Made by a program: the position numbers and the translations under genes. The notes beneath the pieces are model-generated. The model saw nothing but the letters and a program-made list of their open reading frames with translations. It was not told where the DNA came from and made no database searches. Positions 1 to 64,000 of a stretch of DNA of 64,000 bases are shown piece by piece. Each line of letters opens with the position of its first letter. Position 1 is the first letter of the stretch. The DNA lies in assembly GCA_963770895.1 (NCBI GenBank), contig CAVYRF010000001.1, forward strand, positions 704,481 through 768,480. The letters run 5' to 3'. The stretch is from an uncultured Acidobacteriota bacterium. Its GTDB lineage: Bacteria; Acidobacteriota; Thermoanaerobaculia; Multivoradales; UBA5704.

Positions 1-1026
1 TTCCAGCCGGTCGGGCGAAACCGCGATCTCGTGGAAGCTGGGCAGCGCCTTGTCGCTGTCGGGGAAGCGGCCGGCGTGCGGACCGGTGATGATCGCCGTC
101 AGGTCGCTGTGCACGATCTCGTGGCCGTCGAGCATGGCCAGGATCGGCAGCCCGCTGTGTGCATGACCCTGGGGATACCGCTTGGTGTAGTCGATCTCGG
201 GGAGCTTCGCGGGATCGGGACGCGTGCAGACGCCGTTGTCCCACGTGCTGTCCTTGCTCGCCAGGCACAGGTCTTCGTGGTTCACCTGGCTGCGGTACCA
301 CTCGGCGCCGGCAGGCTCAACGATCAGCGCGCCGAACAGCCCCTGCTGCAGCTGACCGCCGTCGCCGTTGCCGCCGTCGGCCAGGCTGAACGTGTCGCCG
401 GTGCTGTACAGCAGGAATTCCCCTTCTTCCGGGGCATACAGCTGATACGTGATCGGCGGCAGGCCAGGCAGAACCAGGCTGCCGGTGCCCCCGGGCGGGG
501 TGCCCTGGCCGTTCAGGCCGACCCACGATCCGTCGTCGGCCGGCCGGTTGAACCAGTTGAGCCCCTGCACGTGCACGCCGGTGGCGCGGGTGGAGGGCTG
601 GCCGGCTTCGGGCGTCGGCGACACCAGGTTGCGGAACTCCACCTGCAGGCACTGCCCGCGGTTGACCCGCAGCACCATCGGCCGGGCGCGCTTGTACTTT
701 TTCAGCTGCACCTGGCCCGCCTGCCAGGTCGTCCAGTCCGCCGTGTTGGCGTTGGTCGACGTCTTGCTGGACGGTTCGACGTCGCCGGCCAGGGCATAGA
801 TCATTGCGTTGGGGAGGGATGCCCCCAGGCGGTTGGCGGTGATGGTCGCGTCGAGCGCCACCACCCGCGCCGTGACCGTCTCCGTGCACGGCGCGCCGCT
901 CTGCGCCATGGCGCCTGCCGGCACCATCCATGCGGCCAGCATCAAAAGGGCCGCGGGCGCCCACCGCGAAACACTGCAAGCAAAGGTGGGCCAAAGTGTA
1001 CGACGGAGCACTGCCGAGCTCTCCAT
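1..1026 (-). CDS. Secreted hypothetical protein, partial (N-terminal portion; gene continues beyond window start)
   Basis: Hand-translated minus-strand frame not in the ORF track (no stop within window). The start codon is the complement of 1024-1026. The N-terminus reads MESSAVLRRTLWPTFACSVSRWAPAALLMLAAWMVPAGAMAQS, which has a signal-peptide-like hydrophobic segment. Downstream composition is protein-like and diverse (e.g. GVHVQGLNWF, YPQGHAHSGLPILAMLDGHEIVH). No confident family assignment; a cupredoxin/multicopper-oxidase-like fold was considered, but the motifs are not canonical. Confidence 0.45.
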   Translation of the reverse strand, partial: MESSAVLRRTLWPTFACSVSRWAPAALLMLAAWMVPAGAMAQSGAPCTETVTARVVALDATITANRLGASLPNAMIYALAGDVEPSSKTSTNANTADWTTWQAGQVQLKKYKRARPMVLRVNRGQCLQVEFRNLVSPTPEAGQPSTRATGVHVQGLNWFNRPADDGSWVGLNGQGTPPGGTGSLVLPGLPPITYQLYAPEEGEFLLYSTGDTFSLADGGNGDGGQLQQGLFGALIVEPAGAEWYRSQVNHEDLCLASKDSTWDNGVCTRPDPAKLPEIDYTKRYPQGHAHSGLPILAMLDGHEIVHSDLTAIITGPHAGRFPDSDKALPSFHEIAVSPDRLE

Positions 1027-1267
1027 ATCTCCTCCCGTTGGCAAGTACTACCAGCCGCTGACCCCTACGCGATCGGCCCATCTTGGAGGTCAGGTCCCCC
1101 CAAAGGCCATGGATCAGAATCGCGGCATAATCACTGTGTTGGCGAGTACTTTAGCACGTGACGAGGCGCACCCGCAACGCCTCGATCACCCCCTCGCGCC
1201 CCCGCCCCGCGCGCCCCCGCGAGCGACGCGCGGGCGCCACAGTGCGCCGCCGCGCCGGAGAAGGCGG

Positions 1268-3724
1268 CTAGGTCAGCAGGCCGAGGCGCTTGATGGCGGC
1301 TTGCAGGGTGTCGATGGTGACGGGCTTGGTGAGGTGGATGGCGAAGCCGGCGGCGCGGCTGCGGCGGAGGTCTTCGTCGCGGCCGTAGCCGGAAAGGGCG
1401 ATGCCGCGCAGGGCGTAGCGGCCGGAGAGGCGGCGCATGAGGTCGTGGCCGTCGCCGTCGGGGAGACCCGGGTCGCTGATCACCAGGTCGATGCCGCCGC
1501 GGTCGGCCGCGCGCACGGCGTCCGCGATGGTGCCCGCGACGCTGACTTGCAGGCCCAGCAGCCGGAGGAGCTGATCGATGGCCTCGGCGGTGTCGGCGTG
1601 ATCTTCGACCAGCAGGATGTGGCCCTGCGGCGCGGCCGGCACGCTGACGGCGGGCGCCGCGCCGGACGTCGCCGTCGCCGGCATCGCCGTCGCCGGCGGC
1701 GCCGTGGCGGCCGCGACCGATGCGACCGATGCGTACGATGCCGACTGTGCGTCCGCGGCAGGCGCGCCGGCGTCCGCGTGCCCGGCGCCCGCCGCGGCGA
1801 AACCGGACGCGGCGTCGAGCAGCGGCAGCAGCACGGTGAAAGTGGCGCCGCCGTCCTGGCCGGGGCTGGCCGCGGTCAGGCTGCCGCCGTGGGCGGCGAC
1901 GATGGCGCGGCTGATGGCGAGCCCCAGGCCCAGGCCGCCGAAGCGCCGGGCGGTGCCGGACCGGCCCTGGTCGAAGGCGTCGAAGATGTGCGGCAGCGCC
2001 TGGGCCTCGATGCCGATGCCGGTGTCGGCGATCTCGATCGCCAGGTTGCGCGGCGGTGGCTGCTGCTGGTGCCGGTGCTCCGGCCGCTCGCGATCGGATG
2101 GGGCGGCGGCGCGGGGGGCGATATCGGAGCCGGGGGCGCCGGGAGCGCCGGCACCGGCGACGGCGGCGTCGGGGGCGGGCGCCGTGGCGACGAAGGTGCG
2201 GATGCGGATGGTGCCGCCGGCGGGAGTGAATTTGACCGCATTGCTCAACAGGTTCCAGAAGACCTGCGCCAGGCGTGCCGGGTCGCCCCAGACCAGGTGC
2301 TCTGCGGCGCCCAGGTCGCTGGTCAGGTTGCGCGCCGCAAGCTCCCGTTCGCCGCAGGTTTCGCAGGCCTGGCGGAGGACCGACCGCAGGTCGGTCGGCT
2401 GGCTGTGCAGCTCCAGCTTGCCGCGCGTGCTGCGGGTCAGGTCCAGCAGGTCGTCGATCAGCCGCGCCTCCAGGTCGATGTTGCGGCGGATGACGGCAAG
2501 GTCGGCCTGCAGCGGCGGCGGCAGCGCGGCGTCGGCCTCCAGCTTGGAGGCGATGGCCAGGACCGGAGTCAGCGGCGTGCGCAGCTCGTGGCTGAGGGTT
2601 GCCAGGAAGTGGTCCTTGGCGTGGTTGGCGGCTTCCAGGTCGCGGTACAGGCGCGCGTTGTCCAGGGCCACGGCGGTGCGCCGGGCCAGCTCGATGGCGA
2701 CCGTCAGGTCCTCGTGCTGGTGGCTGCGGAGGGAGTCGCCATAGACCAGGTGCCAGACCCCCAGGGTGCGGTCGCGTGCCACCAGCGGCAGGCTGACCAG
2801 CGAGCAGGGGGAGAGGGCGGCGACGATCGCCGTGCCGGGACCGGCCGCCAGCGCGGCGGGGATCGCCGCCGCCGATCCGTTGGCGAGCAGCACCGGCTCG
2901 CCCGTGCGCATGACGGCTGCCGCGACCGACCCGTCGTGCCACGCGGGCGGCGTGGACTGCAGCTCGGTGAGCTGGCGCTGGCGCTCGCTGTCGGGCGACT
3001 TGCTGACGACGCGCTGGCCGTTGGAGCCGCGGTCCTTCAACAGGTCGATGACGCACCAATCGGCGAGCCTGGGCACCGCCAGCCGGGCGCCGGTTTCCAG
3101 CGCTTCGCCGGGCCCCAGCCAGGCGGACAGCAGCTCGCCGGCGTCGGCGAGCAGGCGCAGGCCGTCTTCGGCGCGCTTGCGCTCGGTGACGTCTTCGACG
3201 AAAGCGACAAACCCCAGGACTTCGCTGCCATGGACGTGCGGCACGAAGCTGGCGCGCAGGCAGCGCTCACCCAGGTCATTGCCCAGGGGGGCCCAGCGCT
3301 CGCACGAAATCTGGCGCCCGGCGAGCGTCGCGTCGATCGCCTCCTTGAGCACGCCGAAGGCGCCCTCGCCCAGCACCTCCGCCATGGTCCGTCCCGAGAT
3401 CTGGTGCACCGGCATGCCGAACCAGGCCTCGTAACGGCGGCTGTTGAAGCGGTAGCACAGGTCGCGGTCGACGTAGGCGACCAGCGCGGGCAGCGAATCG
3501 GTCACCAGGTGGAGCTGGCGGATGAGGTCGGCGGTATCGAGCGTGTACACCTGCTCGCCGCCGGGCGCAAGCATCACGAACGCATCCACCTCGCCGCGGC
3601 GGATGGCGCTCACCGTCTCTTCGGGCTCGGCCAGGCGCGCCCGCAGCTCGGCAATTTCTACCAGCAGCTCCTGGCGGGATTTGGCGGCGTCGATGGCGTC
3701 GGTGGCGGCGTTGGCGTCGGTCAT
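1268..3724 (-). CDS. Hybrid sensor histidine kinase / response regulator (PAS-GAF-HisKA-HATPase-REC)
   Basis: 818-aa ORF. The H-box is ATLSHELRTPLTPVLAIAS. The HATPase region shows N/G-box motifs (LLSNAVKFT, GGLGLGLAISRAIV). The C-terminal receiver domain reads HILLVEDHADTAEAI...DLVISDPGLPDGDGHDLM...KPV. The N-terminal PAS/GAF-like region includes a DVTERKRAEDGL coil. It lies directly downstream of kaiB on the same strand. Confidence 0.9.
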   Translation of the reverse strand: MTDANAATDAIDAAKSRQELLVEIAELRARLAEPEETVSAIRRGEVDAFVMLAPGGEQVYTLDTADLIRQLHLVTDSLPALVAYVDRDLCYRFNSRRYEAWFGMPVHQISGRTMAEVLGEGAFGVLKEAIDATLAGRQISCERWAPLGNDLGERCLRASFVPHVHGSEVLGFVAFVEDVTERKRAEDGLRLLADAGELLSAWLGPGEALETGARLAVPRLADWCVIDLLKDRGSNGQRVVSKSPDSERQRQLTELQSTPPAWHDGSVAAAVMRTGEPVLLANGSAAAIPAALAAGPGTAIVAALSPCSLVSLPLVARDRTLGVWHLVYGDSLRSHQHEDLTVAIELARRTAVALDNARLYRDLEAANHAKDHFLATLSHELRTPLTPVLAIASKLEADAALPPPLQADLAVIRRNIDLEARLIDDLLDLTRSTRGKLELHSQPTDLRSVLRQACETCGERELAARNLTSDLGAAEHLVWGDPARLAQVFWNLLSNAVKFTPAGGTIRIRTFVATAPAPDAAVAGAGAPGAPGSDIAPRAAAPSDRERPEHRHQQQPPPRNLAIEIADTGIGIEAQALPHIFDAFDQGRSGTARRFGGLGLGLAISRAIVAAHGGSLTAASPGQDGGATFTVLLPLLDAASGFAAAGAGHADAGAPAADAQSASYASVASVAAATAPPATAMPATATSGAAPAVSVPAAPQGHILLVEDHADTAEAIDQLLRLLGLQVSVAGTIADAVRAADRGGIDLVISDPGLPDGDGHDLMRRLSGRYALRGIALSGYGRDEDLRRSRAAGFAIHLTKPVTIDTLQAAIKRLGLLT

Positions 3725-3766
3725 AGGTCCAGCGTTGGTATCTCGGGCGGGTCGCTGGACCGCGCA

Positions 3767-4108
3767 TCATCTCCGCGGCAGCACATCCAATCCCACCAGC
3801 ACCCGTTCCGTCTGTGACAGGTCGCCGATGATCTTGCGCATCGGCGCCGGCAGCTTCCTTACCAGGGTCGGGATCGCCAGGATCTGGTCCGCCCGCGCCA
3901 GGTGCGGGTTGGCCATGAGGTCGATCACCTCGACCCGATATCTCCCTGCAAGATGCTCGCCGCAGATCTTTTTGAGGTTGCTGAGCGCCGCCATTGAGCG
4001 CGGGGTCTGGCCGGCGACGTAGAGCCGCAGGTCCCAGGTTCCCTCCTCCTGCTCGGGCGGGAGCGATGGAGGCGATGGAGACGAGGTGGTCTGGTCGTGG
4101 TTGCTCAT
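3767..4108 (-). CDS. kaiB: Circadian clock protein KaiB
   Basis: 113-aa product from the internal Met of a longer artefactual ORF: MSNHDQ...[85 protein letters not shown]. This is the canonical thioredoxin-like KaiB signature (LYVAG.TP...IPTLV...RKIIGDLS). The start ATG (4108-4106) overlaps the kaiC stop TGA (4107-4105) as ATGA. Confidence 0.9.
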
Positions 4109-5892
4109 AGCCGTTCCTTCCGAGCCGGCGAGCGGCCGCCGGCCCCCTCTGTCTGGCGCTTTTGCGCCATGTCCTGCCGCAGGCGGGCGTCGTCTTCGCG
4201 GCGGCGTTGCTCGCCGGCGAGCAGCGCCTCCAGGCGCTCCTCCTCGACTTTGAATTCGTGGCGCAGCAGGGCGATGCGGTTTTCCACGTCCTCGCGCTTG
4301 AGCTCCACTTCGCGCCGCCGCCGCTGCACCTCCAGCTGCCAGTCCGCCATCTCTTTGTCCTGTCGCGCCTGCTCCGCGGTGCGCGCCGAGCCGACCAGGA
4401 TGCCGGCAGGACCTACAAAAACCTCCGACAGCCGGATGCCGTGGTCGGTCAGCAGCAGCTCGCGCGTCTGCCGCGAGTGACCCATGCCGCGCGACTTGAA
4501 CAGCGACAGGGTGCGGTTGCGCTCGCCGCCCGCTTCGACGTCGCTCAACACCAGCCAGCTGTCGATCAGCGACGAGACGCCGACCACGGATTCCTGTTCG
4601 TTGCGGTGTGGCGTCGTCAGGCTGGTGTACAGGGCGGTGACGCGGCGCTCCTTCAGGAAGTCCAGCAGCCGCACCAGCAGCGACCGCACGTCGTTGGCGG
4701 AGCTGGTGGACAGGAAGGTGCCGATCGAATCGATCACGACCATCTGGGCGTCGGTGTCGCGCACCGCGCGGTGGATCACCGCCAGATGGCTTTCCAGGCC
4801 GTGCAGCGTCGGCCGCGCCGCGTGGAAGCGCAGCAGCCCCTCGCGCAGTGGGGTTTCCATGTCGAGGCCGATCGATGCCATGTTGCGCACCACCTGGTCG
4901 TGCGACTCCTCGAAGGAGAAATAGAGGCACTTTTCGCCGCGCTTGCAGGCTGCGGCGACGAAGGACGACGCCAGGCTGCTCTTACCGCTGCCGGCAACGC
5001 CGGAGATCAGGACGCTGCTGCCGCGGTAGAAGCCGCCGCCCAGCATGGCGTCCAGGTCCGGCACGCCGCTCGAGATCCGCTCGCGCGACACCTTGTAGTC
5101 GAGGCCGGCGGCGGTGATCGGCAGCACCTCCAGGCCTTCGCTGTCGATCAGGAAGGGGTATTCGTTGGTGCCGTGGGCCGAGCCGCGGTACTTGACGATG
5201 CGCAGGCGGCGCGTCGCGATCTGGTCCACCACCCGATTGTCCAGCAGGATGACGCAGTCCGACACGTACTCTTCGATGCCGAAGCGGGTGAGCGCGCCGT
5301 CGCCGCGTTCGGCGGTGATGATCGCCGTCACGCCGCGGTCCTTGAGCCAGCGGAAGAGTCGCCGCAGCTCGGCGCGCAGGATGGCCTGGTTGGTGAGACC
5401 GCCGAAGAGCGCTTCCAAGGTGTCCAGGACAACCCGTCTGGCGCCGATCGCGTCGATGGCGAAACCCAACCGGATGAACAGCCCCTCCAGGTCGTAGTCG
5501 CCGCTCTCCTGGATCTCGCCGGGTTCGATGTGCACGGTGTCGACGGTCAGCAGGTGCTGCTTCGCCAGGGCGTCCAGGTCGAAGCCCAGCGAGCGGACGT
5601 TGGCGCTCAGCTCGTCGGCGTTCTCCTCGAAGGCCAGGAAGACGCCGGGTTCGCCGCACCGCGTCGCGCCGTGCACCAGGAAGTGCATCGCCAGGAGCGT
5701 CTTGCCGCACCCGGCGCTGCCGCACACCAGGCTGGGCCGGCCGGCCGGCAGGCCGCCGCCGGTGATCTCGTCGAGACCGGCGATGCCGGTGGCGGCCTTG
5801 GGCAGCGCGCCGGCGGCGGTCTGCACGCGGCTGTGGCTGACGGTGGTCGGCGGCGGTGCGGGCCGCTGGTCGCTGTCCGTCGTCTTGCTCAT
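4105..5892 (-). CDS. kaiC: Circadian clock protein KaiC (double RecA-like ATPase) with about 100-aa C-terminal coiled-coil-like extension
   Basis: 595-aa product starting at the internal Met MSKTTDSDQ; the upstream 212 aa of the ORF are Arg/Pro-rich junk. Two Walker A motifs (GSAGCGKT in [10 protein letters not shown] in CII). Catalytic EE pairs ([20 protein letters not shown]). A Ser/Ser phosphosite region aligns with S. elongatus S431/T432 ([10 protein letters not shown]). The C-terminal tail is rich in E/R/Q/L heptad-like sequence ([65 protein letters not shown]). Confidence 0.92.
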
Positions 5893-5909
5893 GGCGTTGG
5901 TCTGGCGCC

Positions 5910-7796
5910 TTACCCTGACGATAGCGACCCTCGCTGTATCCGGCCGCCGCCTGCCCGTGCCTGCCGCGGGTGGGAAGCGGTCGGAGTATACACCTCCGGC
6001 ATGGTGGCGCCGGGTGACGACAGCATCCCCCTGGCCGCCGCCAGGGCTGCCGCCAGGGGGATGCGGGCGGGGCGGTTGCGGGCGGCGTCGAAGAGGGCCT
6101 GGCTGAGCGGTCCCGCGGGCTGGGAGTGGACCAGCTTTTCGTGGTGGGCAAAGTAGAGGGTGGGCGTGGCGGCGGCTTCGGCCAGGTGGATCGGGGCGCT
6201 GTCGTTGGAGACCAGCAGGCGCGCGCCGGCGACCAGGGCCGCCAGGGCGCCGAAGGAATCCCGGCGGATGACGATGCGGCCGCGGTCGGCGGCGCCGGCC
6301 TGCCCGCGGCGCAGGTGTTGCTCCACCGCGGCGAGCACCGCGGCGTCGCCGGCGCCGCCTTCGATCAGCACGTGCAGGCCGTCGGCCGCCAGGCCCAGCG
6401 CCAGGGCGGCGAACTTGCGCGCCGGCCAGCGGGTCGACGAGCGCGCGCCGGGGGTGAGCACCGCGAAGGGGGCGTCGCCGATCCCGGCGGCGGCGAGCGC
6501 CGCGGCGGCTTCGTCGCGCCAGGCGGCGCACAGCGGCAGCTCGATGCGGCGGTCGACCGAGCCCGCCGGCGCGGCACCGGGCAGCGGATCGAGCGCGTGC
6601 AGCAGCAGGCGCGGGCTGGGCAGGGTGTTCCAGAAAAACCAGGCCTCGTGGGTGAACAGCGGCGACGCCTCGCGGCCGTCGTCCGCCGCGTCGAAGTATT
6701 CCAGGTTGACCCGCCAGGGAATGCCAAGCTGGGCCGCGGTTTCAGCCAGCCACCGTGCCGCCGGGCGCCGCACAAACGCGAACAGTGCGGCGTCGAAGCG
6801 GCGCGCCGCCAGCTGCTGCACCAAAAGCTGCCGGGGGGAGAGCCCGGCCGCGCCGTGCGGATTGACCAGAGGGTCCAGCGGGTCGAGCGGATCCAGCTGT
6901 GCCAGCGGGCTCGCCGCCTCCGGAGGATGCAACGGGTTCACCCGGTCCGGCGGGTTCGCTGGGGTCGGGCTCACGGGCTTCAGCGCGTTCGGAGTGTTCG
7001 GTGTCTTTGGCGATTCCCGTGGGTCCGGCGGCAGGATCAGCAGCTCACCCAGCCGCGGATTGGTTGCCAGCGCCGGCACCGCGCCCGGGGCGGCCAGCAC
7101 GGTGATCCGGACACCGGGCAGCCGGCTGTGCAGCGCGCGCAGCAGCGGCGTCAGCCACAGCGCGTCCCCCAGATGGGAGCGCGCCTGGAAGACCAGCACG
7201 CTGCGGACCGGGGCGGCGGGGCCGGGCGCCGCGGTCAGCCAGTGCGGCGAGTCCGCCGCCAGCGCGGCGGCGAACGCGTCGCCCGCCGCCCGCGCCGCCG
7301 CCCCGTCGGGCAGCCGCCATTGGAAGGCGCGCGGCACCGGCGCCAGCCACCAGCCGGGCCGCCCGGCAATGCGCTCTGCGATGGCGGCGTCGTCGCCCAG
7401 CAGCACGCCGGCGGCGCCCGGCCGGGCGAGGCCGCCGGGGCTCCAGGGCGGTGCCCCTCCGTCGGGCGCCGCGGCGCCGCCGGGGATCCGCGCGACCGCC
7501 GCCGCCGGGAGCAGCGCAAAGGGGGCGTCGGTGGCCAGGGCCGAGCGCAGCCAGACCCGCGTGCGCACCGCGGGCCGCGCCGCCCCCAGCCCCTCGAGCA
7601 GGCCGTACAGGCCGGCGAATTCCAGCCGGTGATGCACCGGCTGCCCGCACACCAGCTCCAGGTCGAAGCCCGCGGCGACCCCCTCCTGTGCCGCGACGGC
7701 GTCCAGGGCGCGCAGCAGGCCGGCGACGGTCGCGGGCAGCACCGGCAGGGGCAAGGTTCCCGCCGGGCGGCGAAGCTGTGGCTGGGGATCGGTCAT
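5910..7796 (-). CDS. Glycosyltransferase family 9 (heptosyltransferase-like) with about 190-aa N-terminal extra domain
   Basis: Internal Met MTDPQPQL at residue 509 of a 1136-aa ORF whose N-terminal 500 aa are junk. The GT9 N-terminal signature is VLVFQARSHLGDALWLTPLLRALHSRLPGVRITVLAAPGAVPAL. The C-terminal signature is LVSNDSAPIHLAEAAATPTLYF. A Pro-rich linker insertion (PTPANPPDRVNPLHPPEA...LDPLDPLDPL) separates them. The stop lies 18 bp upstream of the kaiC start. Confidence 0.7.
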   Translation of the reverse strand: MTDPQPQLRRPAGTLPLPVLPATVAGLLRALDAVAAQEGVAAGFDLELVCGQPVHHRLEFAGLYGLLEGLGAARPAVRTRVWLRSALATDAPFALLPAAAVARIPGGAAAPDGGAPPWSPGGLARPGAAGVLLGDDAAIAERIAGRPGWWLAPVPRAFQWRLPDGAAARAAGDAFAAALAADSPHWLTAAPGPAAPVRSVLVFQARSHLGDALWLTPLLRALHSRLPGVRITVLAAPGAVPALATNPRLGELLILPPDPRESPKTPNTPNALKPVSPTPANPPDRVNPLHPPEAASPLAQLDPLDPLDPLVNPHGAAGLSPRQLLVQQLAARRFDAALFAFVRRPAARWLAETAAQLGIPWRVNLEYFDAADDGREASPLFTHEAWFFWNTLPSPRLLLHALDPLPGAAPAGSVDRRIELPLCAAWRDEAAAALAAAGIGDAPFAVLTPGARSSTRWPARKFAALALGLAADGLHVLIEGGAGDAAVLAAVEQHLRRGQAGAADRGRIVIRRDSFGALAALVAGARLLVSNDSAPIHLAEAAATPTLYFAHHEKLVHSQPAGPLSQALFDAARNRPARIPLAAALAAARGMLSSPGATMPEVYTPTASHPRQARAGGGRIQRGSLSSG

Positions 7797-7897
7797 CAAC
7801 CGGGTTGGAGCAGTCGATCGCGCGCGCCGGCGCCGGCGCGGCTGCCGGCACCCCGGTGCAGTATTATAGTGCCACCTTACAGCCGCCAAACGAATCG

Positions 7898-8572
7898 ATG
7901 GGTCACGGGGCAAACGACGAAACCTGGCTGCGCGAGCGGCTGCGCCAGGTCTACTGGCTGGGGGGCTCGGCCTGCTCGGGCAAGACCGCCGTGGCGCGCC
8001 GCCTTGCCGCGGCGCACGGGCTGGCGGTGTACCACACCGACGACTCCTTCGAGCGCCATCGCCGGCAGGCCGATCCGCGCCGCTACCCGGCGTTCTGCCG
8101 CGTCGGCGACCTGGCCGTCGAAGCGCTGCTGGCGGCGCCGGCTGATGAGCAGGCCAGCGAAATGCTGGCCTTCCACCGCGAGCACCTGGAGCTGGTGATC
8201 GCCGACCTGGCGGCGGCGCCGCCGGACCAGCCTCTGCTGGTCGAAGGAACGTGCCTGCTGCCGGCGCGCGTCGCGCAGCTGGCGGCGGGGCCCGCGCGGA
8301 CCCTGTGGCTGCTGGCGACGCCGCGGTTCCGGCGCCGCAGCTACCGCCGGCGCGGCCCCTGGGTGGAACGCATGCTCGCCGCGTGCGATCAGCCGGCGGC
8401 GGCCTTCGAGCGCTGGATGGCGCGCGACGACGCGCTGGCCGACTGGCGCCGGCAGCAGCTTGCCGCCCTCGGTCTGGCATGGCGCGACGTCGACGGCAGG
8501 CGCCCGCCGGCAGAAGAGGCCGCCGCCGTGGCAGCCCATTTCCAGCTCGCCGTGCCGGCGGGCGTGGGCTGA
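7898..8572 (+). CDS. P-loop NTPase / small-molecule kinase-like protein
   Basis: 224-aa product from an internal Met (MGHGANDETW). Walker A is YWLGGSACSGKTAVARRLA. Topology is AAA_33/shikimate-adenylate-kinase-like. The upstream part of the ORF is Arg/Pro junk. Confidence 0.6.
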   Translation: MGHGANDETWLRERLRQVYWLGGSACSGKTAVARRLAAAHGLAVYHTDDSFERHRRQADPRRYPAFCRVGDLAVEALLAAPADEQASEMLAFHREHLELVIADLAAAPPDQPLLVEGTCLLPARVAQLAAGPARTLWLLATPRFRRRSYRRRGPWVERMLAACDQPAAAFERWMARDDALADWRRQQLAALGLAWRDVDGRRPPAEEAAAVAAHFQLAVPAGVG

Positions 8573-8669
8573 TGAGCGCGCGGCGCGCAGTGGGCGATAC
8601 GCCAGGCCGGCGCGGGCAGTGGGCGATGACGGGCCGGATGCCGCGCCAACCGGGAAGGAGGCAGTGCCG

Positions 8670-9482
8670 ATGGAAGACACCGTAGCGGCGGCGGGCGCCA
8701 CCGACGCCGAGCGCTATTTCTTCGAGGCCAACGGCTACCTGGTGATCCACGACGCCCTGGGGCCGCGCGACCTGGCGCGGGTGTGCGCCGCGGGCGAAGC
8801 CGCCGCCGCGCGCTGGCGGGCCGATCCGGCGCTGCCGGGGCCGCGCCGCGCCGACCTGGAAAGCATCCTGGCGATCGTCGAATACGACCCGGTGTTCCTG
8901 GAGGTGCTGGAAAACCCGCGCGTCCTGCCGGTGGTGCGCGACCTGCTGGGCCCGGATCTCATGCTGGTCGACAACGACTACTTTCTCACCCCGCCCGGCG
9001 CCACGATCCGCCGCGGCTGGCACTACGACGAATCCTTCCCCGGCGTGTATCACCCGCGCTCGCGGCTGCTGGTCAAGGTGTTCTACGTGCTGCAGGACAT
9101 CCCGCCCGGCGGCGGCGCCACGCTGGTGCTGCCCGGCTCGCACTGCTTTGCCGCCGACCTGCGCCTGCCCAACTCCGAGGTGCCCGAAGACCTGCCGGGA
9201 AGCGTGCCGCTCCACCTGCCGGCGGGGGCCGCCTATCTGATGTCCGGGCGCACCTATCACTCGGCCGGCACCAACCGCTCGGCGCTCTACCGCAAGCTGC
9301 TGATCTATACCTATGGGCACAAATGGATGCGCGTCTGGGACAGCTACGAACCCTCGGCGGCGCTGGCGGCGCGCGCCGAGCGGCCGATCACCCGCCAGCT
9401 GCTGGGGCTGACCGATCCCTATGGCGCCAACGCGCCCCTGGCGGCAAGCGACGGCCAGGCGGCCGCCCAGGTGGAAGCGTGA
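8670..9482 (+). CDS. Phytanoyl-CoA dioxygenase (PhyH) family Fe(II)/2-oxoglutarate oxygenase, paralog 1
   Basis: An SD (GGAAGGAGG) lies 8 nt upstream of the ATG. The N-terminus is MEDTV...ERYFFEANGYLVIHDAL. The HxD...H facial triad candidates are WHYDESF and GRTYHSAGTN. The sequence has the typical PhyH jelly-roll pattern. Confidence 0.8.
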   Translation: MEDTVAAAGATDAERYFFEANGYLVIHDALGPRDLARVCAAGEAAAARWRADPALPGPRRADLESILAIVEYDPVFLEVLENPRVLPVVRDLLGPDLMLVDNDYFLTPPGATIRRGWHYDESFPGVYHPRSRLLVKVFYVLQDIPPGGGATLVLPGSHCFAADLRLPNSEVPEDLPGSVPLHLPAGAAYLMSGRTYHSAGTNRSALYRKLLIYTYGHKWMRVWDSYEPSAALAARAERPITRQLLGLTDPYGANAPLAASDGQAAAQVEA

Positions 9483-10261
9483 GCGCGGCCACCCTGTGCG
9501 ACGACGAGCGCCTCTTCTTCGAGGCCAACGGCTACCTCATGCTGGAAGGCGCCCTGACCGCCGCCGAAGTCGCCCGCCTGCGCCAGGTCACCGACGAAGC
9601 CGAGCAGCGTTTTCACCGCAACCCCGATCTGCCGGGCTCGCGCCTGCCGGAATTCCTTGAGCTCGAAGCCATCATGGAGTATCACCAGCAGCTCTTCGAT
9701 CTCGTCGAGCACCCCCACGTCTTCCCGCGCGTGCGCCAGGTGCTGGGCCCCGACATCGCCGTGATCGATCACGCCTACTACGTCACCCCGCCGGGCGGCG
9801 TCGTCACCGGCAGCGCCTGGCACACCGACCTGGGCAAGCGCATTCACGGCGTCTACAACCCGCGCTCGATCCTGATGGTGCGGGTGATGTACACCCTGGA
9901 CGACGTCGGTCCGAACGACGGCGCCACCCTGGTGCTGCCGGGCTCGCACCGCTTCACCCCCGACGTCGCGGTGCCGCGCGTCGAAGTGCCCGAGCAGATG
10001 CCCGGCAGCGTGCGCCTGACATGCCCGGCCGGCAGCGCCTACCTGTTCAACGGCAACATCCTGCACTGCCCCGGCAACAACCGCGGCACCCGCAACCGCC
10101 GCATGCTGCTCTACAACTACGGCCACCGCTGGATGCGCATGTGGAAAGGCCACGACCCGTCGCCATGGCTGGCCCAGCGCGCCACCACCCCCATGCGCCG
10201 CCAGCTCCTCGGCCTCGGCCGCCACTACTACGGCGCCGACGCCCCCTGCGAACCCGCCTGA
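9479..10261 (+). CDS. Phytanoyl-CoA dioxygenase (PhyH) family oxygenase, paralog 2 (GTG start)
   Basis: GTG start overlaps the previous stop (GTGA). VSAATLCDDERLFFEANGYLMLEGAL aligns to the paralog 1 N-terminus. Shared motifs include WHTDLG and HCPGNNRGTRNRRMLLYNYGHRWMRMW. 260 aa. Confidence 0.75.
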   Translation: MSAATLCDDERLFFEANGYLMLEGALTAAEVARLRQVTDEAEQRFHRNPDLPGSRLPEFLELEAIMEYHQQLFDLVEHPHVFPRVRQVLGPDIAVIDHAYYVTPPGGVVTGSAWHTDLGKRIHGVYNPRSILMVRVMYTLDDVGPNDGATLVLPGSHRFTPDVAVPRVEVPEQMPGSVRLTCPAGSAYLFNGNILHCPGNNRGTRNRRMLLYNYGHRWMRMWKGHDPSPWLAQRATTPMRRQLLGLGRHYYGADAPCEPA

Positions 10262-11409
10262 GCGCCGGTCTCCTCGATCGTTGCCGGACGCTTGCCCGCC
10301 CGGTGGTGCAGCAAGCCGGGAAGATCTCCCAGGGGGGAGGGCGGCGTCAGGCGATGGTAGGAGAGGGCCTGGACGCTGTTGCCCAGCCAGCGCGGCCAGG
10401 CGCGGGCCAGGGCGAAGCCGACTTCGGCGGGCCAGGTGGCGAAGCGCCGGCGGTAGAGCACCTGGTCGCGGTCGACGTCCACCACGCGCAGCTCGTTGCG
10501 GTCGGCCAGCGCGAAGGCGTAGATGCCGCCGGCGATCTGCTGCACGTCGTGCAGCCAGCGGGAGCCGACGGCGAAGCGGTGGGCGATGCGGCCGCCGTCG
10601 TCCAGGACGATCAGGGCGCCGGCGGTGCTGTCGGCAAAGTAGAGGCGGCCGGCGTCGTCGAAGCGGGCACCGTGGCAGCCGACGAAGCCGCGGGTGACCT
10701 CCTCGTAGCGCTCGCGCTGCAGGTCGTAGACCCCGATCGCCCCCTGGATCAGGGTCGATACCGCGATCCAGCGCCCGCTCGCGTCGGGAAAGGCGGCGTT
10801 CACGTGCGCCGCCTGCAGCCGGTCCGGGACGTAGTGGCGGCGCAGGTCCAGCTCCGGGGTCAGCGGATAGGCGCGCGGGTAGACCGTCGCCGGCAGCGGC
10901 AGCCGGCGGACGACCGCGGCGGCGGCGTCGTCGACGACCAGCAGGGCGTCCGCCGCCGAGCACGACAGCACGGCGCCGCCGCCGGGCAGCGGCGCCACGG
11001 TGTGCAGGCCCGCCAGGTGCGGGTCTTCGCAGCGGCCGGCGAGCTCCGGGCGGGCCGCCGCCAGGCGCGTCACCAGGGCGGCGGACCGCCGCAGGCGCCA
11101 GCTCTCCAGGTGGTGCTCGCAGCCCACCAGCAGGTGGTGCGCGTCGACGAAAGCGGCGTGCTGGATGCGGACGCGGCTGCGCAGGGCGCCCAGCGGCAGC
11201 ACCCGGACGCGGCCGCCGTCCTCGACCACGCGATACAGGCTGAGGCCGCCGCTGTACAGGTGCGTCGCCGGCGGCAGGCTGGCCGCGGGCGGCGGGCGGC
11301 GCAGGCGGTCCGCATCGCCGAAGCGGCGCTCCAGGAACTGCGGCGAGCAGCGCTCCAGGTTGGTGCGCCGGCTCGAATGGGTCAGGCAGAGCAGCCCCAG
11401 GATGCGCAT
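10228..11409 (-). CDS. Hypothetical protein, beta-propeller-like (SMP-30/NHL-like repeats)
   Basis: 393-aa ORF with normal amino-acid composition and repeated strand-turn motifs (GRLYFADSTAGALIVLDDGGRIAHRF, GGIYAFALADRNELRVVDVD). No catalytic motif recognised. It overlaps the PhyH-2 3' end convergently by about 33 bp. Confidence 0.5.
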   Translation of the reverse strand: MRILGLLCLTHSSRRTNLERCSPQFLERRFGDADRLRRPPPAASLPPATHLYSGGLSLYRVVEDGGRVRVLPLGALRSRVRIQHAAFVDAHHLLVGCEHHLESWRLRRSAALVTRLAAARPELAGRCEDPHLAGLHTVAPLPGGGAVLSCSAADALLVVDDAAAAVVRRLPLPATVYPRAYPLTPELDLRRHYVPDRLQAAHVNAAFPDASGRWIAVSTLIQGAIGVYDLQRERYEEVTRGFVGCHGARFDDAGRLYFADSTAGALIVLDDGGRIAHRFAVGSRWLHDVQQIAGGIYAFALADRNELRVVDVDRDQVLYRRRFATWPAEVGFALARAWPRWLGNSVQALSYHRLTPPSPLGDLPGLLHHRAGKRPATIEETGAQAGSQGASAP

Positions 11410-11442
11410 GTGCCGCCGCCGCCGGTGTCTCGCCGCCGCCGT

Positions 11443-13359
11443 TCAGAGCCCGCGGCCGAGCAGGGCGTGGATGCGGTCCAGGTACAGGCCGGCGACCGCC
11501 TCCTGCGAGCACAGCCGCGCCACCTTGCGGCGCAGCGGCGCGCCGACGCCGGGGCCCAGGCGGGCCAGCGCCTGGCGCAGCGATGCGACGTCCGGTTCGC
11601 CGTCGCGGCTGTCGACGAACAGGATCTCGTCGGCGAACACCTGCGGCAGGGCGCCGACGCGGGTGGCGATCACCGGCACCCCCAGCATGCCGGCCTCCAC
11701 GACCACCATCGGAAACCCTTCGCTGGCCGACAGCACGACGACCGCGTCGACGCTGCGCAGCAGCGTGCCGATCGCCATGCCCGGCGGCAGCAGGTGCAAG
11801 CGCTGGGTGGTGCCGTGCGCGGCGGCCAGGGCCGCCAGGCCGGCGCGGGTCTGCTCGGCGGTGTCGATGCCCTGCACGACCAGGTTGCAGTCGAGCTCCG
11901 CCAGGCGCTCGACCAGCCAGGCGGCGCGCTTGAACAGCAGCAGCCTGCCCAGGAAGCCCAGGATCGGGGGATGCCGCGATCGTGCCGTCCGCGCCGCGCC
12001 GCCGGCGAACAGGCGCTGGCCGCTGCCGCGCAGGCGATCGCGTGAGCACGGGTTGGGGATGACCACGGCGTCGTCGATGCGGTCGCGCATCACCGGCGAC
12101 ACGCAGGCGCAGTCGTCGATCACGTGCCGCCAGCGCCGGTGGACGTCGACCTCCTGCTCCTTTTCCGTGTGCACCACGCGCAGCGAGCGCGGCCTGCGGG
12201 TCATCGACGCCAGCGCCCGCGGCACGGCGGGATTGAGCCCGTACCACAGCGCCACGTCCTGGTCCTCCAGGGCCGCCACCAGGTCCTGGCCGGTGGCGGC
12301 CACCGTCGCCGTGCCGAAGCGCGCCACCAGCTCCGGCGCCAGGTCGAAGAGCGGCTGCGGCCGCGCGTCGGCGTTGGGATCGTTGGGATCGCGGCGGGCC
12401 GGCAGCGGCGCGCCGCCCGGCACCTGGTCCAGGACGCAGACGGACACGGCGGCCCGGCGGCGCAAGGCCTCGGCCACCGCGATCATCGCGGTTTCGCCGC
12501 CGCCCAGCTCGCGGTGGGGGAAGACCACGCAGACGCGCGGCCGCGCGTGCCGCCCCCGCCGTCCCTGCCGCAGCGGTGCGAGCGGCGGCCGCTTGGCGCC
12601 GATCCCCGCCTTGCGATGGGCGATGAAGCTCCCCCAGGGGTGGGGACCGCCGGGGTCGAGGTGCACGACGTGGGTGGCGGCCAGGGCGTCGGCGATGCGC
12701 GGCGGATTGAACGGGAAGTGCCATTCGCCGCGAATCCAGCCGACGCGGTGCAGGCGGCCGGCCGCCGCCAGGCGCGCCAGGATCTCGCCCTCCGCGCCCT
12801 CGCAGTCCAGTTTCAACAGGTCGATCTCGGGGTTGCCGTGGCGGTCGAGCAGCTCGATCACGTCCAGCGCATCCACCACCACGGTGGCGGCGGCGCCTTC
12901 GCCGTGCGCCAGCGCCGCGCCCACCTCCTCGACGCGGCTGGCCGCGGCGTTGCCGTCCGCGTTGGCGCCGCCCTGGCGCAGCCGGGTGGTGCGCGCCCCC
13001 GGCCGGCCGAGCACCGCGCCGGCAAACACGCTCACCCCGTCCAGGCCGCCGACGTTGTGCGCCAGCAGGGCGGCGCTTTCGGGGTCCGGCTCGGCGGCGA
13101 TCACCCGCGCCTCGGGCCACAGGCGTTTGACCTTCAGGGTGAAGGCGCCGACGTGGGCGCCGACGTCGAGCACCGTGCGCGGGCGGTCGCCCGCCGCGCA
13201 AAGCGGCGCCAGCTGGTATTCGTCGCCTTCCAGGATGGAGCGCACCACTTCCTCGTCGCAGCGCCGCCCCGGCGGCTGGGCGCGCACCCAGAGCGTGAAG
13301 CCGGCCACTTCGATCGGCGCGGCATCCAGCAACAGGCGGGTGGCGACGACGAGCTGCAA
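11443..13359 (-). CDS. FkbM-family methyltransferase fused to GT1/GT4-type glycosyltransferase
   Basis: 638 aa. The N-terminal FkbM-like SAM methyltransferase region reads VLDVGAHVGAFTLKVKRLWPEARVIAAEPDPES. The C-terminal GT-B fold region reads AVVVLSASEGFPMVVVEAGMLGVPVIATRVGALPQVF. Confidence 0.75.
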   Translation of the reverse strand: MQLVVATRLLLDAAPIEVAGFTLWVRAQPPGRRCDEEVVRSILEGDEYQLAPLCAAGDRPRTVLDVGAHVGAFTLKVKRLWPEARVIAAEPDPESAALLAHNVGGLDGVSVFAGAVLGRPGARTTRLRQGGANADGNAAASRVEEVGAALAHGEGAAATVVVDALDVIELLDRHGNPEIDLLKLDCEGAEGEILARLAAAGRLHRVGWIRGEWHFPFNPPRIADALAATHVVHLDPGGPHPWGSFIAHRKAGIGAKRPPLAPLRQGRRGRHARPRVCVVFPHRELGGGETAMIAVAEALRRRAAVSVCVLDQVPGGAPLPARRDPNDPNADARPQPLFDLAPELVARFGTATVAATGQDLVAALEDQDVALWYGLNPAVPRALASMTRRPRSLRVVHTEKEQEVDVHRRWRHVIDDCACVSPVMRDRIDDAVVIPNPCSRDRLRGSGQRLFAGGAARTARSRHPPILGFLGRLLLFKRAAWLVERLAELDCNLVVQGIDTAEQTRAGLAALAAAHGTTQRLHLLPPGMAIGTLLRSVDAVVVLSASEGFPMVVVEAGMLGVPVIATRVGALPQVFADEILFVDSRDGEPDVASLRQALARLGPGVGAPLRRKVARLCSQEAVAGLYLDRIHALLGRGL

Positions 13360-13431
13360 GCGGCTCCTCCTTGGTCAGGCCCCGGATCGCGTGGGAGGCT
13401 CGGCCGGCATGGTATATTCTCCGCGCTCTTT

Positions 13432-14088
13432 ATGGAAAGCCTCATCAGGGTGCTCCCATCGGCTCCCCTCGCCATCCACCGCCGGAACGCTCGTGCCGGA
13501 GCTCTGGCGATGCTCCTGCTGGCCGCCTCCTGGGCCGGGGCTCCCGCTGGCGCCGCTGGGGCCGCGGCGGTTCCGGTCGTCGCCTCGGGCGACCTGCGCA
13601 TCCCGGACGTGACGCTGCTCGACCAGGACGGCCGGCCGGTGCGGTTCTGGAGCGACCTGGCGCGGGACAAGGTGGTCGCGGTCAGCTTCGTGTTCACCAC
13701 CTGCACCACCATCTGCCTGCCCATCGGCGCCAACTTCGGGCGCCTGCGCAGCCAGTTGGGCCGCCGCGCCGGCGCCGACGTCCAGCTCATCTCGATCAGC
13801 ATCGATCCCGAAGAGGACACGCCCGCCCGCCTCAAGTCCTGGGCCGCCAGGTTCGGCGGCGGACCGGGCTGGACGCTGCTCACCGGCCCGTCGCGGGACG
13901 TCGATCGTCTGCTGCGCGCGCTGCAAGCGTATACTCCCGATTTCCGCAACCACTCGTCGCTGATCTTGGTTGGAAACGCGGCGACGGGAACCTGGCGGCG
14001 GATCTCTGGCCTGGCGCCGGCGGACCAGATCGCCGCGCAGCTCACCAGCCTGGCGGCGCCGCAACGGCCGGTGCCGCCGGCCCCCTGA
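13432..14088 (+). CDS. SCO1/SenC family copper chaperone / thiol-disulfide oxidoreductase
   Basis: 218 aa from an internal Met MESLIRV. It has a signal/TM N-terminus. The thioredoxin-fold CxxxC motif is VSFVFTTCTTICLP. DPEEDTP and GWTLLTG are typical SCO1 motifs. Confidence 0.8.
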   Translation: MESLIRVLPSAPLAIHRRNARAGALAMLLLAASWAGAPAGAAGAAAVPVVASGDLRIPDVTLLDQDGRPVRFWSDLARDKVVAVSFVFTTCTTICLPIGANFGRLRSQLGRRAGADVQLISISIDPEEDTPARLKSWAARFGGGPGWTLLTGPSRDVDRLLRALQAYTPDFRNHSSLILVGNAATGTWRRISGLAPADQIAAQLTSLAAPQRPVPPAP

Positions 14089-14162
14089 CGTTTTCGGTCT
14101 GGCGCCGGTCTTAGGCTGCCAGCCATCGATTTGAGTGTTCGGAGGTTGAGAAGGAGCTGCAG

Positions 14163-14855
14163 ATGAAGTGTCTCATCCGACCCACGCTGGCGGCGCTCTC
14201 CCGGCGCGCCGGCATCGCCTCGGTGCTGGCCGCGATCGCCGCGACCGCGATGGCCGTGATCGTGCTGACCGTCACCGCCGCACCGCTCGGCGCCGCGGTG
14301 GCCTGGACCGACCACCTGACGACGGCCCCTCCCGAACCGCCGCTCGCCCCGCCCGCCGGCCCCGTCTCGCCGGCCCGCAAGTACTTCTCGGACGTGGAGC
14401 TGGTGGACCAGAACGGCCACACCCAGCACCTGTACAGCGACCTGCTGCAAGGTAAAACGGTCGTCGTCGAAGCCTTCTTCACCACCTGCACCGGCGCCTG
14501 TCCGGTGATGGGGCAGAAGCTGGCCGCCCTGCAGGAATGGCTGGGAGACCGCCTCGGCAAGGACGTCTACCTGCTCTCCTTCTCCGTCGATCCGCAGACC
14601 GACACCCCGGCGCGCCTCAAGCAATACGCCCAGCAGCTGGGCGCCCGGCCAGGCTGGTACTTCCTCACCGGCAAGAAGGAAAACGTCGACTGGGCGCTCT
14701 ACAAGCTCGGCGACTACGTCGAGCAGAAGCAGGATCACTCCAACCTGCTGATCTTCGGCAACGAGCCGACCGGTCTGTGGAAAAAAGTCTTCGGTCTGGC
14801 CCAGTCCGAAGACCTGATCCACTCCCTGGATGCGGTGCTGCACGACCGCGGTTAG
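14163..14855 (+). CDS. SCO1/SenC family protein, paralog 2
   Basis: An SD (GAAGGAG) lies 6 nt upstream. It has an N-terminal TM anchor. The CxxxC motif is EAFFTTCTGACPV. DPQTDTP and GWYFLTG are typical SCO1 motifs. 230 aa. Confidence 0.85.
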   Translation: MKCLIRPTLAALSRRAGIASVLAAIAATAMAVIVLTVTAAPLGAAVAWTDHLTTAPPEPPLAPPAGPVSPARKYFSDVELVDQNGHTQHLYSDLLQGKTVVVEAFFTTCTGACPVMGQKLAALQEWLGDRLGKDVYLLSFSVDPQTDTPARLKQYAQQLGARPGWYFLTGKKENVDWALYKLGDYVEQKQDHSNLLIFGNEPTGLWKKVFGLAQSEDLIHSLDAVLHDRG

Positions 14856-16980
14856 CCGCCGCCACCGCCGCTGCTCACTGCCAGGCGGACTGCAAGCAGT
14901 TGCCTGGCTGTGGCTCCTGGCCGCGGCGCCCTGTCTGGCCCAGGGCGCCGGCGCCCCGCCTGCCGCCCAGGCGGCGATGGTCGCCGCCGGCAAGCAGATC
15001 TACCGCACCGGCCATGACGCCGCCGGCCCCGAGATCATGGCCGTGCTCGGCGGCCAGCAGGGCGCCGAGGTGACCGCCGCGGCGCTCCCCTGCGCCGGCT
15101 GTCACGGCCGCGACGGCAAGGGGCGCCCGGAAGGCGGCGTCACCCCGTCCGATCTGACCTGGGACGCGCTCAGCCGCCCCTACCAGCTCGCCGAGCCCGG
15201 CAGCCGCCGCCACCCGCCTTACGACGAGCGCACCCTCAAGCGGGCCATCACCCTGGGCATCGACGCCGGCGGCCAGGCGCTCCAGGCCGCCATGCCGCGC
15301 TACCGCCTCACCCAGGAGCAGGCCGACCACCTGATCGCCTACATCAAGACCCTGGGGCGCGAGGCCGACCCCGGCGTTACCCCCGACCGCCTGCGCCTCG
15401 GCATCCTGCTGCCGCCCGAGCCCGAAGCCGCCGCCGTGCGCCGCGCCCTGGACGCCGCCGCCGCCCGTCTCAACGCCACCGGCGGCCTCTATGCCCGCCG
15501 TCTCGACCTGCGGTACCTGCCGCCATTGCCGCAGTCTGCCGCCATGCCGGGGCCGGAATCGACCGCTTTGGCGGCGTCGGGGATGGTTGCTTTGTCCAGG
15601 CCGGAGCTGGTTGTAGTGCGGGTGTCGGCGCCGGACGCCTTGTATCGGCCGGAGGGGGCTGCAATGCGGACACCAGCGCCGGCGGCGTTGGATGCGGCTG
15701 ACGCGGAGTCACCGCAGCGGGCTTCCTCGCCAGGGCCGGAGGCTGCAATGCGGGCACTGGGGCCGGCTACTTTGGCGGCGCCGGAGCCGGCTGACGCGGA
15801 GCCTCCGGAGAGGGTTTCCTCGCAAGGTTCCGGGGCGGCCGACCCTCTCGCCTCCGGCTCGGTTGTGCCGCCGGCTTCGCCGGCGCAGTCGGCCGCCTGG
15901 CGCGCCGCGGTCGAGCGGTTCCTGGACGCCGAGCAGCCCTTTGCCCTGGTGGCGTCGGCCGCCGCCGGCGAGGAGGCGGCGCTGGCATCCCTGGCCGCCG
16001 ACCGCGAGCTGCCCGTGGTGGGCGCCCTGACCGGGGCGCCGCCGCCGGCTTCGTCGCTCGATCGCTATGTTTTCTATCTCCAGCCGGGACTTGCCGAGCA
16101 GGCGCGAGCCCTGGTCGAGGCGGTATCCGCCGGCCTGGGCGGCGTGCCGCGCCACGCCGGCCTGCTGATCGCCGCGGCGCAGCCCGAAGCCGTGGCCGCC
16201 GCCGCCCGCGACCAGTTCGACCGCACGCGCGTTCAACCCTGGGCGGCGACCTGTGCGCCGGGAGACCGCCAACTGGCCGCGCGCATCGTCGAAGCGAATC
16301 AGGCCGGCGTCGACGCCCTGGTCTTTATCGGCGGCGCCCAGGACGCGCACGACCTGCTCGCCGGCGCCGACGCCCTGGGCTGGCATCCGCGCGTCTTCCT
16401 GCTGGCGGCCCTCGCCGCCGGCGCCGTCCTGGACGCGCCCGCTGCCTTCGCCGGCCGCCTCTACCTGGCCGCCCCCGGCCTGCCGTCGGATCTCACCGCA
16501 AAAGGCGCCGCGGCGCTGCTCGCCGCCGGCCTCGCACCCCCTTCGGGAGCGCCCGCGGCAGCCGCACCGCCCGACAACCAGGCCCCCGGCACCGCAGCCA
16601 ACAGCGGCCCGGCGGCCCAGAGCCCTACGGCTACCGCTCCGGCGCCCACCGCCCCGGCAACCCGCGGCCCGGCGTCCGGAGCCTCGGCCGGCGCCCCGGC
16701 GACACAGGCCAAGGAGCTGCCGCGCGCTACGCTCTACGAGCGTCAGGCGCTGGCGGCCTTTGCGACCTTCACCGAGGCGCTGACCCACTGCGGCCGCGAC
16801 CTCAGCCGCGACCGCCTGATCGACGCGCTGGAGGGGATGCACGACTTTGACACCGGCCTGACGCCGCTGCTCACCTTCGGCCCCGAGCGGCACCTGGGGG
16901 CGTTGGGCGCCTACGTCGTCGTCTTCGATCCCGCCCGCGGCGGCCTGGCTCCGGCCGGCGGTTGGGTGGCGCCACGTTGA
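14830..16980 (+). CDS. Cytochrome c domain fused to periplasmic binding protein (type I PBP-like) domain, secreted
   Basis: Signal-like N-terminus (RRHRR...AVAWLWLLAAAPCLAQG). Haem-binding CXXCH motif (LPCAGCHGRDG). A long Pro/Ala-rich linker follows. The C-terminal region resembles a Leu/Ile/Val-binding-protein-type domain (QAGVDALVFIGGAQDAHDLL). The start codon is ambiguous because the ORF overlaps the sco2 3' end by 26 nt. Confidence 0.65.
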   Translation: MRCCTTAVSRRHRRCSLPGGLQAVAWLWLLAAAPCLAQGAGAPPAAQAAMVAAGKQIYRTGHDAAGPEIMAVLGGQQGAEVTAAALPCAGCHGRDGKGRPEGGVTPSDLTWDALSRPYQLAEPGSRRHPPYDERTLKRAITLGIDAGGQALQAAMPRYRLTQEQADHLIAYIKTLGREADPGVTPDRLRLGILLPPEPEAAAVRRALDAAAARLNATGGLYARRLDLRYLPPLPQSAAMPGPESTALAASGMVALSRPELVVVRVSAPDALYRPEGAAMRTPAPAALDAADAESPQRASSPGPEAAMRALGPATLAAPEPADAEPPERVSSQGSGAADPLASGSVVPPASPAQSAAWRAAVERFLDAEQPFALVASAAAGEEAALASLAADRELPVVGALTGAPPPASSLDRYVFYLQPGLAEQARALVEAVSAGLGGVPRHAGLLIAAAQPEAVAAAARDQFDRTRVQPWAATCAPGDRQLAARIVEANQAGVDALVFIGGAQDAHDLLAGADALGWHPRVFLLAALAAGAVLDAPAAFAGRLYLAAPGLPSDLTAKGAAALLAAGLAPPSGAPAAAAPPDNQAPGTAANSGPAAQSPTATAPAPTAPATRGPASGASAGAPATQAKELPRATLYERQALAAFATFTEALTHCGRDLSRDRLIDALEGMHDFDTGLTPLLTFGPERHLGALGAYVVVFDPARGGLAPAGGWVAPR

Positions 16981-17810
16981 TGGGCGCCGCCCCCGCCAGC
17001 GCCGGCGGGCAGGTCGGCGCTGCCTACGACTCGATCGCCGCGGCATACGATGGCTTGGTCAGCGAAGACGCCTGGATGCGCGAGCGGCTCTGGGCGCACC
17101 ACCTGCGGGTGTTTCCCGCCGGCGCGCGAGTGCTGGACGTGGCCTGTGGCACCGGCCTCGACACCCTGCACCTTGCCGCGCGGGGTCGCCGCCTGACCGG
17201 TGTGGACGCCTCGCCGGGGATGCTGGAAGCGCTGCGCGACAAGGCCGCGGCGCTCGGGCTTGCCGGTCAGGTCGCGGTGCGGGCGGGCGACGCCGGTCAG
17301 CTGGACGATTGGGAACCCGCCAGCTTCGACGGCATCCTGTCGTCTTTCGCGGGCCTCAACACCACCGACCTGTCCGCCTTCGCCGCCGCCGCCGGCCGCC
17401 TGGTACGTCCGCGCGGCCGGGTGGTGATCCACCTGCTCGCGCCGGCCGGCATCTGGGAGCGCCTGCGCCTCGCCGCCGCCGGGAGCCCCGGCGCCGCGCT
17501 GCGCCTCGGCCGCCGCCGCCAGCTCACGGTCACCATCGCCGGAAGCGCCGTGACGCACCACCTGCTGCCCGCCGGAGACCTCTATCGCCGCCACTTCCAC
17601 GCCGCCTTCCACCTGCGCCGCTGGTACGGCCTGGGCTGGCTCTGGCCGCGCCAGTTCGGCGCCCGGCTAGGCCCCCGCACCGCCCGGGTGCTGGGCGGGC
17701 TGGACGCCGCCCTGGGCCGCTATGAACCCTGGCGCCGCTGCGCCCGCTTCCTCGTTCTCGACCTGGAGCGCCGCGACGACCAGGCCGGCCCCATCGAACG
17801 GCACGGTTGA
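16980..17810 (+). CDS. Class I SAM-dependent methyltransferase
   Basis: The ATG overlaps the previous stop (TGATG). Motif I is VLDVACGTGLDTLHLAARG. The post-I acidic motif is LTGVDASPGMLE. Confidence 0.7.
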   Translation: MGAAPASAGGQVGAAYDSIAAAYDGLVSEDAWMRERLWAHHLRVFPAGARVLDVACGTGLDTLHLAARGRRLTGVDASPGMLEALRDKAAALGLAGQVAVRAGDAGQLDDWEPASFDGILSSFAGLNTTDLSAFAAAAGRLVRPRGRVVIHLLAPAGIWERLRLAAAGSPGAALRLGRRRQLTVTIAGSAVTHHLLPAGDLYRRHFHAAFHLRRWYGLGWLWPRQFGARLGPRTARVLGGLDAALGRYEPWRRCARFLVLDLERRDDQAGPIERHG

Positions 17811-17916
17811 GCCGGCCGGGCAGCCGCACCCCAATTCCCGCGGCGCCCCCGAAACCTCCCTGGTGGCGGCCCCGTAGGGTTCGGCACGGGCGGAGATGTA
17901 CTCGCGGAGAGGGCGC

Positions 17917-18837
17917 ATGCGCAAGCTGTTGGCGGTGCTGTTGGAGCTGGCGATCGGACTGATCGTCGTGGCGGTGTTGTTCGTCGACGTGCGGGTCCTG
18001 CTGCAAAGCCCAACGTTGATCTATCTGTTCCTGCCGGTCGTCTGCGTGATCACTCTTGGCGTGGGCGCCTGGCGCGGCCGCACCAGCCCGCTCGCTGGTT
18101 GGCAGGTGGTGGCGCTGATCAACCTGCCGACGCTGGTGATCGTTGCTGCGACCGCGGGACGCGCCTGGCTGCAACTGCTCGCGTTGCCGGTTCTAGGGGC
18201 GGCGTGTACCGGTCTGGGATTGGCCGTGGCGCGCGGCCCGGCGGCCCGGCGACCGTGGCGGGCCGTGGTGCCGCTTTTGGCCATCGTGCTGGTTGCCTTG
18301 GGAGCCCTGGGCCCGCGGTTCGCCCGATCGCTGGTGTTCAGCGACGAGCAGCGCCAGCCCGCCGTCGCGTTCCGCTTCACCGACCTGGGCACCGGCGCGG
18401 TCGTCGGTGCGGAGCAGCTGCGCGGCCGCGTCGTGGTGATCGACTTCTGGGCCACCTGGTGCGTGCCCTGCCAGCACGAGCTGCCCGAGCTGGACCGTAT
18501 TGCGCAGCGCTTTGCGGGCGACCGCCGGGTGGCGTTCTACGCCGTGGACGTCCCGATGACCGACACGCCGAACGACCAGGGCGACACTCCCGAGCGGGCG
18601 CGGGCACTGTTCGGCCGCCGCGGGTTTCGCCTGCCGCTCGGTTTCGACGCCGGCGGCAGCGCGGCCGTCGCGCTGCACGCCCACGGCCTGCCGACGCTCA
18701 TCATCCTGGATCGTACAGGCCAGATGCGGCTGCGCCGCGTGGGCTACACCGGTGCCGAGGACCTCGGCGCAATCCTGGACGCCACCCTCGGGAAGCTCCT
18801 GGCCGAAGGCGCCGCGACCCCGCCGAGCCCCTCCTGA
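17917..18837 (+). CDS. Membrane-anchored TlpA/ResA-like thiol-disulfide oxidoreductase (thioredoxin family)
   Basis: Multiple N-terminal TM helices, then a thioredoxin domain with VVIDFWATWCVPCQHELPEL (WCxxC). An alternative start lies at 17896. Confidence 0.8.
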   Translation: MRKLLAVLLELAIGLIVVAVLFVDVRVLLQSPTLIYLFLPVVCVITLGVGAWRGRTSPLAGWQVVALINLPTLVIVAATAGRAWLQLLALPVLGAACTGLGLAVARGPAARRPWRAVVPLLAIVLVALGALGPRFARSLVFSDEQRQPAVAFRFTDLGTGAVVGAEQLRGRVVVIDFWATWCVPCQHELPELDRIAQRFAGDRRVAFYAVDVPMTDTPNDQGDTPERARALFGRRGFRLPLGFDAGGSAAVALHAHGLPTLIILDRTGQMRLRRVGYTGAEDLGAILDATLGKLLAEGAATPPSPS

Positions 18838-18955
18838 AGAGCGGCCCCACCGCCTTGCCGCGCCGGAGCCAGGGAGGCGCGCCAAGTTGAACGATGTTGG
18901 CTTTTTGATATGTTGTAATTGCGGTCAATGTACCAACGGCCCAAGGAGGGCTCCG

Positions 18956-19084
18956 ATGAAGAAAACGCTGATCAAGATTCGTCGTGAGACGCTGATCCCA
19001 CTCGAGGATCAATCCACTTGGCGCATCGCGGTGGTGGGCGCGACGGGCAAGTGCCCTTCCATCAACATCGGGTGCAATCAGTAA
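18956..19084 (+). CDS. Small 42-aa peptide with C-terminal two-Cys loop (MKKTLIKIRRETLIPLEDQSTWRIAVVGATGKCPSINIGCNQ), candidate secreted/modified peptide
   Basis: A strong SD (AAGGAGGG) lies 6 nt upstream of the ATG. The gene sits in a local AT-rich islet (about 18880-19200) in an otherwise 70% GC window. It is followed by a stem-loop at about 19100-19132. Codon usage is atypical for this genome (aaa, att, caa, cct, aat). No family recognised. Confidence 0.35.
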   Translation: MKKTLIKIRRETLIPLEDQSTWRIAVVGATGKCPSINIGCNQ

Positions 19085-19097
19085 AGCCCGAATCGGT

Positions 19098-19134
19098 ATC
19101 GTCTGCGGGCGGGTTACAACCTGCCCGCAGATCC
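19098..19134. terminator. Hairpin (9-bp perfect GC-rich stem, tctgcgggc...gcccgcaga) between convergent genes; candidate bidirectional intrinsic terminator without clear U-tract
   Basis: gtctgcgggcgggttacaacctgcccgcagatcc lies between the 3' ends of the small ORF (+) and the PEP-mutase-like gene (−). Confidence 0.35.
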
Positions 19135-19221
19135 GGCCATTTCACCAATTCGCCCAGGAGCGCCGCCTTCGCGGCTGGTGCCGTTGTTCATCGCTGGGCT
19201 CGCCGAGCACTTGCAAATGAC

Positions 19222-20052
19222 TCATGACGCGAAGATCGCGCTGATCTCGCGCGGGCTGGCGGCCTCCTCGGCATAGGTGAAGGTGCCGTGCTCGCGCATC
19301 TCGCGCGCGGCGCGCAGGAAGGCGCCCAGCGCGGCGCGCGCCAGCGAGCTGCCGATGCTGATCCGCCGCACCCCCATCTCCGCCAGGGCGGCCTGGCTCA
19401 GCTGCACGCCGCGCAGCCCCATCACCACGTTGACCGGCCGGTCCACCGAGCTGATCACCGCCGCGATGTCTTCCCTGGTCGCCAGGCCCGGCGCATACAG
19501 CACGTCGGCGCCCGCCTCCTGGTAGGCCTGCAAGCGGGCAATCGTGTCCTTGATGTCCGGACGGCCGTGCAGGTAATTTTCGGCACGGCCGGTCAGCATG
19601 AAGGGGACGGGGAGCGCCCGCGCCGCCTCCGCCGCGGCGCGCACCCGATCCGCCGCCAGCTCGCGCTCATAGATCGGACTGTCGGCGCGCCCCGTCGCGT
19701 CCTCGATCGAACCGCCGACCACGCCCGCGGCCGCCGCCAGCCGGATCGTCTCGGCAGCCGCCTGGGGGCTGTCGCCGAAGCCGTTTTCCAGGTCGGCGCT
19801 CACCGGCAGATCGGTCGCGTACGCGATCTGCGCCAGGTGTTCCATGATCATTTCGCGGTCGACCGCGTTATCCAGCTTGCCGACCGAAAACGCGAAGCCC
19901 ATGCTGGTCGTAGCCAGCGCTTCGAAGCCAAGGTGGGCCAGCAGCCGCGCGCTGCCGATGTCCCAAGGATTGGGAATGATGAACGCCCCGGCGCGCTCAT
20001 GCAGCGCCCGAAACGCCTGTCCTTTTTCAACTTGCGAAGTCATCGTCGTCAC
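19222..20052 (-). CDS. Isocitrate lyase/PEP mutase superfamily enzyme (carboxyvinyl-carboxyphosphonate phosphorylmutase / 2-methylisocitrate lyase-like)
   Basis: 276 aa. The family pattern is PNPWDIGSARLLAHLGFEALATTS...DLENGFG...GGSIED. Confidence 0.8.
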   Translation of the reverse strand: MTTMTSQVEKGQAFRALHERAGAFIIPNPWDIGSARLLAHLGFEALATTSMGFAFSVGKLDNAVDREMIMEHLAQIAYATDLPVSADLENGFGDSPQAAAETIRLAAAAGVVGGSIEDATGRADSPIYERELAADRVRAAAEAARALPVPFMLTGRAENYLHGRPDIKDTIARLQAYQEAGADVLYAPGLATREDIAAVISSVDRPVNVVMGLRGVQLSQAALAEMGVRRISIGSSLARAALGAFLRAAREMREHGTFTYAEEAASPREISAIFAS

Positions 20053-20637
20053 CCGATCTCAAGCGCCTTGCCAGTGAACCGCCAGCAGCGGAGCTCCCGC
20101 CAGCGCCAGCGCCAGCCCAGGCCGCCGCCGTGAGCCCTCAGTATATTGCGCCGGCACCCTCGGCAGTGTGCCGCCGGGTCGGCCGGAAGGTAGCGCGCAA
20201 TGGCGGTGGGCCGGTGCCTGGGCGGCGATGCGCCGGCGAGGTGGACCGGCGGGTCGGTCGGTTGGTCGATCGGGCGGCCGAGTGGACCGGTGGACTGTGT
20301 GGTGATCGGTCGGCGGGGCGGACCGGTGGGGCCGGTGGGTCAGTTGGCGATCGGTCGGCGGCTTGGATCGGGGGTCGATGGGTCAGGCGTGCAATCAGGG
20401 CGAAAAAGGTAGCGGGTCGAGGGGGAGGTCGGGTGGTGGACCGGTGCACCGGCGACGATGGTTCGGCGGAGGGGACCGGGCGGGTAAGTCGGTTGGCGAA
20501 GCGATGGAATGATGGGGCTGCGGCGGACCGTTGGGTCGGCCGGCGAAGGGTCGGCGGGGCAATGGAGCGTTGGGCAGGTGGGGTGGTGGGCAGGGGGTGT
20601 GGGATGTGAGTCTGGCCGATGGGATAAAATTGCCGCC

Positions 20638-21915
20638 ATGCAGCTTGCATTTCTCACGCTCTTTTTGGGCCTGGTCACAGGCTCGCTGCCGCTGTCGCTC
20701 ACCGCCGGCCCCGACGTCGCCAAGGTCGAGATCGTGCTGGACGGCGCTCCGGTTCAACGCCTGGCCGCGCCGCCCTGGAGCGGCAGGATCGACTTTGGCG
20801 CCGCGTTGCTGCCGCACCACCTGGAGGCGCGCGGCCTGGATGCCCAGGGGCGCGAGGTGGCGCACGCCGAGCAGTGGATCAACGTCCCGCGCGACCCCGC
20901 GGAAGCGCAGATCGTGGTCGAAAAAGCCCAGCCGGGCCAGCCTCGCACCATCCGTCTGGCCTGGCAGAGCATCACCAGCGACGCGCCCACCAAGGTGGCG
21001 CTCACCTTTGACGGCGCGCCGCTCGCCTTCGACAGCCAGTACCGCGCCGTCCTCCCCGCCCTCCACGGCACCGACACGCACGTCGTCGCGGCCGAGCTGC
21101 AATTTGCCGGCGGCGCCACGGCGCGCCACGCCGTCGCTCTCGGCGGCGAATATGACGACGCCGTCGCCAGCGACCTGACCGCGGTCCCCGTCTGGATCGC
21201 GCCGCGCGCCGAGCTGCCGCCGCTCGCCAGCCTGCAGGGGTGGTTTGCCGAAGAGGGCCGCCCGCTCCAGGTGCAGGCTGCCGACGCTGCCGCGCCCTGG
21301 CTCCTCACCGTGCGCGACGCCGCGGCCATGAAACTGCTCCGCCTCAGTTGGATGGCCCGCGACCGCTTCCGCTTCAAGCTGCCGCCGGGCAGCCGCATGC
21401 GCTTCATCTGGCCCCAGGCCAAGCGCCATGAAGCCTCGGGCCTGCCTTCCGAGATCTTCGACAGCAGCACCTACGCCATGGACGTGGCGCGCGACAGCAT
21501 CCCCTGGCTGCTCACCCGCGTCCAGCAGCCCGGCGCGGACCATCCCCGCCTGGCCGACGCCGCCGCCGCCTCAGGCCTGGCGCTGGCCGCCGCCGCCGGC
21601 CCCCGCGCCCTGATCGTCGTCCTGGATCCCGACACCAAGGACTACAGCCACCTCGACAGCGCCACCGTCCGCCGCTACCTGGAAGCCATCCACATCCCCC
21701 TGTTCGTGTGGGCAGTCGGCCCCCCCTCCGCCGACCTGACCGCCACCTGGGGCCACGTCACCAACATCTCCGTCGAATCCGGCATGGAATCCGCCTTCGC
21801 CGCCCTGCGCCAGGTCCTGGACCGCCAGCGCATCGTCTGGCTCGCCGGCCACCACCTTCCCCAACGCATCGCCCTGACCCCAGCCGCCGCCGGCCTCCAG
21901 CTCACCCCGCCCTGA
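20638..21915 (+). CDS. Secreted hypothetical protein
   Basis: Internal Met MQLAFLTLFLGLVTGSLPLSL (signal/TM), followed by 400 aa of normal composition. No recognised domain. Confidence 0.6.
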   Translation: MQLAFLTLFLGLVTGSLPLSLTAGPDVAKVEIVLDGAPVQRLAAPPWSGRIDFGAALLPHHLEARGLDAQGREVAHAEQWINVPRDPAEAQIVVEKAQPGQPRTIRLAWQSITSDAPTKVALTFDGAPLAFDSQYRAVLPALHGTDTHVVAAELQFAGGATARHAVALGGEYDDAVASDLTAVPVWIAPRAELPPLASLQGWFAEEGRPLQVQAADAAAPWLLTVRDAAAMKLLRLSWMARDRFRFKLPPGSRMRFIWPQAKRHEASGLPSEIFDSSTYAMDVARDSIPWLLTRVQQPGADHPRLADAAAASGLALAAAAGPRALIVVLDPDTKDYSHLDSATVRRYLEAIHIPLFVWAVGPPSADLTATWGHVTNISVESGMESAFAALRQVLDRQRIVWLAGHHLPQRIALTPAAAGLQLTPP

Positions 21916-22103
21916 CGGCCCCCCGCCGGCGGCGTTCACCGGATCAGCAAGGTTTTTGCGCCCGGCGACCGCCCGCAGCGGGCGCATCGCGCGGCATGCG
22001 CCGGCGATTTAGCTTCTTCGCCGCGATTCATCGATCTGCATACTGCGATTCGATAGCGCCCCGCGGCCGCCCCGGTGGTCCGCCGGTCGGCACCTACTAG
22101 GGT

Positions 22104-25100
22104 GTGTCTGACAGCGAGCACCCTTTCGCCGCGCGCGGAGCTGGCGCGGCTCCGCAGGACCTCGCGCCGGCCGGCGATCTGGACGGCGGGGACGGCCGTG
22201 ACGCGATGCTGCGGGCGGCCGGGCCGGAAGAGCGGGCCGCCCTGGCGCTGGCCTGGCTGCGGCGCCAGGCGGCGGCCACCCTCGACCGGGACGCCGCGCA
22301 GCTCCCCGCGGACCGTTCGCTGGTGGCCCTGGGATTGGACTCGCTGGCGGCGGCCGAGCTCTCGGGCGCCGTCGAAAACATCCTGAAAGTGCCGCTCGGT
22401 GTAGCCGACCTCCTGGCCGGCGCCAGCCTCGCGGAGCTGGCCGGCGACATCGCCCGCAATCTCGATGAGGCTGCGGCGGCGTCGCACGCCGGCCAAGCCG
22501 GCGGTACGGTCCACGCCGGGGACGACGGCCGCCAGGTGGTCGTGCCGGAGCCCCACCGCGCCGGCGCGCCGCCCCCCGCCGCGCCGTCGCCCCGCACCGC
22601 CCTGTCGTGGGGCCAGCGCGCCCTGTGGCTGGTGGACCGCATGGCGCCGGGCAACCCGGCCTACATCCTGGCCGGCGCCGCGCACGTCGGGGTTGGCGCC
22701 GCGCGCGGCGGCGACCTCGACGTGGCGCGGTTGTGTCAGGCCATTACCGCCCTGGTCGCTCGCCATGCGGCCTTGCGCATGCGGTGCGAGCAGGGGAGCG
22801 ATGGAGAGGTGGTGCAGGTGGTGGGCGACCAGCCGCTGTTCGGCTGGCTTGAGGTGGATGCCGGCGTCCTGAGCGAGCAAGGGTTGCACGAGCTGGTGGC
22901 AGAGGAGGCTTGGCGGCCGTTCGACCTCGCCCGCGGGCCGCTGCTGCGAGTGGCTCTGTTCCGCGGTGGCGGCCGGGCGCCGCTGCTGGTGCTCGCGGTG
23001 CATCACATCGTCGCCGACTTCTGGTCGCTCGGCGTGATGATCGACCAGCTGGGTGCGCTCTACCAGGGGCGCCTCCTGGCGCCGCTCGCGGCGACGCATG
23101 GCGAGCACGCGCGGCGCCAGGCGGAGCGGTTGGCGGGACCCGAGGGGGAGGCCCTGGCGGCCTGGTGGCGCGCCGCGCTGCCGCCGGGGGCGCCGGCGCT
23201 CGAGCTGCCGACCGACCGGCCGCGGCCGCCGGTGCAGGGATTCCGCGGTGGCGCGCGGACGCGCTGGTGGGAGCGGGAGCTGGTAGGGGAGCTCGACCGG
23301 CTGGGCCGGCGGGCCGGGGCCACGCCGTTCATGACCCTGCTGGCCGCCTACATGACGCTGCTGCACCGCTACACCGGCCAGCCGGAGCTGCGGGTGGGGA
23401 CGCCAGCGTCCGGCCGTGGCGCGCCGGACCTCTCGGGCCTGGTGGGCTACTTCGTCAATCCGCTGGTGGTGCGCGGCGAGCTGGCCGGCAACCCCGGCTT
23501 CGAGCAGCTGCTGAGCCGGGTGCGGCAGGCCGTGCTCGCGGTGTTTGCCCACCAGGACTTCCCGTTTGCGCTGCTCGCCGAGCTGCTGGGCGGCGCCCGC
23601 GATCCCAGCCGGCCGCCGGTGTTCCAGGCGATGTTCGTGTTCTACAGCGAGCGGCGCGCCGGCGAGCGCGGGATGAGCGGTTTCGCGCTGGGCGAGGCGG
23701 GCGCGCGGCTCGATCTTGGCGGCCTCACGCTCGAATCGGTGCGGCTGCCGCGGCGCGGCGCGCAGGTCGATCTGACGTTGCTGGCGGCCGATCGCGACGA
23801 TCGCGACCAGCGCGCCGAGCGCGAGGGTGCGCGGGCGGTCTCGTTGCAGTTCGACAGCGTGCTCTTCGACGGCGCCACGGCGGAGCGGATGCTGGGTCAC
23901 CTGTGCGCGCTGGCCGCCGCCGCGGTCGCCGATCCGGGGTGCGGCATCCGCGACCTGCCGCTGCTCACCGCCGGCGAGCGCCAGCAGGTGGCGGAGTGGA
24001 ACGCCACCGCCGTCGCCTGGCCTGGCGACCTGCGCCTGCACCAGCTTTTCGAAGAGCAGGCGCGCCGCACCCCGGACGCGGTGGCCGTGGTGGTCGACGC
24101 CGCTACCGACGCCGACGCCGACGCCGACGCTGATACCGGCGCCGACACCGCCGGCGCCGGGTCCCGTCGCGGCCCCGCACCGCCGGCGGCCGGCCGCGCG
24201 GTGGCTTCCGCCGCGTGCTGGACCTACCGCGGCCTCGACCGGCGCGCCGACCGGCTGGCGCGAAGGCTGCGGCAGGCCGGCGTCGGGCCGGAATCCGTGG
24301 TGGCGATCCTGGCCGAGCGCTCGGCCGCCATGGTCGCCGGCCTGCTCGCCATCCTCAAGGCGGGCGGCGCCTACCTGCCGCTCGATCCCGACCACCCCGC
24401 CGAGCGCCTGCGCCAGATGCTGCACGACTCAGGCGCCGGCGTGCTCCTGGCACAGCGCCGGCTGCTGCCGCGGCTGGGCGAGCCGGACGCGCCGCCTGTC
24501 GTCGCGGCCGCGGTGCTGGTGCTCGACGATCCCGACCGGGACGATTCCGCCCAGGACGAGCAGGACGATCCCGCCACCGGCGGTGCCGCGTTCGGCGCTG
24601 CCGCTCTTGCGCTGGCGCCCGACGGCCGGCCGGAGCGTGCGCCGCCGCCGCTGGAGCGCGCCGTCCACCCGGATAGCCTGGCGTACGTGATCTATACCTC
24701 GGGCTCGACCGGCCGGCCCAAAGGCACCATGAACACGCACCGGGGCATCGTCAACCGGCTGCTCTGGATGCAGCAGCAGTACCGATTGGCGGCCGACGAC
24801 CGGGTGTTGCAGAAGACGCCGCTGTCCTTCGACGTGTCGGTCTGGGAGCTGTTCTGGCCGCTCGCGACGGGGGCGTGCCTGGTGATGGCCCGTCCGGGCG
24901 GGCACCGCGACAGCGGCTACCTGCTGGCGGCGCTGGCGGCGCACCAGATCACCACCGTGCATTTCGTGCCGGCGATGCTGAGCGATCTTCTCGCGGCCCT
25001 GCCGCCGCGGGGCGATGCAAGCTCGGGCGCCGGCCCGTGGGACGCCGCGCCGGCAGGGCTGCGCCGGGTCGTGGCAAGCGGCGAGGCGCTGCCCTACGGT

Positions 25101-28100
25101 CTCCAGCAGCGCTATTACGCGGCGCTCGCGGCGCCGCTGCACAACCTCTACGGCCCTACCGAAGCCGCGGTCGACGTCACCCATTGGGCGACCGACCCGG
25201 ACGCCGATCGGCGGCTGGTGCCGATCGGGCGGCCGGTGGCCAACACCTGGATCCGGCTGGTCGACCGCCAGGGCGGGCTGGTGCCGATCGGTGTACCGGG
25301 CGAGCTGTGCATCGGCGGCGTGCAGCTGGCGCGCGGCTACCTGGGCCGCCCGGCGCTGACCGCCGAAAGGTTCGTGCCCGATCCGCTGGGCGACGCGGCA
25401 GGAGCGCGCCTCTACCGCACCGGCGACCTGGCGCGCTACCTGCCGGACGGTGCCATCGACTACCTGGGCCGCCTGGACCACCAGGTGAAGATCCGCGGCG
25501 TGCGCATCGAGCTCGGCGAGATCGAAGCTGCCCTGCTGCGCCATCCGGCCGTGCGCGAAGCGGTCGTCACCGTGGCCGCCGTGGCGGACCACGCCTCGCC
25601 GGCCGGCGCCGACCCGCGGCTGGCGGCCTACCTGGTGACGCGCGGGGCGGCCGCGCCGCCGCGGGCGGGAGAGCCGGCGGCTGGGGAGCCGGCCGCGCCG
25701 CCTGCTGCGCCGGCCGCCGCGCCGCCGTCCGACCTGGCCGACGACCTCCGCCGCCTGCTGCGTCAGAGCCTGCCGGAGGCGATGATCCCGGCGGCCTTCG
25801 TGGTGCTGCCCGCGCTGCCGCTGTCGGCCAACGGCAAGGTGGACCGCCGGGCGCTGCCGGCGCCGCGGTGGGGCGCCGCCGCGGTCGCGGGCACGCCGCC
25901 GCGCACTGCCGACCAGGAGATCCTGGCCGGCCTGTTCGCGGAGCTGCTGGGGCTCACGGTCGCTGGCGACCGCAGCGGCGACAGCAGCGGCAACGGCGGC
26001 AGCAGAGCTAGCGGCGACAGCAGCGACGACGGCGAAAGCAGCGGCAACGGCGGAAGCAGCGGCAACGGCGGAAGCAGAGGCAGCGTCGACAGCGGAGGCA
26101 GCGGCGCCGCGGCCGGCGGGTGGGTGGCTGGAACACAGGGGGGCGAAGCCGCGGACGCGCGCGGCGTCGCGGCGGCGAGCGGTGGGGAGCAAGGCGGCGG
26201 CCTTGGCATCGACCAGAGTTTTTTCGATCTCGGCGGCCATTCGCTGCTGGCGACCCGCCTGCTGGCGCGGGTGCGCCAGGTGTTCGCGGTGGAGCTGCCG
26301 CTGCGGCAGGTGTTCGAGGCGCCGACGGTGGCCAGGCTCGCCGCGGCGATCGCGGCGGCGCGGCGGGGCGACCTGGCGGCGGCGCCGCCGCTCGTGCCGC
26401 TGCCGCCCGCGGCTCGCCAGGGGCCGCTGGCGCTCAGCTTCGCGCAGGAGCGCATGTGGTTTCTCGACCAGCTGGAGGGCGGCGGTGCCACCTACAACAT
26501 GCCCGGCGTGCTGCGCCTCGCGGGCCCGCTGCAGGTGGCGGCGCTGCGCGCCGGGCTGGCGGAGGTGTGCCGCCGCCACGAGGTGCTGCGCACGACGTTC
26601 ACCGTGCGCGATGGCGCCGCGGGGCCGGTCGCCCGCGTCGCCCGGCCGGCCGCCGCTCCGGGGCCGCCGCTGCCGCTGGTGGATCTGTCCGGGCTGGCGG
26701 CCGGCTGCCGACAGGCGGTCGCCTCGCGGCTCGCCGCCCTGGAGGCGCGGCGCCCGTTCGACCTCGTCGCGGGCCCCGTGCTGCGCGCCGTGCTGCTGCG
26801 CCTGAGCGGCGGGCCGCCCGCGGCGGCGCAGGCGCTCCACCTGCTGCTGCTCACGCTGCACCACATCGCCGCCGATGCCGAGTCGGTCGAGGTGCTGGCG
26901 CGCGAGCTGGCCGCCCTCTATACCGCGGGTGCGACCGGCAGGCCGCCAGACGCGGCGGCGCTGCCGCCGCTCCCCGTCCAGTATGCCGACTTCGCCGCCT
27001 GGCAGCGGGCGGCGCTCAGCGGCGACCGGCGCGCGGCCGAGGTGGCTTTCTGGCGCGAGCAGCTTGCCGGCGCGCGCGGCGCACCGCCGGTGCTCGAGCT
27101 GCCCTGCGATCGGCCGCGCGGCACGGTGAGCGGCCGGCGCGGGGCGCGGCGCCCCGTGGTGCTGCCCGCCGCGCTGGCCGGCAGGCTCGCGGCGGTGGCG
27201 CGGGACCACCGCGCCACCCTGTTCATCGCCTTGCTGGCGGCCTTCGACACCCTGCTGGGCCGTTACGGCGGCCAGGACGACGTCGCGGTGGGCGTGCCGG
27301 TCGCCAATCGCGACCGCGCCCAGATCCAGCCGCTGATCGGGCTGTTCGTCAACACGCTGGTGCTGCGCCTCGACCTGTCGGGCGACCCCACCTTTGGCGA
27401 GCTCCTGGGGCGCGCGCGGCAGACGGCGCTGGCCGCCTACGGCCACCAGGAGATGCCGTTCGAGCAGCTGGTCGCCCACCTGCAGCCGCGGCGCGCAGCG
27501 GGCGAAAGCCCGTTCTTCCAGGTGGTCCTGGCGCTCCAGCCCGGCCTGGCGGCGCCGGCGATGGCGGGCCTGGCGGTCGAGCTCGCCCCCGGCGACACCG
27601 GCACCGCCAAGTTCGACCTGTCTTTGGCGCTCGACGTCGCGCCCGACGGCAGCCTTGCCGGCACCTGGACCTGGCGCGCCGGCCTGTTCGACCCGGCGAC
27701 GATCGAGCGGCTTTCGGTGCAGCTGCGGCAGCTGCTCGCGGCGGTCGCCGCGGGCGAACCGGGACCGGCGGGCCGCCTCTCCGAGCTGCCGCTGCTCGGC
27801 CCGGCCGAGCGCCACCAGCTGCAGCGGGAATGGAACGACGTCTGGCAGCCGGGCGGCGGCGACCTGCTGCATGCGGCGTTCGAGCGGCGGGCGGCGCAGG
27901 TGCCCGACGCGGTGGCGGCGGTGGAGGCCGGCCACGACGGCCTGATGGGGCGCAGCCTCACCTACGGCGAGCTGGCGGCGCGCGCCGGCCGGCTGGCGTG
28001 CCGGCTGGCGGCGCTGGGAGTCGCGCCGGAGCGGATCGTCGGCGTCTCGCTCCCGCCGTCGCTCGACCTGCTGGTGGCGCTGCTCGGCATCCTCAAGGCG

Positions 28101-31100
28101 GGCGGCGCCTACCTGGCGCTCGATCCGGCGCAGCCGCGGGAGCGCCGGGCGCAGATCCTGGCCGAGTCGTCGGCACTCCTGGTCGTCGCCGCGAGTCCTG
28201 CGGCGCCCACCGCTCCGGTTACCGCCGCCACCGCCGCCGCCTCCTCCTCCGTCATCGCGGCCACCACCGCCGCCGCCGCCGCGCGCCCGTCCGCGGTCGA
28301 GGGCCTGATGCTGCTCGGCCCGGACGGGCGCGCGGCGGCGCTGGGCGCCGCGGCCGGCGCCACCCCCCGGCGCACCCCGTTCCCCCCGGCCCCGGATCCG
28401 GACCCCGACAACGCCGCCTACGTCCTCTACACCTCCGGCTCCGGCGGCGCGCCCAAGGGCGTCGTGGTCAGCCATCGCGCCGTCGTCAACCGTCTGCGCT
28501 ACCAGGTTGCCGCCGACCTCGCGCCCGACTCGCGGGTGCTGCAACGGGCGCGCCTCGCCTTCGACGTCTCGGTGCTGGAGCTGTTCGCGCCGCTCTGGGC
28601 GGGCGCCGCGGTGGTGCTGATCGATGCCGCCCGCCAGCAGGACGCCGGCTACCTGGCCCGCGTCGTGGCCGCGCAGCAGGTCACCAACTTCAACGCGCCG
28701 CCGGCGTTGCTCCCGGCCCTGCTGGCCGAAGACGAGCTCCGCCGCTGCCGCGCGCTGCGCCGCGTGGTGCTGGGCGGCGAGCGGGTGCCGGTCGACCTCG
28801 CTCACCGATTCGCGACGATGATGGCGGCTGGGCCTGGGGCGGCGCCGTTGCTGCTGTCGCGCTACGGTCCGACCGAGGCCACCATCTCGGTGACCGAATG
28901 GCACTGCCGCCCCGCGCCGGCCGCGCCTGCCGGTTCGGCCGGACCGCTCGGCTGGCCGATCGCCGGCGCTCGCCTCCACCTGCTGGACCGCCATGGCCGC
29001 GAGGTGCCGCCCTCGGCTCCGGGCGAGCTCTGCATCGGCGGCATCTGCCTGGCGCGCGCCTATCTCGCCCGGCCCGACCTGACCGCCGCGGCGTTCATCC
29101 CGGACCCCTTCGCGGCGCCGGGCGAAGAGGCGGGCAGCCGCCTCTACCGCACCGGCGACCTGGCGCGCCGGCGCGCCGGCGGCGAGCTGGAATTCCTCGG
29201 CCGCATCGACCGCCAGGTCAAGATCCGCGGCTTCCGCGTCGAGCTGGGCGACGTCGAGGCGGCGCTCGCCCGCCACCCCGGTGTGCGCGAAACGGCGGTG
29301 GTGGACCGCGACGAGCCGGCGACCGGCGGCAGGCGCCTGGTGGCCTACGTGGTGCCCCGCCAGGCGGATGCCGGCGGGCTCGAGCCGCAGGCGCTACGGT
29401 CTTTCGTCGCGGAGCACCTGCCGCCCTACATGCTGCCCGCCGCCTGGGTCCTGCTGGACTGCCTGCCGCTCACCGCCAACGGCAAGCTGGACCGGCGGGC
29501 GCTGCCCGAGCCGGCCGACCTGTCGCCGGCGGCGGACGCGGCGGAGCCGGCTGCGCTGGACGGGGCGAGCGGCCGCCGCGGCGCCGCCCCCCGCACCCCG
29601 GCCGAAGAGCTGCTGGCGGGGATCTGGTGCCAGCTCCTGGGCGTCCGGCAGGTATCCATCGGGGACGACTTTTTTCACCTGGGCGGCCATTCGCTGCTCG
29701 CCACCCAGCTGGTGTCCCGGCTGAGCGCGACGCTGGCGGTCGACCTTCCCCTGGCCAAGGTTTTCGAGCACCCCACCCTGGCGGCGATGGCGTCGGCGAT
29801 CGAGCAGGCGCGCGGCCTGGGCGGCGCGGAGCCCACCGTCGCCGGGCTCGCCGGCCGTCTGACGCCGGCGCACGAAGCCGGCGGCGGCGCCGGCCGGGGC
29901 GACGGCGCGCGGCCGGTGCCGCTACCGCTCCTGCCGCGGCAGGCGGGCGGCGCCGCGGCGCAGCTGCCGCTGTCGTTTGCCCAGCAGCGGCTCTGGTTCC
30001 TGGACCGCCTGGCGCCCGGCTCGCCGGCCTACAACATGCCGCTGGCGGTGCGGCTCTCCGGCGACCTGGACATCCCCGCCCTGGCTGCCGGCGTCGCCGC
30101 CCTGGTGGCGCGGCACGAGACCCTGCGCACCACCTTCCACGAGACCGCGGGCGAGCCCTGGCAGCGGATCGCGCCGCCGCTCGCCGCCGGTGCCAGCTCC
30201 GGCGCCGGCGCCGGCGCGGCCGCCACAAGCGCGCTGCCGGTCGTCGACCTGCGGGCGCTGGTGGACGCCGGTGAACCGGACGGCGAGCCGGGCGGTGGGC
30301 CGGGGCTGGATGCCGGCTGGCCAGGTCAGCCGGATGGTTTCGCGCCGCTGCCGCTGCCGCGGCGCGCGCTCGCCGCGGCGCTCGACCTGGCCGCGGCCGC
30401 GGCGCGGCGGCCCTTCGACCTGGCGCGCGGCCCGCTCTTCCGGCCCCTCCTGCTGCGGTTGACCGGGCGCGAGCACCTCTGGCTGGGGACCATGCACCAC
30501 ATCGTCTCCGACGGCTGGTCGCTGGGCGTCCTGGTGCGCGAGCTGACCGCCGTCTACGCCGCGCTGGCGGCCGGCCGGGAGCCCCGTCTGCCGGCCCTGC
30601 CGGTGCAGTACGCCGACTACGCCGCCTGGCAGCGCCAGCGCCTGTCCGGCGACCTCTTGGCGGCGCAGATCGCCCACTGGCGCGAGCGCCTGGCGGGCCT
30701 GCCGGCGCGGCTCGACCTGCCGGTGGACCGGCCGCGCCCGGCCGTCGAAACCGTCGCCGGCGCCCAGCGGCGCTGGCGCCTGGCCGGCGACGTGGCCGGC
30801 CGGCTGCGCCAGCTGGCGGCAGCGTCGGGGGCGACCCCGTTCATGGTCCTGGTCGCCGCCTTCCAGGCGCTCCTGGGGCGCTGGTCCGGTCAACAGGACC
30901 TGGCGGTTGGCACGCCGATCGCCGGCCGCAACCGCATCGAGATCGAAGGCCTGATCGGCTTCTTCGTCAACACCCTGGTGCTGCGCGCCGATCTCTCCAG
31001 CGGGCCGCGGCGCCTGGCGTTCGACCAGCTGCTGGCCCGCACCCGCGAGGCGACCCTGGCCGCGTACGCCCATCAGGAGCTGCCGTTCGAACGGCTGGTC

Positions 31101-34100
31101 GAAGAGCTGGCCCTGCCCCGCGACCTCGCCTCGACGCCGCTGTTTCAAGTCATGTTCGCGCTGCAGAACGCGCCCGCGGGGGGCCTCGAGCTGCCGGGCC
31201 TCCGCCTGGCGCCCGTCGCGGTCGGCTCGCGCACCGCCAAGTTCGACCTCACCCTGTCGCTGTCCGAATCCGCCGCGTTCGCTGCTGCGCTCGCACCGGC
31301 GCCGGACCAGGCGGCAACCTTTGCCGGCTGGCTCGAATACAAGACCGACCTGTTCGACGGCGCCACCGCCGAGCGCCTGCTGGACCACTTCGCCGCCCTG
31401 CTCGAGCGCGTCACCGCCGACCCCTCGGCGCCGCTCGCGGACCTCGACCTGCTGGGCGCCGCCCAGCGCCACCAGCTGCTCGTGGAATGGGGGCACGGCC
31501 CGGCGCTCGATACCGCCGGCGCGGCCGTCACCCTCGACCAGTATTTCGAAGCCTCCGTCGACCGCGCCCCCGACGCGGTGGCGCTGGTCTGCGAGCACGC
31601 CAGCCTCACCTACGGTCAGCTCGACCGGCGGGCCAACCGCCTCGCCCATCACCTGCGCCGCCTGGGAGTCGGGCCGGAGACCCCCGTCGCCCTCTGCCTC
31701 GAACGCTCGCTCGACATGGTGGTCGCCATCCTCGCCATCGTCAAGGCAGGAGGCGCCTACGTGCCGCTAGACCCCAGCTATCCGCAAGAGCGCCTGCGTT
31801 TCATCGCCGCCGACGCCCTGGCCGCCGCCAGGCGTCCGGTCCTGGTCACCCGCAGCGGCCTCGCCGGCCGCTTCGTCCGTCTACTGGGTGGGGGCGGTGG
31901 GGAAGGGGAGGGGGTCGGGACCGCCAGCACGCCCTTCCAGCTGGTCCTGGTCGACGCCCACCAGCGGCGCATCGCCCGCGCCCGCGCCAGCGCCCGCCGC
32001 CCGCGCGCCGGCGTGCCGTCCGCCGGTCTGGCCTATGTCATCTATACCTCCGGCTCGACCGGCCGCCCCAAGGGGACGATGAACACCCACCGCGGCATCC
32101 TCAACCGCGTGCTATGGATGCAGGGCGCCCACCCCCTGACCCCCGGCGACCGGGTGATGCAGAAGACCCCCATGTCCTTCGACGTCTCGGTGGGCGAGCT
32201 CTTCTGGCCCCTGCTGGCCGGAGGCTGCCTGGTCCTGGCCCGCCCCGAGGGGCACAAGGACGCCGCCTACCTGGTGCGCCTGGTCTGCGAGCAGGCCATC
32301 TCCATCCTGCACTTCGTGCCGGCCCTGCTCGACCTCTTCCTCGACCAGCCGCAGGTGGCGCAATGCCGCAGCATGCGCCAGCTGGTGGTGGGCGGCGAAG
32401 TGCTCTCGGCCGAGCTGCGAGACCGCTTTCGGGCTCGCCTCCCGCACTGCGAGCTGCACAACCACTACGGCCCCACGGAAGCCGCCATCGACGTTTCGGC
32501 GTGGACCTGCCGGCACGCCGGCGAGCAGGCGCCGGTGCCCATCGGCCGGCCGGTCGCCAACACCTGGCTCTACGTCCTCGACCGCGACCTGCGCCCGCTG
32601 CCGGCGGGGGTGCCCGGCGAGCTGCTCATCGGCGGCGTCCAGCTCGCCCGCGGCTACCTCGGGCGCCCCGACCTGACCGCCGAGCGCTTTGTCCCCGACG
32701 CCTGGAGCGCCGGCGGGCGCCTCTACCGCACCGGCGACCTTGCCCGCCACCGGTCGGACGGCGCCCTGGAATACCTCGGCCGCCTGGACCACCAGGTGAA
32801 GCTGCGCGGCTTCCGCATCGAGCTCGGCGAGATCGAGACGGTGCTCGCCGGACACCCGGCCGTGCGCCAGGCAGCGGTGCTCCTGGTGGATGCGCCGCCG
32901 GCAGGCGCTCAGCTGGTGGCCTGCGTGGTGGCACAACCGGGCGCCGGCACCGGCGCCGAGGCTGCCGCGATCTGGCCGGAGCTGCGCGCCTTCCTCGCCG
33001 CGCGGCTGCCCGACCACATGGTGCCGGCGGCGGTGGTCTGGAGCGCGGCGCTGCCCACCACGCCCAACGGCAAGATCGACCGCCGCGTCCTCACACAGCA
33101 GGCCGCCGACGCCGCGGCGGCGGTACGCGGCACCGCCCTGCCTGCCGCCGCCCCGCCCCGCGATGCCGTCGAAGCCGCCCTGACCGCGATCTGGTCCGAG
33201 ATCCTGGGCCGCGGCACGCTCGACCGCGACGACAACTTCTTCGACCTGGGCGGCCACTCGCTGCTCGCCGTCCGCCTGATGGCCAGGATTCGCCAGCGCT
33301 TCGGCCGCGAGCTGCCCCTGCAGACCCTGTTCCGCGCTGCCACCGTGGGGCAACAGGCGGCGTTGCTGCGAGCCGGCGCGGCGACCGCCGGCCGCTCCAT
33401 CCTGGTCGAGCTGACCCCCATGGCCAGCACCGCCGCCAACGCCGGCACCTCCACCAGCGCCGGCACGCCCACCAACGCCGGCACCTCCGCCGACGCCGGC
33501 ACCTCCGTCAAGGCTGGCAGCCCCGCCGCATCGGAGCCCGCAGCCCGCCCGTTCTTCTGCGTCCACCCCGCCGGCGGCAACGTCCTCTGCTACGCCGAGC
33601 TGGCGCGGTCGCTGGGAGCGGACCAACCCTTCTACGGCCTGCAACTGCCCGACCTGCGAGACCTGCCGCCCGACGCCACGGTCGAGGCGCTCGCCTCCCG
33701 CTACGTGACCGCCCTTCAAGCCGTGGCCCCCAACGGTCCCTATGCCCTGGGCGGCTGGTCGCTCGGCGGAGCCATCGCCTACGAGATGGCCCATCAGCTG
33801 CGCCTGGCCGGCGAACAGGTCGACCTGCTGGCCCTGATCGACCCCTCGCCGCTTTCCGTCACCCACCCGCAGTCGCCGGAACCGGAAGATCCTGAAACCT
33901 CGGCCGCAAGTCCGGCGACGACTGCCAGTGCCGGGATGCCGGCTGCGGAACCGGAAGATGGGAACCACGGCGCCGACGCGCAGCTCGCCGCCGCCTTTGC
34001 CTACGACCTGGCCGCCCTGAGCGGCCACGACGCTGCGCAGCTGGCCGCGGCGCACGCGTCGCTGCACCTCGATCCAACCCGCCCGCTGCCCGACCTGCTG

Positions 34101-34448
34101 GCGGCCGGCCGCGCCGCCGGCCTGCTGCCAGCCGACCTGGCAACCGACGACGTGGAGCGGCTCTTTGACCTCTTCCGTACGACCTGGCAAGCCTTCCGCC
34201 GCTATCGCCCCGAGCCCTACCCAGGCCGCCTAACCCTCCTGCGTGCCGCCCACCGCCGATCGTCCGCCAACGGCCATCCGCCGACAGAGCCCGCCGCCGC
34301 CTGGGCCGCGCTAGCCCGCCAAGGCGCCGACATCGAAACCCTGGCCGGCGACCACTACTCGATCGTCCGCCCACCCGCCGTCGATCGCCTGGCCCAAGCC
34401 CTCCGCCGCCGTCTGACCGCAACCAGCCGCGGCTCCGGCCCCAAGTGA
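22104..34448 (+). CDS. Non-ribosomal peptide synthetase, 3 modules: N-terminal carrier domain, then C-A-T, C-A-T, C-A-T-TE
   Basis: 4114-aa ORF. The N-terminal carrier motif is LGLDSLAAAEL. Three condensation domains carry His motifs (HHIVADFWSLG, LHHIAADAESV, MHHIVSDGWSLG). Three adenylation domains carry the A3 core motifs YVIYTSGSTGRPKG, YVLYTSGSGGAPKG and YVIYTSGSTGRPKG, plus the A8/A10 motifs (YRTGDLAR, GR.D.QVKIRG, NGK.DR). Three thiolation domains carry FFDLGGHSLLA, FFHLGGHSLLA and FFDLGGHSLLA. The C-terminal thioesterase motif is GGWSLGGAIAYE. Confidence 0.95.
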   Translation: MSDSEHPFAARGAGAAPQDLAPAGDLDGGDGRDAMLRAAGPEERAALALAWLRRQAAATLDRDAAQLPADRSLVALGLDSLAAAELSGAVENILKVPLGVADLLAGASLAELAGDIARNLDEAAAASHAGQAGGTVHAGDDGRQVVVPEPHRAGAPPPAAPSPRTALSWGQRALWLVDRMAPGNPAYILAGAAHVGVGAARGGDLDVARLCQAITALVARHAALRMRCEQGSDGEVVQVVGDQPLFGWLEVDAGVLSEQGLHELVAEEAWRPFDLARGPLLRVALFRGGGRAPLLVLAVHHIVADFWSLGVMIDQLGALYQGRLLAPLAATHGEHARRQAERLAGPEGEALAAWWRAALPPGAPALELPTDRPRPPVQGFRGGARTRWWERELVGELDRLGRRAGATPFMTLLAAYMTLLHRYTGQPELRVGTPASGRGAPDLSGLVGYFVNPLVVRGELAGNPGFEQLLSRVRQAVLAVFAHQDFPFALLAELLGGARDPSRPPVFQAMFVFYSERRAGERGMSGFALGEAGARLDLGGLTLESVRLPRRGAQVDLTLLAADRDDRDQRAEREGARAVSLQFDSVLFDGATAERMLGHLCALAAAAVADPGCGIRDLPLLTAGERQQVAEWNATAVAWPGDLRLHQLFEEQARRTPDAVAVVVDAATDADADADADTGADTAGAGSRRGPAPPAAGRAVASAACWTYRGLDRRADRLARRLRQAGVGPESVVAILAERSAAMVAGLLAILKAGGAYLPLDPDHPAERLRQMLHDSGAGVLLAQRRLLPRLGEPDAPPVVAAAVLVLDDPDRDDSAQDEQDDPATGGAAFGAAALALAPDGRPERAPPPLERAVHPDSLAYVIYTSGSTGRPKGTMNTHRGIVNRLLWMQQQYRLAADDRVLQKTPLSFDVSVWELFWPLATGACLVMARPGGHRDSGYLLAALAAHQITTVHFVPAMLSDLLAALPPRGDASSGAGPWDAAPAGLRRVVASGEALPYGLQQRYYAALAAPLHNLYGPTEAAVDVTHWATDPDADRRLVPIGRPVANTWIRLVDRQGGLVPIGVPGELCIGGVQLARGYLGRPALTAERFVPDPLGDAAGARLYRTGDLARYLPDGAIDYLGRLDHQVKIRGVRIELGEIEAALLRHPAVREAVVTVAAVADHASPAGADPRLAAYLVTRGAAAPPRAGEPAAGEPAAPPAAPAAAPPSDLADDLRRLLRQSLPEAMIPAAFVVLPALPLSANGKVDRRALPAPRWGAAAVAGTPPRTADQEILAGLFAELLGLTVAGDRSGDSSGNGGSRASGDSSDDGESSGNGGSSGNGGSRGSVDSGGSGAAAGGWVAGTQGGEAADARGVAAASGGEQGGGLGIDQSFFDLGGHSLLATRLLARVRQVFAVELPLRQVFEAPTVARLAAAIAAARRGDLAAAPPLVPLPPAARQGPLALSFAQERMWFLDQLEGGGATYNMPGVLRLAGPLQVAALRAGLAEVCRRHEVLRTTFTVRDGAAGPVARVARPAAAPGPPLPLVDLSGLAAGCRQAVASRLAALEARRPFDLVAGPVLRAVLLRLSGGPPAAAQALHLLLLTLHHIAADAESVEVLARELAALYTAGATGRPPDAAALPPLPVQYADFAAWQRAALSGDRRAAEVAFWREQLAGARGAPPVLELPCDRPRGTVSGRRGARRPVVLPAALAGRLAAVARDHRATLFIALLAAFDTLLGRYGGQDDVAVGVPVANRDRAQIQPLIGLFVNTLVLRLDLSGDPTFGELLGRARQTALAAYGHQEMPFEQLVAHLQPRRAAGESPFFQVVLALQPGLAAPAMAGLAVELAPGDTGTAKFDLSLALDVAPDGSLAGTWTWRAGLFDPATIERLSVQLRQLLAAVAAGEPGPAGRLSELPLLGPAERHQLQREWNDVWQPGGGDLLHAAFERRAAQVPDAVAAVEAGHDGLMGRSLTYGELAARAGRLACRLAALGVAPERIVGVSLPPSLDLLVALLGILKAGGAYLALDPAQPRERRAQILAESSALLVVAASPAAPTAPVTAATAAASSSVIAATTAAAAARPSAVEGLMLLGPDGRAAALGAAAGATPRRTPFPPAPDPDPDNAAYVLYTSGSGGAPKGVVVSHRAVVNRLRYQVAADLAPDSRVLQRARLAFDVSVLELFAPLWAGAAVVLIDAARQQDAGYLARVVAAQQVTNFNAPPALLPALLAEDELRRCRALRRVVLGGERVPVDLAHRFATMMAAGPGAAPLLLSRYGPTEATISVTEWHCRPAPAAPAGSAGPLGWPIAGARLHLLDRHGREVPPSAPGELCIGGICLARAYLARPDLTAAAFIPDPFAAPGEEAGSRLYRTGDLARRRAGGELEFLGRIDRQVKIRGFRVELGDVEAALARHPGVRETAVVDRDEPATGGRRLVAYVVPRQADAGGLEPQALRSFVAEHLPPYMLPAAWVLLDCLPLTANGKLDRRALPEPADLSPAADAAEPAALDGASGRRGAAPRTPAEELLAGIWCQLLGVRQVSIGDDFFHLGGHSLLATQLVSRLSATLAVDLPLAKVFEHPTLAAMASAIEQARGLGGAEPTVAGLAGRLTPAHEAGGGAGRGDGARPVPLPLLPRQAGGAAAQLPLSFAQQRLWFLDRLAPGSPAYNMPLAVRLSGDLDIPALAAGVAALVARHETLRTTFHETAGEPWQRIAPPLAAGASSGAGAGAAATSALPVVDLRALVDAGEPDGEPGGGPGLDAGWPGQPDGFAPLPLPRRALAAALDLAAAAARRPFDLARGPLFRPLLLRLTGREHLWLGTMHHIVSDGWSLGVLVRELTAVYAALAAGREPRLPALPVQYADYAAWQRQRLSGDLLAAQIAHWRERLAGLPARLDLPVDRPRPAVETVAGAQRRWRLAGDVAGRLRQLAAASGATPFMVLVAAFQALLGRWSGQQDLAVGTPIAGRNRIEIEGLIGFFVNTLVLRADLSSGPRRLAFDQLLARTREATLAAYAHQELPFERLVEELALPRDLASTPLFQVMFALQNAPAGGLELPGLRLAPVAVGSRTAKFDLTLSLSESAAFAAALAPAPDQAATFAGWLEYKTDLFDGATAERLLDHFAALLERVTADPSAPLADLDLLGAAQRHQLLVEWGHGPALDTAGAAVTLDQYFEASVDRAPDAVALVCEHASLTYGQLDRRANRLAHHLRRLGVGPETPVALCLERSLDMVVAILAIVKAGGAYVPLDPSYPQERLRFIAADALAAARRPVLVTRSGLAGRFVRLLGGGGGEGEGVGTASTPFQLVLVDAHQRRIARARASARRPRAGVPSAGLAYVIYTSGSTGRPKGTMNTHRGILNRVLWMQGAHPLTPGDRVMQKTPMSFDVSVGELFWPLLAGGCLVLARPEGHKDAAYLVRLVCEQAISILHFVPALLDLFLDQPQVAQCRSMRQLVVGGEVLSAELRDRFRARLPHCELHNHYGPTEAAIDVSAWTCRHAGEQAPVPIGRPVANTWLYVLDRDLRPLPAGVPGELLIGGVQLARGYLGRPDLTAERFVPDAWSAGGRLYRTGDLARHRSDGALEYLGRLDHQVKLRGFRIELGEIETVLAGHPAVRQAAVLLVDAPPAGAQLVACVVAQPGAGTGAEAAAIWPELRAFLAARLPDHMVPAAVVWSAALPTTPNGKIDRRVLTQQAADAAAAVRGTALPAAAPPRDAVEAALTAIWSEILGRGTLDRDDNFFDLGGHSLLAVRLMARIRQRFGRELPLQTLFRAATVGQQAALLRAGAATAGRSILVELTPMASTAANAGTSTSAGTPTNAGTSADAGTSVKAGSPAASEPAARPFFCVHPAGGNVLCYAELARSLGADQPFYGLQLPDLRDLPPDATVEALASRYVTALQAVAPNGPYALGGWSLGGAIAYEMAHQLRLAGEQVDLLALIDPSPLSVTHPQSPEPEDPETSAASPATTASAGMPAAEPEDGNHGADAQLAAAFAYDLAALSGHDAAQLAAAHASLHLDPTRPLPDLLAAGRAAGLLPADLATDDVERLFDLFRTTWQAFRRYRPEPYPGRLTLLRAAHRRSSANGHPPTEPAAAWAALARQGADIETLAGDHYSIVRPPAVDRLAQALRRRLTATSRGSGPK
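25970..26105 (+). repeat. In-frame degenerate tandem repeats (about 18-21 bp, agcggcaacggcggaagc-like) encoding a Gly/Ser/Asp-rich linker between A1 and T1 of the NRPS
   Basis: The encoded linker is GDSSGNGGSRASGDSSDDGESSGNGGSSGNGGSRGSVDSGGSG. Repeated agcggcaacggcgg(a/c)agc units are visible. Confidence 0.7.
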
Positions 34449-34474
34449 GCGCCAAGCCCAGCGGGCGCGCATAT

Positions 34475-34717
34475 TCAATCGCTCAGCGACCTCTTCTCAC
34501 CCAGCAGATCCTCGATCTCCGCGAGCAGGTCATCAGCCTTTCCAGCGTATGCCCGCGCGAGACCCGCGTCAGTCTCCCGGCGACGCTTTGCTGAAAAATA
34601 GGTTTTGACAGCTGAGCTGATAAAGGCCGAACGACCCTTTTGTTGGGTTTCTGGATCGTCGTCGATCCGTCGCAGCAGCTCTTGATCCAGCCAGATCCTT
34701 ATGGGGCGAGTTGTCAT
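34475..34717 (-). CDS. Ribbon-helix-helix (CopG/antitoxin-like) small DNA-binding protein
   Basis: 80 aa: MTTRPIRIWLDQELLRRIDDDPETQQKGRSAFISSAVKTYF.... The conserved RHH beta-strand (IRIWLDQELLRRID) sits at the N-terminus. An AT-rich promoter-like region lies immediately upstream. No cognate toxin gene is visible. An alternative start lies 13 codons upstream. Confidence 0.5.
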   Translation of the reverse strand: MTTRPIRIWLDQELLRRIDDDPETQQKGRSAFISSAVKTYFSAKRRRETDAGLARAYAGKADDLLAEIEDLLGEKRSLSD

Positions 34718-34779
34718 GTTGTGATTATGCAATACAAGTTTGTGTTGTCGGGTCATCAAGTCGCGCGCGGCGCGCGGCG

Positions 34780-35196
34780 TCAGCCGGCGCGGAGCAGCAG
34801 GACGGGGACGTTGACGCTGTGCTGGACGCGGTTGGCGGTGACGCCCAGGAAGAGGTCGGCCAGGAAGCGGTGGCCGTGGGTGCTCATGGCGACCAGGTCG
34901 CAGCCGCGTTCGCGGACCCAGCGGACGATTTCGGTGGCGGGGTCGCCGTAGGCCAGCTCGGCCTGGGCGGGGATGCCCAGGGCCTCGAATTCGACGCGGA
35001 CGGCTTCCAGGTAGGCGGTGTCGTCGCGGATCTCGGGGCTCACGGCGTCGGGGCCGAAGGTGCGGGCGGCCCAGCCGGTGGCGACGTGCAACAGGACGAT
35101 GCGGGCCTGGGTGAGCTGGGCCAGGGGCTTGACGTGCTCGATGATGGCGCGATCGCTCCTGGTGGTGTCGAGGGTGACGAGAATGCACTGATACAT
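34780..35196 (-). CDS. Universal stress protein (UspA family)
   Basis: 138 aa from an internal Met MYQCILVTLD. The ATP-binding motif is DLVAMSTHGHRFLADLFLGVTANRVQHSVNVPVLLL. An SD (GGAGG) lies 5 nt upstream. Confidence 0.75.
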   Translation of the reverse strand: MYQCILVTLDTTRSDRAIIEHVKPLAQLTQARIVLLHVATGWAARTFGPDAVSPEIRDDTAYLEAVRVEFEALGIPAQAELAYGDPATEIVRWVRERGCDLVAMSTHGHRFLADLFLGVTANRVQHSVNVPVLLLRAG

Positions 35197-35216
35197 CGCC
35201 CCTCCTGCGCAGCCGT

Positions 35217-35382
35217 TAGTGGCCTGTCCTGGAGAATTCGAAAGCGGATGGCGCCGGCAATCGGCGGCGGGGGCCAGGCGCGCCGACGCAGGCATAGTCG
35301 GAACTATGTCGAGGAGGCGCAACGCCGCACCCGCCGTCGAGGGCAAGCCAGGCGCTTTCGAATTCTCCAGGACAGGCCACTA
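35217..35382. repeat. Perfect 30-bp inverted repeat pair (35217-35246 and 35353-35382) separated by 106 bp
   Basis: Arm 1 (tagtggcctgtcctggagaattcgaaagcg) is the exact reverse complement of arm 2. Each arm contains an internal GAATTC/TTCGAA palindrome. It lies between usp (its upstream region) and the mntH 3' end. Confidence 0.8.
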
Positions 35383-35402
35383 GTGTGCCGCCGCCATGGG
35401 AA

Positions 35403-36812
35403 TCAACCGGTGGGGCCGCCGGCGACGACCTGCCAGGCGGTCCTGAGGGCGTCGGGCAGGCCGTACAGGTCCATGGCGGTGATCAGCAGGGCGCTGGCCC
35501 AGCCGGCGCCGGTCAGCAGCCAACCGGTGCGCCAGGCGCCCATGCGCTGGCGCGAGGCGGTGAACCAGAGCAGCGGGAACATGGCGAAGGGCAGCTGCAG
35601 GGCCAGCACGACCTGGCTCAGGGTGAGCAGGTCGGTGACGCTGCGGTCGCCGTGCCAGGCGATGACTGCGACGGCGGGGACGATCGCGGCGCAGCGGGTG
35701 ATCAGGCGCCGCAGCCAGGGCGACAGGCGCCAGTGCATGAAGCCTTCCATCACCACCTGGCCCGCCAGGGTGCCGGTGATGGTGCTGCTCTGGCCGCTGG
35801 CAAGCAGGGCGATGGCAAAGAGCGCGCTGGCGGCGAAGGTGCCCAAGAGCGGCGCCAGGGTGAGGAAGGCGATGCGGATCCAATCGCTGTCGGGGCGGAA
35901 GGCGACGACCTGGCCGCCGGCCAGGGTGACGCTGGCCTTGCCGAAAAAGACGGTGGCCGCCAGGACCAGGATGGCGGCGTTGACCAGGAACGCGACGCCC
36001 AGCGCCGCGGTCGAATCCAGGGTGTTGAAGCGAATCGCCTGCCGCATGGAGGCCTTGTCGCGCTGCAGCCGCCGGCTCTGCACCAGCGCCGAATGCAGGT
36101 AGAGATTGTGCGGCATGACGGTGGCGCCGATGATGCCGATGGCGACGTAGAGCATACCGCGCTGGCGCAGGCCGGGCGCCGCCAGGGCGCGTCCCATCTC
36201 CAGGAACTGGGGCCGCGTCGCGGGGAGCACGAAGATCTCGGTGAAATAGCAGATGCCGATGGTCGCCACCAGGACCAGGACCACCGCTTCGATGGTGCGC
36301 ATGCCGAAGCGTTGCAGGCCGAGCAGCAGCAGGACGTCCAGGCCGGTGATCACCACGGCCCACAGCAGCGGCAGGTGAAACAGCAGGTTGATCGCCACGG
36401 CGCTGCCCAGCACCTCGGCCAGGTCGCAGGCGGCGATCGCCACTTCGCAGAACAGCCAGTTGGGCCAGCGGGTCCAGGGGGGGAGCCAGTCGCGGCTGCA
36501 CTGCGCCAGGTCCTTGCCGGTGACGACGCCCAGGCGGGCGGCGATGACCTGCAGGAAGATCGCCATGACGCTGGCCAGGGCGACGACCCACAGCAGGCCG
36601 TACTTGAACTGCGCGCCGCCCTGCAGGTCGGTGCCCCAATTGCCGGGATCCATGTAGCCGACGCTGACCAGCAGCGCCGGTCCCGCGAACGCCCGCCAGT
36701 GCCGCCAGAAGCCCTGGTCGGCGCGCGGCACCGCGACGCTCGAATGGACCTCCTGCAACGATTGCGTGGCGGAGGGCGCCGAGGCGGGGCTCATGTCGGA
36801 TGTTTTGAGCAC
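35403..36812 (-). CDS. mntH: NRAMP-family divalent metal (Mn2+/Fe2+) transporter
   Basis: 469 aa, multi-TM. The NRAMP signatures are GPALLVSVGYMDPGNWGTDLQGGAQFKY and MPHNLYLHSALVQSR. Confidence 0.85.
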   Translation of the reverse strand: MLKTSDMSPASAPSATQSLQEVHSSVAVPRADQGFWRHWRAFAGPALLVSVGYMDPGNWGTDLQGGAQFKYGLLWVVALASVMAIFLQVIAARLGVVTGKDLAQCSRDWLPPWTRWPNWLFCEVAIAACDLAEVLGSAVAINLLFHLPLLWAVVITGLDVLLLLGLQRFGMRTIEAVVLVLVATIGICYFTEIFVLPATRPQFLEMGRALAAPGLRQRGMLYVAIGIIGATVMPHNLYLHSALVQSRRLQRDKASMRQAIRFNTLDSTAALGVAFLVNAAILVLAATVFFGKASVTLAGGQVVAFRPDSDWIRIAFLTLAPLLGTFAASALFAIALLASGQSSTITGTLAGQVVMEGFMHWRLSPWLRRLITRCAAIVPAVAVIAWHGDRSVTDLLTLSQVVLALQLPFAMFPLLWFTASRQRMGAWRTGWLLTGAGWASALLITAMDLYGLPDALRTAWQVVAGGPTG

Positions 36813-37036
36813 TCAAAGTATTGAATCACAGGTACCCGAATTGTGTCAAAGCCCAGGTAGCAGGATGGTGACAGCTGCGCTTTCGGCGCTCGCCGCGCTC
36901 GCGCCGCGCCCGCCATCGTCTAGGATACGGGGCCTGGGCTTGTCGGGCAGCAAGGCCCGCCATCATGCGCTCCGCCCGGCGCGGCTTGCGCGCCGTCGCG
37001 GCAGCCTCAGATCGACCCGATCAAGGAGAGAAAATC

Positions 37037-37417
37037 ATGGGAAACCCGTTCTGCCACGTTGAGCTGACCACGACCGACATGGACAAGGCCAAGAGCTTCT
37101 ACACCGGCCTGTTCGATTGGAATCTCCAGGACGTGCCGATGGGTCCTGGCGGCAGCTACACCTTGATCGGCGTGGGCAAGGACAAGGCCGGCTGCGGTGG
37201 CGGCATGATGTCGATGCCGGGCGCCCCGACGGCGTGGATGGCCTACGTGCTGGTGGACGACGTCAAGGCGTCCACCGAAAAGGCCCGCTCGCTCGGTGCC
37301 ACCATCGTCAAGGATGTGATGGAGGTGCCGGGCGCCGGCTGGATGAGCATCATCACCGATCCGGGTGGTGCCACGCTCGGTCTCTGGGAAGCGAACCCGA
37401 ACGCCCAGCAGTCCTGA
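37037..37417 (+). CDS. VOC/glyoxalase-family (PhnB-like) protein
   Basis: An SD (AAGGAGAG) lies 6 nt upstream of ATG MGNPF. Motifs: HVELTTTDMDKAKSFYTGLFDW...GAGWMSIITDPGGATLGLWE. 126 aa. Confidence 0.75.
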   Translation: MGNPFCHVELTTTDMDKAKSFYTGLFDWNLQDVPMGPGGSYTLIGVGKDKAGCGGGMMSMPGAPTAWMAYVLVDDVKASTEKARSLGATIVKDVMEVPGAGWMSIITDPGGATLGLWEANPNAQQS

Positions 37418-37605
37418 TCGCCCAACCTGCCGCCGGCGTGGCTAGTGAGCCGCCTGTACCCGGCGGCCGCGGACAAGCCAGAGCTGGTCGAGGGCAGGCC
37501 CGGCGCCAGCGGTTTTGCTGGTACAGGTCCCTGGTGCCCCGGTCGTCGGGGCACCGGGCGCCCGGTGGGCGGGGTCGGCCGCGGGGCGGGGCCGGCGGCG
37601 CGGTT

Positions 37606-38271
37606 TCAACCGGCGCTGCTGGCGTGGATGCGGCGGGCGGCGGCGGTGCCGACGACGACGGCCGGGTGGCCGGCGGCGCGCAGGGTCACGGCGTCGGCCA
37701 CCGGGTCCAGGCGCTCGACCACCACCTTGCGGCCCGGCACCAGGCCGTGCTCTTCGGCAAAGCGCAGAAACTGGCCGTCTTCGGATTCGACGCGCGCCAC
37801 CTGCACTTCGCACCCCGGCTCGTAGTCGGCCAGGGTGCGGACGCGCAGCTGGACGACTTCCCCCGCGGCGTCGGGGATCGGGTCGCCGTGCGGGTCGGCG
37901 GTGGGGAAGTCCAGCACTTCGTCGATCCGCCGCAGGACCTTTTCGGAAACCGCGTGCTCGAGCACTTCGGCTTCTTCGTGCACTTCGCTCCAGTCGAGGC
38001 CCAGCACCCGCACCAGGAACAGCTCCAGCAGGCGGTGGCGGCGCAGCACGTGCAGGGCGAGCTTTTCGCCGCTGCGCGTCAGCCGCACGCCGGTGCGCGG
38101 TTCGTAATAGACCAGGCGCGCTTCGTCGAGCGCCTTGACCATGCTGGTCACGGTGCCCGGCACGACTCCCATGAGGGTCGCCAGGCGGCCCAGCGGCACC
38201 AGGCGCTCGGGACAGCGCTGCTGTTCCATGTACAGGCGCTTGACGTAGTCCTCGACCGTGCTGGTGGGCAT
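37606..38271 (-). CDS. DtxR/MntR-family metal-dependent transcriptional regulator with C-terminal FeoA/SH3-like domain
   Basis: 221 aa. The HTH region reads VEDYVKRLYMEQQRCPERLVPLGRLATLMGVVPGTVTSMVKALDEARLV. The metal-binding/dimerisation region reads HVLRRHRLLELFLV. It is adjacent and divergent to the methyltransferase operon and near mntH. Confidence 0.85.
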   Translation of the reverse strand: MPTSTVEDYVKRLYMEQQRCPERLVPLGRLATLMGVVPGTVTSMVKALDEARLVYYEPRTGVRLTRSGEKLALHVLRRHRLLELFLVRVLGLDWSEVHEEAEVLEHAVSEKVLRRIDEVLDFPTADPHGDPIPDAAGEVVQLRVRTLADYEPGCEVQVARVESEDGQFLRFAEEHGLVPGRKVVVERLDPVADAVTLRAAGHPAVVVGTAAARRIHASSAG

Positions 38272-38468
38272 TGCGGGGGGAGTCTACCAGGTAGGGTGGG
38301 AGTCGATTGCGTGCTTTCGAACGGTGCGGCAGGCGGGGACATGGTATCATTTGCGCACATTCGACGGCCAGGTATTTGTCGCCGCCGAGCCGCTGTAGTA
38401 CCTTAGTACCCAATGGCGAAAATGCTGGTGCCTCGGTGGGTCGTGCGACGGGTCAAGGTCACCGCGCA

Positions 38469-39227
38469 ATGAAGACCGTGTCCCGCCTGCTGTCCGTCGC
38501 CGCCTACGGCCTGGTGCGACCGTGGATGCGGCGCCGGGTGGGCCGGACGGTGCTCGAATCGATCGATGGCGTGCCGCTGGTGGTGTTGCCCCAGGTGCTC
38601 AACCCGCGCGTCTTCCGCACCGGCGCCTGGCTGGCGCAGGCGGTGCCGCCGGCTGCCGCGCCGGCGGCCACCCGCCGCGCTCTCGACATGGGCACCGGCT
38701 CGGGCATCGGCGCCATCTTCGCCGCCCGCCGCGGCTATCGCGTGACGGCGCTCGACATCAATCCCCACGCCGTCCGGTGCGCTCGCGTGAACGCCCTGCT
38801 CAACGGCCTGGACCAGCAGATCGACGTGCGGCAGAGCGACCTGTTCGACGCCGTCGCCGGCGAACGCTTCGACCTGGTGCTGTTCAATCCGCCATTTTTC
38901 CCCGGCACGCCGCGCGATCCGCTGGACGCGGCCTGGCGCAGCCACGACGTCATCGAGCGCTTCACCGCCGGCCTGCCCGCGGCGCTGGCGCCGGGAGGGT
39001 CGGCCCTGCTGCTGCTGTCCAGCGCCGGCGGCTCCGACAGCAAGCTCCTGGCCCACGTCCCCGCCCAGCTGCGCGTCGCGCCGGTCTTCCGCCGCGGCTT
39101 TGCCGGCGAAACGATCACGCTCTTTGCCGCCACCTGGGTCCCCGCCGCCAGCGCCAGCGCGGCCCAGGCCGGCGCCGCCCGGCCGCTGGCGGCGCCCGCG
39201 CTGTCCTCCGTGGAGGTGATGCGATGA
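38469..39227 (+). CDS. Class I SAM-dependent methyltransferase (HemK/PrmC-like small-domain family, NPPF motif)
   Basis: 252 aa from an internal Met MKTVS. Motif I is ALDMGTGSGIGAIFAARRG. The motif IV region is DLVLFNPPFFPG. It is the first gene of a five-gene translationally coupled + strand operon. Confidence 0.7.
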   Translation: MKTVSRLLSVAAYGLVRPWMRRRVGRTVLESIDGVPLVVLPQVLNPRVFRTGAWLAQAVPPAAAPAATRRALDMGTGSGIGAIFAARRGYRVTALDINPHAVRCARVNALLNGLDQQIDVRQSDLFDAVAGERFDLVLFNPPFFPGTPRDPLDAAWRSHDVIERFTAGLPAALAPGGSALLLLSSAGGSDSKLLAHVPAQLRVAPVFRRGFAGETITLFAATWVPAASASAAQAGAARPLAAPALSSVEVMR

Positions 39228-40816
39228 GCGCCAGCGTTGCCTCGGCAGGCGTGTCGGGCGCGGCGGCGGGCCGCCAGCGGGTGCTGCTGGTCAATCCGCG
39301 CATGTGCTCGCGCCGCTCGATGCGCCTGCCGCTGTCGCTGCTGTCGCTGGGTTCGGTCCTGGAAGGGCGCTACGACTACCAGCTGATCGACGGCAATGTC
39401 GATCCCGACGCCATCGGCACCGCGCTCGCCGCGCTGGCGCAAGGCGACCATGCAATGGTGGGGGTGAGCGTCATGCCGGGGCCGCAGGTGGGGCCGGCGA
39501 TCGCGCTGTCCACCGCGGTGCGCGCGCACTTCCCGCAGGTGCCGATCGCCTGGGGCGGGTACTTCCCGACCCTCTACCCGGATTCGGCGATCAACGCTTC
39601 GTACGTCGACTACGTGGTGCGCGGCCAGGGCGAAGAAACCCTGCTGGAGCTGCTGGCGCGGCTGCCCGACGCCGGGCCGCCGGCGCCGCCATCCGACTCG
39701 GCTGCCGACGCCGGCGCCCTGGCCGGCCTGGCGGGCCTGACCTTCAAGCACGACGCCGAAGTGCGGCACAACGCCGACCGCCACTTCAAGCCGCCGGACG
39801 ACCTGCCGCCGCTGCCCTACCAGCGCCTGGCCGACGTCACGCCCTACCTGCGCCCGACGTTCATGGGGGCGCGCACCGGCGTGCACCAGGCGGCCCTGGG
39901 CTGCCGCTATCGCTGCAGCTTCTGCGGCGTCGTCACGATGTTCAACGGCGTCACCCGCCTGCAGGGAGCGTCGCGCCTGGCGCAGGCGGTGACGACGCTG
40001 CGCGACAAGTACGGCGCCGACTCGATGCAGTACTACGACAACAATTTCTTCGACCGCGAAGAGAGCAGCGTGCCGCTGCTCGAAGAGCTCGCCCGCCTGC
40101 AATCGCCCTGGTGGTGCTATGCGCGCGCCGACACCATGGCGGGCTTTTCGACCCGCACCTGGGAGCTCATCCGCCAGAGCCGCATGCGCATGGCCTACAT
40201 CGGCGCCGAAGCGGGGAGCGACGCGGCGCTGCGCCAGATGAAAAAGGGGTCGCGCGTCGAAGACACGTTGGAGGTCGCGCGCCTGTGCCGCGCCTACGGC
40301 GTGGTGCCCGAGCTGTCGTTCGTGCTCGGCGGCCCCGACGATCCCGAAGGCGAGGTCGAGCACACCCTGAGCTTCATCAAGCGCATCAAGCAGATCCACC
40401 CCACCTGCGAAGTCGTGCTGTACTTCTACAGCCCGACGCCGCGGCGGGAAGCCGCGTCAGAGGCGACGCGGGCCAGCGGCCTGCGCCTGCCGGTGATGGA
40501 CAACTACGGCCCGGACGGCCCGCCGCTGCCGACGACGCCGCTCGAATGGACCGAGCGCAAGTGGATCGACTACGTGTGCCACCAGGACGCGCCCTGGCTG
40601 TCGCCGCGCCTGCGCCGCCGCGTGCGCGACTTCGCGACCGTGCTCGGCTGCCGTTTCCCGACCGTGCAGGACGCCAAGACCCCGGACTGGGGCAAGGCGA
40701 TCCTGCGCAACCTGTCCCGCTGGCGCTACAGCAGCGGCCTCTACGGCAGCCCCTGGGAGCTGGAGCTGGCCCGGCGCCTGGTGCCCTTGCGCCAGCCGCA
40801 GCGCGAAAGCCTGTGA
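39224..40816 (+). CDS. Cobalamin-binding (class B) radical SAM enzyme
   Basis: The ATG overlaps the previous stop (ATGA). The N-terminal B12-domain-like Rossmann region reads RVLLVNP...VGVSVMPGPQVG...IAWGGYFPTLYPD. The rSAM cluster is CRYRCSFCG. 530 aa. Confidence 0.85.
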   Translation: MSASVASAGVSGAAAGRQRVLLVNPRMCSRRSMRLPLSLLSLGSVLEGRYDYQLIDGNVDPDAIGTALAALAQGDHAMVGVSVMPGPQVGPAIALSTAVRAHFPQVPIAWGGYFPTLYPDSAINASYVDYVVRGQGEETLLELLARLPDAGPPAPPSDSAADAGALAGLAGLTFKHDAEVRHNADRHFKPPDDLPPLPYQRLADVTPYLRPTFMGARTGVHQAALGCRYRCSFCGVVTMFNGVTRLQGASRLAQAVTTLRDKYGADSMQYYDNNFFDREESSVPLLEELARLQSPWWCYARADTMAGFSTRTWELIRQSRMRMAYIGAEAGSDAALRQMKKGSRVEDTLEVARLCRAYGVVPELSFVLGGPDDPEGEVEHTLSFIKRIKQIHPTCEVVLYFYSPTPRREAASEATRASGLRLPVMDNYGPDGPPLPTTPLEWTERKWIDYVCHQDAPWLSPRLRRRVRDFATVLGCRFPTVQDAKTPDWGKAILRNLSRWRYSSGLYGSPWELELARRLVPLRQPQRESL

Positions 40817-42537
40817 CGGACACCCAGCCCGACAGGCTGCCGGCAGCGAAGCTGCCGCTGCGGCACGGCGCCTATGCGTGGCAGACGCGCTGGCGCCCCG
40901 GCGAGCTCGCCACCGCCCGCTTCATGCCCATGGGCCTCCACCTGGAGCTGGTCACCAACAGCCCGCCCCTCCTGGCTGCCGCCCGCCAGTGCTTCGGCGG
41001 CTACGGCGAGCCGGCGCCAGACCGCCCCGTCGATCTCACCCTGAGGCTCTACCAGCACTCCGTCGACGCGCCGGCGCCAGGCGCTGGCGTCGCTACGACC
41101 GCCGCTACGTCCGGCCACCTCGCCACGGCAACGGCCGCCGCCGCCAACCCGGCCGGCACCGCCGGCCTCCCCGACCTGGCCAACACCGCCAACCCCGCCG
41201 ACCAGGGGTTCAACGGGGGCAGCGTCGCGGCGATCCACCCAGTGAGGGCGGCTGCCCTCCCGGAGGCCGGGCCGCCCGGCGCCGCCACGTCCGGCAGCTG
41301 TGTCGCCGCAACCGCCGCCGGCGCCACCCCCGGCTCCGTCGCTGCAACCGCCATCCACGCCTCGACGACCGGCAACGCCGCTGCTGCAACCGCCATCGGC
41401 GCCGCCATGTCTGGCAGCTCTAGCGCAGCAACCGCTGCCGACGCTACGACCGGCAACTCCGCTGCTGCAGCCGCCATCGGCGCCGCCATGTCTGGCAGCT
41501 CTAGCGCAGCAACCGCTGCCGACGCTACGACCGGCAACTCCGCTGCTGCAGCCGCCATCGGCGCCGCCATGTCTGGCAGCTCCGTCGCCGCAACCGCTGC
41601 CGACGCTACGACCGGCAGCTCCAGTGCCGCAACCGCTGCCGACGCTACGACCGGCAGCTCTAGTGCAGCAACCGCTGGCGACGCCACGACCGGCAGCTCC
41701 GTCGCCGCCACCTCACCTGTCGCCGCGATGGCTGGTGCCGCCGCCGGCGGCCGGGACGTGCATTTCTTTGACGGCGGCGCCGCCGGCGCGCCGCTGTCCG
41801 CGCCGATCCTGCGCTGCGAGGGTCCGTATCTCTACCAGGCCAGCGGGTCTGACACGGTGATGGTGGCCGACCGCGGCGCCGGGGTCACCTTCGGCTACCT
41901 GGCCGCAGCGACCGTGGCCGATGCAGCGCACCTCACCTGGCACTACCTGTGGCCGGCGGTTTCCTATCACCTGGAATGCCGCGGTTTTGCCGGAGTGCAC
42001 GCCGCCGCCATCGCGCGGCGAGGCCGCGGGCTGCTGCTGCGCGGCCGCAGCGGCCAGGGCAAGACGACGCTCACCTATGCGGCCACCCGTCGCGGCTGGC
42101 AGGCCGTCAGCGAAGACATCGTATGGGTGGACGCCCGCGGCGCCACCTGGTGGGGCTCGCCCTGGACCTTCCACCTGCTGCCGGACGCCCGCCAGCTCTT
42201 TTCCGAGTTGAGCGGGCGCGGCGTCGCCCTGCAGCCCAACGGCGAAGTCAAAGTGGTGGTCGACATGGAATCCCTCTGGCCCGGCAGCACCCTGCCCAAG
42301 GCCGCGGCCGGCCCGGTGGTCATCCTGGAGCGCCGCCATGGCGGCACCAGCAGCCTGGTCACCCTCGACCCGGCCACAGCGCACCACGAATGGCTGGACG
42401 GCTGCGCCCGCCACGAGCGCCAGGCCCCCGGCTACGACCAGACGGTGGCGGACCTGCTCAGCAGAGGTTGCCACCGCCTCCACCTGGGAGACGACCTGGA
42501 CGGCGCCCTGGACCTGTTGGAGCCGCTCCTGCCATGA
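40813..42537 (+). CDS. HPr-kinase-related Ser/Thr kinase-like P-loop protein with internal Ala/Thr/Ser/Gly-rich tandem-repeat insert
   Basis: The GTG start overlaps the previous stop (GTGA); an alternative start is Met +38. The N-terminal domain reads YAWQTRWRPGELATARFMPMGLHLELV. The 230-aa low-complexity insert is encoded by perfect 81-bp tandem repeats. The C-terminal HprK-like domain carries GAGVTFGYL...HAAAIARRGRGLLLRGRSGQGKTTLTYAA (GxSGxGKT/S P-loop). Confidence 0.7.
   Translation: MTDTQPDRLPAAKLPLRHGAYAWQTRWRPGELATARFMPMGLHLELVTNSPPLLAAARQCFGGYGEPAPDRPVDLTLRLYQHSVDAPAPGAGVATTAATSGHLATATAAAANPAGTAGLPDLANTANPADQGFNGGSVAAIHPVRAAALPEAGPPGAATSGSCVAATAAGATPGSVAATAIHASTTGNAAAATAIGAAMSGSSSAATAADATTGNSAAAAAIGAAMSGSSSAATAADATTGNSAAAAAIGAAMSGSSVAATAADATTGSSSAATAADATTGSSSAATAGDATTGSSVAATSPVAAMAGAAAGGRDVHFFDGGAAGAPLSAPILRCEGPYLYQASGSDTVMVADRGAGVTFGYLAAATVADAAHLTWHYLWPAVSYHLECRGFAGVHAAAIARRGRGLLLRGRSGQGKTTLTYAATRRGWQAVSEDIVWVDARGATWWGSPWTFHLLPDARQLFSELSGRGVALQPNGEVKVVVDMESLWPGSTLPKAAAGPVVILERRHGGTSSLVTLDPATAHHEWLDGCARHERQAPGYDQTVADLLSRGCHRLHLGDDLDGALDLLEPLLP
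41371..41691 (+). repeat. Coding tandem repeats: 3 near-identical 81-bp units plus 2 x 39-bp sub-units (encoding (A)AMSGSSSAATAADATTGNSAAAAAIG repeats)
   Basis: The unit ggcaac(g/t)ccgctgctgca(a/g)ccgccatcggcgccgccatgtctggcagctctagcgcagcaaccgctgccgacgctacgacc is repeated at 41371, 41452 and 41533. Copies 2 and 3 are identical over their first 49 nt and diverge over the rest of the unit. Confidence 0.85.
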
Positions 42538-43721
42538 CGCTCGAAGCAATCGCGGACCAGGAGGCTACACCGCCTGCCGCCGCCGCCGCTGCCGGCGGGT
42601 CGCCTTCCGCCGCCGTCGCCGGTGGCGAGCCGCCACCCGGCGCTGCAGGAGACGCCGGGCGTCTGGCGTGGATGTGCGAGCGGCTGGCCGTTTGGGTGGT
42701 CGCCCCGCCGCCGCAGCCGCCGCCGGCGTGGCCGGCCGCGGCGTGGGAGGACTTTCGTGCCGCCACGCAGGTCCACGGCGTCGGCCCGCTGCTGGGGCGG
42801 CGCCTGGGCGACCGCCAGCCATGGTCGCAGGCGGCAGCCTGGCTTGGCGCCGAGCATGCCGCCAACCGCTTGCGCGTCGAGCGTCTGCACCAGGACTTGC
42901 GCGCGATCCTGGCGCGCTTTGCCGCCGCGGACGTGCCGCTCATGCCGCTCAAGGGCGCGGTGCTGGGGCCGCTCTATTATTCCGACCCCGCGGAGCGGCC
43001 AATGGCCGACCTGGACCTGCTGGTGCGCGCCGAAACGCTGGCGCAGAGCGCCCAGCTGCTGGTCGACATCGGCTATGAGGTGGTCTTTGAAGGCCGCAAA
43101 CACGTCAAGCTGGCGCCGCGCGGCGGCCGTCGCCGCCCGGTCAGCGACGCCGGCGGCGCCAGCGACGGCGACGTTGGCGCCGACGCCGGTGGTAGCCCCG
43201 GCCCCGGCCCCGGCGACCACGAGGCGGCCGGCGAGCACCCCGACAACCCGCGCTGGGTCGAGCTGCATCCGGCCTGCGGCGAATGGCTGGGGGACGAGCG
43301 CATCGATCTGACCGGCCCGATCTGGGCCGGCGCCCGCCGGCAGCCGCTGCTGGGCGAGCCGGCCTGGCTGCCCGACCCGGCGACCCATTGGCTCTACCTG
43401 TTGGTGCATGCCACCCACCACATCCTGATCAATCGCTTCCGTCTCATCCAGCTGCTCGACCTGCTGCTGCTTTGCCCGACGGACCTGTTGGGCGCCGCCC
43501 TCCAGGTCGAGCCGCCCGCCGCCGCGGCCGCCATGGCGCGCGCCCTGTACCCGCCTCTCGCGCTCCTCCAACGGTACTTCCCGGCGGGCGCCACCGCCGC
43601 CGCGACGGCCCTGCGCCAGGACTTGCGCGCGCGGCTGGCGCCCGGCTACGCGGCCTGGGCCGACGGCCTGGACCTGTTCCAGGCTTGCTATCTCGACGCC
43701 GCGCCGTGGAGGGCGCCATGA
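42534..43721 (+). CDS. Nucleotidyltransferase-family protein (pfam14907/NTP_transf_5-like)
   Basis: The ATG overlaps the previous stop (ATGA). 395 aa. The motif PLMPLKGAVLGPLYYSDPAERPMADLDLLV fits the G[SG]...D.D nucleotidyltransferase fold. The C-terminal region reads HWLYLLVHATHHILINRFRLIQLLDLLLL. Confidence 0.7.
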   Translation: MTLEAIADQEATPPAAAAAAGGSPSAAVAGGEPPPGAAGDAGRLAWMCERLAVWVVAPPPQPPPAWPAAAWEDFRAATQVHGVGPLLGRRLGDRQPWSQAAAWLGAEHAANRLRVERLHQDLRAILARFAAADVPLMPLKGAVLGPLYYSDPAERPMADLDLLVRAETLAQSAQLLVDIGYEVVFEGRKHVKLAPRGGRRRPVSDAGGASDGDVGADAGGSPGPGPGDHEAAGEHPDNPRWVELHPACGEWLGDERIDLTGPIWAGARRQPLLGEPAWLPDPATHWLYLLVHATHHILINRFRLIQLLDLLLLCPTDLLGAALQVEPPAAAAAMARALYPPLALLQRYFPAGATAAATALRQDLRARLAPGYAAWADGLDLFQACYLDAAPWRAP

Positions 43722-45148
43722 GCGAGCCTGGCGCCGTCAGCGAGCCGGGCACCGTCGGCGAGCAGGGTGCCGTCAGCGAGCCGGGCGCCGCCAGCGAGCC
43801 GGGCACCGTCAGCGAGCAGGGCGCCGTCAGCGGGCCGGGCGCGGTCAGAGCGCGGGGCGCCGTCAGTGGGCCGCGCGGCATGAGCGGTCAAGGCGCCATG
43901 AGCGAGCGCCCGGTGGTGGTGGTGGTGGGCGACGCCGTGGCGCCCACCGGCTTCGCGCGCGTGCTGCACAGCATTCTGGGGCGGCTCGCCGACCGTTACG
44001 AGTTCCATCACCTGGGGGTCAACTACGGCGGCCAGCCGCACGAGCACGCCTGGCAGATCTATCCCGCGGACGGCGGCGGCGACCTGCACGGCGTGCGGCG
44101 CGTGCGCGACCTGGTGGAAAAGGTGCGGCCCCGCCTCGTCTTCCTGCTCAACGACCCCTGGCTGATGGGCGGCTACCTCGACGCCTTGGGCGATTGCCGC
44201 GCCGGCATCAAGGTGATCGCCTACGCGCCGGTCGACGCCGGCCCGCTGGAGGCGGAGCTGGTGGCGCCGCTCACCGGCCTGGATCACCTGGTGCTCTATA
44301 CCCGCTACGGCCTGCAGGAAATGGAGGCGTCGGCGGCGCAGCTGCGCCGCCTGCGCCCCGACGCGGCCGCCTTCCCGGCGCTGTCGGTCGTGCCGCACGG
44401 CGTCGATTCGGACCTCTTCCGCCCGCTCGCCGGCCCGCCCACGGCGGCGGCGCCCGGCGACTTTGCCGCCTCCCGCGCCGCGGCGCGCCGCCAGCTGTTC
44501 GTCGACCCGGCGCTGCACGACGCCTGGATCGTCTTGAACGCCAACCGCAACCAGCCGCGCAAGCGCATCGACGCGACGATCAAGGGCTTCGCGCTCTTTG
44601 CGCGCGACAAGCCGCCCAACGTCCGCCTCTACCTGCACATGGGGATGGTCGATTGCGGCTGGAACGTGGTCGCCCTGGCGCGCCGTCACGGCATCGAAGA
44701 CCGGCTCATCCTGACCGCCGAGGAGCACTTCCTGCCGGCGGTCGCCGACGATCTGCTCAACCAGATCTACAACGCCTGCGACGTGGGCATCAACACCTCC
44801 CTGGGCGAGGGCTGGGGCCTGGTCAACCTGGAGCACGCCGCCACCGGCGCCGCCCAGGTGGTGCCCCGCCACAGCGCCTGCGCCGAGATCTGGGACGGCG
44901 CCGCCGAGCTCGTCGAGCCCGTCGCCAGCCTCACCATGGAAGGCCTGCTGACCGAAGGCCGCCTGGTCGGCCCCGAAGGGGTCGCCCGCGCCCTCGATCG
45001 CCTGTACACCGATCCCTCCCACCTGCGCCGGCTGTCCGCCGCCGCCTACCAGGTCGCCACCCGCCCCGAATACCGCTGGGACGACGTCGCCCGCCGCTGG
45101 GACGATCTCTTCCAGCAGATGCTGGCGGCCACCCCCACTGCCGTCTGA
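43718..45148 (+). CDS. GT4-family (GT-B) glycosyltransferase with N-terminal S-E-P-G hexapeptide repeats
   Basis: The ATG overlaps the previous stop (ATGA). The N-terminus MSEPGAVSEPGTVGEQGAVSEPGAASEPGTVSEQGAVSGPGAV is encoded by 18-bp repeats. An alternative start lies at MSERPVVVV. The GT-B donor-binding region is INTSLGEGWGLVNLEHAATGAAQVV (E-x7-E). Confidence 0.75.
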   Translation: MSEPGAVSEPGTVGEQGAVSEPGAASEPGTVSEQGAVSGPGAVRARGAVSGPRGMSGQGAMSERPVVVVVGDAVAPTGFARVLHSILGRLADRYEFHHLGVNYGGQPHEHAWQIYPADGGGDLHGVRRVRDLVEKVRPRLVFLLNDPWLMGGYLDALGDCRAGIKVIAYAPVDAGPLEAELVAPLTGLDHLVLYTRYGLQEMEASAAQLRRLRPDAAAFPALSVVPHGVDSDLFRPLAGPPTAAAPGDFAASRAAARRQLFVDPALHDAWIVLNANRNQPRKRIDATIKGFALFARDKPPNVRLYLHMGMVDCGWNVVALARRHGIEDRLILTAEEHFLPAVADDLLNQIYNACDVGINTSLGEGWGLVNLEHAATGAAQVVPRHSACAEIWDGAAELVEPVASLTMEGLLTEGRLVGPEGVARALDRLYTDPSHLRRLSAAAYQVATRPEYRWDDVARRWDDLFQQMLAATPTAV

Positions 45149-45283
45149 GAAAATCGCCGTTGATCTGACCCGCTACCACCGCCCCAGACCACTAGACGTG
45201 CGATCGGGGGGCGTGGTATCTTCTAAAACAAGCAGACCAATGTCGTCCTTCGATCCTGTTTGGATGGGGGAGAGGAGGTAAGC

Positions 45284-45589
45284 GTGGCGATTACGGTTGT
45301 CAATCAGTCGGTCGGTGCTCTGTCCTATACCGTGTTCGGCGGCTCGACTTCGGGTTCGGGCACGGGCGGGTCGGGCAGCAAGGGTTCGGGAACCACGGGC
45401 TCCGGTACCCACGGCTCGGGCGGCGGCTCGGGTGTCGTGGCTTCGGGCGTCGTCGGTCCGGGTGGCACCGCGTCCGGGATCCAGGTGGGTGCAGGCTCCT
45501 ATACCGTGGTCTTCGGGTGGAAAACCTTCCCCAGCTACACGGTTTCGGCCTCGGGTGTGGTCAAGGTGACGACGACCGTCCAGCCGTAG
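45284..45589 (+). CDS. Small 101-aa Gly/Ser/Thr-rich protein, candidate modification substrate
   Basis: Ideal SD (AGGAGG) 5 nt upstream of GTG. The product is VAITVVNQSVGALSYTVFGGSTSGSGTGGSGSKGSGTTGSGTHGSGGGSGVVASGVVGPGGTASGIQVGAGSYTVVFGWKTFPSYTVSASGVVKVTTTVQP. Beta-strand-like ends flank a GS(T)-rich core. A lower-GC leader lies upstream. The gene is located between two convergent enzyme operons. Confidence 0.5.
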   Translation: MAITVVNQSVGALSYTVFGGSTSGSGTGGSGSKGSGTTGSGTHGSGGGSGVVASGVVGPGGTASGIQVGAGSYTVVFGWKTFPSYTVSASGVVKVTTTVQP

Positions 45590-45621
45590 CGCGTTCCGAA
45601 CGGTTGCCAGCGCGGCGCGGC

Positions 45622-46656
45622 GTGTCCAGACCTTCGCTGTTCGTCGTCTCGCTGCCGCGCTCTCTTTCGACGCTGCTCTACCACGCGATCCGCCAATCGC
45701 TGGCGTTGCGTGAGCCGCAGTGGACGACGGACGGGGAGATCCTCAACGTCCGTCGCTTTGCCTTTCTGGCGGAGGAGGGCGCGGTCGAGGGGGTGCGCTA
45801 CGTCCAGCGCGATCACGACGGGCCGCGCTTCGCGAAGCTCCTGGCCTTCCTCGACCAGGTGACCCAGGCTCAAGGCTTTGCCTACAAAGACGTCATCCAG
45901 CCCTTCGTCGTCGGCGAATGGCTGGCGCGCCAGAGCGCTCCGCCGGTGGGCGTGAACCGGCCCGCTGCAGCGGCCTCCTCCTCAGCCGCTGCCGAAGGCG
46001 CCACCGCCGCTGCGGCCGCCGCCGAGCGGCGCCGCTCGGCGTCATCGCCGAACAGCCCCGCACGCCCCACACCAGCGGCGCCAGCCCCCGCGGCCGTCTC
46101 TGCCTCCAGCGCTGCGGCACCCGCCCCGCGCGTCCTGGTCATCGACCGGCCGGTGCCTGACGTGGCCGCCTCGTTGCTCGATCGCGGCTGGCTGTATCCA
46201 GCGCTGGCCGCCGACGGCGCGGCGGCGCTTCCAGAGGCCGCGCGCGCGGTGGTCGCCGGTGCCCACACCGCCGACCTGTCGGCATTCCTCCCGCCCGACC
46301 AGGTGGAACGGGCGCTGGTGTCCGGCTTGCTGCGCGCCCGCCGGACCCTGGCCCGCCTGGCGGACCCGCCCCCGGCATGCGCCAGCCGGTGGGTGGTCTA
46401 CGACCAGCTGATCCACGACGAAGCGCCCTTGCATCAGGCCTTGCAGGCGCTCTACGGCGAAGACGTCCCGCCGCCCGCCTATCTGGACGACGAGTTCTGT
46501 CGCCAGCGCGATCAGGTGCTGCGCCGCCGCGCCAGCCCGCTCTACCAGCGCCTGCAGGCGCTCAGCGACGAGCTGGCGACCACGATGCTGGCCGCGCCGC
46601 CGGCCGCCGCCATCGGCGCCGGCGTCGCCGCGGCGCCACGGCGCCGCACGCAGTAG
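45622..46656 (+). CDS. Hypothetical protein with weak sulfotransferase-like N-terminal motif
   Basis: Candidate GTG start (VSRPSLFVVSLPRSLSTLLYHAIRQ). SLPRSLSTLL resembles the sulfotransferase 5'-PSB motif (G.P[KR]SGTT) but is degenerate (G to S, G to L). A long Ala/Pro-rich linker follows, and the C-terminal region has normal composition. The listed ORF start (45517) overlaps the preceding small gene and is unlikely to be real. Confidence 0.45.
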   Translation: MSRPSLFVVSLPRSLSTLLYHAIRQSLALREPQWTTDGEILNVRRFAFLAEEGAVEGVRYVQRDHDGPRFAKLLAFLDQVTQAQGFAYKDVIQPFVVGEWLARQSAPPVGVNRPAAAASSSAAAEGATAAAAAAERRRSASSPNSPARPTPAAPAPAAVSASSAAAPAPRVLVIDRPVPDVAASLLDRGWLYPALAADGAAALPEAARAVVAGAHTADLSAFLPPDQVERALVSGLLRARRTLARLADPPPACASRWVVYDQLIHDEAPLHQALQALYGEDVPPPAYLDDEFCRQRDQVLRRRASPLYQRLQALSDELATTMLAAPPAAAIGAGVAAAPRRRTQ

Positions 46657-46659
46657 CCA

Positions 46660-46885
46660 CCTGCAACACGCTCCGCTCACCGCTCGCCTTCACGGCTCGC
46701 GGTTCGCCACCTGCCTCTTGCGGTTCGCCGCTCGCCCTTCACGGCCCGCGGTTCGCCACCCGCCTCTTGCGGTTCGCCGCTCGCCTTCACGGCTCGCGGT
46801 TCGCCACCCGCCGGTTGCGGTTCGCCGTTGCCGCGGCTCGCGGTTCGCCACCCGCCGGCGGCCTTCGACTGGCGGCCTGAGAGGG
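46660..46885. repeat. Intergenic tandem repeat array (about 48-bp units containing ggctcgcggttcgccacc and cttgcggttcgccgctcgcc) between convergent operons
   Basis: caccgctcgccttcacggctcgcggttcgccacctgcctcttgcggttcgccgctcgcccttcacggcccgcggttcgccacccgcctcttgcggttcgccgctcgccttcacggctcgcggttcgccacccgccggttgcggttcgccg.... About four copies are visible. It is followed by a GC-rich palindromic segment. Confidence 0.75.
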
Positions 46886-46895
46886 CGCCGGCGGA

Positions 46896-48320
46896 TCAGG
46901 ACAGGCGTTGTGCCGGGCGCAGGAAGTTGGCGACCTGCTTTTCGATCGGGGCGGCGTAAAAGTCGCGGTCGCAGCGCCAGCGGGCCAGCGCGCGCAGCGG
47001 CCGGCTCCAGGGTCGGCCGGAATCCCAGGCCAGCTGCTGGAAGAATTTGAAGCGCTCGATCAGCCGGTACTTTTCGGGCGACACCCACGGACCGATCGAG
47101 CCCACGAAGTCAAATTCGCTCCATTCGTCCAGCGTGCAGGGGAGGGTGAAGCCGGCGGCCACCGCGTTCTGGGTGATCGAGGTGCCGGGATAGGGTTTGA
47201 AATAGAAAATCGGCGTCTGGAAGTCGGGGCTCATGGCGCGCAGCCGCTTGACCACCTGCAGGGTGGCGCGCACGTTGTCCTCGGTCTCTTCCGGGAAGCC
47301 GACGATGAAGGGGAAGTTGACCGCCACGCCGAACTTGCGACAGCGCTCGGCGACAAAAAAGACCTGCTCCAGCTTGATGTCTTTTTTGATGCGATCCATC
47401 ATTTCCTGCGAGCCCGATTCGACGCCGACCAGCAGGCGGCGCAGCCCCGAGCGCTTGCACTTGGCGAAGACCTCTTCGCTCATGCGCTGGCCCTGGTCGG
47501 CGCGCATGGTGGCGGCCCAGGTGATGGGGAGCTTGCGGCGGATGAGCTCTTCGGCGACCGCTTCGACGCGCTGGGCGTAGGTGAAAAAGGTTTCGTCCTG
47601 GAAGTTCACGTCGTCGTAGCGCGAGCGGTGCCACAGCGCTTCGAGCTCTTCGCCCATGCGCTCGGGCGACAGGCCGGTCCACTTGCGCTGGTAGACGAAC
47701 GGATCGGCGCAAAAGGCGCAGCGGAAAGCGCACCCCTGCGACGAGATGTAATCCAGCTGGCGCTTGCCCTTGAGGCGATAGTACGGTTCGATGTCGATCA
47801 GGCCGTAGTTGTGGACCGCCAGGGTGTTGACGTCGGCCAGCGGGCGGGCCGTGTTCACCTGCGCGGCGCCGTCCTCGCGGTAGGTGCAACCCTGGCAGCC
47901 GGTCAGTGGCCGCCCTTCAGCCAGGCGCTCGACGATCTCGGCAAAGGTGATTTCCCCCTGGCCTTGCACGGTCACGTCGACGCTCGGTTCCGCCAGGCAT
48001 TCGCGGCCGAACATCGACGGGTGCCAGCCGCCCCAGACGACCGGCAGGTCGGCGCGGCTGGCCTTGGCGGCGCGGCTGGCCGCAACCGCGTCGGCGATCG
48101 GCGCCCCGGTGAGCACCGTGACGCCCAGGCAGAGCGCGCCTTCCAGCTCCGCCACCAGGGCGCGGTGTGCCGCTTCGGGGTTTTTGGCCAACCGGGCGTC
48201 CACGACCACCACCTGGTAGCGCTCGGGATCGAGGTGCGATCCGATGGTGAGCAGCGCCAGCGGCATGGTGTAAAAGACCGCGGTCGGGTTGTACAGCACG
48301 ATTTTGTGGCGGCGACTCAT
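46896..48320 (-). CDS. Cobalamin-binding (class B) radical SAM enzyme
   Basis: 474 aa from an internal Met MSRRHKIVLYNP. The B12-like N-domain reads LPVVWGGWHPSMF. The rSAM cluster is CAFRCAFC. The ATG overlaps the upstream stop (ATGA). Confidence 0.85.
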   Translation of the reverse strand: MSRRHKIVLYNPTAVFYTMPLALLTIGSHLDPERYQVVVVDARLAKNPEAAHRALVAELEGALCLGVTVLTGAPIADAVAASRAAKASRADLPVVWGGWHPSMFGRECLAEPSVDVTVQGQGEITFAEIVERLAEGRPLTGCQGCTYREDGAAQVNTARPLADVNTLAVHNYGLIDIEPYYRLKGKRQLDYISSQGCAFRCAFCADPFVYQRKWTGLSPERMGEELEALWHRSRYDDVNFQDETFFTYAQRVEAVAEELIRRKLPITWAATMRADQGQRMSEEVFAKCKRSGLRRLLVGVESGSQEMMDRIKKDIKLEQVFFVAERCRKFGVAVNFPFIVGFPEETEDNVRATLQVVKRLRAMSPDFQTPIFYFKPYPGTSITQNAVAAGFTLPCTLDEWSEFDFVGSIGPWVSPEKYRLIERFKFFQQLAWDSGRPWSRPLRALARWRCDRDFYAAPIEKQVANFLRPAQRLS

Positions 48321-49399
48321 AAGGGCTCCGGGGTCAATGCCAGCGTGCAGACGCATTTGCGACAGATCGCATCGCGGTCGGTGTCCAGGCCGCGGCGCCA
48401 GGCGAGCGCCTGCGGCGAATTGACGATCGCGTCCAGGCTTGCCGCCTGCCGCAGGTTGCCGAGCGGCGGCTGGAAGAAGCACGGCCGCACCGTGCCGTCG
48501 GCTTCGATCACCGTCGACACCCACGGCGCGTTGCAGCGATGCGGCGGAAAATCGCCGTGGCCGCACAGTGCGGCGTAGTAGTCGTAGAGCCGCGCCCGCA
48601 GCTTCGCCGCGCCCTCGACGATGAAGCCGGATGCGAAGTCGGCCGCGTGCTCGCGTTCCAGGGCGTCCAGCTCGCCGGCCAGCCGCGGCAGCTCCTCTTC
48701 GAGCAGCGCCACCTGGCCGGCGCGCGCCGCTTCCCAGGGCTGCGGCCGGTTGAAGGCGTCGCTGCTGACGTCGGCGGCCAGCAGGCTCAACCAGTTCAGG
48801 CCGATCGCGCGGGCCGCCGTGACGGTGCCGCGCAGGTGGGCGAAGTTGGCCCGCTGGACGGTGCAGCGCCCGCCGATCGTCAGCTGAGGCGCGGCTTGGC
48901 GCACCGCCGCCACCCCGTCGGCCAGCTTGGCGAAAGCGCGCGGCAGGTTGCGGATGTGATCGTGCACGGGCTGCGGCCCGTCCAGGCTGACGATCACTTC
49001 GGAGCAGTAGGCGGCGACCTGGGTCGCGTCGCGCCGCAGCAGCAGACCGGTGGACAGCAGGGTGATCGCGATGCCGGCGCGCCGCAGGTGCTCGCACATC
49101 TCCCACAGGTTGCGGTGCAGCAGCGCTTCGCCGCCCGACAGCGCGACCTGGCGCACCCCCATGCGCTGCCATTCGGCAACCCACTGTGCCACCTCGGCCG
49201 CGCCCAGCTCCTGCTTGCCCGGATCGCGCCAGATGTCGCACATCAGGCAGCGGCAGTTGCAGCGGCTGTGCGGGAACAGGATGACGATCGGCAGCCGCTC
49301 GACCGGTTGGGGCCGCGGCAACCCGTCGGCCGCCCCGCCGCTCCACGCGTTGGCCGGCAGCTCGGCGGCCGGCAGCACCGGAAGCACGGTCGAGCTCAC
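48317..49399 (-). CDS. Radical SAM enzyme with C-terminal SPASM/twitch-type auxiliary Fe-S domain
   Basis: GTG start overlapping the upstream stop (GTGA); 360 aa. The N-proximal rSAM cluster reads ILFPHSRCNCRCLMCDIW. The C-terminal Cys-rich region (GDFPPHRCNAPWVSTVIEADGTVRPCFF...CRKCVC) is typical of SPASM domains. Confidence 0.8.
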   Translation of the reverse strand: MSSTVLPVLPAAELPANAWSGGAADGLPRPQPVERLPIVILFPHSRCNCRCLMCDIWRDPGKQELGAAEVAQWVAEWQRMGVRQVALSGGEALLHRNLWEMCEHLRRAGIAITLLSTGLLLRRDATQVAAYCSEVIVSLDGPQPVHDHIRNLPRAFAKLADGVAAVRQAAPQLTIGGRCTVQRANFAHLRGTVTAARAIGLNWLSLLAADVSSDAFNRPQPWEAARAGQVALLEEELPRLAGELDALEREHAADFASGFIVEGAAKLRARLYDYYAALCGHGDFPPHRCNAPWVSTVIEADGTVRPCFFQPPLGNLRQAASLDAIVNSPQALAWRRGLDTDRDAICRKCVCTLALTPEPL

Positions 49400-50385
49400 C
49401 GCCGCTCCAACTCCAGCAGGTAATGGTCGGCCAGCCAGGGCAGCGGCGGCCAGGTTTCGGCACGCCGCTCCCAGCGCCCGAGCAGACGCAGCAGGCGCGG
49501 GTGGCGCGCCGCCCAGCCTTCGGCGTAGGTGGGCGGCAGCAGCGCGCCGACCGCCGCGCGCCGGCGCAGGCGGAAGGCGGGACCGAACAGGCGCCGCAGC
49601 GCGCCGACCGACGGATAGCGGATGGTCAGGCCGCGCCAGCGCGTGCCGCCCGGCCGCAGCCGGCGAAAGGCGCGCCCCGGCTGCGCGTGGCCCAGGTACC
49701 AGGCCCACTCCCACGGCACCAGCGGGCCCATCACGCAAACGACCGCCATGGCGCCCGGCCGCAGGTTTGCCGCCAGCCAGCCCGCCAGCTGCCGCAGGTC
49801 GGCTGGCGCCACGCAGTTGAGGCCGCCGAAGTTGGACAGCACCCCGTCGAACGGCCGCGGCGCCGCCGGTGTGGCGCCGGCAGCAGGTGCGGCAGCGGGT
49901 ACAGGCGCGGTGGCGAGTACAGACGCGACCGCGGGCATAGGCGCAGCGGCGGGTACAGACGCGGGCGCGGGTGCCGGGTCCGCCGGCGGTGATTGCTGGG
50001 GGTGCCAGGGTTGCCGGGGCTGCCGGGTCAGCTGTTCGATGGTCTGGTGGCGCAGATCGACCCGATCGCCCAGGCCGGCGCTCGCGATCTTGTCGCCGGC
50101 GCGTTCCAGCATGCCGGCGGCGGCGTCGATGGCGGTGACGCGCACGCCGCGGCGAGCCAGGTACAGGGCGTCTTCGCCGGTGCCGCAGTTGAGCTCCAGC
50201 ACGTGGCTGCCGGGGGCGAAGCAGGCGTCCAGCCGCCGCCAGACCGCCTGGCGCATCTGCGTGCCGATGGCGCTGCCGGTGAAGCTGGCGTCGTAGGACG
50301 CGGCCATGCGGTCGAACGCGGTGGCACCCGTGGCGTCGCCATCGCGGCGCGCCGGCAGCACGGGGAGGACGGCCGGTTCGGTCAT
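49396..50385 (-). CDS. Class I SAM-dependent methyltransferase
   Basis: Motif I is VLELNCGTGEDALYLARRGVRVTAIDAAAGML. A low-complexity Pro/Ala insert is present. The ATG at 50385 lies 1 codon after the upstream stop. An alternative GTG at 50391 overlaps that stop (GTGA). Confidence 0.75.
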   Translation of the reverse strand: MTEPAVLPVLPARRDGDATGATAFDRMAASYDASFTGSAIGTQMRQAVWRRLDACFAPGSHVLELNCGTGEDALYLARRGVRVTAIDAAAGMLERAGDKIASAGLGDRVDLRHQTIEQLTRQPRQPWHPQQSPPADPAPAPASVPAAAPMPAVASVLATAPVPAAAPAAGATPAAPRPFDGVLSNFGGLNCVAPADLRQLAGWLAANLRPGAMAVVCVMGPLVPWEWAWYLGHAQPGRAFRRLRPGGTRWRGLTIRYPSVGALRRLFGPAFRLRRRAAVGALLPPTYAEGWAARHPRLLRLLGRWERRAETWPPLPWLADHYLLELERR

Positions 50386-50387
50386 CG

Positions 50388-51785
50388 TCACGGCGCCGCC
50401 GGCGACTCCTCGGGCCAGGAGAGCAGCGCCTGGTGCGCCGCTTCCGCCATCTGCAGCTTTTCGGCGGCGTCCGCCGGGTTGTCGGACTGCAGGCGGGCGG
50501 CGGCGACGCTGTTGCGCAGCCACCGGTCGGCCTGTTCGTAGTAGGCGCGCGAGCGCTGGCCGCGCAGCCGGTAGTCGCGGTCGGTGGCGGTATCCCAGCT
50601 CTTGTCGAGCTGCACGCGGTCGGCCACCTGGCGGAAGTAGGCGGTGTTCTTGATCGGGTAGGCGACGGTGGTGAAGAAGATGTTGGGGTTGGCCTTTTTG
50701 ACGTGCTCGACGGTGGCTTCGATGTCGGCCAGCGTTTCGCCCTGGTAGCCCCACATCAGGAACATGCCGACTTCGATGCCGTGGCGCTGGGCGGCGTGGG
50801 TCGCCCACTGCACCTGCTCGGCGGTGACGCCCCGATCCATGGCGTCCAGGATGCGCTGGCTGCCGCTTTCAGAGCCGATCCAGATGCGGTAGCAGCCCAT
50901 TTCGGCGAGCGTCGCGATCACTTCGTCCTTGAGCAGCCGATCGGCGCGCGAAATGGTTTCGAAAGGGCGCACCAAGCCGCGCTTCTTGAGCAGGCCGGCG
51001 AACTCGAAGAGCCAGCGGTGGTGGATGGTGAACACGTCGTCGGCGTACCACAGCTGTTCGGGCTGGTAGGCTTCGACGATGTGCGCCACTTCGTCGGCGC
51101 AGTCGAGCGCGCTGCGCCGGCGATGGGTGTAGCCGAACACGGCGTGCGAGCACCATTTGCAGCGATACGGGCAGCCGCGCGCGGTGATCAGGTTGACGCT
51201 GCCCATGCCGTGGTGGGTGTGCCAAACGTCGACGTAGCGGGCGATGTCGATCTGCTCGCGATCGGGCCAGGGGAGGCTGTCCAGGTCGGCGATCTGTTCG
51301 CGGTCCGGATTGGTGACGACCTCCCCTTCTTCGTCGCGGAAGACCGTGCCGTGCAGGCCGTGCAGACGGTGCGGACCGCGCAGGGCGAGCGCCGGCAGCA
51401 GTTCCGCGAGCGTCGCTTCGCCTTCGCCCACCACCACGACGTCGGCGCCGTGGGCCAGGTATTCGGCCGGGTAGTTGGCCGATTCGGGGCCGCCGAGCAC
51501 CACCGTCCAGCCGTGCTGCCGCGCGGCGGCGATGATGGCGAGGATCGACGCGCGGGTCATCAGGTTGGTGTAGATCCCCACCACGCCGCCGGGAGTGGCG
51601 GCAAGGCGCTGGCGCAGCGCGGCGCGCTCGGCGAACGTGGAATCGAAGATCTCGACGCTGAAACCGGCGCGACGCAGATACGAAGAGATGTAGAGCAGCC
51701 CCAGCGTCGGGTAGGGCTTCATGATCTGCAGCTCTTTGGGATCTTCGTGCAGGAAGTAGCCGTGGGTCAGCAGGATGTCGGCCAT
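50388..51785 (-). CDS. Cobalamin-binding (class B) radical SAM enzyme, tandem paralog
   Basis: 465 aa. The N-terminus is MADILLTHGYFLHEDPKELQIMKPYPTLGLLYISSYLRRAGFSVEIFD. The rSAM cluster is CPYRCKWCSH. Confidence 0.85.
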   Translation of the reverse strand: MADILLTHGYFLHEDPKELQIMKPYPTLGLLYISSYLRRAGFSVEIFDSTFAERAALRQRLAATPGGVVGIYTNLMTRASILAIIAAARQHGWTVVLGGPESANYPAEYLAHGADVVVVGEGEATLAELLPALALRGPHRLHGLHGTVFRDEEGEVVTNPDREQIADLDSLPWPDREQIDIARYVDVWHTHHGMGSVNLITARGCPYRCKWCSHAVFGYTHRRRSALDCADEVAHIVEAYQPEQLWYADDVFTIHHRWLFEFAGLLKKRGLVRPFETISRADRLLKDEVIATLAEMGCYRIWIGSESGSQRILDAMDRGVTAEQVQWATHAAQRHGIEVGMFLMWGYQGETLADIEATVEHVKKANPNIFFTTVAYPIKNTAYFRQVADRVQLDKSWDTATDRDYRLRGQRSRAYYEQADRWLRNSVAAARLQSDNPADAAEKLQMAEAAHQALLSWPEESPAAP

Positions 51786-51786
51786 A

Positions 51787-53367
51787 TCAGTTCCAGCTCT
51801 TGCTCAGGTCGGGCATCGCCGGCGTCGTGTAATCTTTTCGAATCGCCGTCGGCCGTTCGCTGCGGCTGCACGCTTCAAGCCGCCCCAGCTCCAGCCAGGC
51901 GCTGCACAGCTGATCCAGCTCCTGCCGGATCTCCGCATCGGACGCGCCGTCTACAGCCGCAGGCGCGCCGGCGGCGGCGTTTGCAGGCAGGGCGGGCGGG
52001 GCAGGGGCAGCGCCCCGGGACCTGTCGCGCAGGCGCTGGCGGACCAGCAGATCGCGGTGCAGCAGGCGATGCAGGTGGCGATAGAAAGGCGTCTGATAGG
52101 TGCCCTGAAACATCATCGCCAGGTCGTTGCTGTCCTGCCAATGATCCTGCCCGTTGAGCTGGGCCTTGACCATCTCATGGAAGCGCGTGCCGGGCAGCGG
52201 GTAGCTGACGCTGATGCCGATCTCGTCGGGCAGCGTGTCGCGCACCAGCTGCACCGTCTGCTCGATGTCTTCAAAGGTTTCACCGGCGTAGCCGAACTGC
52301 AGGAAATAGCAGGCGCGGATGCCGGCGTCGCGCAGACGCTCGCGCACCACCGGGATCTGGCGCGCGTCGGTGCCCTTGTCCATGGCGTCCAGGATCTTCT
52401 GGCTGCCGCTTTCGACCCCCAGCCAGACCTCGTGGCAGCCGGCCTTGGCCAGGCCGGCCACGGCTTTTTCCGTCATGAGGTCGATGCGCGACTGGATCTT
52501 GAACGGGATCGAGCCGTCGAGCGCCGTCACCCGGTCGGCAAATTCGGCGACCCAGCGCGGCTGCAGGCCGAAGATGTCGTCGGCAAACCAGATCAGGTCG
52601 GGCTTCAGGCTGCGCTTCAGCAGCGCCATCTCTTCGGCCACGCTGGCCGGCGAGCGCATGGCGTAGCGCTGCCCCCAGATCGGTTTTGCGCACCAGTTGC
52701 AGTGGAAGGGGCAGCCGCGGGTGCTCACCATGTTGAGGCTGAAGTAGCCGTGGGCGCCGCGCCAGGCATTGCGGTAGCGTTCCACGTCGAGCAGGTCCCA
52801 GGCCGGCAGCGGAAAGACGTCGGGGTGGCGCTCGACGGCGCGCGAGCAGGTGCGCTGCACCCCGTCCGGCGCCGCCGGATCGGGGATCGCGAGGCCGGCC
52901 ACTTCGTTCACGCACCGGCCGTTGGCGCGGCCGGCAAGGATGTCGACCAGCTCGCCCAGGGTGTGATCGGCTTCGCCGGCCAGCACGTATTGCACGCCCT
53001 CGCGGAAGTACACCTCGGGATGATCGGACGCGTCGGAGCCGGCGGCGATCACCGTGGCGCCGGCGGCGCGCGCGTGCCGGCTCATGTTGCAGCCGGCGCG
53101 GCGGCTGTGCGCCAGACACATCTTATTGAGAAAGTTGAATTGATCTTCGTAAAGGGCGACGATAGCCGGTTGCGTTTCGGCCAGGAGCCGTTCGAACTCC
53201 TCTTCGCCATCGGCCAGCATGGCGTCGAACAGCGCCACCGAATAGCCGCGCCGCCGCAGTTCGCTGGCCGCGTACAGCGTGCCGAGCGGCGCGTAGGGCG
53301 ACATCTTTTCGATCTGCTTCGGATCATTCTTCAGAAAGAACGAATGGGCGAGGAGGATGTCGGTCAT
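51787..53367 (-). CDS. Cobalamin-binding (class B) radical SAM enzyme, tandem paralog
   Basis: 526 aa. The N-terminus MTDILLAHSFFLKNDPKQIEKMSPYAPLGTLYAASELRRRGYSVALFD is paralogous to the neighbouring gene. The rSAM cluster is CPFHCNWC. It is the first gene of the minus-strand operon. Confidence 0.85.
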   Translation of the reverse strand: MTDILLAHSFFLKNDPKQIEKMSPYAPLGTLYAASELRRRGYSVALFDAMLADGEEEFERLLAETQPAIVALYEDQFNFLNKMCLAHSRRAGCNMSRHARAAGATVIAAGSDASDHPEVYFREGVQYVLAGEADHTLGELVDILAGRANGRCVNEVAGLAIPDPAAPDGVQRTCSRAVERHPDVFPLPAWDLLDVERYRNAWRGAHGYFSLNMVSTRGCPFHCNWCAKPIWGQRYAMRSPASVAEEMALLKRSLKPDLIWFADDIFGLQPRWVAEFADRVTALDGSIPFKIQSRIDLMTEKAVAGLAKAGCHEVWLGVESGSQKILDAMDKGTDARQIPVVRERLRDAGIRACYFLQFGYAGETFEDIEQTVQLVRDTLPDEIGISVSYPLPGTRFHEMVKAQLNGQDHWQDSNDLAMMFQGTYQTPFYRHLHRLLHRDLLVRQRLRDRSRGAAPAPPALPANAAAGAPAAVDGASDAEIRQELDQLCSAWLELGRLEACSRSERPTAIRKDYTTPAMPDLSKSWN

Positions 53368-53469
53368 TCGATCCCCTACTCAAGGCCGCTGGCGATGGCG
53401 AGCGGCGGCAATGCTCAACTTTCGATCGTTGGCGGCGCGCCCGAGCCGACGAACTGATCTCCTAAGACC

Positions 53470-53520
53470 TCGTGAGAATACTTCTATCCTGCACGGTCGT
53501 CAACGCCAAAGTCAATGTCG
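53470..53520 (-). promoter_or_regulatory. Candidate sigma-70-type promoter for the minus-strand rSAM operon (TTGACG, 16-nt spacer, TATTCT, read on the minus strand)
   Basis: A locally AT-richer patch sits in the 286-bp intergenic region. The −35 element is the complement of 53498-53503 and the −10 element is the complement of 53476-53481. A 34-35-bp two-copy direct repeat (gggccgcgcgccgccag(a/g)cggccagcccg) lies at 53540-53608 just upstream. Confidence 0.3.
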
Positions 53521-53653
53521 GCACCGCGCGCGCCAGATCGGGGCCGCGCGCCGCCAGACGGCCAGCCCGATCCGGGCCGCGCGCCGCCAGGCGGCCAGCC
53601 CGCATGCCGCCTGGCGAGAGGTGCCGGAGAGACAGCGGGGAACCGGCCTTCCT

Positions 53654-54916
53654 TCAGGGTGAAGGCGGCGTGCCGGCGGCGGCGCTCAGCGGCAGAAAGC
53701 GCGGCTCCGACACGACGCCCTTGTCGACGTTGCGCAGCACCAGCCCGGAGCCGCCGGCGGTGGCGGCACAGCCGGACAGCAAGACCCAGCTGTCCGCGGC
53801 CGGCACCAGCACCTGCGTCACCGGCAGGCGCTCGCCGTTTTTCGACACCACGTCGGCAGGCGCCTGGGCGACCTGCGCCCACGCGCCGTGCGGGTTCAGG
53901 CGTGTCAACACCACCTGTTCGGCGGCCGGCGAGCGGCGGTCGTACCACACCATCTGCAGGGCCCCGCGGCGATCGGCAAGCGGCAGGTCGATGCCGTACT
54001 CGGTGCCCTGCCGCCACATGCCGGTGGTGTCGCCGCCGCCCCACGGCGTCCAGGCGGAGCGCCGCCAGCTCTTGCCCAGGTCGGACGACAGGTAAGCCAC
54101 GCCGTCGGCCGAGATGTACGCGGCGTCGTTGCCGCCCAGGGCCAGGATCTGGCCGCGCCGGTCTGCTGTCACGCCCGGCAGCCCCTTGACCCAGGTTTCG
54201 GGCGGCGCGCCGGCGCTGAACAGGCCGGTGCCCGAGACCACGCCGTCCGCCTGCTGCGGCGCCGGCGTCACCTGCGGCTGGCCGACCGCCGTCACCTCCA
54301 GGCCGCCGTGCGATTTCCACTCGCGCCCTTCCAGGCGGTAGGCCCACGCCTGGTAGAGGCCCGGCTTGGTGCCCGCGGCATGCGCCATCAGCCACGGGGC
54401 GCCGCCCTCGTCATAGGTGCCGGCCAGGGTGGCCCCCGCCGGCAGGGTCACCGCTTCGCCGAGCGGCTGCCAGCCGCCGTGGTCCCAGCGCACCGGCTGC
54501 ACGCATTGCGCGCCGCAGGGCTCGACCGCGACCACCGGCCCCGGCCCGATCGAGCCGCCGTAGCGGCCGGAGGGGCGCTCGGGAAACGCTCGCGCTTCGT
54601 GCCCGCTGCCGTCCAGCTGCACCGTCCAGCCGCCGCTGCCGCCGCTGTCGCCGTTGTCGTCGGTCAGCGAGAACAGCATCAGGCCCGAGCGGGTGTCCAT
54701 GCCGATCAGCGTCAACGCCGACGCGGCGTCGCACGCCGGTCCGCCGCCCGCGGCATTGCCGGCGCGCCCTTGCACACGCTCGGGGGGCGGCGCCGCTGCC
54801 AGGCGGGGCGCGCCGGCCAGCAGCGCGGTCATCGCGACGATCAGCAGCGCCGCCGGGGCAGTGGTGAAGAGCGCCGCGGTAGCGGCGGGGCGTGAGATCG
54901 CGGCGCTTCGTTTCAT
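53654..54916 (-). CDS. Secreted BNR/Asp-box repeat protein (sialidase/glycosyl-hydrolase-like beta-propeller)
   Basis: 420 aa from an internal Met MKRSAAISRPAATAALFTTAPAALLIVAMTALLAGAPRLAAA (signal peptide). An Asp-box is present (YLSSDLGKSW). The ATG overlaps the upstream stop (ATGA). Confidence 0.7.
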   Translation of the reverse strand: MKRSAAISRPAATAALFTTAPAALLIVAMTALLAGAPRLAAAPPPERVQGRAGNAAGGGPACDAASALTLIGMDTRSGLMLFSLTDDNGDSGGSGGWTVQLDGSGHEARAFPERPSGRYGGSIGPGPVVAVEPCGAQCVQPVRWDHGGWQPLGEAVTLPAGATLAGTYDEGGAPWLMAHAAGTKPGLYQAWAYRLEGREWKSHGGLEVTAVGQPQVTPAPQQADGVVSGTGLFSAGAPPETWVKGLPGVTADRRGQILALGGNDAAYISADGVAYLSSDLGKSWRRSAWTPWGGGDTTGMWRQGTEYGIDLPLADRRGALQMVWYDRRSPAAEQVVLTRLNPHGAWAQVAQAPADVVSKNGERLPVTQVLVPAADSWVLLSGCAATAGGSGLVLRNVDKGVVSEPRFLPLSAAAGTPPSP

Positions 54917-55953
54917 CTTGAGGTCTCCCGGCCGCCTGGGCCGCCTGAATGATTGGGCTGCTGAGCCATCCCCACCCGCACCGGCCGCGCCGGCACGCCC
55001 GCCACCGTGACGCCGGCGGCCACGTCGTCCACCACCACGGCGCCGGCGGCGACCGTCGCATCGTCGCCGACGTGGACGCCGCCCAACACCAGCGCGCCGG
55101 CGCCGATGGTGACCCGGTCGCCGACCCGCGGGTAGTCCAGCTCGTCGAAACGGGCTTCCCCCAGCGTGACGCCGTGCAGCAGCGTGCAATCCTGTCCGAT
55201 CACCGTGTAGCCGCCGATCACCAGGCCGACGCCATGGGCGATGATGCAGCCGCCGCCGATCTGGGCGCGCGGCAGGATGTCGACGCCGCAGGCGCCGATC
55301 GCCCAGCGGCGGCAGGCCGCGGGCAGCGCCGGCACCCGCCACCGCAGCAGTGTATGCGCCATCCGGTAGGCCAGCAGCGCCTGAAACCCGGAATCGAACA
55401 CCAGGGCATCCAGCAAGGCCACCAGGAAGCTACGCCCCTTGACTTGGCGCAGCCGATGAAAATCTCGTGCCAGCGGCTGCCAGAACCGGGCCGCCGCCAG
55501 CCGGGGCGGTGGTGTCGTCGTGCCTCGCCGCACTCCCGTTGGGCGGTTGTCGGCCGCGGCTGGATCGCTCCCCGTCGGTGCGGGCTCGACCGCCGCGGGT
55601 GCGGGTTCGACCGCCGTGGGTGTGGGCTCGACCGCCGTGGGTGCGGGTTCGACCGCCGCGGGTGCGGGCTCGACCGCCGCGGGTGTGGGCTCGACCGCCG
55701 GGGGTGCGGGTTCGACCGCCGTGGGTGCGGGTTCGACCGCCGCGGGTGTGGGCTCGACCGCCGGGGGTGGGGAAGGCCGCGGTGCGGCGCCGGACGGCGT
55801 CGTGTCGAGCGCCTCCGGCCGGCGCGCCGGTTCGGCGCCGGCAGGCGCCGCCCCTGGACCGGATCGCCCGGCTTCCGTGGGTGCCTCAGGTGGGTTGTCC
55901 CGCGCTGACGGCTGACCGGCCGGCCCGGTGGCGTTTGGGTCGGCGGCGCTCAT
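54913..55953 (-). CDS. Hexapeptide-repeat acyltransferase (serine O-acetyltransferase/CysE-like) with N-terminal proline-rich heptad repeats
   Basis: The internal Met MSAADPNATG is preceded by a GGAG SD. Nine or more copies of (A/T)AVEP(A/T)P are encoded by 21-bp tandem repeats. The C-terminal left-handed beta-helix region reads LAYRMAHTLLRW...GACGVDILPRAQIGGGCIIAHGVGLVIGGYTVIGQDCTLLHGVTLG. Confidence 0.7.
   Translation of the reverse strand: MSAADPNATGPAGQPSARDNPPEAPTEAGRSGPGAAPAGAEPARRPEALDTTPSGAAPRPSPPPAVEPTPAAVEPAPTAVEPAPPAVEPTPAAVEPAPAAVEPAPTAVEPTPTAVEPAPAAVEPAPTGSDPAAADNRPTGVRRGTTTPPPRLAAARFWQPLARDFHRLRQVKGRSFLVALLDALVFDSGFQALLAYRMAHTLLRWRVPALPAACRRWAIGACGVDILPRAQIGGGCIIAHGVGLVIGGYTVIGQDCTLLHGVTLGEARFDELDYPRVGDRVTIGAGALVLGGVHVGDDATVAAGAVVVDDVAAGVTVAGVPARPVRVGMAQQPNHSGGPGGRETSR
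55575..55780. repeat. Coding 21-bp tandem repeats (ggtgcgggttcgaccgccgcg-like, about 9 copies) encoding PAAVEPA/T heptads
   Basis: Visible on the + strand as ggtgcgggctcgaccgccgcgggtgcgggttcgaccgccgtgggtgtgggctcgaccgccgtg.... Confidence 0.8.
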
Positions 55954-56831
55954 CGGGGATCTCCGGCGGCTGGCCGATGGCGGCCGGGGGCGGGCCGCGC
56001 GCGGCGGCGCAGGGCGCGCAGCAGGCCCAGGCGGGGCAGGCGGCTCCACCAGGGGTAGGCGCCGCTCGCCTTGAGCAGCAGCTCGAAGCGGCTGTCGCCG
56101 GGGTTGACGGCGAAGCGGGGTACTGCAAATGGATCGCCGGCGCGGCTGGATGCGCCGGCGTGGGCAGTGGCGGCGGTGGCGGCGGTGGCGACAATACCGT
56201 GGATGGCGGCGGCGGCCAGGTAGCCGGCGGCGGCCACGGCGGCGCGGGTGCGGGAGTTGTAGGCGCCGTAGGGGTAGCAGAAGGTGGCGACCGGTTGGCC
56301 GACCGCCGCCGCCAGGTCCTCGCGCGAACCGGCGATCTCGGCGGCCAGGCCGGCTTCGTCGCAGGTGGTCAGGTCGCGATGGTGCCGGCTGTGCGAGCCG
56401 ATCTCGATGCCGGCCGCGGCCAGCCGGCGCAGCGCCGCCGCGTCCAGCAGCTCTTCGCGGCGCTCGGCCGGTCCCCGCGGCGGCCGGTCCCAGGCGTTGG
56501 TGCCGCCCAGCTCGCCGCTGACCGCGAACAACGTTGCAGTCATGCCGCGTGCGGCCAGCGCCGGCGCCGCGTGGTCGCGGAAGCAGCGGCAGCCGTCGTC
56601 GAAGGTGAGCACCACCGGCCGCCGCGGCAGCGGCCGCCCGTCGCGCTGCCGCGCCATGGCGTCCGCCAGCGTCAGCGTCGTGCAGCCGCGCGCGGCCAGG
56701 GCGTCCAGCGCCGCGTCGAACTGCCCCTGCGCCAGGTAGCTGTCGGGGTGCATCGGCGGCGGTTCCAGCTCGCCCGCCGGCACCGCCTCGACATGGTGAA
56801 ACATCAGCACCGGCAGCACCCGACGGATCAT
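55950..56831 (-). CDS. Polysaccharide deacetylase (NodB/CE4 family)
   Basis: 293 aa from an internal Met MIRRVLPVLMFHHV. The NodB motifs are VVLTFDDGCRCF and LFAVSGELGG. The ATG overlaps the upstream stop (ATGA). Confidence 0.75.
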   Translation of the reverse strand: MIRRVLPVLMFHHVEAVPAGELEPPPMHPDSYLAQGQFDAALDALAARGCTTLTLADAMARQRDGRPLPRRPVVLTFDDGCRCFRDHAAPALAARGMTATLFAVSGELGGTNAWDRPPRGPAERREELLDAAALRRLAAAGIEIGSHSRHHRDLTTCDEAGLAAEIAGSREDLAAAVGQPVATFCYPYGAYNSRTRAAVAAAGYLAAAAIHGIVATAATAATAHAGASSRAGDPFAVPRFAVNPGDSRFELLLKASGAYPWWSRLPRLGLLRALRRRARPAPGRHRPAAGDPR

Positions 56832-58363
56832 GACGTGGGCCGCCGCGCCGGAGACGCCGCCGGCTGCGCCGGCTCCGGCATCGCTGGCGCGACAGCGGCC
56901 GTGGCGGCCTTGGTGGTCGTGGCGCGATCCAGGAGGGTCCCGCCCGGCTCGTCGCCGGCGCGGTCCGGCGGTGTTCCGGCGGCGCCTGCGCCGGCGGCCG
57001 GCGACGGCGGCGTCACGGCAGGCAGCGGCGACGGCGGCGTCACGGTCGGCGGCGGCTGCGGCGTCACGGTCGGCGGCGGCTGCGGCGTCACGGTCGGCGG
57101 CGGCGGCGGCGTGGCAAGCCCCGGCGCCTGGGGCCGCGAAGCCAGGGAGGTCAGCAACTGGGCGTAGGCTTGCACCATGGCTTCGATCGGAAAGGATGCG
57201 GCCCGCTGCCTGGGTAGCTCGCCCCAGTCGCGCGCCAGCGCGCTGCCCAGGGCCTGCGCATAGGCGTCGGGATCGGCGACGTCGCAGAACACCCCGGCGG
57301 CGCCGATCACTTCGTGCCGCACCGCGTCGTCCGGCGCGACCACCGGCAGGCCGCAGGCCAGCGCTTCCAGGTAGACCAGGCCGAACGACTCCGTGCGCGA
57401 CGGTAGCGTAAAGCAATCGGCAGCCCCATACCAGGCGGGCATCTCGCCGCGCGGCACCACCCGCCGCAGGTAGCGGCCGGCGCCCAGGCGCTCACCCGCC
57501 AGCCGATCGAGCGCCGCGGCCTCGGGTCCGTCGCCCAGCACCACCAAGCTGCCACCGCCGGCACTACCGCCGCCGGCCTTACCGCCCCCGCCGCTCCCGC
57601 CGCCGCTACTACCGCCGCCGGCCAATCGCGCCACCGCCTCGACCGCCAGGTGCATCCGCTTGTGTGCATCGACCGCCCCCACCGCCAGCACGCGCGGATG
57701 CGGCAGCGCATCCAGCTCCGCTGGGGGAGCCCCGGCCGGCGCCGGCGGCGCCGCCGCGGCGTCGTGCGCCGGGCCATCCATCGGCGGCCGGTGGGCCGGA
57801 GGGCGGAAGAGCGCCAGGTCCACGCCGTGCGGGATCACCACGACGTGGGCGCCGGGGGCGCGCTGGCGCAGCATCGCGGCGGCGGCGGCGGTGAAGGTGA
57901 CGACGCGATCGGGGCGCTGGCGCGCAAAGGCGCCTTCCCACTTGGGGTCCAGGCCGTGCGCGATGTCCACGAACGGCACGCCGCGCACGCGCCGCAGCAG
58001 GCGGCACAGCCAGGCGCCCACCAGGCCGCCCTCCATCACCACGACGTCGAAGCCGCCGCGCCACAGGTGGGGCAGGGCCGCCAGGGCGGCGCTGTACCAT
58101 TCCAGGCTCAGCGGATCCAGAAACAGGGTGTCCAGCGCCTTCTTCCCCAGGCGCGTGGCGCGGTAGGCGGCCACCACCCAGCGCTGGTCGCGCGGCAGGG
58201 CGCGGATGCGGCTGTGCGGCACCGTCGCCGGCGCCGGGCCGCGGCTGAACAGCCGCACCTCCCAGCCGGGCAGCGCCGCCAGCCGCTCGCACAGCTCGAC
58301 CACGAACGCCTCGGCGCCGCGCCGCTCGATCCCGACGCCGGGCATGACAAAGCCAACCCGCAT
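56828..58363 (-). CDS. GT4-family glycosyltransferase with C-terminal Pro/Thr-rich repeat tail
   Basis: 511 aa. The motif is LPSRTESFGLVYLEALACGLPVVAPDD (E-x7-E). An internal GGS-rich loop is present. The C-terminal tail reads PTVTPQPPPTVTPQPPPTVTPPSP (about 24-bp repeats at 57033-57110). Confidence 0.8.
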   Translation of the reverse strand: MRVGFVMPGVGIERRGAEAFVVELCERLAALPGWEVRLFSRGPAPATVPHSRIRALPRDQRWVVAAYRATRLGKKALDTLFLDPLSLEWYSAALAALPHLWRGGFDVVVMEGGLVGAWLCRLLRRVRGVPFVDIAHGLDPKWEGAFARQRPDRVVTFTAAAAAMLRQRAPGAHVVVIPHGVDLALFRPPAHRPPMDGPAHDAAAAPPAPAGAPPAELDALPHPRVLAVGAVDAHKRMHLAVEAVARLAGGGSSGGGSGGGGKAGGGSAGGGSLVVLGDGPEAAALDRLAGERLGAGRYLRRVVPRGEMPAWYGAADCFTLPSRTESFGLVYLEALACGLPVVAPDDAVRHEVIGAAGVFCDVADPDAYAQALGSALARDWGELPRQRAASFPIEAMVQAYAQLLTSLASRPQAPGLATPPPPPTVTPQPPPTVTPQPPPTVTPPSPLPAVTPPSPAAGAGAAGTPPDRAGDEPGGTLLDRATTTKAATAAVAPAMPEPAQPAASPARRPTS

Positions 58364-58536
58364 CAGGTCTCCGGCCCCTCTCCCGCCCCCGCTCCAGCTC
58401 CCGGCCCCGCCCCCGGCGGCGCCCAGCGGCCCTGGGACCGGCGGTTCGCAAAGCTGCGGCGGCGGTGCGGCCAGCGCCGCCGCGCCAGGGAGCGCACCAA
58501 GCCGGGGGAAGGACGGGATGTCTCCATCACGTCACC

Positions 58537-60144
58537 TCAACGGTCCGTCAGCGGCAGCGCCGCGTCGCCGGGCAGCGCCGCCTGCTCGCCCGCCAGGGCG
58601 GCCGCCCACGCCGCCGGCGGCGGCTCGGGAGCGGCGGCGAAGAAGCCGCGGAAGGGCCTGCCGAAACGCAGCAGGTAGAGGCCGCAGGCCGCGACTGCGG
58701 CGGGCACCGAGGCCGCCAGGCGCCCCCAGCTGGCGGCGGGCTGCCACCAGGCGACCAGGGCGAACAGCGGCAGCGGCGCCAGGTAGACGTAGGCCAGGTC
58801 GAGCGCCAGGCGGCCGAACTCGGCGCCGCCGCAGATGCGGTAGATGCGCCAGCCCATCAGCAGGCCGCCCAGCAGCAGGTAGTTCGCCCAGGCCATGCCG
58901 ATGGTGCCGAGGTGGGTGGTGAGCAGGACCCCGAAGGCGGCCAGCGACACCATGTTCAGCGCCACGACGGCGAACCAGTCGCGATCGTGGCCCTCGGTTT
59001 TGAGCAGCTCGCCGCCGAGCGGCGAAAAGGGATCGGCGAGCGGCGCAAAGCAGAGCACCTGCACCAGCGGCACCGCCTTGACCCACTGCGGGCCGATCAG
59101 GATGCGCACCAGGACGATCTGGGCGTTGAACGACAGGAAGTAGGCGCCCAGGGTCTGCAGGCCCAGGAGAGTCACCGTCCCCATCCGGTAGGCGCCCAGG
59201 TAGCGCGCGCGGTCGCCGCGCCGGCGGTAGTCGATGAGCGCCGGATAGAGCACCCGCGCCACCGCCGGCAGCACCAGTTCCTGCAGGCGGAAGCCCCATT
59301 CGCGCGCCTTGCTGTATTGCGCCGCCCAAAAGGCGCCGGCTGCCACTCCCAGGCCGGAGCCGACGATGAGGTTGCTGACCTGCGGCACCGGCAGCGCCGC
59401 CAGGGCGATCAGAAACAGAAACGAGCTGCCGGCGATCATGCGCGGCAGCAGGCGCAGGTCGGCCGCCGTCAGGGCGAGCGGTACCCGCCCCCAGGCGCGG
59501 CGCCACAGCAACACGGCGAACAGCGCGGCGCCGGCGAGCTGACCGGCGACCAGGCTCCAGACGCCTGCCCCGGCCGCGGCCATGGCGATCGAAACCGCCG
59601 CCACCGCCGCGCCGCGCGCGATCTCGGGCGCCACCAGCCGGCCGACTGCCAGCTCGCATTCGAAGTAGACGCGCGGCACGACCGCCAGCCCGTCGAGCAG
59701 CACCCACCAGGCATAGACGCCGAGCACCGCCGGCAGCTCCCGGCTGAGCCCGGCGCTCCACGGCGCCGCCAGCGCCAGACCGGCGGAGAGCACGACGCCC
59801 GCCCCCACCTCCCAGGCCAGGACCGCGCCGTACGGCCGGCGCGGGTGCCGCACCAGCTCGTAGGGGAGCCCCAGGTCGCGCACGATGCCGACGATCACCG
59901 TGAACGCCAGCGCCAGCGCGTAGACGCCGAAGGCGTCGGGCAGGATGATGCGGGCCAGGGCCAGGTCGCTGGCGGCACGGATCAGCACCCGCGCCAGCTG
60001 GCTGCCGTAGGCCGCCAGGGTGGACTGCAGGAATCGCCGCTCGCTGTCCCGCATGTGGCGGCTCATTGTGTCACCACCGGCCGCGCGCTTGGCACCCAGC
60101 GCCGCCGCCCGGCGCCGCCAGCGGTGGCGATCCGCCGTCGCCAC
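58537..60144 (-). CDS. Polysaccharide biosynthesis protein / Wzx-like flippase (MOP superfamily)
   Basis: 535 aa with about 12-14 hydrophobic helices and typical Wzx-like composition. The likely true start is the internal MSRHMRDSERRFLQ, about 26 codons in. Confidence 0.7.
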   Translation of the reverse strand: MATADRHRWRRRAAALGAKRAAGGDTMSRHMRDSERRFLQSTLAAYGSQLARVLIRAASDLALARIILPDAFGVYALALAFTVIVGIVRDLGLPYELVRHPRRPYGAVLAWEVGAGVVLSAGLALAAPWSAGLSRELPAVLGVYAWWVLLDGLAVVPRVYFECELAVGRLVAPEIARGAAVAAVSIAMAAAGAGVWSLVAGQLAGAALFAVLLWRRAWGRVPLALTAADLRLLPRMIAGSSFLFLIALAALPVPQVSNLIVGSGLGVAAGAFWAAQYSKAREWGFRLQELVLPAVARVLYPALIDYRRRGDRARYLGAYRMGTVTLLGLQTLGAYFLSFNAQIVLVRILIGPQWVKAVPLVQVLCFAPLADPFSPLGGELLKTEGHDRDWFAVVALNMVSLAAFGVLLTTHLGTIGMAWANYLLLGGLLMGWRIYRICGGAEFGRLALDLAYVYLAPLPLFALVAWWQPAASWGRLAASVPAAVAACGLYLLRFGRPFRGFFAAAPEPPPAAWAAALAGEQAALPGDAALPLTDR

Positions 60145-60172
60145 CCTCGCCGCCGGCGCGCGGCGCGCTGGT

Positions 60173-61063
60173 TCACGGCTCCGGCCAGCTGGCCAGGATG
60201 GCGCGGTACCAGGCCAGCCGGAAGGCGGCGACCGCCGGCAGCGACCGCCAGCAGGGGAGCAGCATCGGGTGGCGAAGAAAGATCGACGCGGCGCCGATCC
60301 ACGCCTTGAGCGGCGCCGCCAGGCGCAGGCGGCGGCGGGTCGCCCAGGTGGCGCCGGTGGCGAAGGCGCCGGGGTGGCGGGCCAGGAACTCCCGGAAGTG
60401 CCGGCCGTACCAGGCGGCGTGCCCTTCGAGATCGCGGCGGCTGGCGCGCACGGCGGCGTGCTCGACGACGGCGCCGGGCACGAAGGCGGTGGCCAGGCCG
60501 GCGGCGCGGGCGCGCAGCACCCAATCGTGGTCTTCGCTGGTCGGCAGCGCTTCGTCGAACGGCCCGACGCGCTCCCAGGCGTCGCGGCGGACCGCCAGGT
60601 TGAGGCTGCCCAGCGGGCGCCGCGTGTCGGCCTCCGCCGGGCGGTCGGGCAGCAGCGGGTGAAACGAGGCGATGTTGTCGGCCAGCGCCCAGCGCGCGGC
60701 GCCGCGGCGGGCGTCGCGTCCGCGGGCGAAGGTGACGGCGCCGCCGGCGATCGGCGCGCCGGCCAGCGCCGCCGCCAGCTCGCTCACCCAGCCGGCGGCG
60801 GGGCGGCAGTCCGCGTCGGTGAACAGCAGCAGGTCGCCGCGCGCCGCCACGACGCCGCGGTTGCGCGCCGCCGCCGGGTTGAGCCGCTCCGGCGTTTCGA
60901 CGAAGCGCACCGCCCCGTCGCGCGGCACCGCCCCCGGCGCGTCGCGCCCCACCACCACCACCTCCACCCCCTGGCCCGGCGCCCCCTGCGCGGCGAGCGC
61001 CGCGAGGGTCGCGCCGACCAGCGGCGAATCCAGGTTGGGCACCACGACGCTGATCAGGGGCAT
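60173..61063 (-). CDS. GT2-family glycosyltransferase
   Basis: The N-terminus is MPLISVVVPNLDSP...LLFTDADC (DxD). 296 aa. Confidence 0.8.
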   Translation of the reverse strand: MPLISVVVPNLDSPLVGATLAALAAQGAPGQGVEVVVVGRDAPGAVPRDGAVRFVETPERLNPAAARNRGVVAARGDLLLFTDADCRPAAGWVSELAAALAGAPIAGGAVTFARGRDARRGAARWALADNIASFHPLLPDRPAEADTRRPLGSLNLAVRRDAWERVGPFDEALPTSEDHDWVLRARAAGLATAFVPGAVVEHAAVRASRRDLEGHAAWYGRHFREFLARHPGAFATGATWATRRRLRLAAPLKAWIGAASIFLRHPMLLPCWRSLPAVAAFRLAWYRAILASWPEP

Positions 61064-61190
61064 GTCCGGTTCGAGTCGATAGCGCCTGGCGGGTGGGGCG
61101 CGATCCGCGAGCGATGGGTCCAGGGCCGGCCGCCTGCGCTGACCGGTGCCGGACCAGGCGGCCGCCGCGGTGGACCGCGGCGGCGGCGCG

Positions 61191-62294
<1,104 letters not shown>

Positions 62295-62545
62295 CGGCTC
62301 CCTTTCTGAAGCACGCTCGCCGGCGCGCCCCGGCTGCTGCTGGCCGCGCCGCGGCTGAATGGTAAAGGACCTGGACCTGGACGCGGAGCCCGCACCGACG
62401 AGAACCCGGCAGCCCGCCGGGCTGGGTCGGGAGGGATCGATGCCGGGCACTGCAGACCGCCACCTGATGCCCCTCCCTGGAAGGGCGAACTGCGGCGAAG
62501 TGTAGCCCAGCCGGTCAGGCGCGGCAACGCCGGGGGACTATGCGC

Positions 62546-63646
62546 TCAGGACGTGGGAGCGGCCACGGCCGGGGGAGCGGCGCCGGCGCCGCCGCCCAGC
62601 TCGGCCAGCAGCATCGCGGCCAGGATGAGGGCGCCGCCGAAGGTCAGCGCGGGCGTCCACGACTCGCGGCCGACGGCGACCGAAAAGACGGCGGCGACGA
62701 CCGGCTCGGCGGCCAGCAGCAGCACCGTGTCGGTCGCGGGCAGGTGGCGCTGGGCGTACAGCTGGCACAGGTAGGCCAGCACCGTGCCGGCGAGCGCCGT
62801 CAAGCCGATGGCGAACAGGGCGAAGGGCGTCGCCTCGCCGGCGCGCGGCGGCGCCAGCAGCAGCGACGGCGCGGCGAGCAGCGCGACCACCGCGAACTGC
62901 GCCACCGCCAGGGCGGTCAGCGACATGGCGCCGCGGCGCAGCACGCGCTCGATGCCGACGATGTGCAGCGAAAACGCCAGGGTGCCGGCCAGGGTCAGGG
63001 CGTCGCCGCGCCCGAAGGTCCAGTCGCCGTGCAGCCCCGCCGGCCGGTACAGCAGGTAGAGGCCGGCGGCGGCGCACAGCACCCCGGCGGCCGGTCCGGC
63101 CCGCCGGCGCGGCGCGGCGCCGACAGCGGCCGCCAGGCCGGCGCCGCGTCCCATCCGCAGGGAGAGCCAGGCGAGCGGCGGCACCAGGACGACGGCAAGG
63201 CCGGTCAAAAAAGCCGAACGCGACGGAGTGGTCCACAGCAGGCCGCTCGTCTGCAGCGCGAAGCCGGCGAACAGCAGCAAACCCAGGATGGCGCCCTGGG
63301 TCAGCAGCTCCTTGGCCGGACCAGCGCCGCCCGCCCTGGGGCCGGGTTCCAGGGCGCCGCCGGCACGGCGGGCGAGCGCCACCGGCAGCAGCAGCAGGGT
63401 CGCCAGGCTGAAGCGGTACGCCAGGAAGTGAAAGATCTGCACGTCGGCCAGGGCGCGCTGCACGACGGTGAACGAGGTGCCCCAGATCACCGTCGCGCCG
63501 AACAGGGCCAACCGCGCCAGCAGCCGCGCGTGCGCCGCCGGCGCCGCCGTGCGCGCCCCGCCCGTGGCGCCGGCCGCGGGCGCCGCGCCGCCCAGGTCCC
63601 CCGCCCCCGCTCCTGCCTCCGCCCCCTCCCCCTCCCCCTCTGACAT
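62546..63646 (-). CDS. DMT-superfamily (EamA-like) transporter
   Basis: About 10 TM helices with two EamA-like halves. It has a low-complexity Gly/Ala-rich N-terminus. The true start may be internal. Confidence 0.7.
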   Translation of the reverse strand: MSEGEGEGAEAGAGAGDLGGAAPAAGATGGARTAAPAAHARLLARLALFGATVIWGTSFTVVQRALADVQIFHFLAYRFSLATLLLLPVALARRAGGALEPGPRAGGAGPAKELLTQGAILGLLLFAGFALQTSGLLWTTPSRSAFLTGLAVVLVPPLAWLSLRMGRGAGLAAAVGAAPRRRAGPAAGVLCAAAGLYLLYRPAGLHGDWTFGRGDALTLAGTLAFSLHIVGIERVLRRGAMSLTALAVAQFAVVALLAAPSLLLAPPRAGEATPFALFAIGLTALAGTVLAYLCQLYAQRHLPATDTVLLLAAEPVVAAVFSVAVGRESWTPALTFGGALILAAMLLAELGGGAGAAPPAVAAPTS

Positions 63647-63655
63647 CGCGACGGC

Positions 63656-64000
63656 TCAGAGCTTGCCCAGGGCGGCCAGGACCTCGGCGTCGTGGCCGTC
63701 CACGTTGACGCGCTTCCAGACCTTGCTCACCCGGCCCTGGCGATCGATGAGGAAGGTCGAGCGCTGGATGCCCATCGACTTCTTGCCGTACATGTTCTTT
63801 TCGCGCCAGGCGCCGTAGGCGTCCGCGACGTGATGGTCGGGGTCCGCCAGCAGCGGGAAGTTGAGGCTGAACTTGTCGCGGAACTTGCCGTGGCTCGCGG
63901 TGTCGTCCGGCGAGACGCCCAACACGACGGCGCCGTGCGCCGCCAGGTCCGATTTGCGGTCGCGGAAGGCGCACGCCTCGCGGGTGCACCCCGGCGTGTC
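63656..64000 (-). CDS. bcp: Peroxiredoxin Bcp (AhpC/TSA family), partial (N-terminus beyond window end)
   Basis: The C-terminal portion reads VLGVSPDDTASHGKFRDKFSLNFPLLADPDHHVADAYGAW.... Hand-translation of the window end gives DTPGCTREACAFRD, the Bcp peroxidatic Cys motif. Confidence 0.8.
   Translation of the reverse strand, partial: DTPGCTREACAFRDRKSDLAAHGAVVLGVSPDDTASHGKFRDKFSLNFPLLADPDHHVADAYGAWREKNMYGKKSMGIQRSTFLIDRQGRVSKVWKRVNVDGHDAEVLAALGKL

Follow-up and report, generated by a model that had tools for sequence, protein, structure and literature searches.

Organization of the locus

The window, by which we mean the entire stretch of 64,000 nucleotides that was analyzed, contains a compact cassette of seven genes (~8 kb) in the order SAM methyltransferase, B12 radical SAM enzyme, kinase, PF14907 nucleotidyltransferase, GT4 glycosyltransferase, small protein and sulfotransferase-fold protein (Table 1). 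The five genes upstream of the small gene are translationally coupled by 4-nt overlaps. The small gene follows the GT4 stop codon (45148) after a gap of 135 nt, and its AGGAGG Shine-Dalgarno sequence, at 45273-45278, is spaced by 5 nt from the GTG start codon. The GC content across 45100-45299 is 0.585, compared with 0.73 for the whole window. An initial annotation of this DNA had proposed a 101-aa product, which we recover exactly as quoted, preceded by a perfect Shine-Dalgarno sequence and a leader of lower GC content, and these features are all present.

Table 1. Coordinates of the cassette genes and adjacent features in the window
Feature	Position	Strand	Remarks
Class I SAM methyltransferase (MTS/HemK-like)	38469..39227	+	PF05175, 7.7e-16; first cassette gene
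B12-binding radical SAM enzyme (class B)	39224..40816	+	PF02310, PF04055
HprK/ScmC-like P-loop kinase	40813..42537	+	Weak PF07475, TIGR04355, TIGR04352 and TIGR04249 matches
PF14907 (NTP_transf_5) nucleotidyltransferase-fold enzyme	42534..43721	+	PF14907, 2.4e-30
GT4 glycosyltransferase	43718..45148	+	PF13692, PF00534; 63-71% identity to orthologues
Intergenic leader of the small gene	45149..45283	+	Lower GC; holds Shine-Dalgarno AGGAGG
Small-protein gene	45284 (GTG) to 45589 (TAG)	+	101 aa; cassette member
Putative divergent sulfotransferase-fold protein	45622..46656	+	344 aa; gene directly after the small gene
Convergent accessory operon	46896..53367	-	B12-rSAM, rSAM/SPASM, methyltransferase, B12-rSAM, B12-rSAM

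A motif scan of the leader and flanks of the small gene found no sigma-70-like promoter or intrinsic terminator motif, and the leader RNA has an ordinary fold (z = -2.1). Rfam searches returned zero matches in the window and in the related loci L001, L002 and L004, and none for a cobalamin riboswitch close to the TonB receptor gene lying 3' of the cassette in L002-L004. The small protein of the window contains neither cysteine nor acidic residues, is rich in Gly, Ser, Thr and Val and is almost uncharged. As judged by inspection only, its N-terminus (MAITVVNQSVG) is devoid of basic or hydrophobic signal-peptide features, in agreement with the absence of a signal peptide noted initially, and the product is made in the cytoplasm.

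The enzymes initially assigned to the neighboring genes are supported by family matches for the methyltransferase, radical SAM enzyme, kinase, nucleotidyltransferase and GT4 glycosyltransferase, and by fold search and hhalign for the sulfotransferase-like gene. NCBIfam matches of the methyltransferase all fall below their cut-offs, and the protein is 69% identical to its L001 orthologue. This first position of the cassette is occupied by another class I type (UbiE-like) in L002-L005, and both types are present in L021-L023. No NCBIfam cut-off is reached by the B12 radical SAM enzyme either; its identity to the orthologues in L001 and L004 is 72-75%. The kinase carries a low-complexity insertion of ~225 aa in its N-terminal half and also weakly matches PF27840; it scores 16.5-19.4 bits against ScmC (TIGR04249, cut-off 125) and 28-34 bits against HprK-related kinase A/B (TIGR04352/TIGR04355, equivalog cut-off 200). 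In alignments, the Walker A motif LLLRxxSGxGK[ST]T and an AED motif are invariant in the kinase family, as is the PLKG ... RPMADLDLL motif, corresponding to G[GS] + DxD, in the PF14907 enzymes, and from these motifs the kinase and the nucleotidyltransferase look catalytically intact. The GT4 protein has an N-terminal extension of GAVSEPG-type repeats, its conserved part starting at ~43880.

The last gene of the cassette encodes a protein with Ala/Pro-rich insertions that a fold search places in the sulfotransferase / P-loop-kinase fold. Profile searches of Pfam and the PDB with this protein found nothing, and hhalign against a canonical sulfotransferase domain gives E = 6.5e-5 (64% probability), with PRSLSS aligned on PRSGTS and a Leu in place of Gly in the putative 5'-PSB loop. 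Using Pfam and NCBIfam, we detected no RRE/PqqD-like recognition domain in the cassette and found no protease or exporter genes in its conserved part.

Conservation of the small gene and of its position

Is the small open reading frame a genuine gene? High-GC genomes are rich in spurious open reading frames, 21 overlapping ones are present in this region, and the codon-position GC of the small gene (0.56/0.66/0.78) is atypical for the window, all of which could point to an untranslated chance reading frame. However, GC3 peaks in the called frame, and the atypical GC1 and GC2 are due to the content of Ser, Thr, Val and Gly. Furthermore, approximately 45 small homologues of 73-129 aa exist, 37 of them at E of 4e-14 or better and 8 more distant ones from an exhaustive profile search, in which length, start and Shine-Dalgarno sequence are conserved (the related loci that were examined have GGAGG or GAGG 5' of the start). 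Indels in the family are all in frame, and comparison with the window copy gives dN/dS values of 0.10-0.35; synonymous sites are close to saturation. The comparative data refute a chance reading frame, to which we assign practically no probability, and confirm at the sequence level that the small open reading frame is a genuine, conserved gene under selection.

Searches of Pfam and NCBIfam with the small protein gave no family at E of 0.01 or better, and sources that name it at all give only "hypothetical protein". All 47 family members are free of cysteine. The N-Q-S sequence at residues 7-9 is marked invariant; distant homologues have K, E or G at the position of Gln8. Named-organism loci that carry the cassette all belong to the Acidobacteriota; a supposed member from Clostridia (L007) was rejected as a spurious pattern match inside a 2925-aa open reading frame.

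The full seven-gene order is found in the window, L001-L005, L016, L019 and L021-L023, and the cassette order also surrounds small homologues detected by profile only (P0039, P0043). Where the contig reaches, 14 of the first 15 related loci have the GT4 gene before and the sulfotransferase-fold gene after the small gene; the upstream sequence of L010 is too short to judge synteny, and L009 keeps the downstream sulfotransferase-fold gene and has a divergent peptide ORF in place of GT4 upstream. Homologous small ORFs had been called for in syntenic loci elsewhere, and we find them in more than 20 loci, at identities down to ~37-50%. As they hold the same position in the cassette, the objection that the ORF lacks conservation in syntenic loci clearly fails. 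The small gene is the only universal non-enzyme gene of the cassette. Small ORFs beside distant sulfotransferase-fold homologues (L017, L018) were considered as well and are unrelated to this family.

This position argues against the small protein being an unrelated passenger, such as a structural or self-assembling beta-protein of the envelope or matrix, for which the location in the cassette would be meaningless. A Gly/Ser/Thr/Val-rich, almost uncharged protein without cysteine does recall some fiber-forming or surface proteins, and the profile also matches repeat stretches of very large proteins (P0044-P0054). Nonetheless, the gene keeps its place in clades that have entirely different flanking genes (Nramp/DtxR, TonB receptor/DedA, PCMT methyltransferases, GGDEF), the protein is without a signal peptide and, with the L007 match being spurious, our survey found no family member outside the cassette. 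We therefore regard a passenger as highly improbable.

Predicted fold of the small protein

An AlphaFold2 (AF2) model suggests a beta-hairpin (residues 1-19), a disordered (GSGxx)n loop (~20-49) and five beta-strands (50-95). Both termini are predicted to contribute to one 7-strand beta-sandwich, with strand pLDDT values of ~72-78, and the loop, modeled as disordered over residues 22-48, sits between strands 2 and 3; overall confidence is moderate (mean pLDDT 61.5). In the family alignment the termini hold 28 invariant columns. The number of GSG copies in the tandem-repeat loop ranges from ~2 to 13 (L012, P0043), and serine is the sole constant side chain there. The C-termini read ...TVQP, ...SVKP, ...SAKK or ...SAQT. 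The two strand-like hydrophobic ends described initially are the most conserved parts of the protein and, as a correction to that description, are predicted to pack into one sandwich. The small protein is thus predicted to be a beta-sandwich mini-protein with a floppy Gly-Ser-Gly repeat loop, and since its termini are conserved and predicted to pack together, it would be better described as a folded mini-protein bearing a repeat loop than as a leader-core peptide.

The fold also bears on whether the small gene encodes a classical RiPP precursor, in which one conserved end would be the leader and the other the follower, with the B12 radical SAM enzyme, methyltransferase and kinase acting on the Gly-Ser core before proteolytic release of a peptide. 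The short gene adjoins B12 radical SAM and methyltransferase genes, with weak matches to RiPP C-methyltransferases (TIGR03975, ApyD), kinases and nucleotidyltransferases are known RiPP tailoring enzymes, and the variable middle looks like a variable core. On the other hand, this core differs in copy number and not in sequence type, both ends are strongly conserved and predicted to form one domain, and a length of 73-129 aa with structure at both ends does not resemble known leader-core layouts. Of the features generic to RiPPs, the clustering of a short gene with enzymes is found here, whereas a leader and core, an RRE and the means of proteolytic release are not. The protease, the exporter and the RRE/PqqD domain are all missing from the conserved cassette, and we consider a classical precursor improbable. 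To us, the mini-protein looks more akin to a small glycoprotein than to a leader-core RiPP.

The convergent operon and other peptide candidates

The convergent radical SAM operon had been put forward as a partner of the small ORF. It is present in one clade only (window, L001, L019, L022) and absent from L002-L005, L016, L020 and L021, which places the rSAM/SPASM operon outside the conserved unit. As it contains no cysteine, the small protein would also be a poor SPASM/thioether substrate; the core cysteines of sactipeptides and ranthipeptides have no counterpart in any of the 47 family members. A separate 54-aa peptide, Cys-rich and with a GG leader, is encoded in L001 and L019 and is a better candidate substrate for the convergent radical SAM enzymes in these two loci. 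As a universal cassette substrate it was rejected, for neither the window nor L002-L005 encodes it. Methylation of Gln8 by the HemK-like enzyme was considered and dropped too, because the first methyltransferase is of the UbiE-like type in L002-L005 and Gln8 is not kept in distant homologues, which have K, E or G there.

Comparison with known systems

Precedent for an HprK-like kinase and a nucleotidyltransferase acting on serine, as suggested in the initial annotation, comes from lasso peptide tailoring: the HprK-type kinases PsmK and PadeK phosphorylate a ribosomal peptide on a serine, the "uncharacterised NTP transferase" PsmN adds hexose(s) to the phosphoserine of pseudomycoidin in a DxD-dependent manner, and sulfotransferase genes accompany PsmK/PadeK-type clusters (PMC6993621, PMC8498205). 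Like the cassette, these systems (paeninodin with PadeK; pseudomycoidin with PsmK and PsmN) combine an HprK-family kinase, a DxD NTP transferase, a sulfotransferase-type gene and a ribosomal substrate, and an intact P-loop HprK-like kinase plus a DxD nucleotidyltransferase are common to both. PsmN, which shares the DxD motif, may belong to PF14907 like the cassette enzyme. The closest ScmC-like/PF14907 pairs outside the cassette (~45% identity, Anaerolineae, L025) adjoin PqqD, Transglut_core3 and Asn-synthase lasso genes. The differences are nevertheless substantial. Lasso cyclase, B1 (PqqD) and B2 (transglutaminase-core) genes are absent from the window cassette and all the related loci, being present only close to distant kinase homologues in L025. 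The cassette is also devoid of an ABC exporter gene, and its kinase remains well short of the cut-offs of the HprK, HprK_rel_A/B and ScmC families. A lasso core comprises ~20 aa with one C-terminal serine, whereas the candidate here is folded, 73-129 aa long and has many internal GSG serines. In addition, the cassette contains B12 radical SAM, GT4 and methyltransferase genes beyond the lasso tailoring set.

Serine-rich repeat glycoproteins (SRRPs) of Gram-positive bacteria carry tandem repeats and are O-glycosylated in the cytoplasm by the adjacently encoded glycosyltransferases GtfA and GtfB (PMC6291802, PMC6973325). SRRPs such as Fap1 and GspB share with the cassette candidate that a dedicated Ser-repeat protein is encoded beside a glycosyltransferase. 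GtfA belongs to CAZy family GT4. In contrast, SRRPs are very large and have a signal peptide, an LPXTG anchor and SecA2/SecY2 export, none of which is seen in the small protein or the loci. Their repeats are of the SAS[ET] type compared with GSG here, their systems are without kinase, nucleotidyltransferase, sulfotransferase-fold and radical SAM genes, and their Asp genes are absent from the cassette loci.

SynChlorMet (ScmC, the PqqD-like ScmD and the rSAM/SPASM enzymes ScmE and ScmF) is a presumed peptide-maturation cassette that, as in our loci, brings together an HprK-related protein, of unknown function, and radical SAM enzymes. It differs in having a PqqD-like protein and two SPASM enzymes, where our cassette has no PqqD and a core B12 radical SAM enzyme; a SPASM gene occurs in our loci only in the accessory one-clade operon. 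We know of no precursor assigned to SynChlorMet or to the HprK-related kinase A/B systems.

Sugar-phosphate on the serines of Ser-rich repeats occurs in Leishmania proteophosphoglycans and as GlcNAc-1-P-Ser in Dictyostelium, an end product like that proposed below for the cassette. The likeness is by analogy only: the eukaryotic systems are secretory, and unrelated Golgi phosphoglycosyltransferases transfer sugar-1-phosphate in a single step. Literature searches found no description of this cassette, and together with the Pfam and NCBIfam results they agree with the initial impression that it fits no described class.

A possible role for the mini-protein

What might the mini-protein do? Because in soil Acidobacteriota it always lies within the same seven-gene cassette, it is most likely decorated by the cassette enzymes. 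We propose, as quite possible if just short of probable, that it is the dedicated scaffold of the cassette, whose loop serines would be phosphorylated and would then receive a sugar on the phosphate and further decoration. Linkage and analogy are what suggest a substrate. The sandwich would act as a handle for enzyme recognition and the loop serines as the modification sites. First, the HprK/ScmC-like P-loop kinase may phosphorylate the serines of the GSG units; second, the PF14907 enzyme may put a sugar or another nucleotide-activated group on the phosphate, as PsmN does; third, the GT4 glycosyltransferase may extend the glycan or add more sugar; and fourth, the sulfotransferase-fold protein, the SAM methyltransferase and the B12 radical SAM enzyme may decorate the glycan or the protein. 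The outcome would be a small protein phosphoglycosylated at several sites and not a cleaved peptide. Conserved termini together with a variable, disordered Ser-repeat loop fit a displayed modification loop in the predicted structure, and the gap and strong Shine-Dalgarno sequence of the small gene, set against the coupled enzyme genes, are as expected for a substrate produced in larger amounts than its enzymes. A more specific version, in which the kinase, an NTase-fold phosphoglycosyl transferase and the GT4 enzyme furnish the GSG serines with methylated and/or sulfated phosphoglycan chains at multiple sites on an Acidobacteriota-specific "proteophosphoglycan" scaffold that undergoes no leader cleavage, would be a new kind of ribosomal product and appears to us rather unlikely.

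Several observations speak against a scaffold. The Gly-Ser run may simply serve as a flexible linker, the apparent lack of an RRE/PqqD-like domain does not favor a scaffold, and lasso kinases use a C-terminal serine, whereas the small proteins end in P, K, T or Q and have their candidate serines within the chain. Alternatively, the mini-protein may be an accessory subunit, that is a beta-sandwich adaptor, chaperone or carbohydrate-binding module working with the sulfotransferase-fold protein or GT4, and the product of the cassette may then be a glycan, a glycolipid, a small molecule or another non-protein compound. Linkage is tightest to the sulfotransferase-fold gene, at 3-30 nt in many loci, and is kept in L009. 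Between the window and L004 the small protein is 54% identical and the enzymes 46-72%; conservation about equal to that of the enzymes fits an accessory subunit as well as a scaffold. Related kinase/nucleotidyltransferase pairs in L024 and L026 adjoin polysaccharide genes (Polysacc_synt, PMT, GT4), so that the cassette enzymes could act on a glycan or lipid, and the window cluster itself runs on into hexapeptide acetyltransferase, polysaccharide deacetylase, GT4 and GT2 genes. However, it is hard to see why an adaptor would require a GSG repeat that varies in copy number and has serine as its one constant side chain, the distant sulfotransferase-fold homologues in L017 and L018 lack any such small partner, and a gap and a strong Shine-Dalgarno sequence set the small gene apart from the translationally coupled enzyme genes. 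We view an accessory subunit, and likewise a non-protein product, as somewhat unlikely.

In conclusion, the small-protein family is unannotated and the cassette uncharacterized. If the mini-protein is indeed a substrate, it would offer a defined and easily expressed target for the HprK/ScmC-like kinases, PF14907 enzymes and the divergent sulfotransferase-fold family, three enzyme families that are widespread and whose substrates are mostly unknown. Should the scaffold proposal be true, phosphoglycosylation by a kinase and a nucleotidyltransferase, known only from the tails of lasso peptides, would reach the multi-site modification of a folded protein, and the cassette would produce an unknown class of modified protein in the Acidobacteriota, which abound in soil and are difficult to culture.

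Results

Judged from its sequence, the small gene, which encodes a Gly-Ser-loop mini-protein, is a real gene that founds a small new family. Translation recovered the same 101-aa product that the initial annotation had described, and the ideal Shine-Dalgarno site claimed for it is present as AGGAGG, 5 nt upstream of the GTG start. The lower-GC leader was likewise confirmed, as the 135-nt gap behind the GT4 gene has 58.5% GC versus 73% for the window, and within the called frame the third codon positions have the highest GC. A public gene call exists for the window's own copy (P0176), and the protein has no match in Pfam or NCBIfam. Among 5.8 billion proteins, a word-indexed search retrieved 37 homologues of 82-101 aa (E 2e-47 to 4e-14), none with a Pfam domain and all, where the source gives a name, called "hypothetical protein". 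An exhaustive profile search with the family against 1.84 billion cluster representatives gave just 19 matches, about 10 of which are small proteins, some of them more distant members with lengths of 73-116 aa; the remainder, repeat stretches inside very large proteins, are probably compositional. Across 17 loci compared at the DNA level, all length differences are in frame, and dN/dS relative to the window copy ranges from 0.10 to 0.35, synonymous sites being almost saturated. The related loci that were examined have GGAGG or GAGG ahead of the conserved start.

The two ends are the conserved parts of the protein (28 invariant columns in the family alignment), reading MAITIVNQSVGxIxYTIFGGSxSGSG at the N-terminus and GSGVxASGxIPxSGTASGIxVSGxPSYTVVFGWxxFPSYTVSASGVVTIxTSxK at the C-terminus. 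They are separated by a variable number of G-S-G-x(1-3) units: the shortest members have about 2 GSG copies, the window protein has 6, homologue P0043 has 10 (as PSGSGVI heptads) and the 129-aa protein of locus L012, (GSGTG)x7, has 13. Cys is absent from the family, acidic residues are nearly so, and each member has 2-4 basic residues. AlphaFold2, run on the family alignment, predicts seven strands (residues 2-7, 13-19, 50-57, 62-67, 72-77, 84-88 and 91-95; pLDDT ~72-78 in the strand blocks, overall mean 61.5) and disorder at residues 22-48 (pLDDT < 50). Both ends thus form one predicted fold, and neither an RRE nor a protease or exporter was detected in the cassette, which makes a classical cleaved RiPP, as the RiPP-like arrangement initially suggested might imply, improbable. 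Of the 47 family members, 45 have an N-x-S/T motif at residue 7 that varies at x as well as at S/T (NQS, NKT, NET, NQT) and may represent either a modification (glycosylation-type) sequon or an Asx-turn.

Features of the window and of related loci (L-numbers); coordinates without prefix refer to the window
Feature	Coordinates	Strand	Remarks
KaiC-like double ATPase, adjoining hybrid histidine kinase	4108-6741	-	
FkbM-methyltransferase/GT4 fusion	11446-13374	-	
SCO1/SenC, cytochrome c/periplasmic-binding protein, UbiE-like methyltransferase	14115-17807; L022:1-3730		
PEP mutase family protein	19225-20058	-	
NRPS	22104-34448	+	4114 aa; 3 AMP-binding, 4 condensation, 4 PP-binding and thioesterase domain
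SAM methyltransferase	38469-39227		
B12-binding radical SAM	39224-40816		
HprK/ScmC-like kinase	40813-42537		
PF14907 nucleotidyltransferase	42534-43721		
GT4	43718-45148		
Shine-Dalgarno site	45273-45278		
Small gene	45284-45589	+	GTG to TAG; 101 aa
N-x-S/T motif, residues 7-9	45302-45310		
Sulfotransferase-fold gene	45622-46656		344 aa; 32 nt after small gene
Convergent rSAM/SPASM operon	46896-53367		
54-aa ORF	L001:3613-3777; L019:3452-3616		directly 5' of cassette methyltransferase
54-aa ORF, partial	L009:1-51	-	
71-aa secreted Cys-rich ORF	L001:9567-9782		signal peptide and 12 Cys
TonB-dependent receptor, DedA/VTT protein	L002:10999-13518; L003:8338-10845; L004:10996-13649; L015:3365-5926		directly 3' of cassette
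Binding protein, tyrosinase, methyltransferase	L021:107-4251		

The position of the small gene is conserved. In the window, the five genes upstream of it overlap by 4 nt each, as ATGA or GTGA. The initial annotation had proposed a search for syntenic homologues, and among the first 15 genuine related loci, where the contig is long enough, 14 carry GT4 upstream and the same unknown gene downstream; in L009 only the downstream gene is kept and the upstream place is taken by a divergent peptide ORF, and the upstream sequence of L010 is too short to judge the GT4 position. The complete seven-gene order recurs in L001-L005, L016, L019 and L021-L023, and P0039 and P0043, two distant homologues, led to some of these loci. 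Named organisms among the cassette loci are Acidobacteriota or Thermoanaerobaculia MAGs, so that the window, too, probably comes from an acidobacterium.

Genes beyond the cassette differ from clade to clade: the window, L001 and L019 have Usp/Nramp/DtxR and the convergent rSAM operon; L002-L004, L015 and L016 have a TonB-dependent receptor and DedA/VTT protein; L020 has PCMT methyltransferases and L022 a GGDEF protein. The rSAM/SPASM operon, initially counted as part of the arrangement, is clade-specific and so lies outside the conserved unit. A better candidate substrate for it than the Cys-free small protein is, from its sequence, a 54-aa peptide of L001 and L019 (MKKSVKKLVLHRESLRLLARPDLAAAAGG-NYTAPLSCETICGLICPQPPRTQDC), absent from the window and L002-L005, which resembles a classic RiPP precursor in that its leader is of GG type (MKKSVKKLVLHRESLRLL...AAAGG) and its core rich in Cys (NYTAPLSCETICGLICPQPPRTQDC). 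The 71-aa ORF between GT4 and the small gene occurs only in L001. The TonB-dependent receptor/DedA-VTT pair of one clade may serve cobalamin import for the B12-rSAM enzyme or product uptake; no cobalamin riboswitch was found in L002 and L004. The SCO1/SenC trio adjoins the cassette on its 5' side in L022 and lies ~20 kb away in the window, with NRPS, Usp, Nramp and DtxR intervening, which suggests insertion or rearrangement in the window's lineage; L021 has the same binding protein and methyltransferase. The FkbM-methyltransferase/GT4 fusion is homologous to separate genes beside the cassette in L002-L005.

The cassette kinase and nucleotidyltransferase look functional from their motifs. Kinase homologues share an invariant LLLRxxSGxGK[ST]TLxYAA Walker A followed by AED, which parallels the HprK/P active-site region, and PLKG and RPMADLDLL, which make up the G[GS]...DxD signature of Pol-beta-type transferases, are invariant among the nucleotidyltransferases. 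The downstream gene product has no sequence-level match in Pfam or PDB. Its "sulfotransferase-like" label finds support at the level of fold: a canonical Sulfotransfer_3/1 domain is naturally fused to this type of domain in P0092 and P0116, and hhalign pairs its PRSLSS loop and RPxxDVAxxML with canonical PRSGTS and RDPRETVSSML (E = 6.5e-5). With Leu in place of the loop Gly, its activity is uncertain. The fusions (~561-565 aa, metagenomic), with a PRSGTS loop in the canonical and PRSLSS in the divergent domain, suggest that the two domains work as a pair. More distant members of the downstream protein's family, in L017 and L018, stand alone, without cassette or small protein. Three window proteins bear large low-complexity insertions missing from orthologues: ~225 aa of Ala/Thr/Ser/Gly repeats in the kinase, N-terminal GAVSEPG-type repeats in GT4 and two Ala/Pro-rich inserts in the sulfotransferase-fold protein.

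Discussion

What is the role of the small protein in the cassette? It is the product of the only universal non-enzyme gene, the serine hydroxyl is the only constant functional group of its disordered tandem repeat, and its gene has its own strong Shine-Dalgarno site, whereas the enzymes are translationally coupled. On these grounds we tentatively favor the reading, close to the initial proposal, that it is the dedicated substrate or scaffold of the cassette. The specific chemistry is held with lower confidence: the kinase would phosphorylate loop serines, the NTase-fold enzyme would cap the phosphates and GT4 would elaborate them, with further decoration possibly added by the sulfotransferase-fold protein, the methyltransferase and the B12-rSAM enzyme. 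The main rival, which we consider less likely, is that the predicted beta-sandwich serves as an adaptor or a binding module in a pathway acting on a glycan or lipid, its most likely partner being the neighbouring sulfotransferase-fold protein.

As a scaffold-modifying system, the cassette would work most like a lasso peptide kinase/NTase(/sulfotransferase) tailoring module. Lasso peptide clusters of Firmicutes encode an HprK homologue that phosphorylates the precursor at its C-terminal serine, and for pseudomycoidin PsmN, an "uncharacterised NTP transferase" whose DxD motif is required, puts one or two hexoses onto the phosphate; sulfotransferase genes accompany such clusters (PMC8498205, PMC6993621). 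The cassette can also be likened to dedicated serine-rich-repeat glycoprotein systems, in which adhesins are O-glycosylated in the cytoplasm by glycosyltransferases encoded beside them (PMC6291802, PMC6973325). By their defining tests, however, it falls outside both systems and outside the ScmC and HprK_rel_A/B families, and full-text literature searches found no published description, in line with the initial view, which recognised no described class in it. The nearest ScmC-like/PF14907 pairs outside the cassette (~45% identity, Anaerolineae) adjoin PqqD, Transglut_core3 and Asn synthase genes in L025 and polysaccharide genes in L024 and L026, three loci in which no GS-rich ORF was found.

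In conclusion, ribosomal products tailored by a dedicated kinase/NTase/GT set are a known kind, and what is unusual here is the folded, repeat-bearing candidate scaffold. Although its central functional claim is one that we infer, the cassette, compact and testable, is a solid lead in a phylum that has been little studied.

What the first reader, a model, noticed from the sequence alone, without database searches (positions are those of the whole stretch)
46896..53367. Minus-strand coupled operon with three class-B (cobalamin) radical SAM enzymes, one rSAM-SPASM enzyme and a methyltransferase
The order is B12-rSAM (53367), B12-rSAM (51785), MTase (50385), rSAM-SPASM (49399), B12-rSAM (48320). 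The junctions are ATGA/GTGA overlaps or a 1-nt gap. The first two rSAMs are obvious tandem paralogs. Together with the + strand operon, this makes four B12-rSAMs within 15 kb. Such density is characteristic of iterative C-methylation, as in proteusin/polytheonamide-type RiPPs, or of methylation of sugars or lipids. SPASM rSAMs most often modify peptides or proteins through thioether or other cross-links. No RRE/PqqD-like domain is evident, and the SPASM enzyme's Cys cluster is N-terminal. The substrate is therefore open: the adjacent small ORF, a glycan, or a lipid.
Basis: partly seen in the sequence, partly recalled or inferred. Interest (0 to 1): 0.75.

Follow-up and report, generated by a model that had tools for sequence, protein, structure and literature searches.

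The report
Conserved radical-SAM cassette linked to glycosyltransferases
The five-gene operon is real and belongs to an uncharacterised, strongly conserved gene cassette found in many bacterial phyla; its neighbours there are sugar-transferring enzymes, not peptide-processing genes, so it most likely decorates a sugar-containing cell-envelope product, not a ribosomal peptide antibiotic.

Summary
Five translationally coupled minus-strand genes (46896-53367) encode three cobalamin-type radical SAM enzymes (A, B, E), a class I methyltransferase (C) and a compact radical SAM/SPASM enzyme (D). A fourth B12-rSAM lies in the convergent + strand operon.

None of them reaches the trusted cutoff of any named NCBIfam family. 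PDB relatives are remote.

The window is not actinomycete-like. Its closest syntenic relative is a Thermoanaerobaculia MAG.

D is 47-76% identical across at least eight phyla, and 511 stretches in species-representative genomes encode a relative. A-B-C-D-E recurs as a block in 21 of 80 fetched loci.

The recurrent partners are a HemK-like N-methyltransferase paired with a B12-rSAM, further methyltransferases, GT4 and GT87 glycosyltransferases, Wzx, an HPr-kinase-like P-loop protein, NTP_transf_5 and an amidohydrolase. No RRE/PqqD domain, leader peptidase or conserved precursor was found.

The adjacent small Gly/Ser/Thr-rich ORF is a real protein family. It travels with the + strand kinase/NTase/GT4 cassette in one lineage only, and it also occurs without A-E.

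Best reading (about 0.4): the operon tailors a glycoconjugate. The RiPP, lipid-chain and tetrapyrrole readings remain possible but are less supported.

The parts
51787..53367 (-). Gene A: class B (cobalamin-binding) radical SAM enzyme, 526 aa, motif C219-x3-C223-x2-C226. First gene of the operon, with a low-complexity C-terminal tail.
   Evidence: Pfam B12-binding plus Radical_SAM. Best NCBIfam hit is HpnJ, 98 bits against a cutoff of 578, so it is not a member. Orthologues at 47-74% identity in 51 of 80 loci.
50388..51785 (-). Gene B: class B radical SAM enzyme, 465 aa, motif C205-x3-C209-x2-C212. An old paralogue of A (34% identity).
   Evidence: Best NCBIfam hit is BchE, 120 bits against a cutoff of 481. 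PDB relatives are remote only (9ccb, CysS, AprD4, OxsB). Orthologues at 49-80% identity in 36 loci.
49396..50385 (-). Gene C: class I SAM-dependent methyltransferase, 329 aa, with a Pro/Ala-rich low-complexity insert. An alternative GTG start at 50391 would overlap the stop codon of B.
   Evidence: Pfam Methyltransf_25/11/23. Best NCBIfam hit is CpaM, 61 bits against a cutoff of 180.
48317..49399 (-). Gene D: compact radical SAM enzyme with a C-terminal SPASM/twitch-type auxiliary-cluster domain, 360 aa. It has no N-terminal RRE domain.
   Evidence: Pfam Radical_SAM plus SPASM. About 140 invariant positions among 21 homologues from several phyla. AF2 model with pLDDT 82. Best fold and sequence match is BlsE, PDB 7vob, TM 0.67/0.73.
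46896..48320 (-). Gene E: class B radical SAM enzyme, 474 aa, motif C197-x3-C201-x2-C204. Last gene of the operon.
   Evidence: Best NCBIfam hit is HpnJ, 127 bits against a cutoff of 578. Orthologues at 50-78% identity in 32 loci.
53475..53503 (-). Sigma-70-like promoter match (TTGACG-17-TATTCT) in the 286-bp gap upstream of A.
   Evidence: This is a consensus match only.
38469..39227 (+). HemK/MTQ2-like N-methyltransferase (MTS domain, NPPF motif). First gene of the convergent operon and the recurrent partner of the next gene.
   Evidence: Pfam MTS 58.6 bits. TIGR00537 85.6 bits against a cutoff of 87. The motif is read. Present in 37 of 80 loci.
39224..40816 (+). Fourth class B radical SAM enzyme ('p'), motif CRYRCSFC. 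Its ATG overlaps the stop codon of the N-methyltransferase gene (ATGA).
   Evidence: 27% identical to E. Orthologues at 57-79% identity in 24 of 80 loci.
40813..42537 (+). HPr-kinase-like / ScmC-like P-loop protein (GRSGQGKTT) with a roughly 250-aa Ala/Thr/Ser tandem-repeat insert.
   Evidence: Weak Pfam Hpr_kinase_C hit and weak NCBIfam HprK_rel_A/B hits. Repeats. Homologues occur in 18 of 40 full-flank loci.
42534..43721 (+). NTP_transf_5 family nucleotidyltransferase.
   Evidence: Pfam PF14907, 106 bits.
43718..45148 (+). GT4 glycosyltransferase (distantly MshA-like) with an N-terminal repeat.
45284..45589 (+). Small conserved protein of about 100 aa, starting MAITIVNQS, predicted as a 7-strand beta fold with a disordered Gly/Ser/Thr loop. 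Candidate acceptor or accessory protein in this lineage only.
   Evidence: AF2 model with pLDDT 63. Same gene position in L006, L027, L082, L084 and L085.
45517..46656 (+). Conserved protein of unknown function; the probable start is near 45622. It always follows the small protein. A resemblance to sulfotransferase motifs is my inference only.
   Evidence: No hit in Pfam, NCBIfam or a PDB profile search. Alignment A7.
53654..61063 (-). Upstream glycan-type genes, conserved in L006 only: a secreted protein of unknown function, a hexapeptide acyltransferase, a polysaccharide deacetylase, a GT4, a Wzx-type flippase and a GT2.
   Evidence: Pfam. Synteny with L006.

Best explanation
The operon A-B-C-D-E is the radical-chemistry tailoring module of a larger, widely transferred cassette that builds a modified glycoconjugate: a glycan, glycolipid or glycoprotein of the cell envelope.

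Shown by the data:
- Five intact, translationally coupled SAM-using enzymes lie behind one upstream gap that carries a promoter-like site.
- The block and its partner genes recur across phyla in the same operons as GT4 glycosyltransferases, and often beside an initiating phosphoglycosyl transferase, GT2, GT87, Wzx, Wza or dTDP-sugar genes.

Inferred mechanism:
- Sugars are assembled by the GT4 enzymes on a carrier. The HPr-kinase-like P-loop protein and the NTP_transf_5 enzyme may add a phosphodiester-linked sugar, as their relatives do on lasso peptides.
- Each class B enzyme (A, B, E and the + strand paralogue) cleaves SAM to a 5'-deoxyadenosyl radical and abstracts hydrogen from an unactivated carbon. 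It then either transfers methyl from methylcobalamin (GenK/GenD1-type C-methylation) or rearranges the ring (HpnJ-type).
- D, which is compact, lacks an RRE and is BlsE-like, makes a substrate radical on a sugar. It uses its auxiliary cluster for oxidation, decarboxylation or epimerisation.
- C and the HemK-like enzyme add O- or N-methyl groups.
- In the window's lineage the acceptor may be the Gly/Ser/Thr loop of the small beta-sandwich protein. In other phyla it is more likely a polyprenol-linked glycan.

The actual substrate and product are unknown.
For: Operon structure:
- Domains and coupling.
- No enzyme belongs to a named family.

Conservation:
- D is 47-76% identical across Acidobacteriota, Gemmatimonadota, Chloroflexota, Armatimonadota, Planctomycetota, Latescibacterota, Bacteroidota and Proteobacteria.
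- A-E recurs in 21 loci.

Neighbours:
- Of the 40 loci with at least 8 kb on both sides, 23 hold a GT4 or GT87, 18 an HprK-like gene, 11 an NTP_transf_5, 9 a Wzx or GT87, and 36 a further class I methyltransferase.
- A Pfam census of 193 neighbouring ORFs is led by methyltransferases and GT4 (Glycos_transf_1 in 4 and 10 members). It also lists amidohydrolase, NTP_transf_5, GT87, Polysacc_synt and GT9. No RiPP family is among the 25 families listed for each batch.
- In cultured Gemmatirosa kalamazoonensis (CP007128.1:945771-966817), the genes NTP_transf_5, B12-rSAM, MT, MT, B12-rSAM, MT, D, amidohydrolase, GT4, GT4 and ScmC-like are mostly stop/start coupled. They sit next to Bac_transf, GT4 and GT2, and no small gene is present.
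- L083 adds GT2, RmlC/RmlD-type genes and a Wza exporter.

Gene fusions:
- One methyltransferase family is fused to D in P0056 and to a GT4 in L037. The two methyltransferase domains are 53% identical, E = 5e-60.

The D enzyme:
- Its best sequence and fold match is the sugar-nucleoside enzyme BlsE, and its model has no RRE domain.

Precedents in the literature:
- B12-rSAM enzymes act on sugars in gentamicin biosynthesis (PMC4340712 and PMC4039129, listed).
- An HPr-kinase homologue and a nucleotidyltransferase carry out phosphoglycosylation of lasso peptides (PMC8498205).
Against: - No enzyme was assayed, and no homologue has been characterised.
- Several loci (for example L018, L013, L004) carry A-E with no glycosyltransferase within 10 kb. 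The link is therefore statistical, not obligatory.
- The window itself shows no initiating phosphoglycosyl transferase among the ORFs scanned.
- Similarity to HpnJ, BchE, ApyD and PhpK is equally weak, so chemistry cannot be inferred from homology.
- The enzyme-class architecture (one SPASM rSAM plus several B12-rSAMs) is equally that of archaeal lipid-tailoring clusters (PMC11214058).
- HprK-like and NTP_transf_5 enzymes are known so far only on peptides.
Confidence: 0.4

Rival explanations
1. RiPP-like or protein-modifying system. The B12-rSAMs C-methylate residues of the small Gly/Ser/Thr/Val-rich protein encoded in the convergent operon, D epimerises or cross-links them, and the HemK-like enzyme N-methylates them. 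The kinase, NTase and GT4 then phosphoglycosylate Ser/Thr residues.
For: - The small ORF is a real, conserved family: 45 clusters of 82-120 aa.
- It sits directly after the GT4 gene in the window, L006, L027, L082, L084 and L085.
- The only characterised homologues of the HPr-kinase-like and nucleotidyltransferase enzymes modify peptide Ser residues (PMC8498205).
- The HemK family methylates protein Gln.
- The enzyme set (C-methyltransferases, a second rSAM, an N-methyltransferase) parallels proteusin pathways; this comparison rests on my own knowledge.
Against: - The small protein is absent from about 79 of 83 loci, including Gemmatirosa.
- It occurs without A-E in L084 and L085.
- It is conserved along its whole length and is predicted to be a folded 7-strand beta domain with one disordered loop. 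That is not a leader-plus-core layout.
- No RRE/PqqD domain, peptidase or peptide exporter was found.
- TIGR03975 scores are 55-72 bits against a cutoff of 281.85.
Confidence: 0.2
2. Lipid-chain tailoring. D forms or bridges C-C bonds between alkyl chains, as Tes and Gms do. A, B and E methylate or cyclise the chains, as Gmm, GrsA/B and HpnP/R do. The product would be a glycolipid or a membrane-spanning lipid; the glycosyltransferases would build its head group.
For: - Archaeal gms (SPASM/twitch rSAM) clusters with the B12-rSAM genes gmm and grs (PMC11214058; PMC13459092). This is the same enzyme-class architecture.
- The best NCBIfam hits of A and E are HpnJ, and that of the + strand paralogue is the 'lipid biosynthesis B12-binding/radical SAM' model. 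D's best hit is the archaeal PTO1314 family.
- GT4 plus GT87 is the pair used for phosphatidylinositol-mannoside-type glycolipids (my own knowledge).
- Several A-E loci have no peptide gene and no GT nearby.
Against: - All of those hits are far below the family cutoffs.
- Bacterial gms homologues co-occur with tes or mss. Radical_SAM is not among the 25 families listed for the non-core neighbours, and no lipid-synthesis family recurs in more than two of them.
- Solved Tes structures are not among D's top 50 fold matches or its sequence matches.
- The taxa that carry the cassette are not the known brGDGT producers (my own knowledge).
Confidence: 0.15
3. Tetrapyrrole or corrinoid cofactor modification, as the automatic database names suggest ('anaerobic Mg-protoporphyrin IX monomethyl ester cyclase' for A and B, 'Fe-coproporphyrin III synthase' for D).
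For: - JGI names for near-identical proteins.
- BchE is the best NCBIfam hit of B.
- NirJ, AhbC and AhbD are among D's hits.
- CpaM and BchM are among C's hits.
Against: - Scores are 4- to 10-fold below the family cutoffs.
- No tetrapyrrole biosynthesis genes appear in the window or in the neighbourhood census.
- Most carriers are non-phototrophs, going by the record titles and my own knowledge of these groups.
- There is no cobalamin riboswitch or any other Rfam element.
Confidence: 0.05

Closest known systems
Cobalamin-dependent (class B) radical SAM sugar-tailoring enzymes: GenK/GenD1 of gentamicin biosynthesis and HpnJ of hopanoid cyclitol-ether formation
   Same: The domain architecture is the same: an N-terminal B12-binding domain followed by a CX3CX2C radical SAM barrel. 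Like them, these enzymes are encoded alongside glycosyltransferases and, in the window, a deacetylase. HpnJ is the best NCBIfam hit of A and E.
   Different: Scores of 98-127 bits against a cutoff of 578 show that A and E are not HpnJ. There are no hopanoid or aminoglycoside genes nearby. Up to five paralogous B12-rSAMs occur per cassette, and the cassette spans many phyla.
BlsE, the cytosylglucuronate decarboxylase of blasticidin S biosynthesis (PDB 7vob)
   Same: It is D's best sequence and fold match: E = 1.2e-9, TM 0.67/0.73. Both are compact rSAM enzymes with a C-terminal auxiliary-cluster domain and no RRE. BlsE acts on a sugar.
   Different: Identity is only 17%. D scores 48 bits against the BlsE model, whose cutoff is 400. 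D keeps five C-terminal cysteines, with the second half of the SPASM motif truncated.
Phosphorylated and phosphoglycosylated lasso peptide tailoring (paeninodin, pseudomycoidin): an HPr-kinase homologue plus a nucleotidyltransferase
   Same: An HPr-kinase-like P-loop protein and an NTP_transf_5 protein are encoded side by side with a glycosyltransferase.
   Different: There is no lasso cyclase or protease, no PqqD domain and no lasso precursor. The pair occurs in most loci without any small ORF. The HprK-like proteins score 29-42 bits against the HprK_rel_A/B models, whose cutoff is 200.
Archaeal GDGT-tailoring clusters: gms (SPASM/twitch rSAM), gmm and grsA/B (B12-rSAMs)
   Same: They combine one SPASM-type rSAM with several B12-rSAMs in one cluster (PMC11214058).
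   Different: No tes or mss partner is present. The context is rich in glycosyltransferases. D scores only 69 bits against the archaeal PTO1314 family, whose cutoff is 306.
Proteusin (polytheonamide-type) RiPP pathways
   Same: They also combine multiple B12-rSAM C-methyltransferases, a further rSAM and an N-methyltransferase.
   Different: There is no NHLP/Nif11 precursor, RRE or protease. TIGR03975 scores are far below its cutoff. The synteny is conserved without a peptide gene.

Membership tests
Class B (cobalamin-dependent) radical SAM enzymes | N-terminal B12-binding domain (PF02310) followed by a radical SAM domain with a CX3CX2C motif | tested here: met
   A, B, E and the + strand paralogue all pass the Pfam cutoffs for both domains. 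The motifs CPFHCNWC, CPYRCKWC, CAFRCAFC and CRYRCSFC were read.
Class B (cobalamin-dependent) radical SAM enzymes | Actual cobalamin binding and methylcobalamin-dependent methyl transfer | not testable with these tools
   This needs purified protein. Some members of the class (AprD4, BchE, HpnJ) are not methylases.
SPASM/twitch radical SAM enzymes | Radical SAM core plus a C-terminal Cys-rich auxiliary-cluster domain (PF13186) | tested here: met
   D scores 41.6 bits on SPASM against a cutoff of 21.5.
SPASM/twitch radical SAM enzymes | Full seven-Cys SPASM motif: CX9-15GX4C ... CX2CX5CX3C ... C | tested here: inconclusive
   The first half is present (C289-x12-G302-x4-C307). The second half is shortened to C346-x2-C349-x-C351, and the protein ends at residue 360. 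This fits one auxiliary cluster and possibly two.
Proteusin / RiPP C-methyltransferase systems (TIGR03975 rSAM_ocin_1) | B12-rSAM reaching the family cutoff | tested here: not met
   Scores are 54.9 (A), 72.4 (B), 61.2 (E) and 55.8 (p) bits against a cutoff of 281.85.
Proteusin / RiPP C-methyltransferase systems (TIGR03975 rSAM_ocin_1) | Precursor peptide (NHLP/Nif11 or another leader-plus-core gene) conserved next to the enzymes, plus an RRE/PqqD domain | tested here: not met
   No PqqD or RRE hit in any window protein. No small ORF is conserved across the 80 loci. D's model has no N-terminal RRE.
HpnJ, BchE, HpnR, PhpK, ApyD, BzaD, AprD4 and other named B12-rSAM families | NCBIfam trusted cutoff for the whole protein | tested here: not met
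   The best scores are 98-127 bits against cutoffs of 360-750.
SynChlorMet (SCM) cassette | ScmC, a PqqD homologue, and two rSAM/SPASM proteins (ScmE, ScmF) | tested here: not met
   ScmC scores 20.6 against a cutoff of 125, ScmE 57.4 against 400 and ScmF 44.1 against 400. No PqqD was found. Precomputed Pfam gives only a weak ScmC (PF27840) hit for the homologues.
Lasso-peptide phosphoglycosylation module | HPr-kinase homologue plus a nucleotidyltransferase, together with the lasso B/C maturation enzymes and a precursor | tested here: not met
   A kinase-like P-loop protein and an NTP_transf_5 are present. No lasso cyclase, protease or precursor is in the window or the loci.
Wzx/Wzy-type polyprenol-linked glycan locus | Glycosyltransferases plus a Wzx flippase | tested here: met
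   The window has GT4 at 43718-45148 and 56828-58363, GT2 at 60173-61063 and Wzx at 58537-60144. GT4, GT87 and Wzx are also present in related loci.
Wzx/Wzy-type polyprenol-linked glycan locus | Initiating phosphoglycosyl transferase and a polymerase or ligase | tested here: inconclusive
   Not found among the window ORFs scanned. Bac_transf is present beside the cassette in Gemmatirosa and Wza in L083.
Archaeal/bacterial Gms-Gmm-Grs lipid-tailoring clusters | Co-occurrence with tes or mss, and membership of the Gms clade | tested here: not met
   Radical_SAM is not among the 25 families listed for the non-core neighbours, so no recurrent extra rSAM gene was seen. The PTO1314 family scores 69 bits against a cutoff of 306.

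The most novel reading that the evidence does not exclude
The two convergent operons together make a hybrid product that has not been described. A small ribosomal beta-sandwich protein would have its Gly/Ser/Thr loop phosphorylated by the HPr-kinase-like enzyme and glycosylated by the NTP_transf_5 and GT4 enzymes. The attached sugars, or the loop residues, would then be repeatedly C-methylated or rearranged by four cobalamin radical SAM enzymes and the SPASM enzyme. In other phyla the same tailoring set would have been re-used on lipid-linked glycans.
Probability: 0.15. Interest if true: 0.85.

Novelty: new variant of a known kind. Interest (0 to 1): 0.6.

Why it matters
- Cobalamin-dependent radical SAM enzymes perform some of the hardest reactions in biology, and most of them have no assigned function.
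- Up to five of them sit here with a SPASM enzyme in one cassette. The cassette is conserved at unusually high identity across soil, sediment and wastewater phyla that are mostly uncultured, and it is tied to glycosyltransferases, not peptides.
- If it does tailor a glycoconjugate, it points to a widespread, B12-requiring modification of bacterial envelope sugars that has not been described chemically. It would also supply new catalysts for C-H functionalisation of carbohydrates.
- The result warns against automatic names (BchE-type cyclase, Fe-coproporphyrin synthase) and against reading every rSAM-dense cluster as a RiPP.
- Gemmatirosa kalamazoonensis KBS708 carries a version of the cassette and is cultured, so the question can be tested directly.

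Tried and rejected
- **Actinomycete BGC linked to the nearby NRPS.** Rejected. The closest syntenic relative is a Thermoanaerobaculia MAG (L006, 46-80% amino-acid identity over 13 genes). Usp, Nramp, glyoxalase and IdeR-type genes separate the NRPS (22101-34448) from the cassette.
- **Conserved precursor peptide.** I ran all-vs-all BLAST of ORFs of 25 aa and longer from 80 loci, a composition scan, and an HMM of the small-protein family. These found only the window, L006, L082 and weakly L027.
- **Conserved non-coding RNA or cobalamin riboswitch.** No Rfam hit in the window or in four related loci. No tRNA.
- **Named subfamily placement.** No NCBIfam cutoff was reached. PDB sequence matches are remote only.
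- **p_unk (45517-46656) as a sulfotransferase.** This rests on a motif resemblance only. Pfam, NCBIfam and a PDB profile search gave nothing, so I leave it as unknown.
- **Fold of the small protein.** The model has low confidence and no significant PDB match.
- **Source record of the window.** Exact look-ups show only that it lies on a 2.24-Mb NCBI/ENA contig. The record name was not retrievable.
- **Plasmid collection.** No D relative was found.
- **Literature.** Six full-text searches found no paper describing this cassette. The search on 'ScmC' was swamped by unrelated acronyms.
- **D-only loci (L044, L061).** Their neighbours gave no functional clue.

Full report
**1. Observation**

The window is about 73% G+C, so raw ORF lists are noisy. 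A codon-position G+C frame plot shows continuous minus-strand coding from 46896 to 53367, with four frame changes. Translation and Pfam give five genes:

| Gene | Coordinates | Length | Domains |
|---|---|---|---|
| A | 51787-53367 | 526 aa | B12-binding + Radical_SAM |
| B | 50388-51785 | 465 aa | B12-binding + Radical_SAM |
| C | 49396-50385 | 329 aa | class I methyltransferase |
| D | 48317-49399 | 360 aa | Radical_SAM + SPASM |
| E | 46896-48320 | 474 aa | B12-binding + Radical_SAM |

The junctions are a 1-nt gap (A/B), GTGA or a 2-nt gap (B/C), GTGA (C/D) and ATGA (D/E). A 286-bp gap with a sigma-70-like match precedes A.

A and B are full-length paralogues at 34% identity. A fourth B12-rSAM lies at 39224-40816 on the + strand.

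The 'N-terminal Cys cluster' of D is the normal CX3CX2C motif, and the SPASM cysteines are C-terminal.

**2. No enzyme belongs to a named family**

Against NCBIfam, the best hits are far below the curated cutoffs:

| Gene | Best hit | Score (bits) | Cutoff (bits) |
|---|---|---|---|
| A | HpnJ | 98 | 578 |
| B | BchE | 120 | 481 |
| E | HpnJ | 127 | 578 |
| p | 'ladderane' lipid model | 80 | 360 |
| D | PTO1314 family | 69 | 306 |
| D | NirJ | 65 | 515 |

The RiPP C-methyltransferase model TIGR03975 scores only 55-72 bits against a cutoff of 281.85.

PDB sequence relatives are remote. For D they are BlsE and SkfB. For the B12-rSAMs they are AprD4, OxsB, TsrM, TokK, CysS and 9ccb.

The JGI names for near-identical proteins ('anaerobic Mg-protoporphyrin IX monomethyl ester cyclase', 'Fe-coproporphyrin III synthase') are similarity-based over-annotations.

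**3. The operon is part of a widespread, strongly conserved cassette**

D has more than 6000 relatives with E <= 1e-10 in the protein collection. The best 120 are 63-76% identical (one near-identical hit is at 98%), and their named sources span several phyla. About 140 positions are invariant among 21 diverse sequences.

I fetched the best 80 loci. They come from:
- Thermoanaerobaculia and Holophagales (Acidobacteriota)
- Gemmatimonadota
- Chloroflexota (Anaerolineae, Roseiflexaceae, Thermomicrobia)
- Chthonomonadia
- Planctomycetota and Latescibacterota
- Bacteroidota and Ignavibacteria
- several Proteobacteria

tblastn of the window's proteins against these loci gave three results:
- The block A-B-C-D-E is present at orthologue-level identity in 21 loci.
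- The + strand pair, a HemK-like methyltransferase plus B12-rSAM 'p', is a frequent neighbour. The methyltransferase is in 37 loci.
- L006, a Thermoanaerobaculia MAG, is syntenic with the window from Wzx to 'p' at 46-80% identity.

The window is therefore most likely from a Thermoanaerobaculia-like acidobacterium, not an actinomycete. This is an inference. The source is a 2.24-Mb contig whose name I could not retrieve.

The number of B12-rSAM genes per locus ranges from 0 to 5. In the 40 loci with at least 8 kb on both sides, it is usually 2 to 4.

**4. What travels with the cassette**

Clustering and profile searches of neighbouring ORFs, with Pfam and NCBIfam on representatives, identify these recurrent partners:
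- GT4 glycosyltransferases
- an amidohydrolase of the MtaD / guanine-deaminase type
- an HPr-kinase-like P-loop protein (a weak match to Pfam ScmC)
- NTP_transf_5
- GT87
- Wzx-type flippases
- extra class I methyltransferases

Counts in the 40 full-flank loci:

| Partner | Loci (of 40) |
|---|---|
| Extra class I methyltransferase | 36 |
| GT4 or GT87 | 23 |
| HprK-like | 18 |
| Amidohydrolase | 15 |
| NTP_transf_5 | 11 |
| Wzx or GT87 | 9 |

A Pfam census of 193 non-core neighbouring ORFs from about 30 loci lists methyltransferases, GT4, amidohydrolase, NTP_transf_5, GT87, Polysacc_synt and GT9. PqqD, peptidase and lanthipeptide/YcaO-type families are not among the 25 families listed for each batch.

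In the cultured Gemmatirosa kalamazoonensis, one mostly stop/start-coupled operon reads NTP_transf_5, B12-rSAM, MT, MT, B12-rSAM, MT, D, amidohydrolase, GT4, GT4, ScmC-like. It lies beside Bac_transf, GT4 and GT2, and there is no room for a small gene. A metagenomic locus adds GT2, RmlC/RmlD-type genes and Wza.

One methyltransferase family is fused to D in P0056 and to a GT4 in L037. The two methyltransferase domains are 53% identical over 227 aa. These fusions tie D and a glycosyltransferase to the same pathway.

In the window itself, the operon is flanked upstream by a hexapeptide acyltransferase, a polysaccharide deacetylase, a GT4, a Wzx and a GT2.

**5. The small ORF**

The ORF at 45284-45589 is a real gene. 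Homologues lie at the same position in L006, L027 and L082. A database search finds 45 clusters of 82-120 aa with no Pfam domain.

The family is conserved from the N-terminal MAITIVNQS to the C-terminal YTVVFGW..FPSYTVSASGVV. It has a Gly/Ser/Thr segment of variable length. AlphaFold predicts a seven-strand beta fold with a disordered loop at residues 23-48 (pLDDT 63), and there is no significant PDB fold match.

It is absent from the other 79 or so loci. In L084 and L085 it sits in the order MT, B12-rSAM(p), ScmC-like, NTP_transf_5, GT4, small protein, unknown protein, with no A-E within 10 kb.

It therefore belongs to the + strand cassette of one lineage and cannot be the general substrate of A-E. 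It could be a lineage-specific acceptor. HPr-kinase homologues phosphorylate Ser, and a nucleotidyltransferase adds hexoses to that phosphate in lasso peptides (PMC8498205).

**6. The D enzyme**

The AF2 model has pLDDT 82. Residues 1-28 are disordered and the barrel starts near residue 38, so there is no RRE domain. Its best PDB fold match is BlsE, a sugar-nucleoside decarboxylase (TM 0.67/0.73). SkfB, CteB, SuiB, MoaA and viperin follow.

D is thus a compact enzyme of the small-molecule type. This is weak support only.

**7. Interpretation**

The most parsimonious reading is that A-E is the radical tailoring module of a glycoconjugate pathway. It accounts for four observations:
- operonic coupling with GT4 genes
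- the gene fusions
- the glycan assembly and export genes in several phyla
- the lack of any peptide machinery

The mechanism (C-methylation or ring rearrangement by the B12-rSAMs, radical oxidation, decarboxylation or epimerisation by D, O- or N-methylation by the class I enzymes) is inferred from the enzyme classes, not shown. I put this reading at about 0.4.

The RiPP or protein reading (about 0.2) keeps some support from the small protein and the kinase/NTase precedent.

The lipid reading (about 0.15) is kept because archaeal gms/gmm/grs clusters have the same enzyme-class architecture (PMC11214058; PMC13459092). However, no tes or mss partner was seen.

The tetrapyrrole reading (about 0.05) rests only on sub-threshold similarity.

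The rest of the probability is 'something else'. Several loci carry A-E with no informative neighbour (for example L018).

**8. Novelty**

Six full-text searches found no description of this cassette. All parts belong to known superfamilies, so I rate it a new variant of a known kind: an undescribed rSAM-dense tailoring cassette. I do not rate it categorically new.

Interest is moderate to high for three reasons:
- the cassette's breadth across phyla
- its conservation and the number of B12-rSAMs it holds
- the existence of a cultured carrier for testing

Noticed in passing
window 22101-34448 (+): One 4115-aa non-ribosomal peptide synthetase with matches to 3 AMP-binding, 4 condensation, 4 PP-binding and 1 thioesterase domain. 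Usp, Nramp, glyoxalase and IdeR-type genes separate it from the rSAM cassette, so it is probably a separate cluster.
   Followed up: partly
window 46680-46856: A 48-bp tandem repeat, 3.8 copies at 90% match, fills the gap between the two convergent operons (p_unk and E). No intrinsic-terminator-like site was found there.
   Followed up: no
window 41283-41712, 43710-43904, 49884-49972, 55577-55769: In-frame low-complexity tandem repeats lie inside coding genes: the HprK-like protein, the N-terminus of the GT4, methyltransferase C, and the region upstream of the hexapeptide transferase. Orthologues in L006 and L082 lack them or have shorter versions. Coding-repeat expansion looks like a feature of this genome.
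   Followed up: partly
window 53532-53602: A 33-bp direct repeat (2.2 copies, 92% match) lies just upstream of the promoter-like site (53503-53475) in front of gene A. It could be a regulator binding site.
   Followed up: no
window 11443-13374 (-): An FkbM-type methyltransferase fused to a GT4 glycosyltransferase (643 aa). Separate FkbM methyltransferase and GT4 genes sit next to the small-protein cassettes in L084 and L085, so this distant gene may belong to the same pathway.
   Followed up: no
L081 11044-12270, and 22 other loci directly after the D homologue: An amidohydrolase of the MtaD / guanine-deaminase type is coupled to D in Gemmatimonadota, Chloroflexota and others, but it is absent from the window. 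It may be a 5'-deoxyadenosine or SAH deaminase that removes the inhibitory by-products of many rSAM methylases. This is an inference.
   Followed up: partly
83 related loci (L001-L083): 111 of 181 B12-rSAM genes have a class I methyltransferase domain within 700 bp on the same strand. These recurrent B12-rSAM/methyltransferase pairs include B-C and the HemK-like/p pair in the window. I have no explanation for this.
   Followed up: partly
window 19222-20058 (-) and 4105-6741 (-): A PEP-mutase-superfamily protein (257 bits) and a double-domain KaiC-like ATPase next to a hybrid histidine kinase (1268-3766). Both appear unrelated to the finding.
   Followed up: no
L082 12669-13264: A VapB/VapC (PIN) toxin-antitoxin pair is inserted exactly between the two convergent operons in the closest metagenomic relative. 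The two operons stay adjacent despite the insertion.
   Followed up: no
L084 10999-13518, L085 10996-13649: A TonB-dependent receptor gene and a DedA/VTT-domain gene follow the small-protein cassette in the two loci that lack A-E.
   Followed up: no
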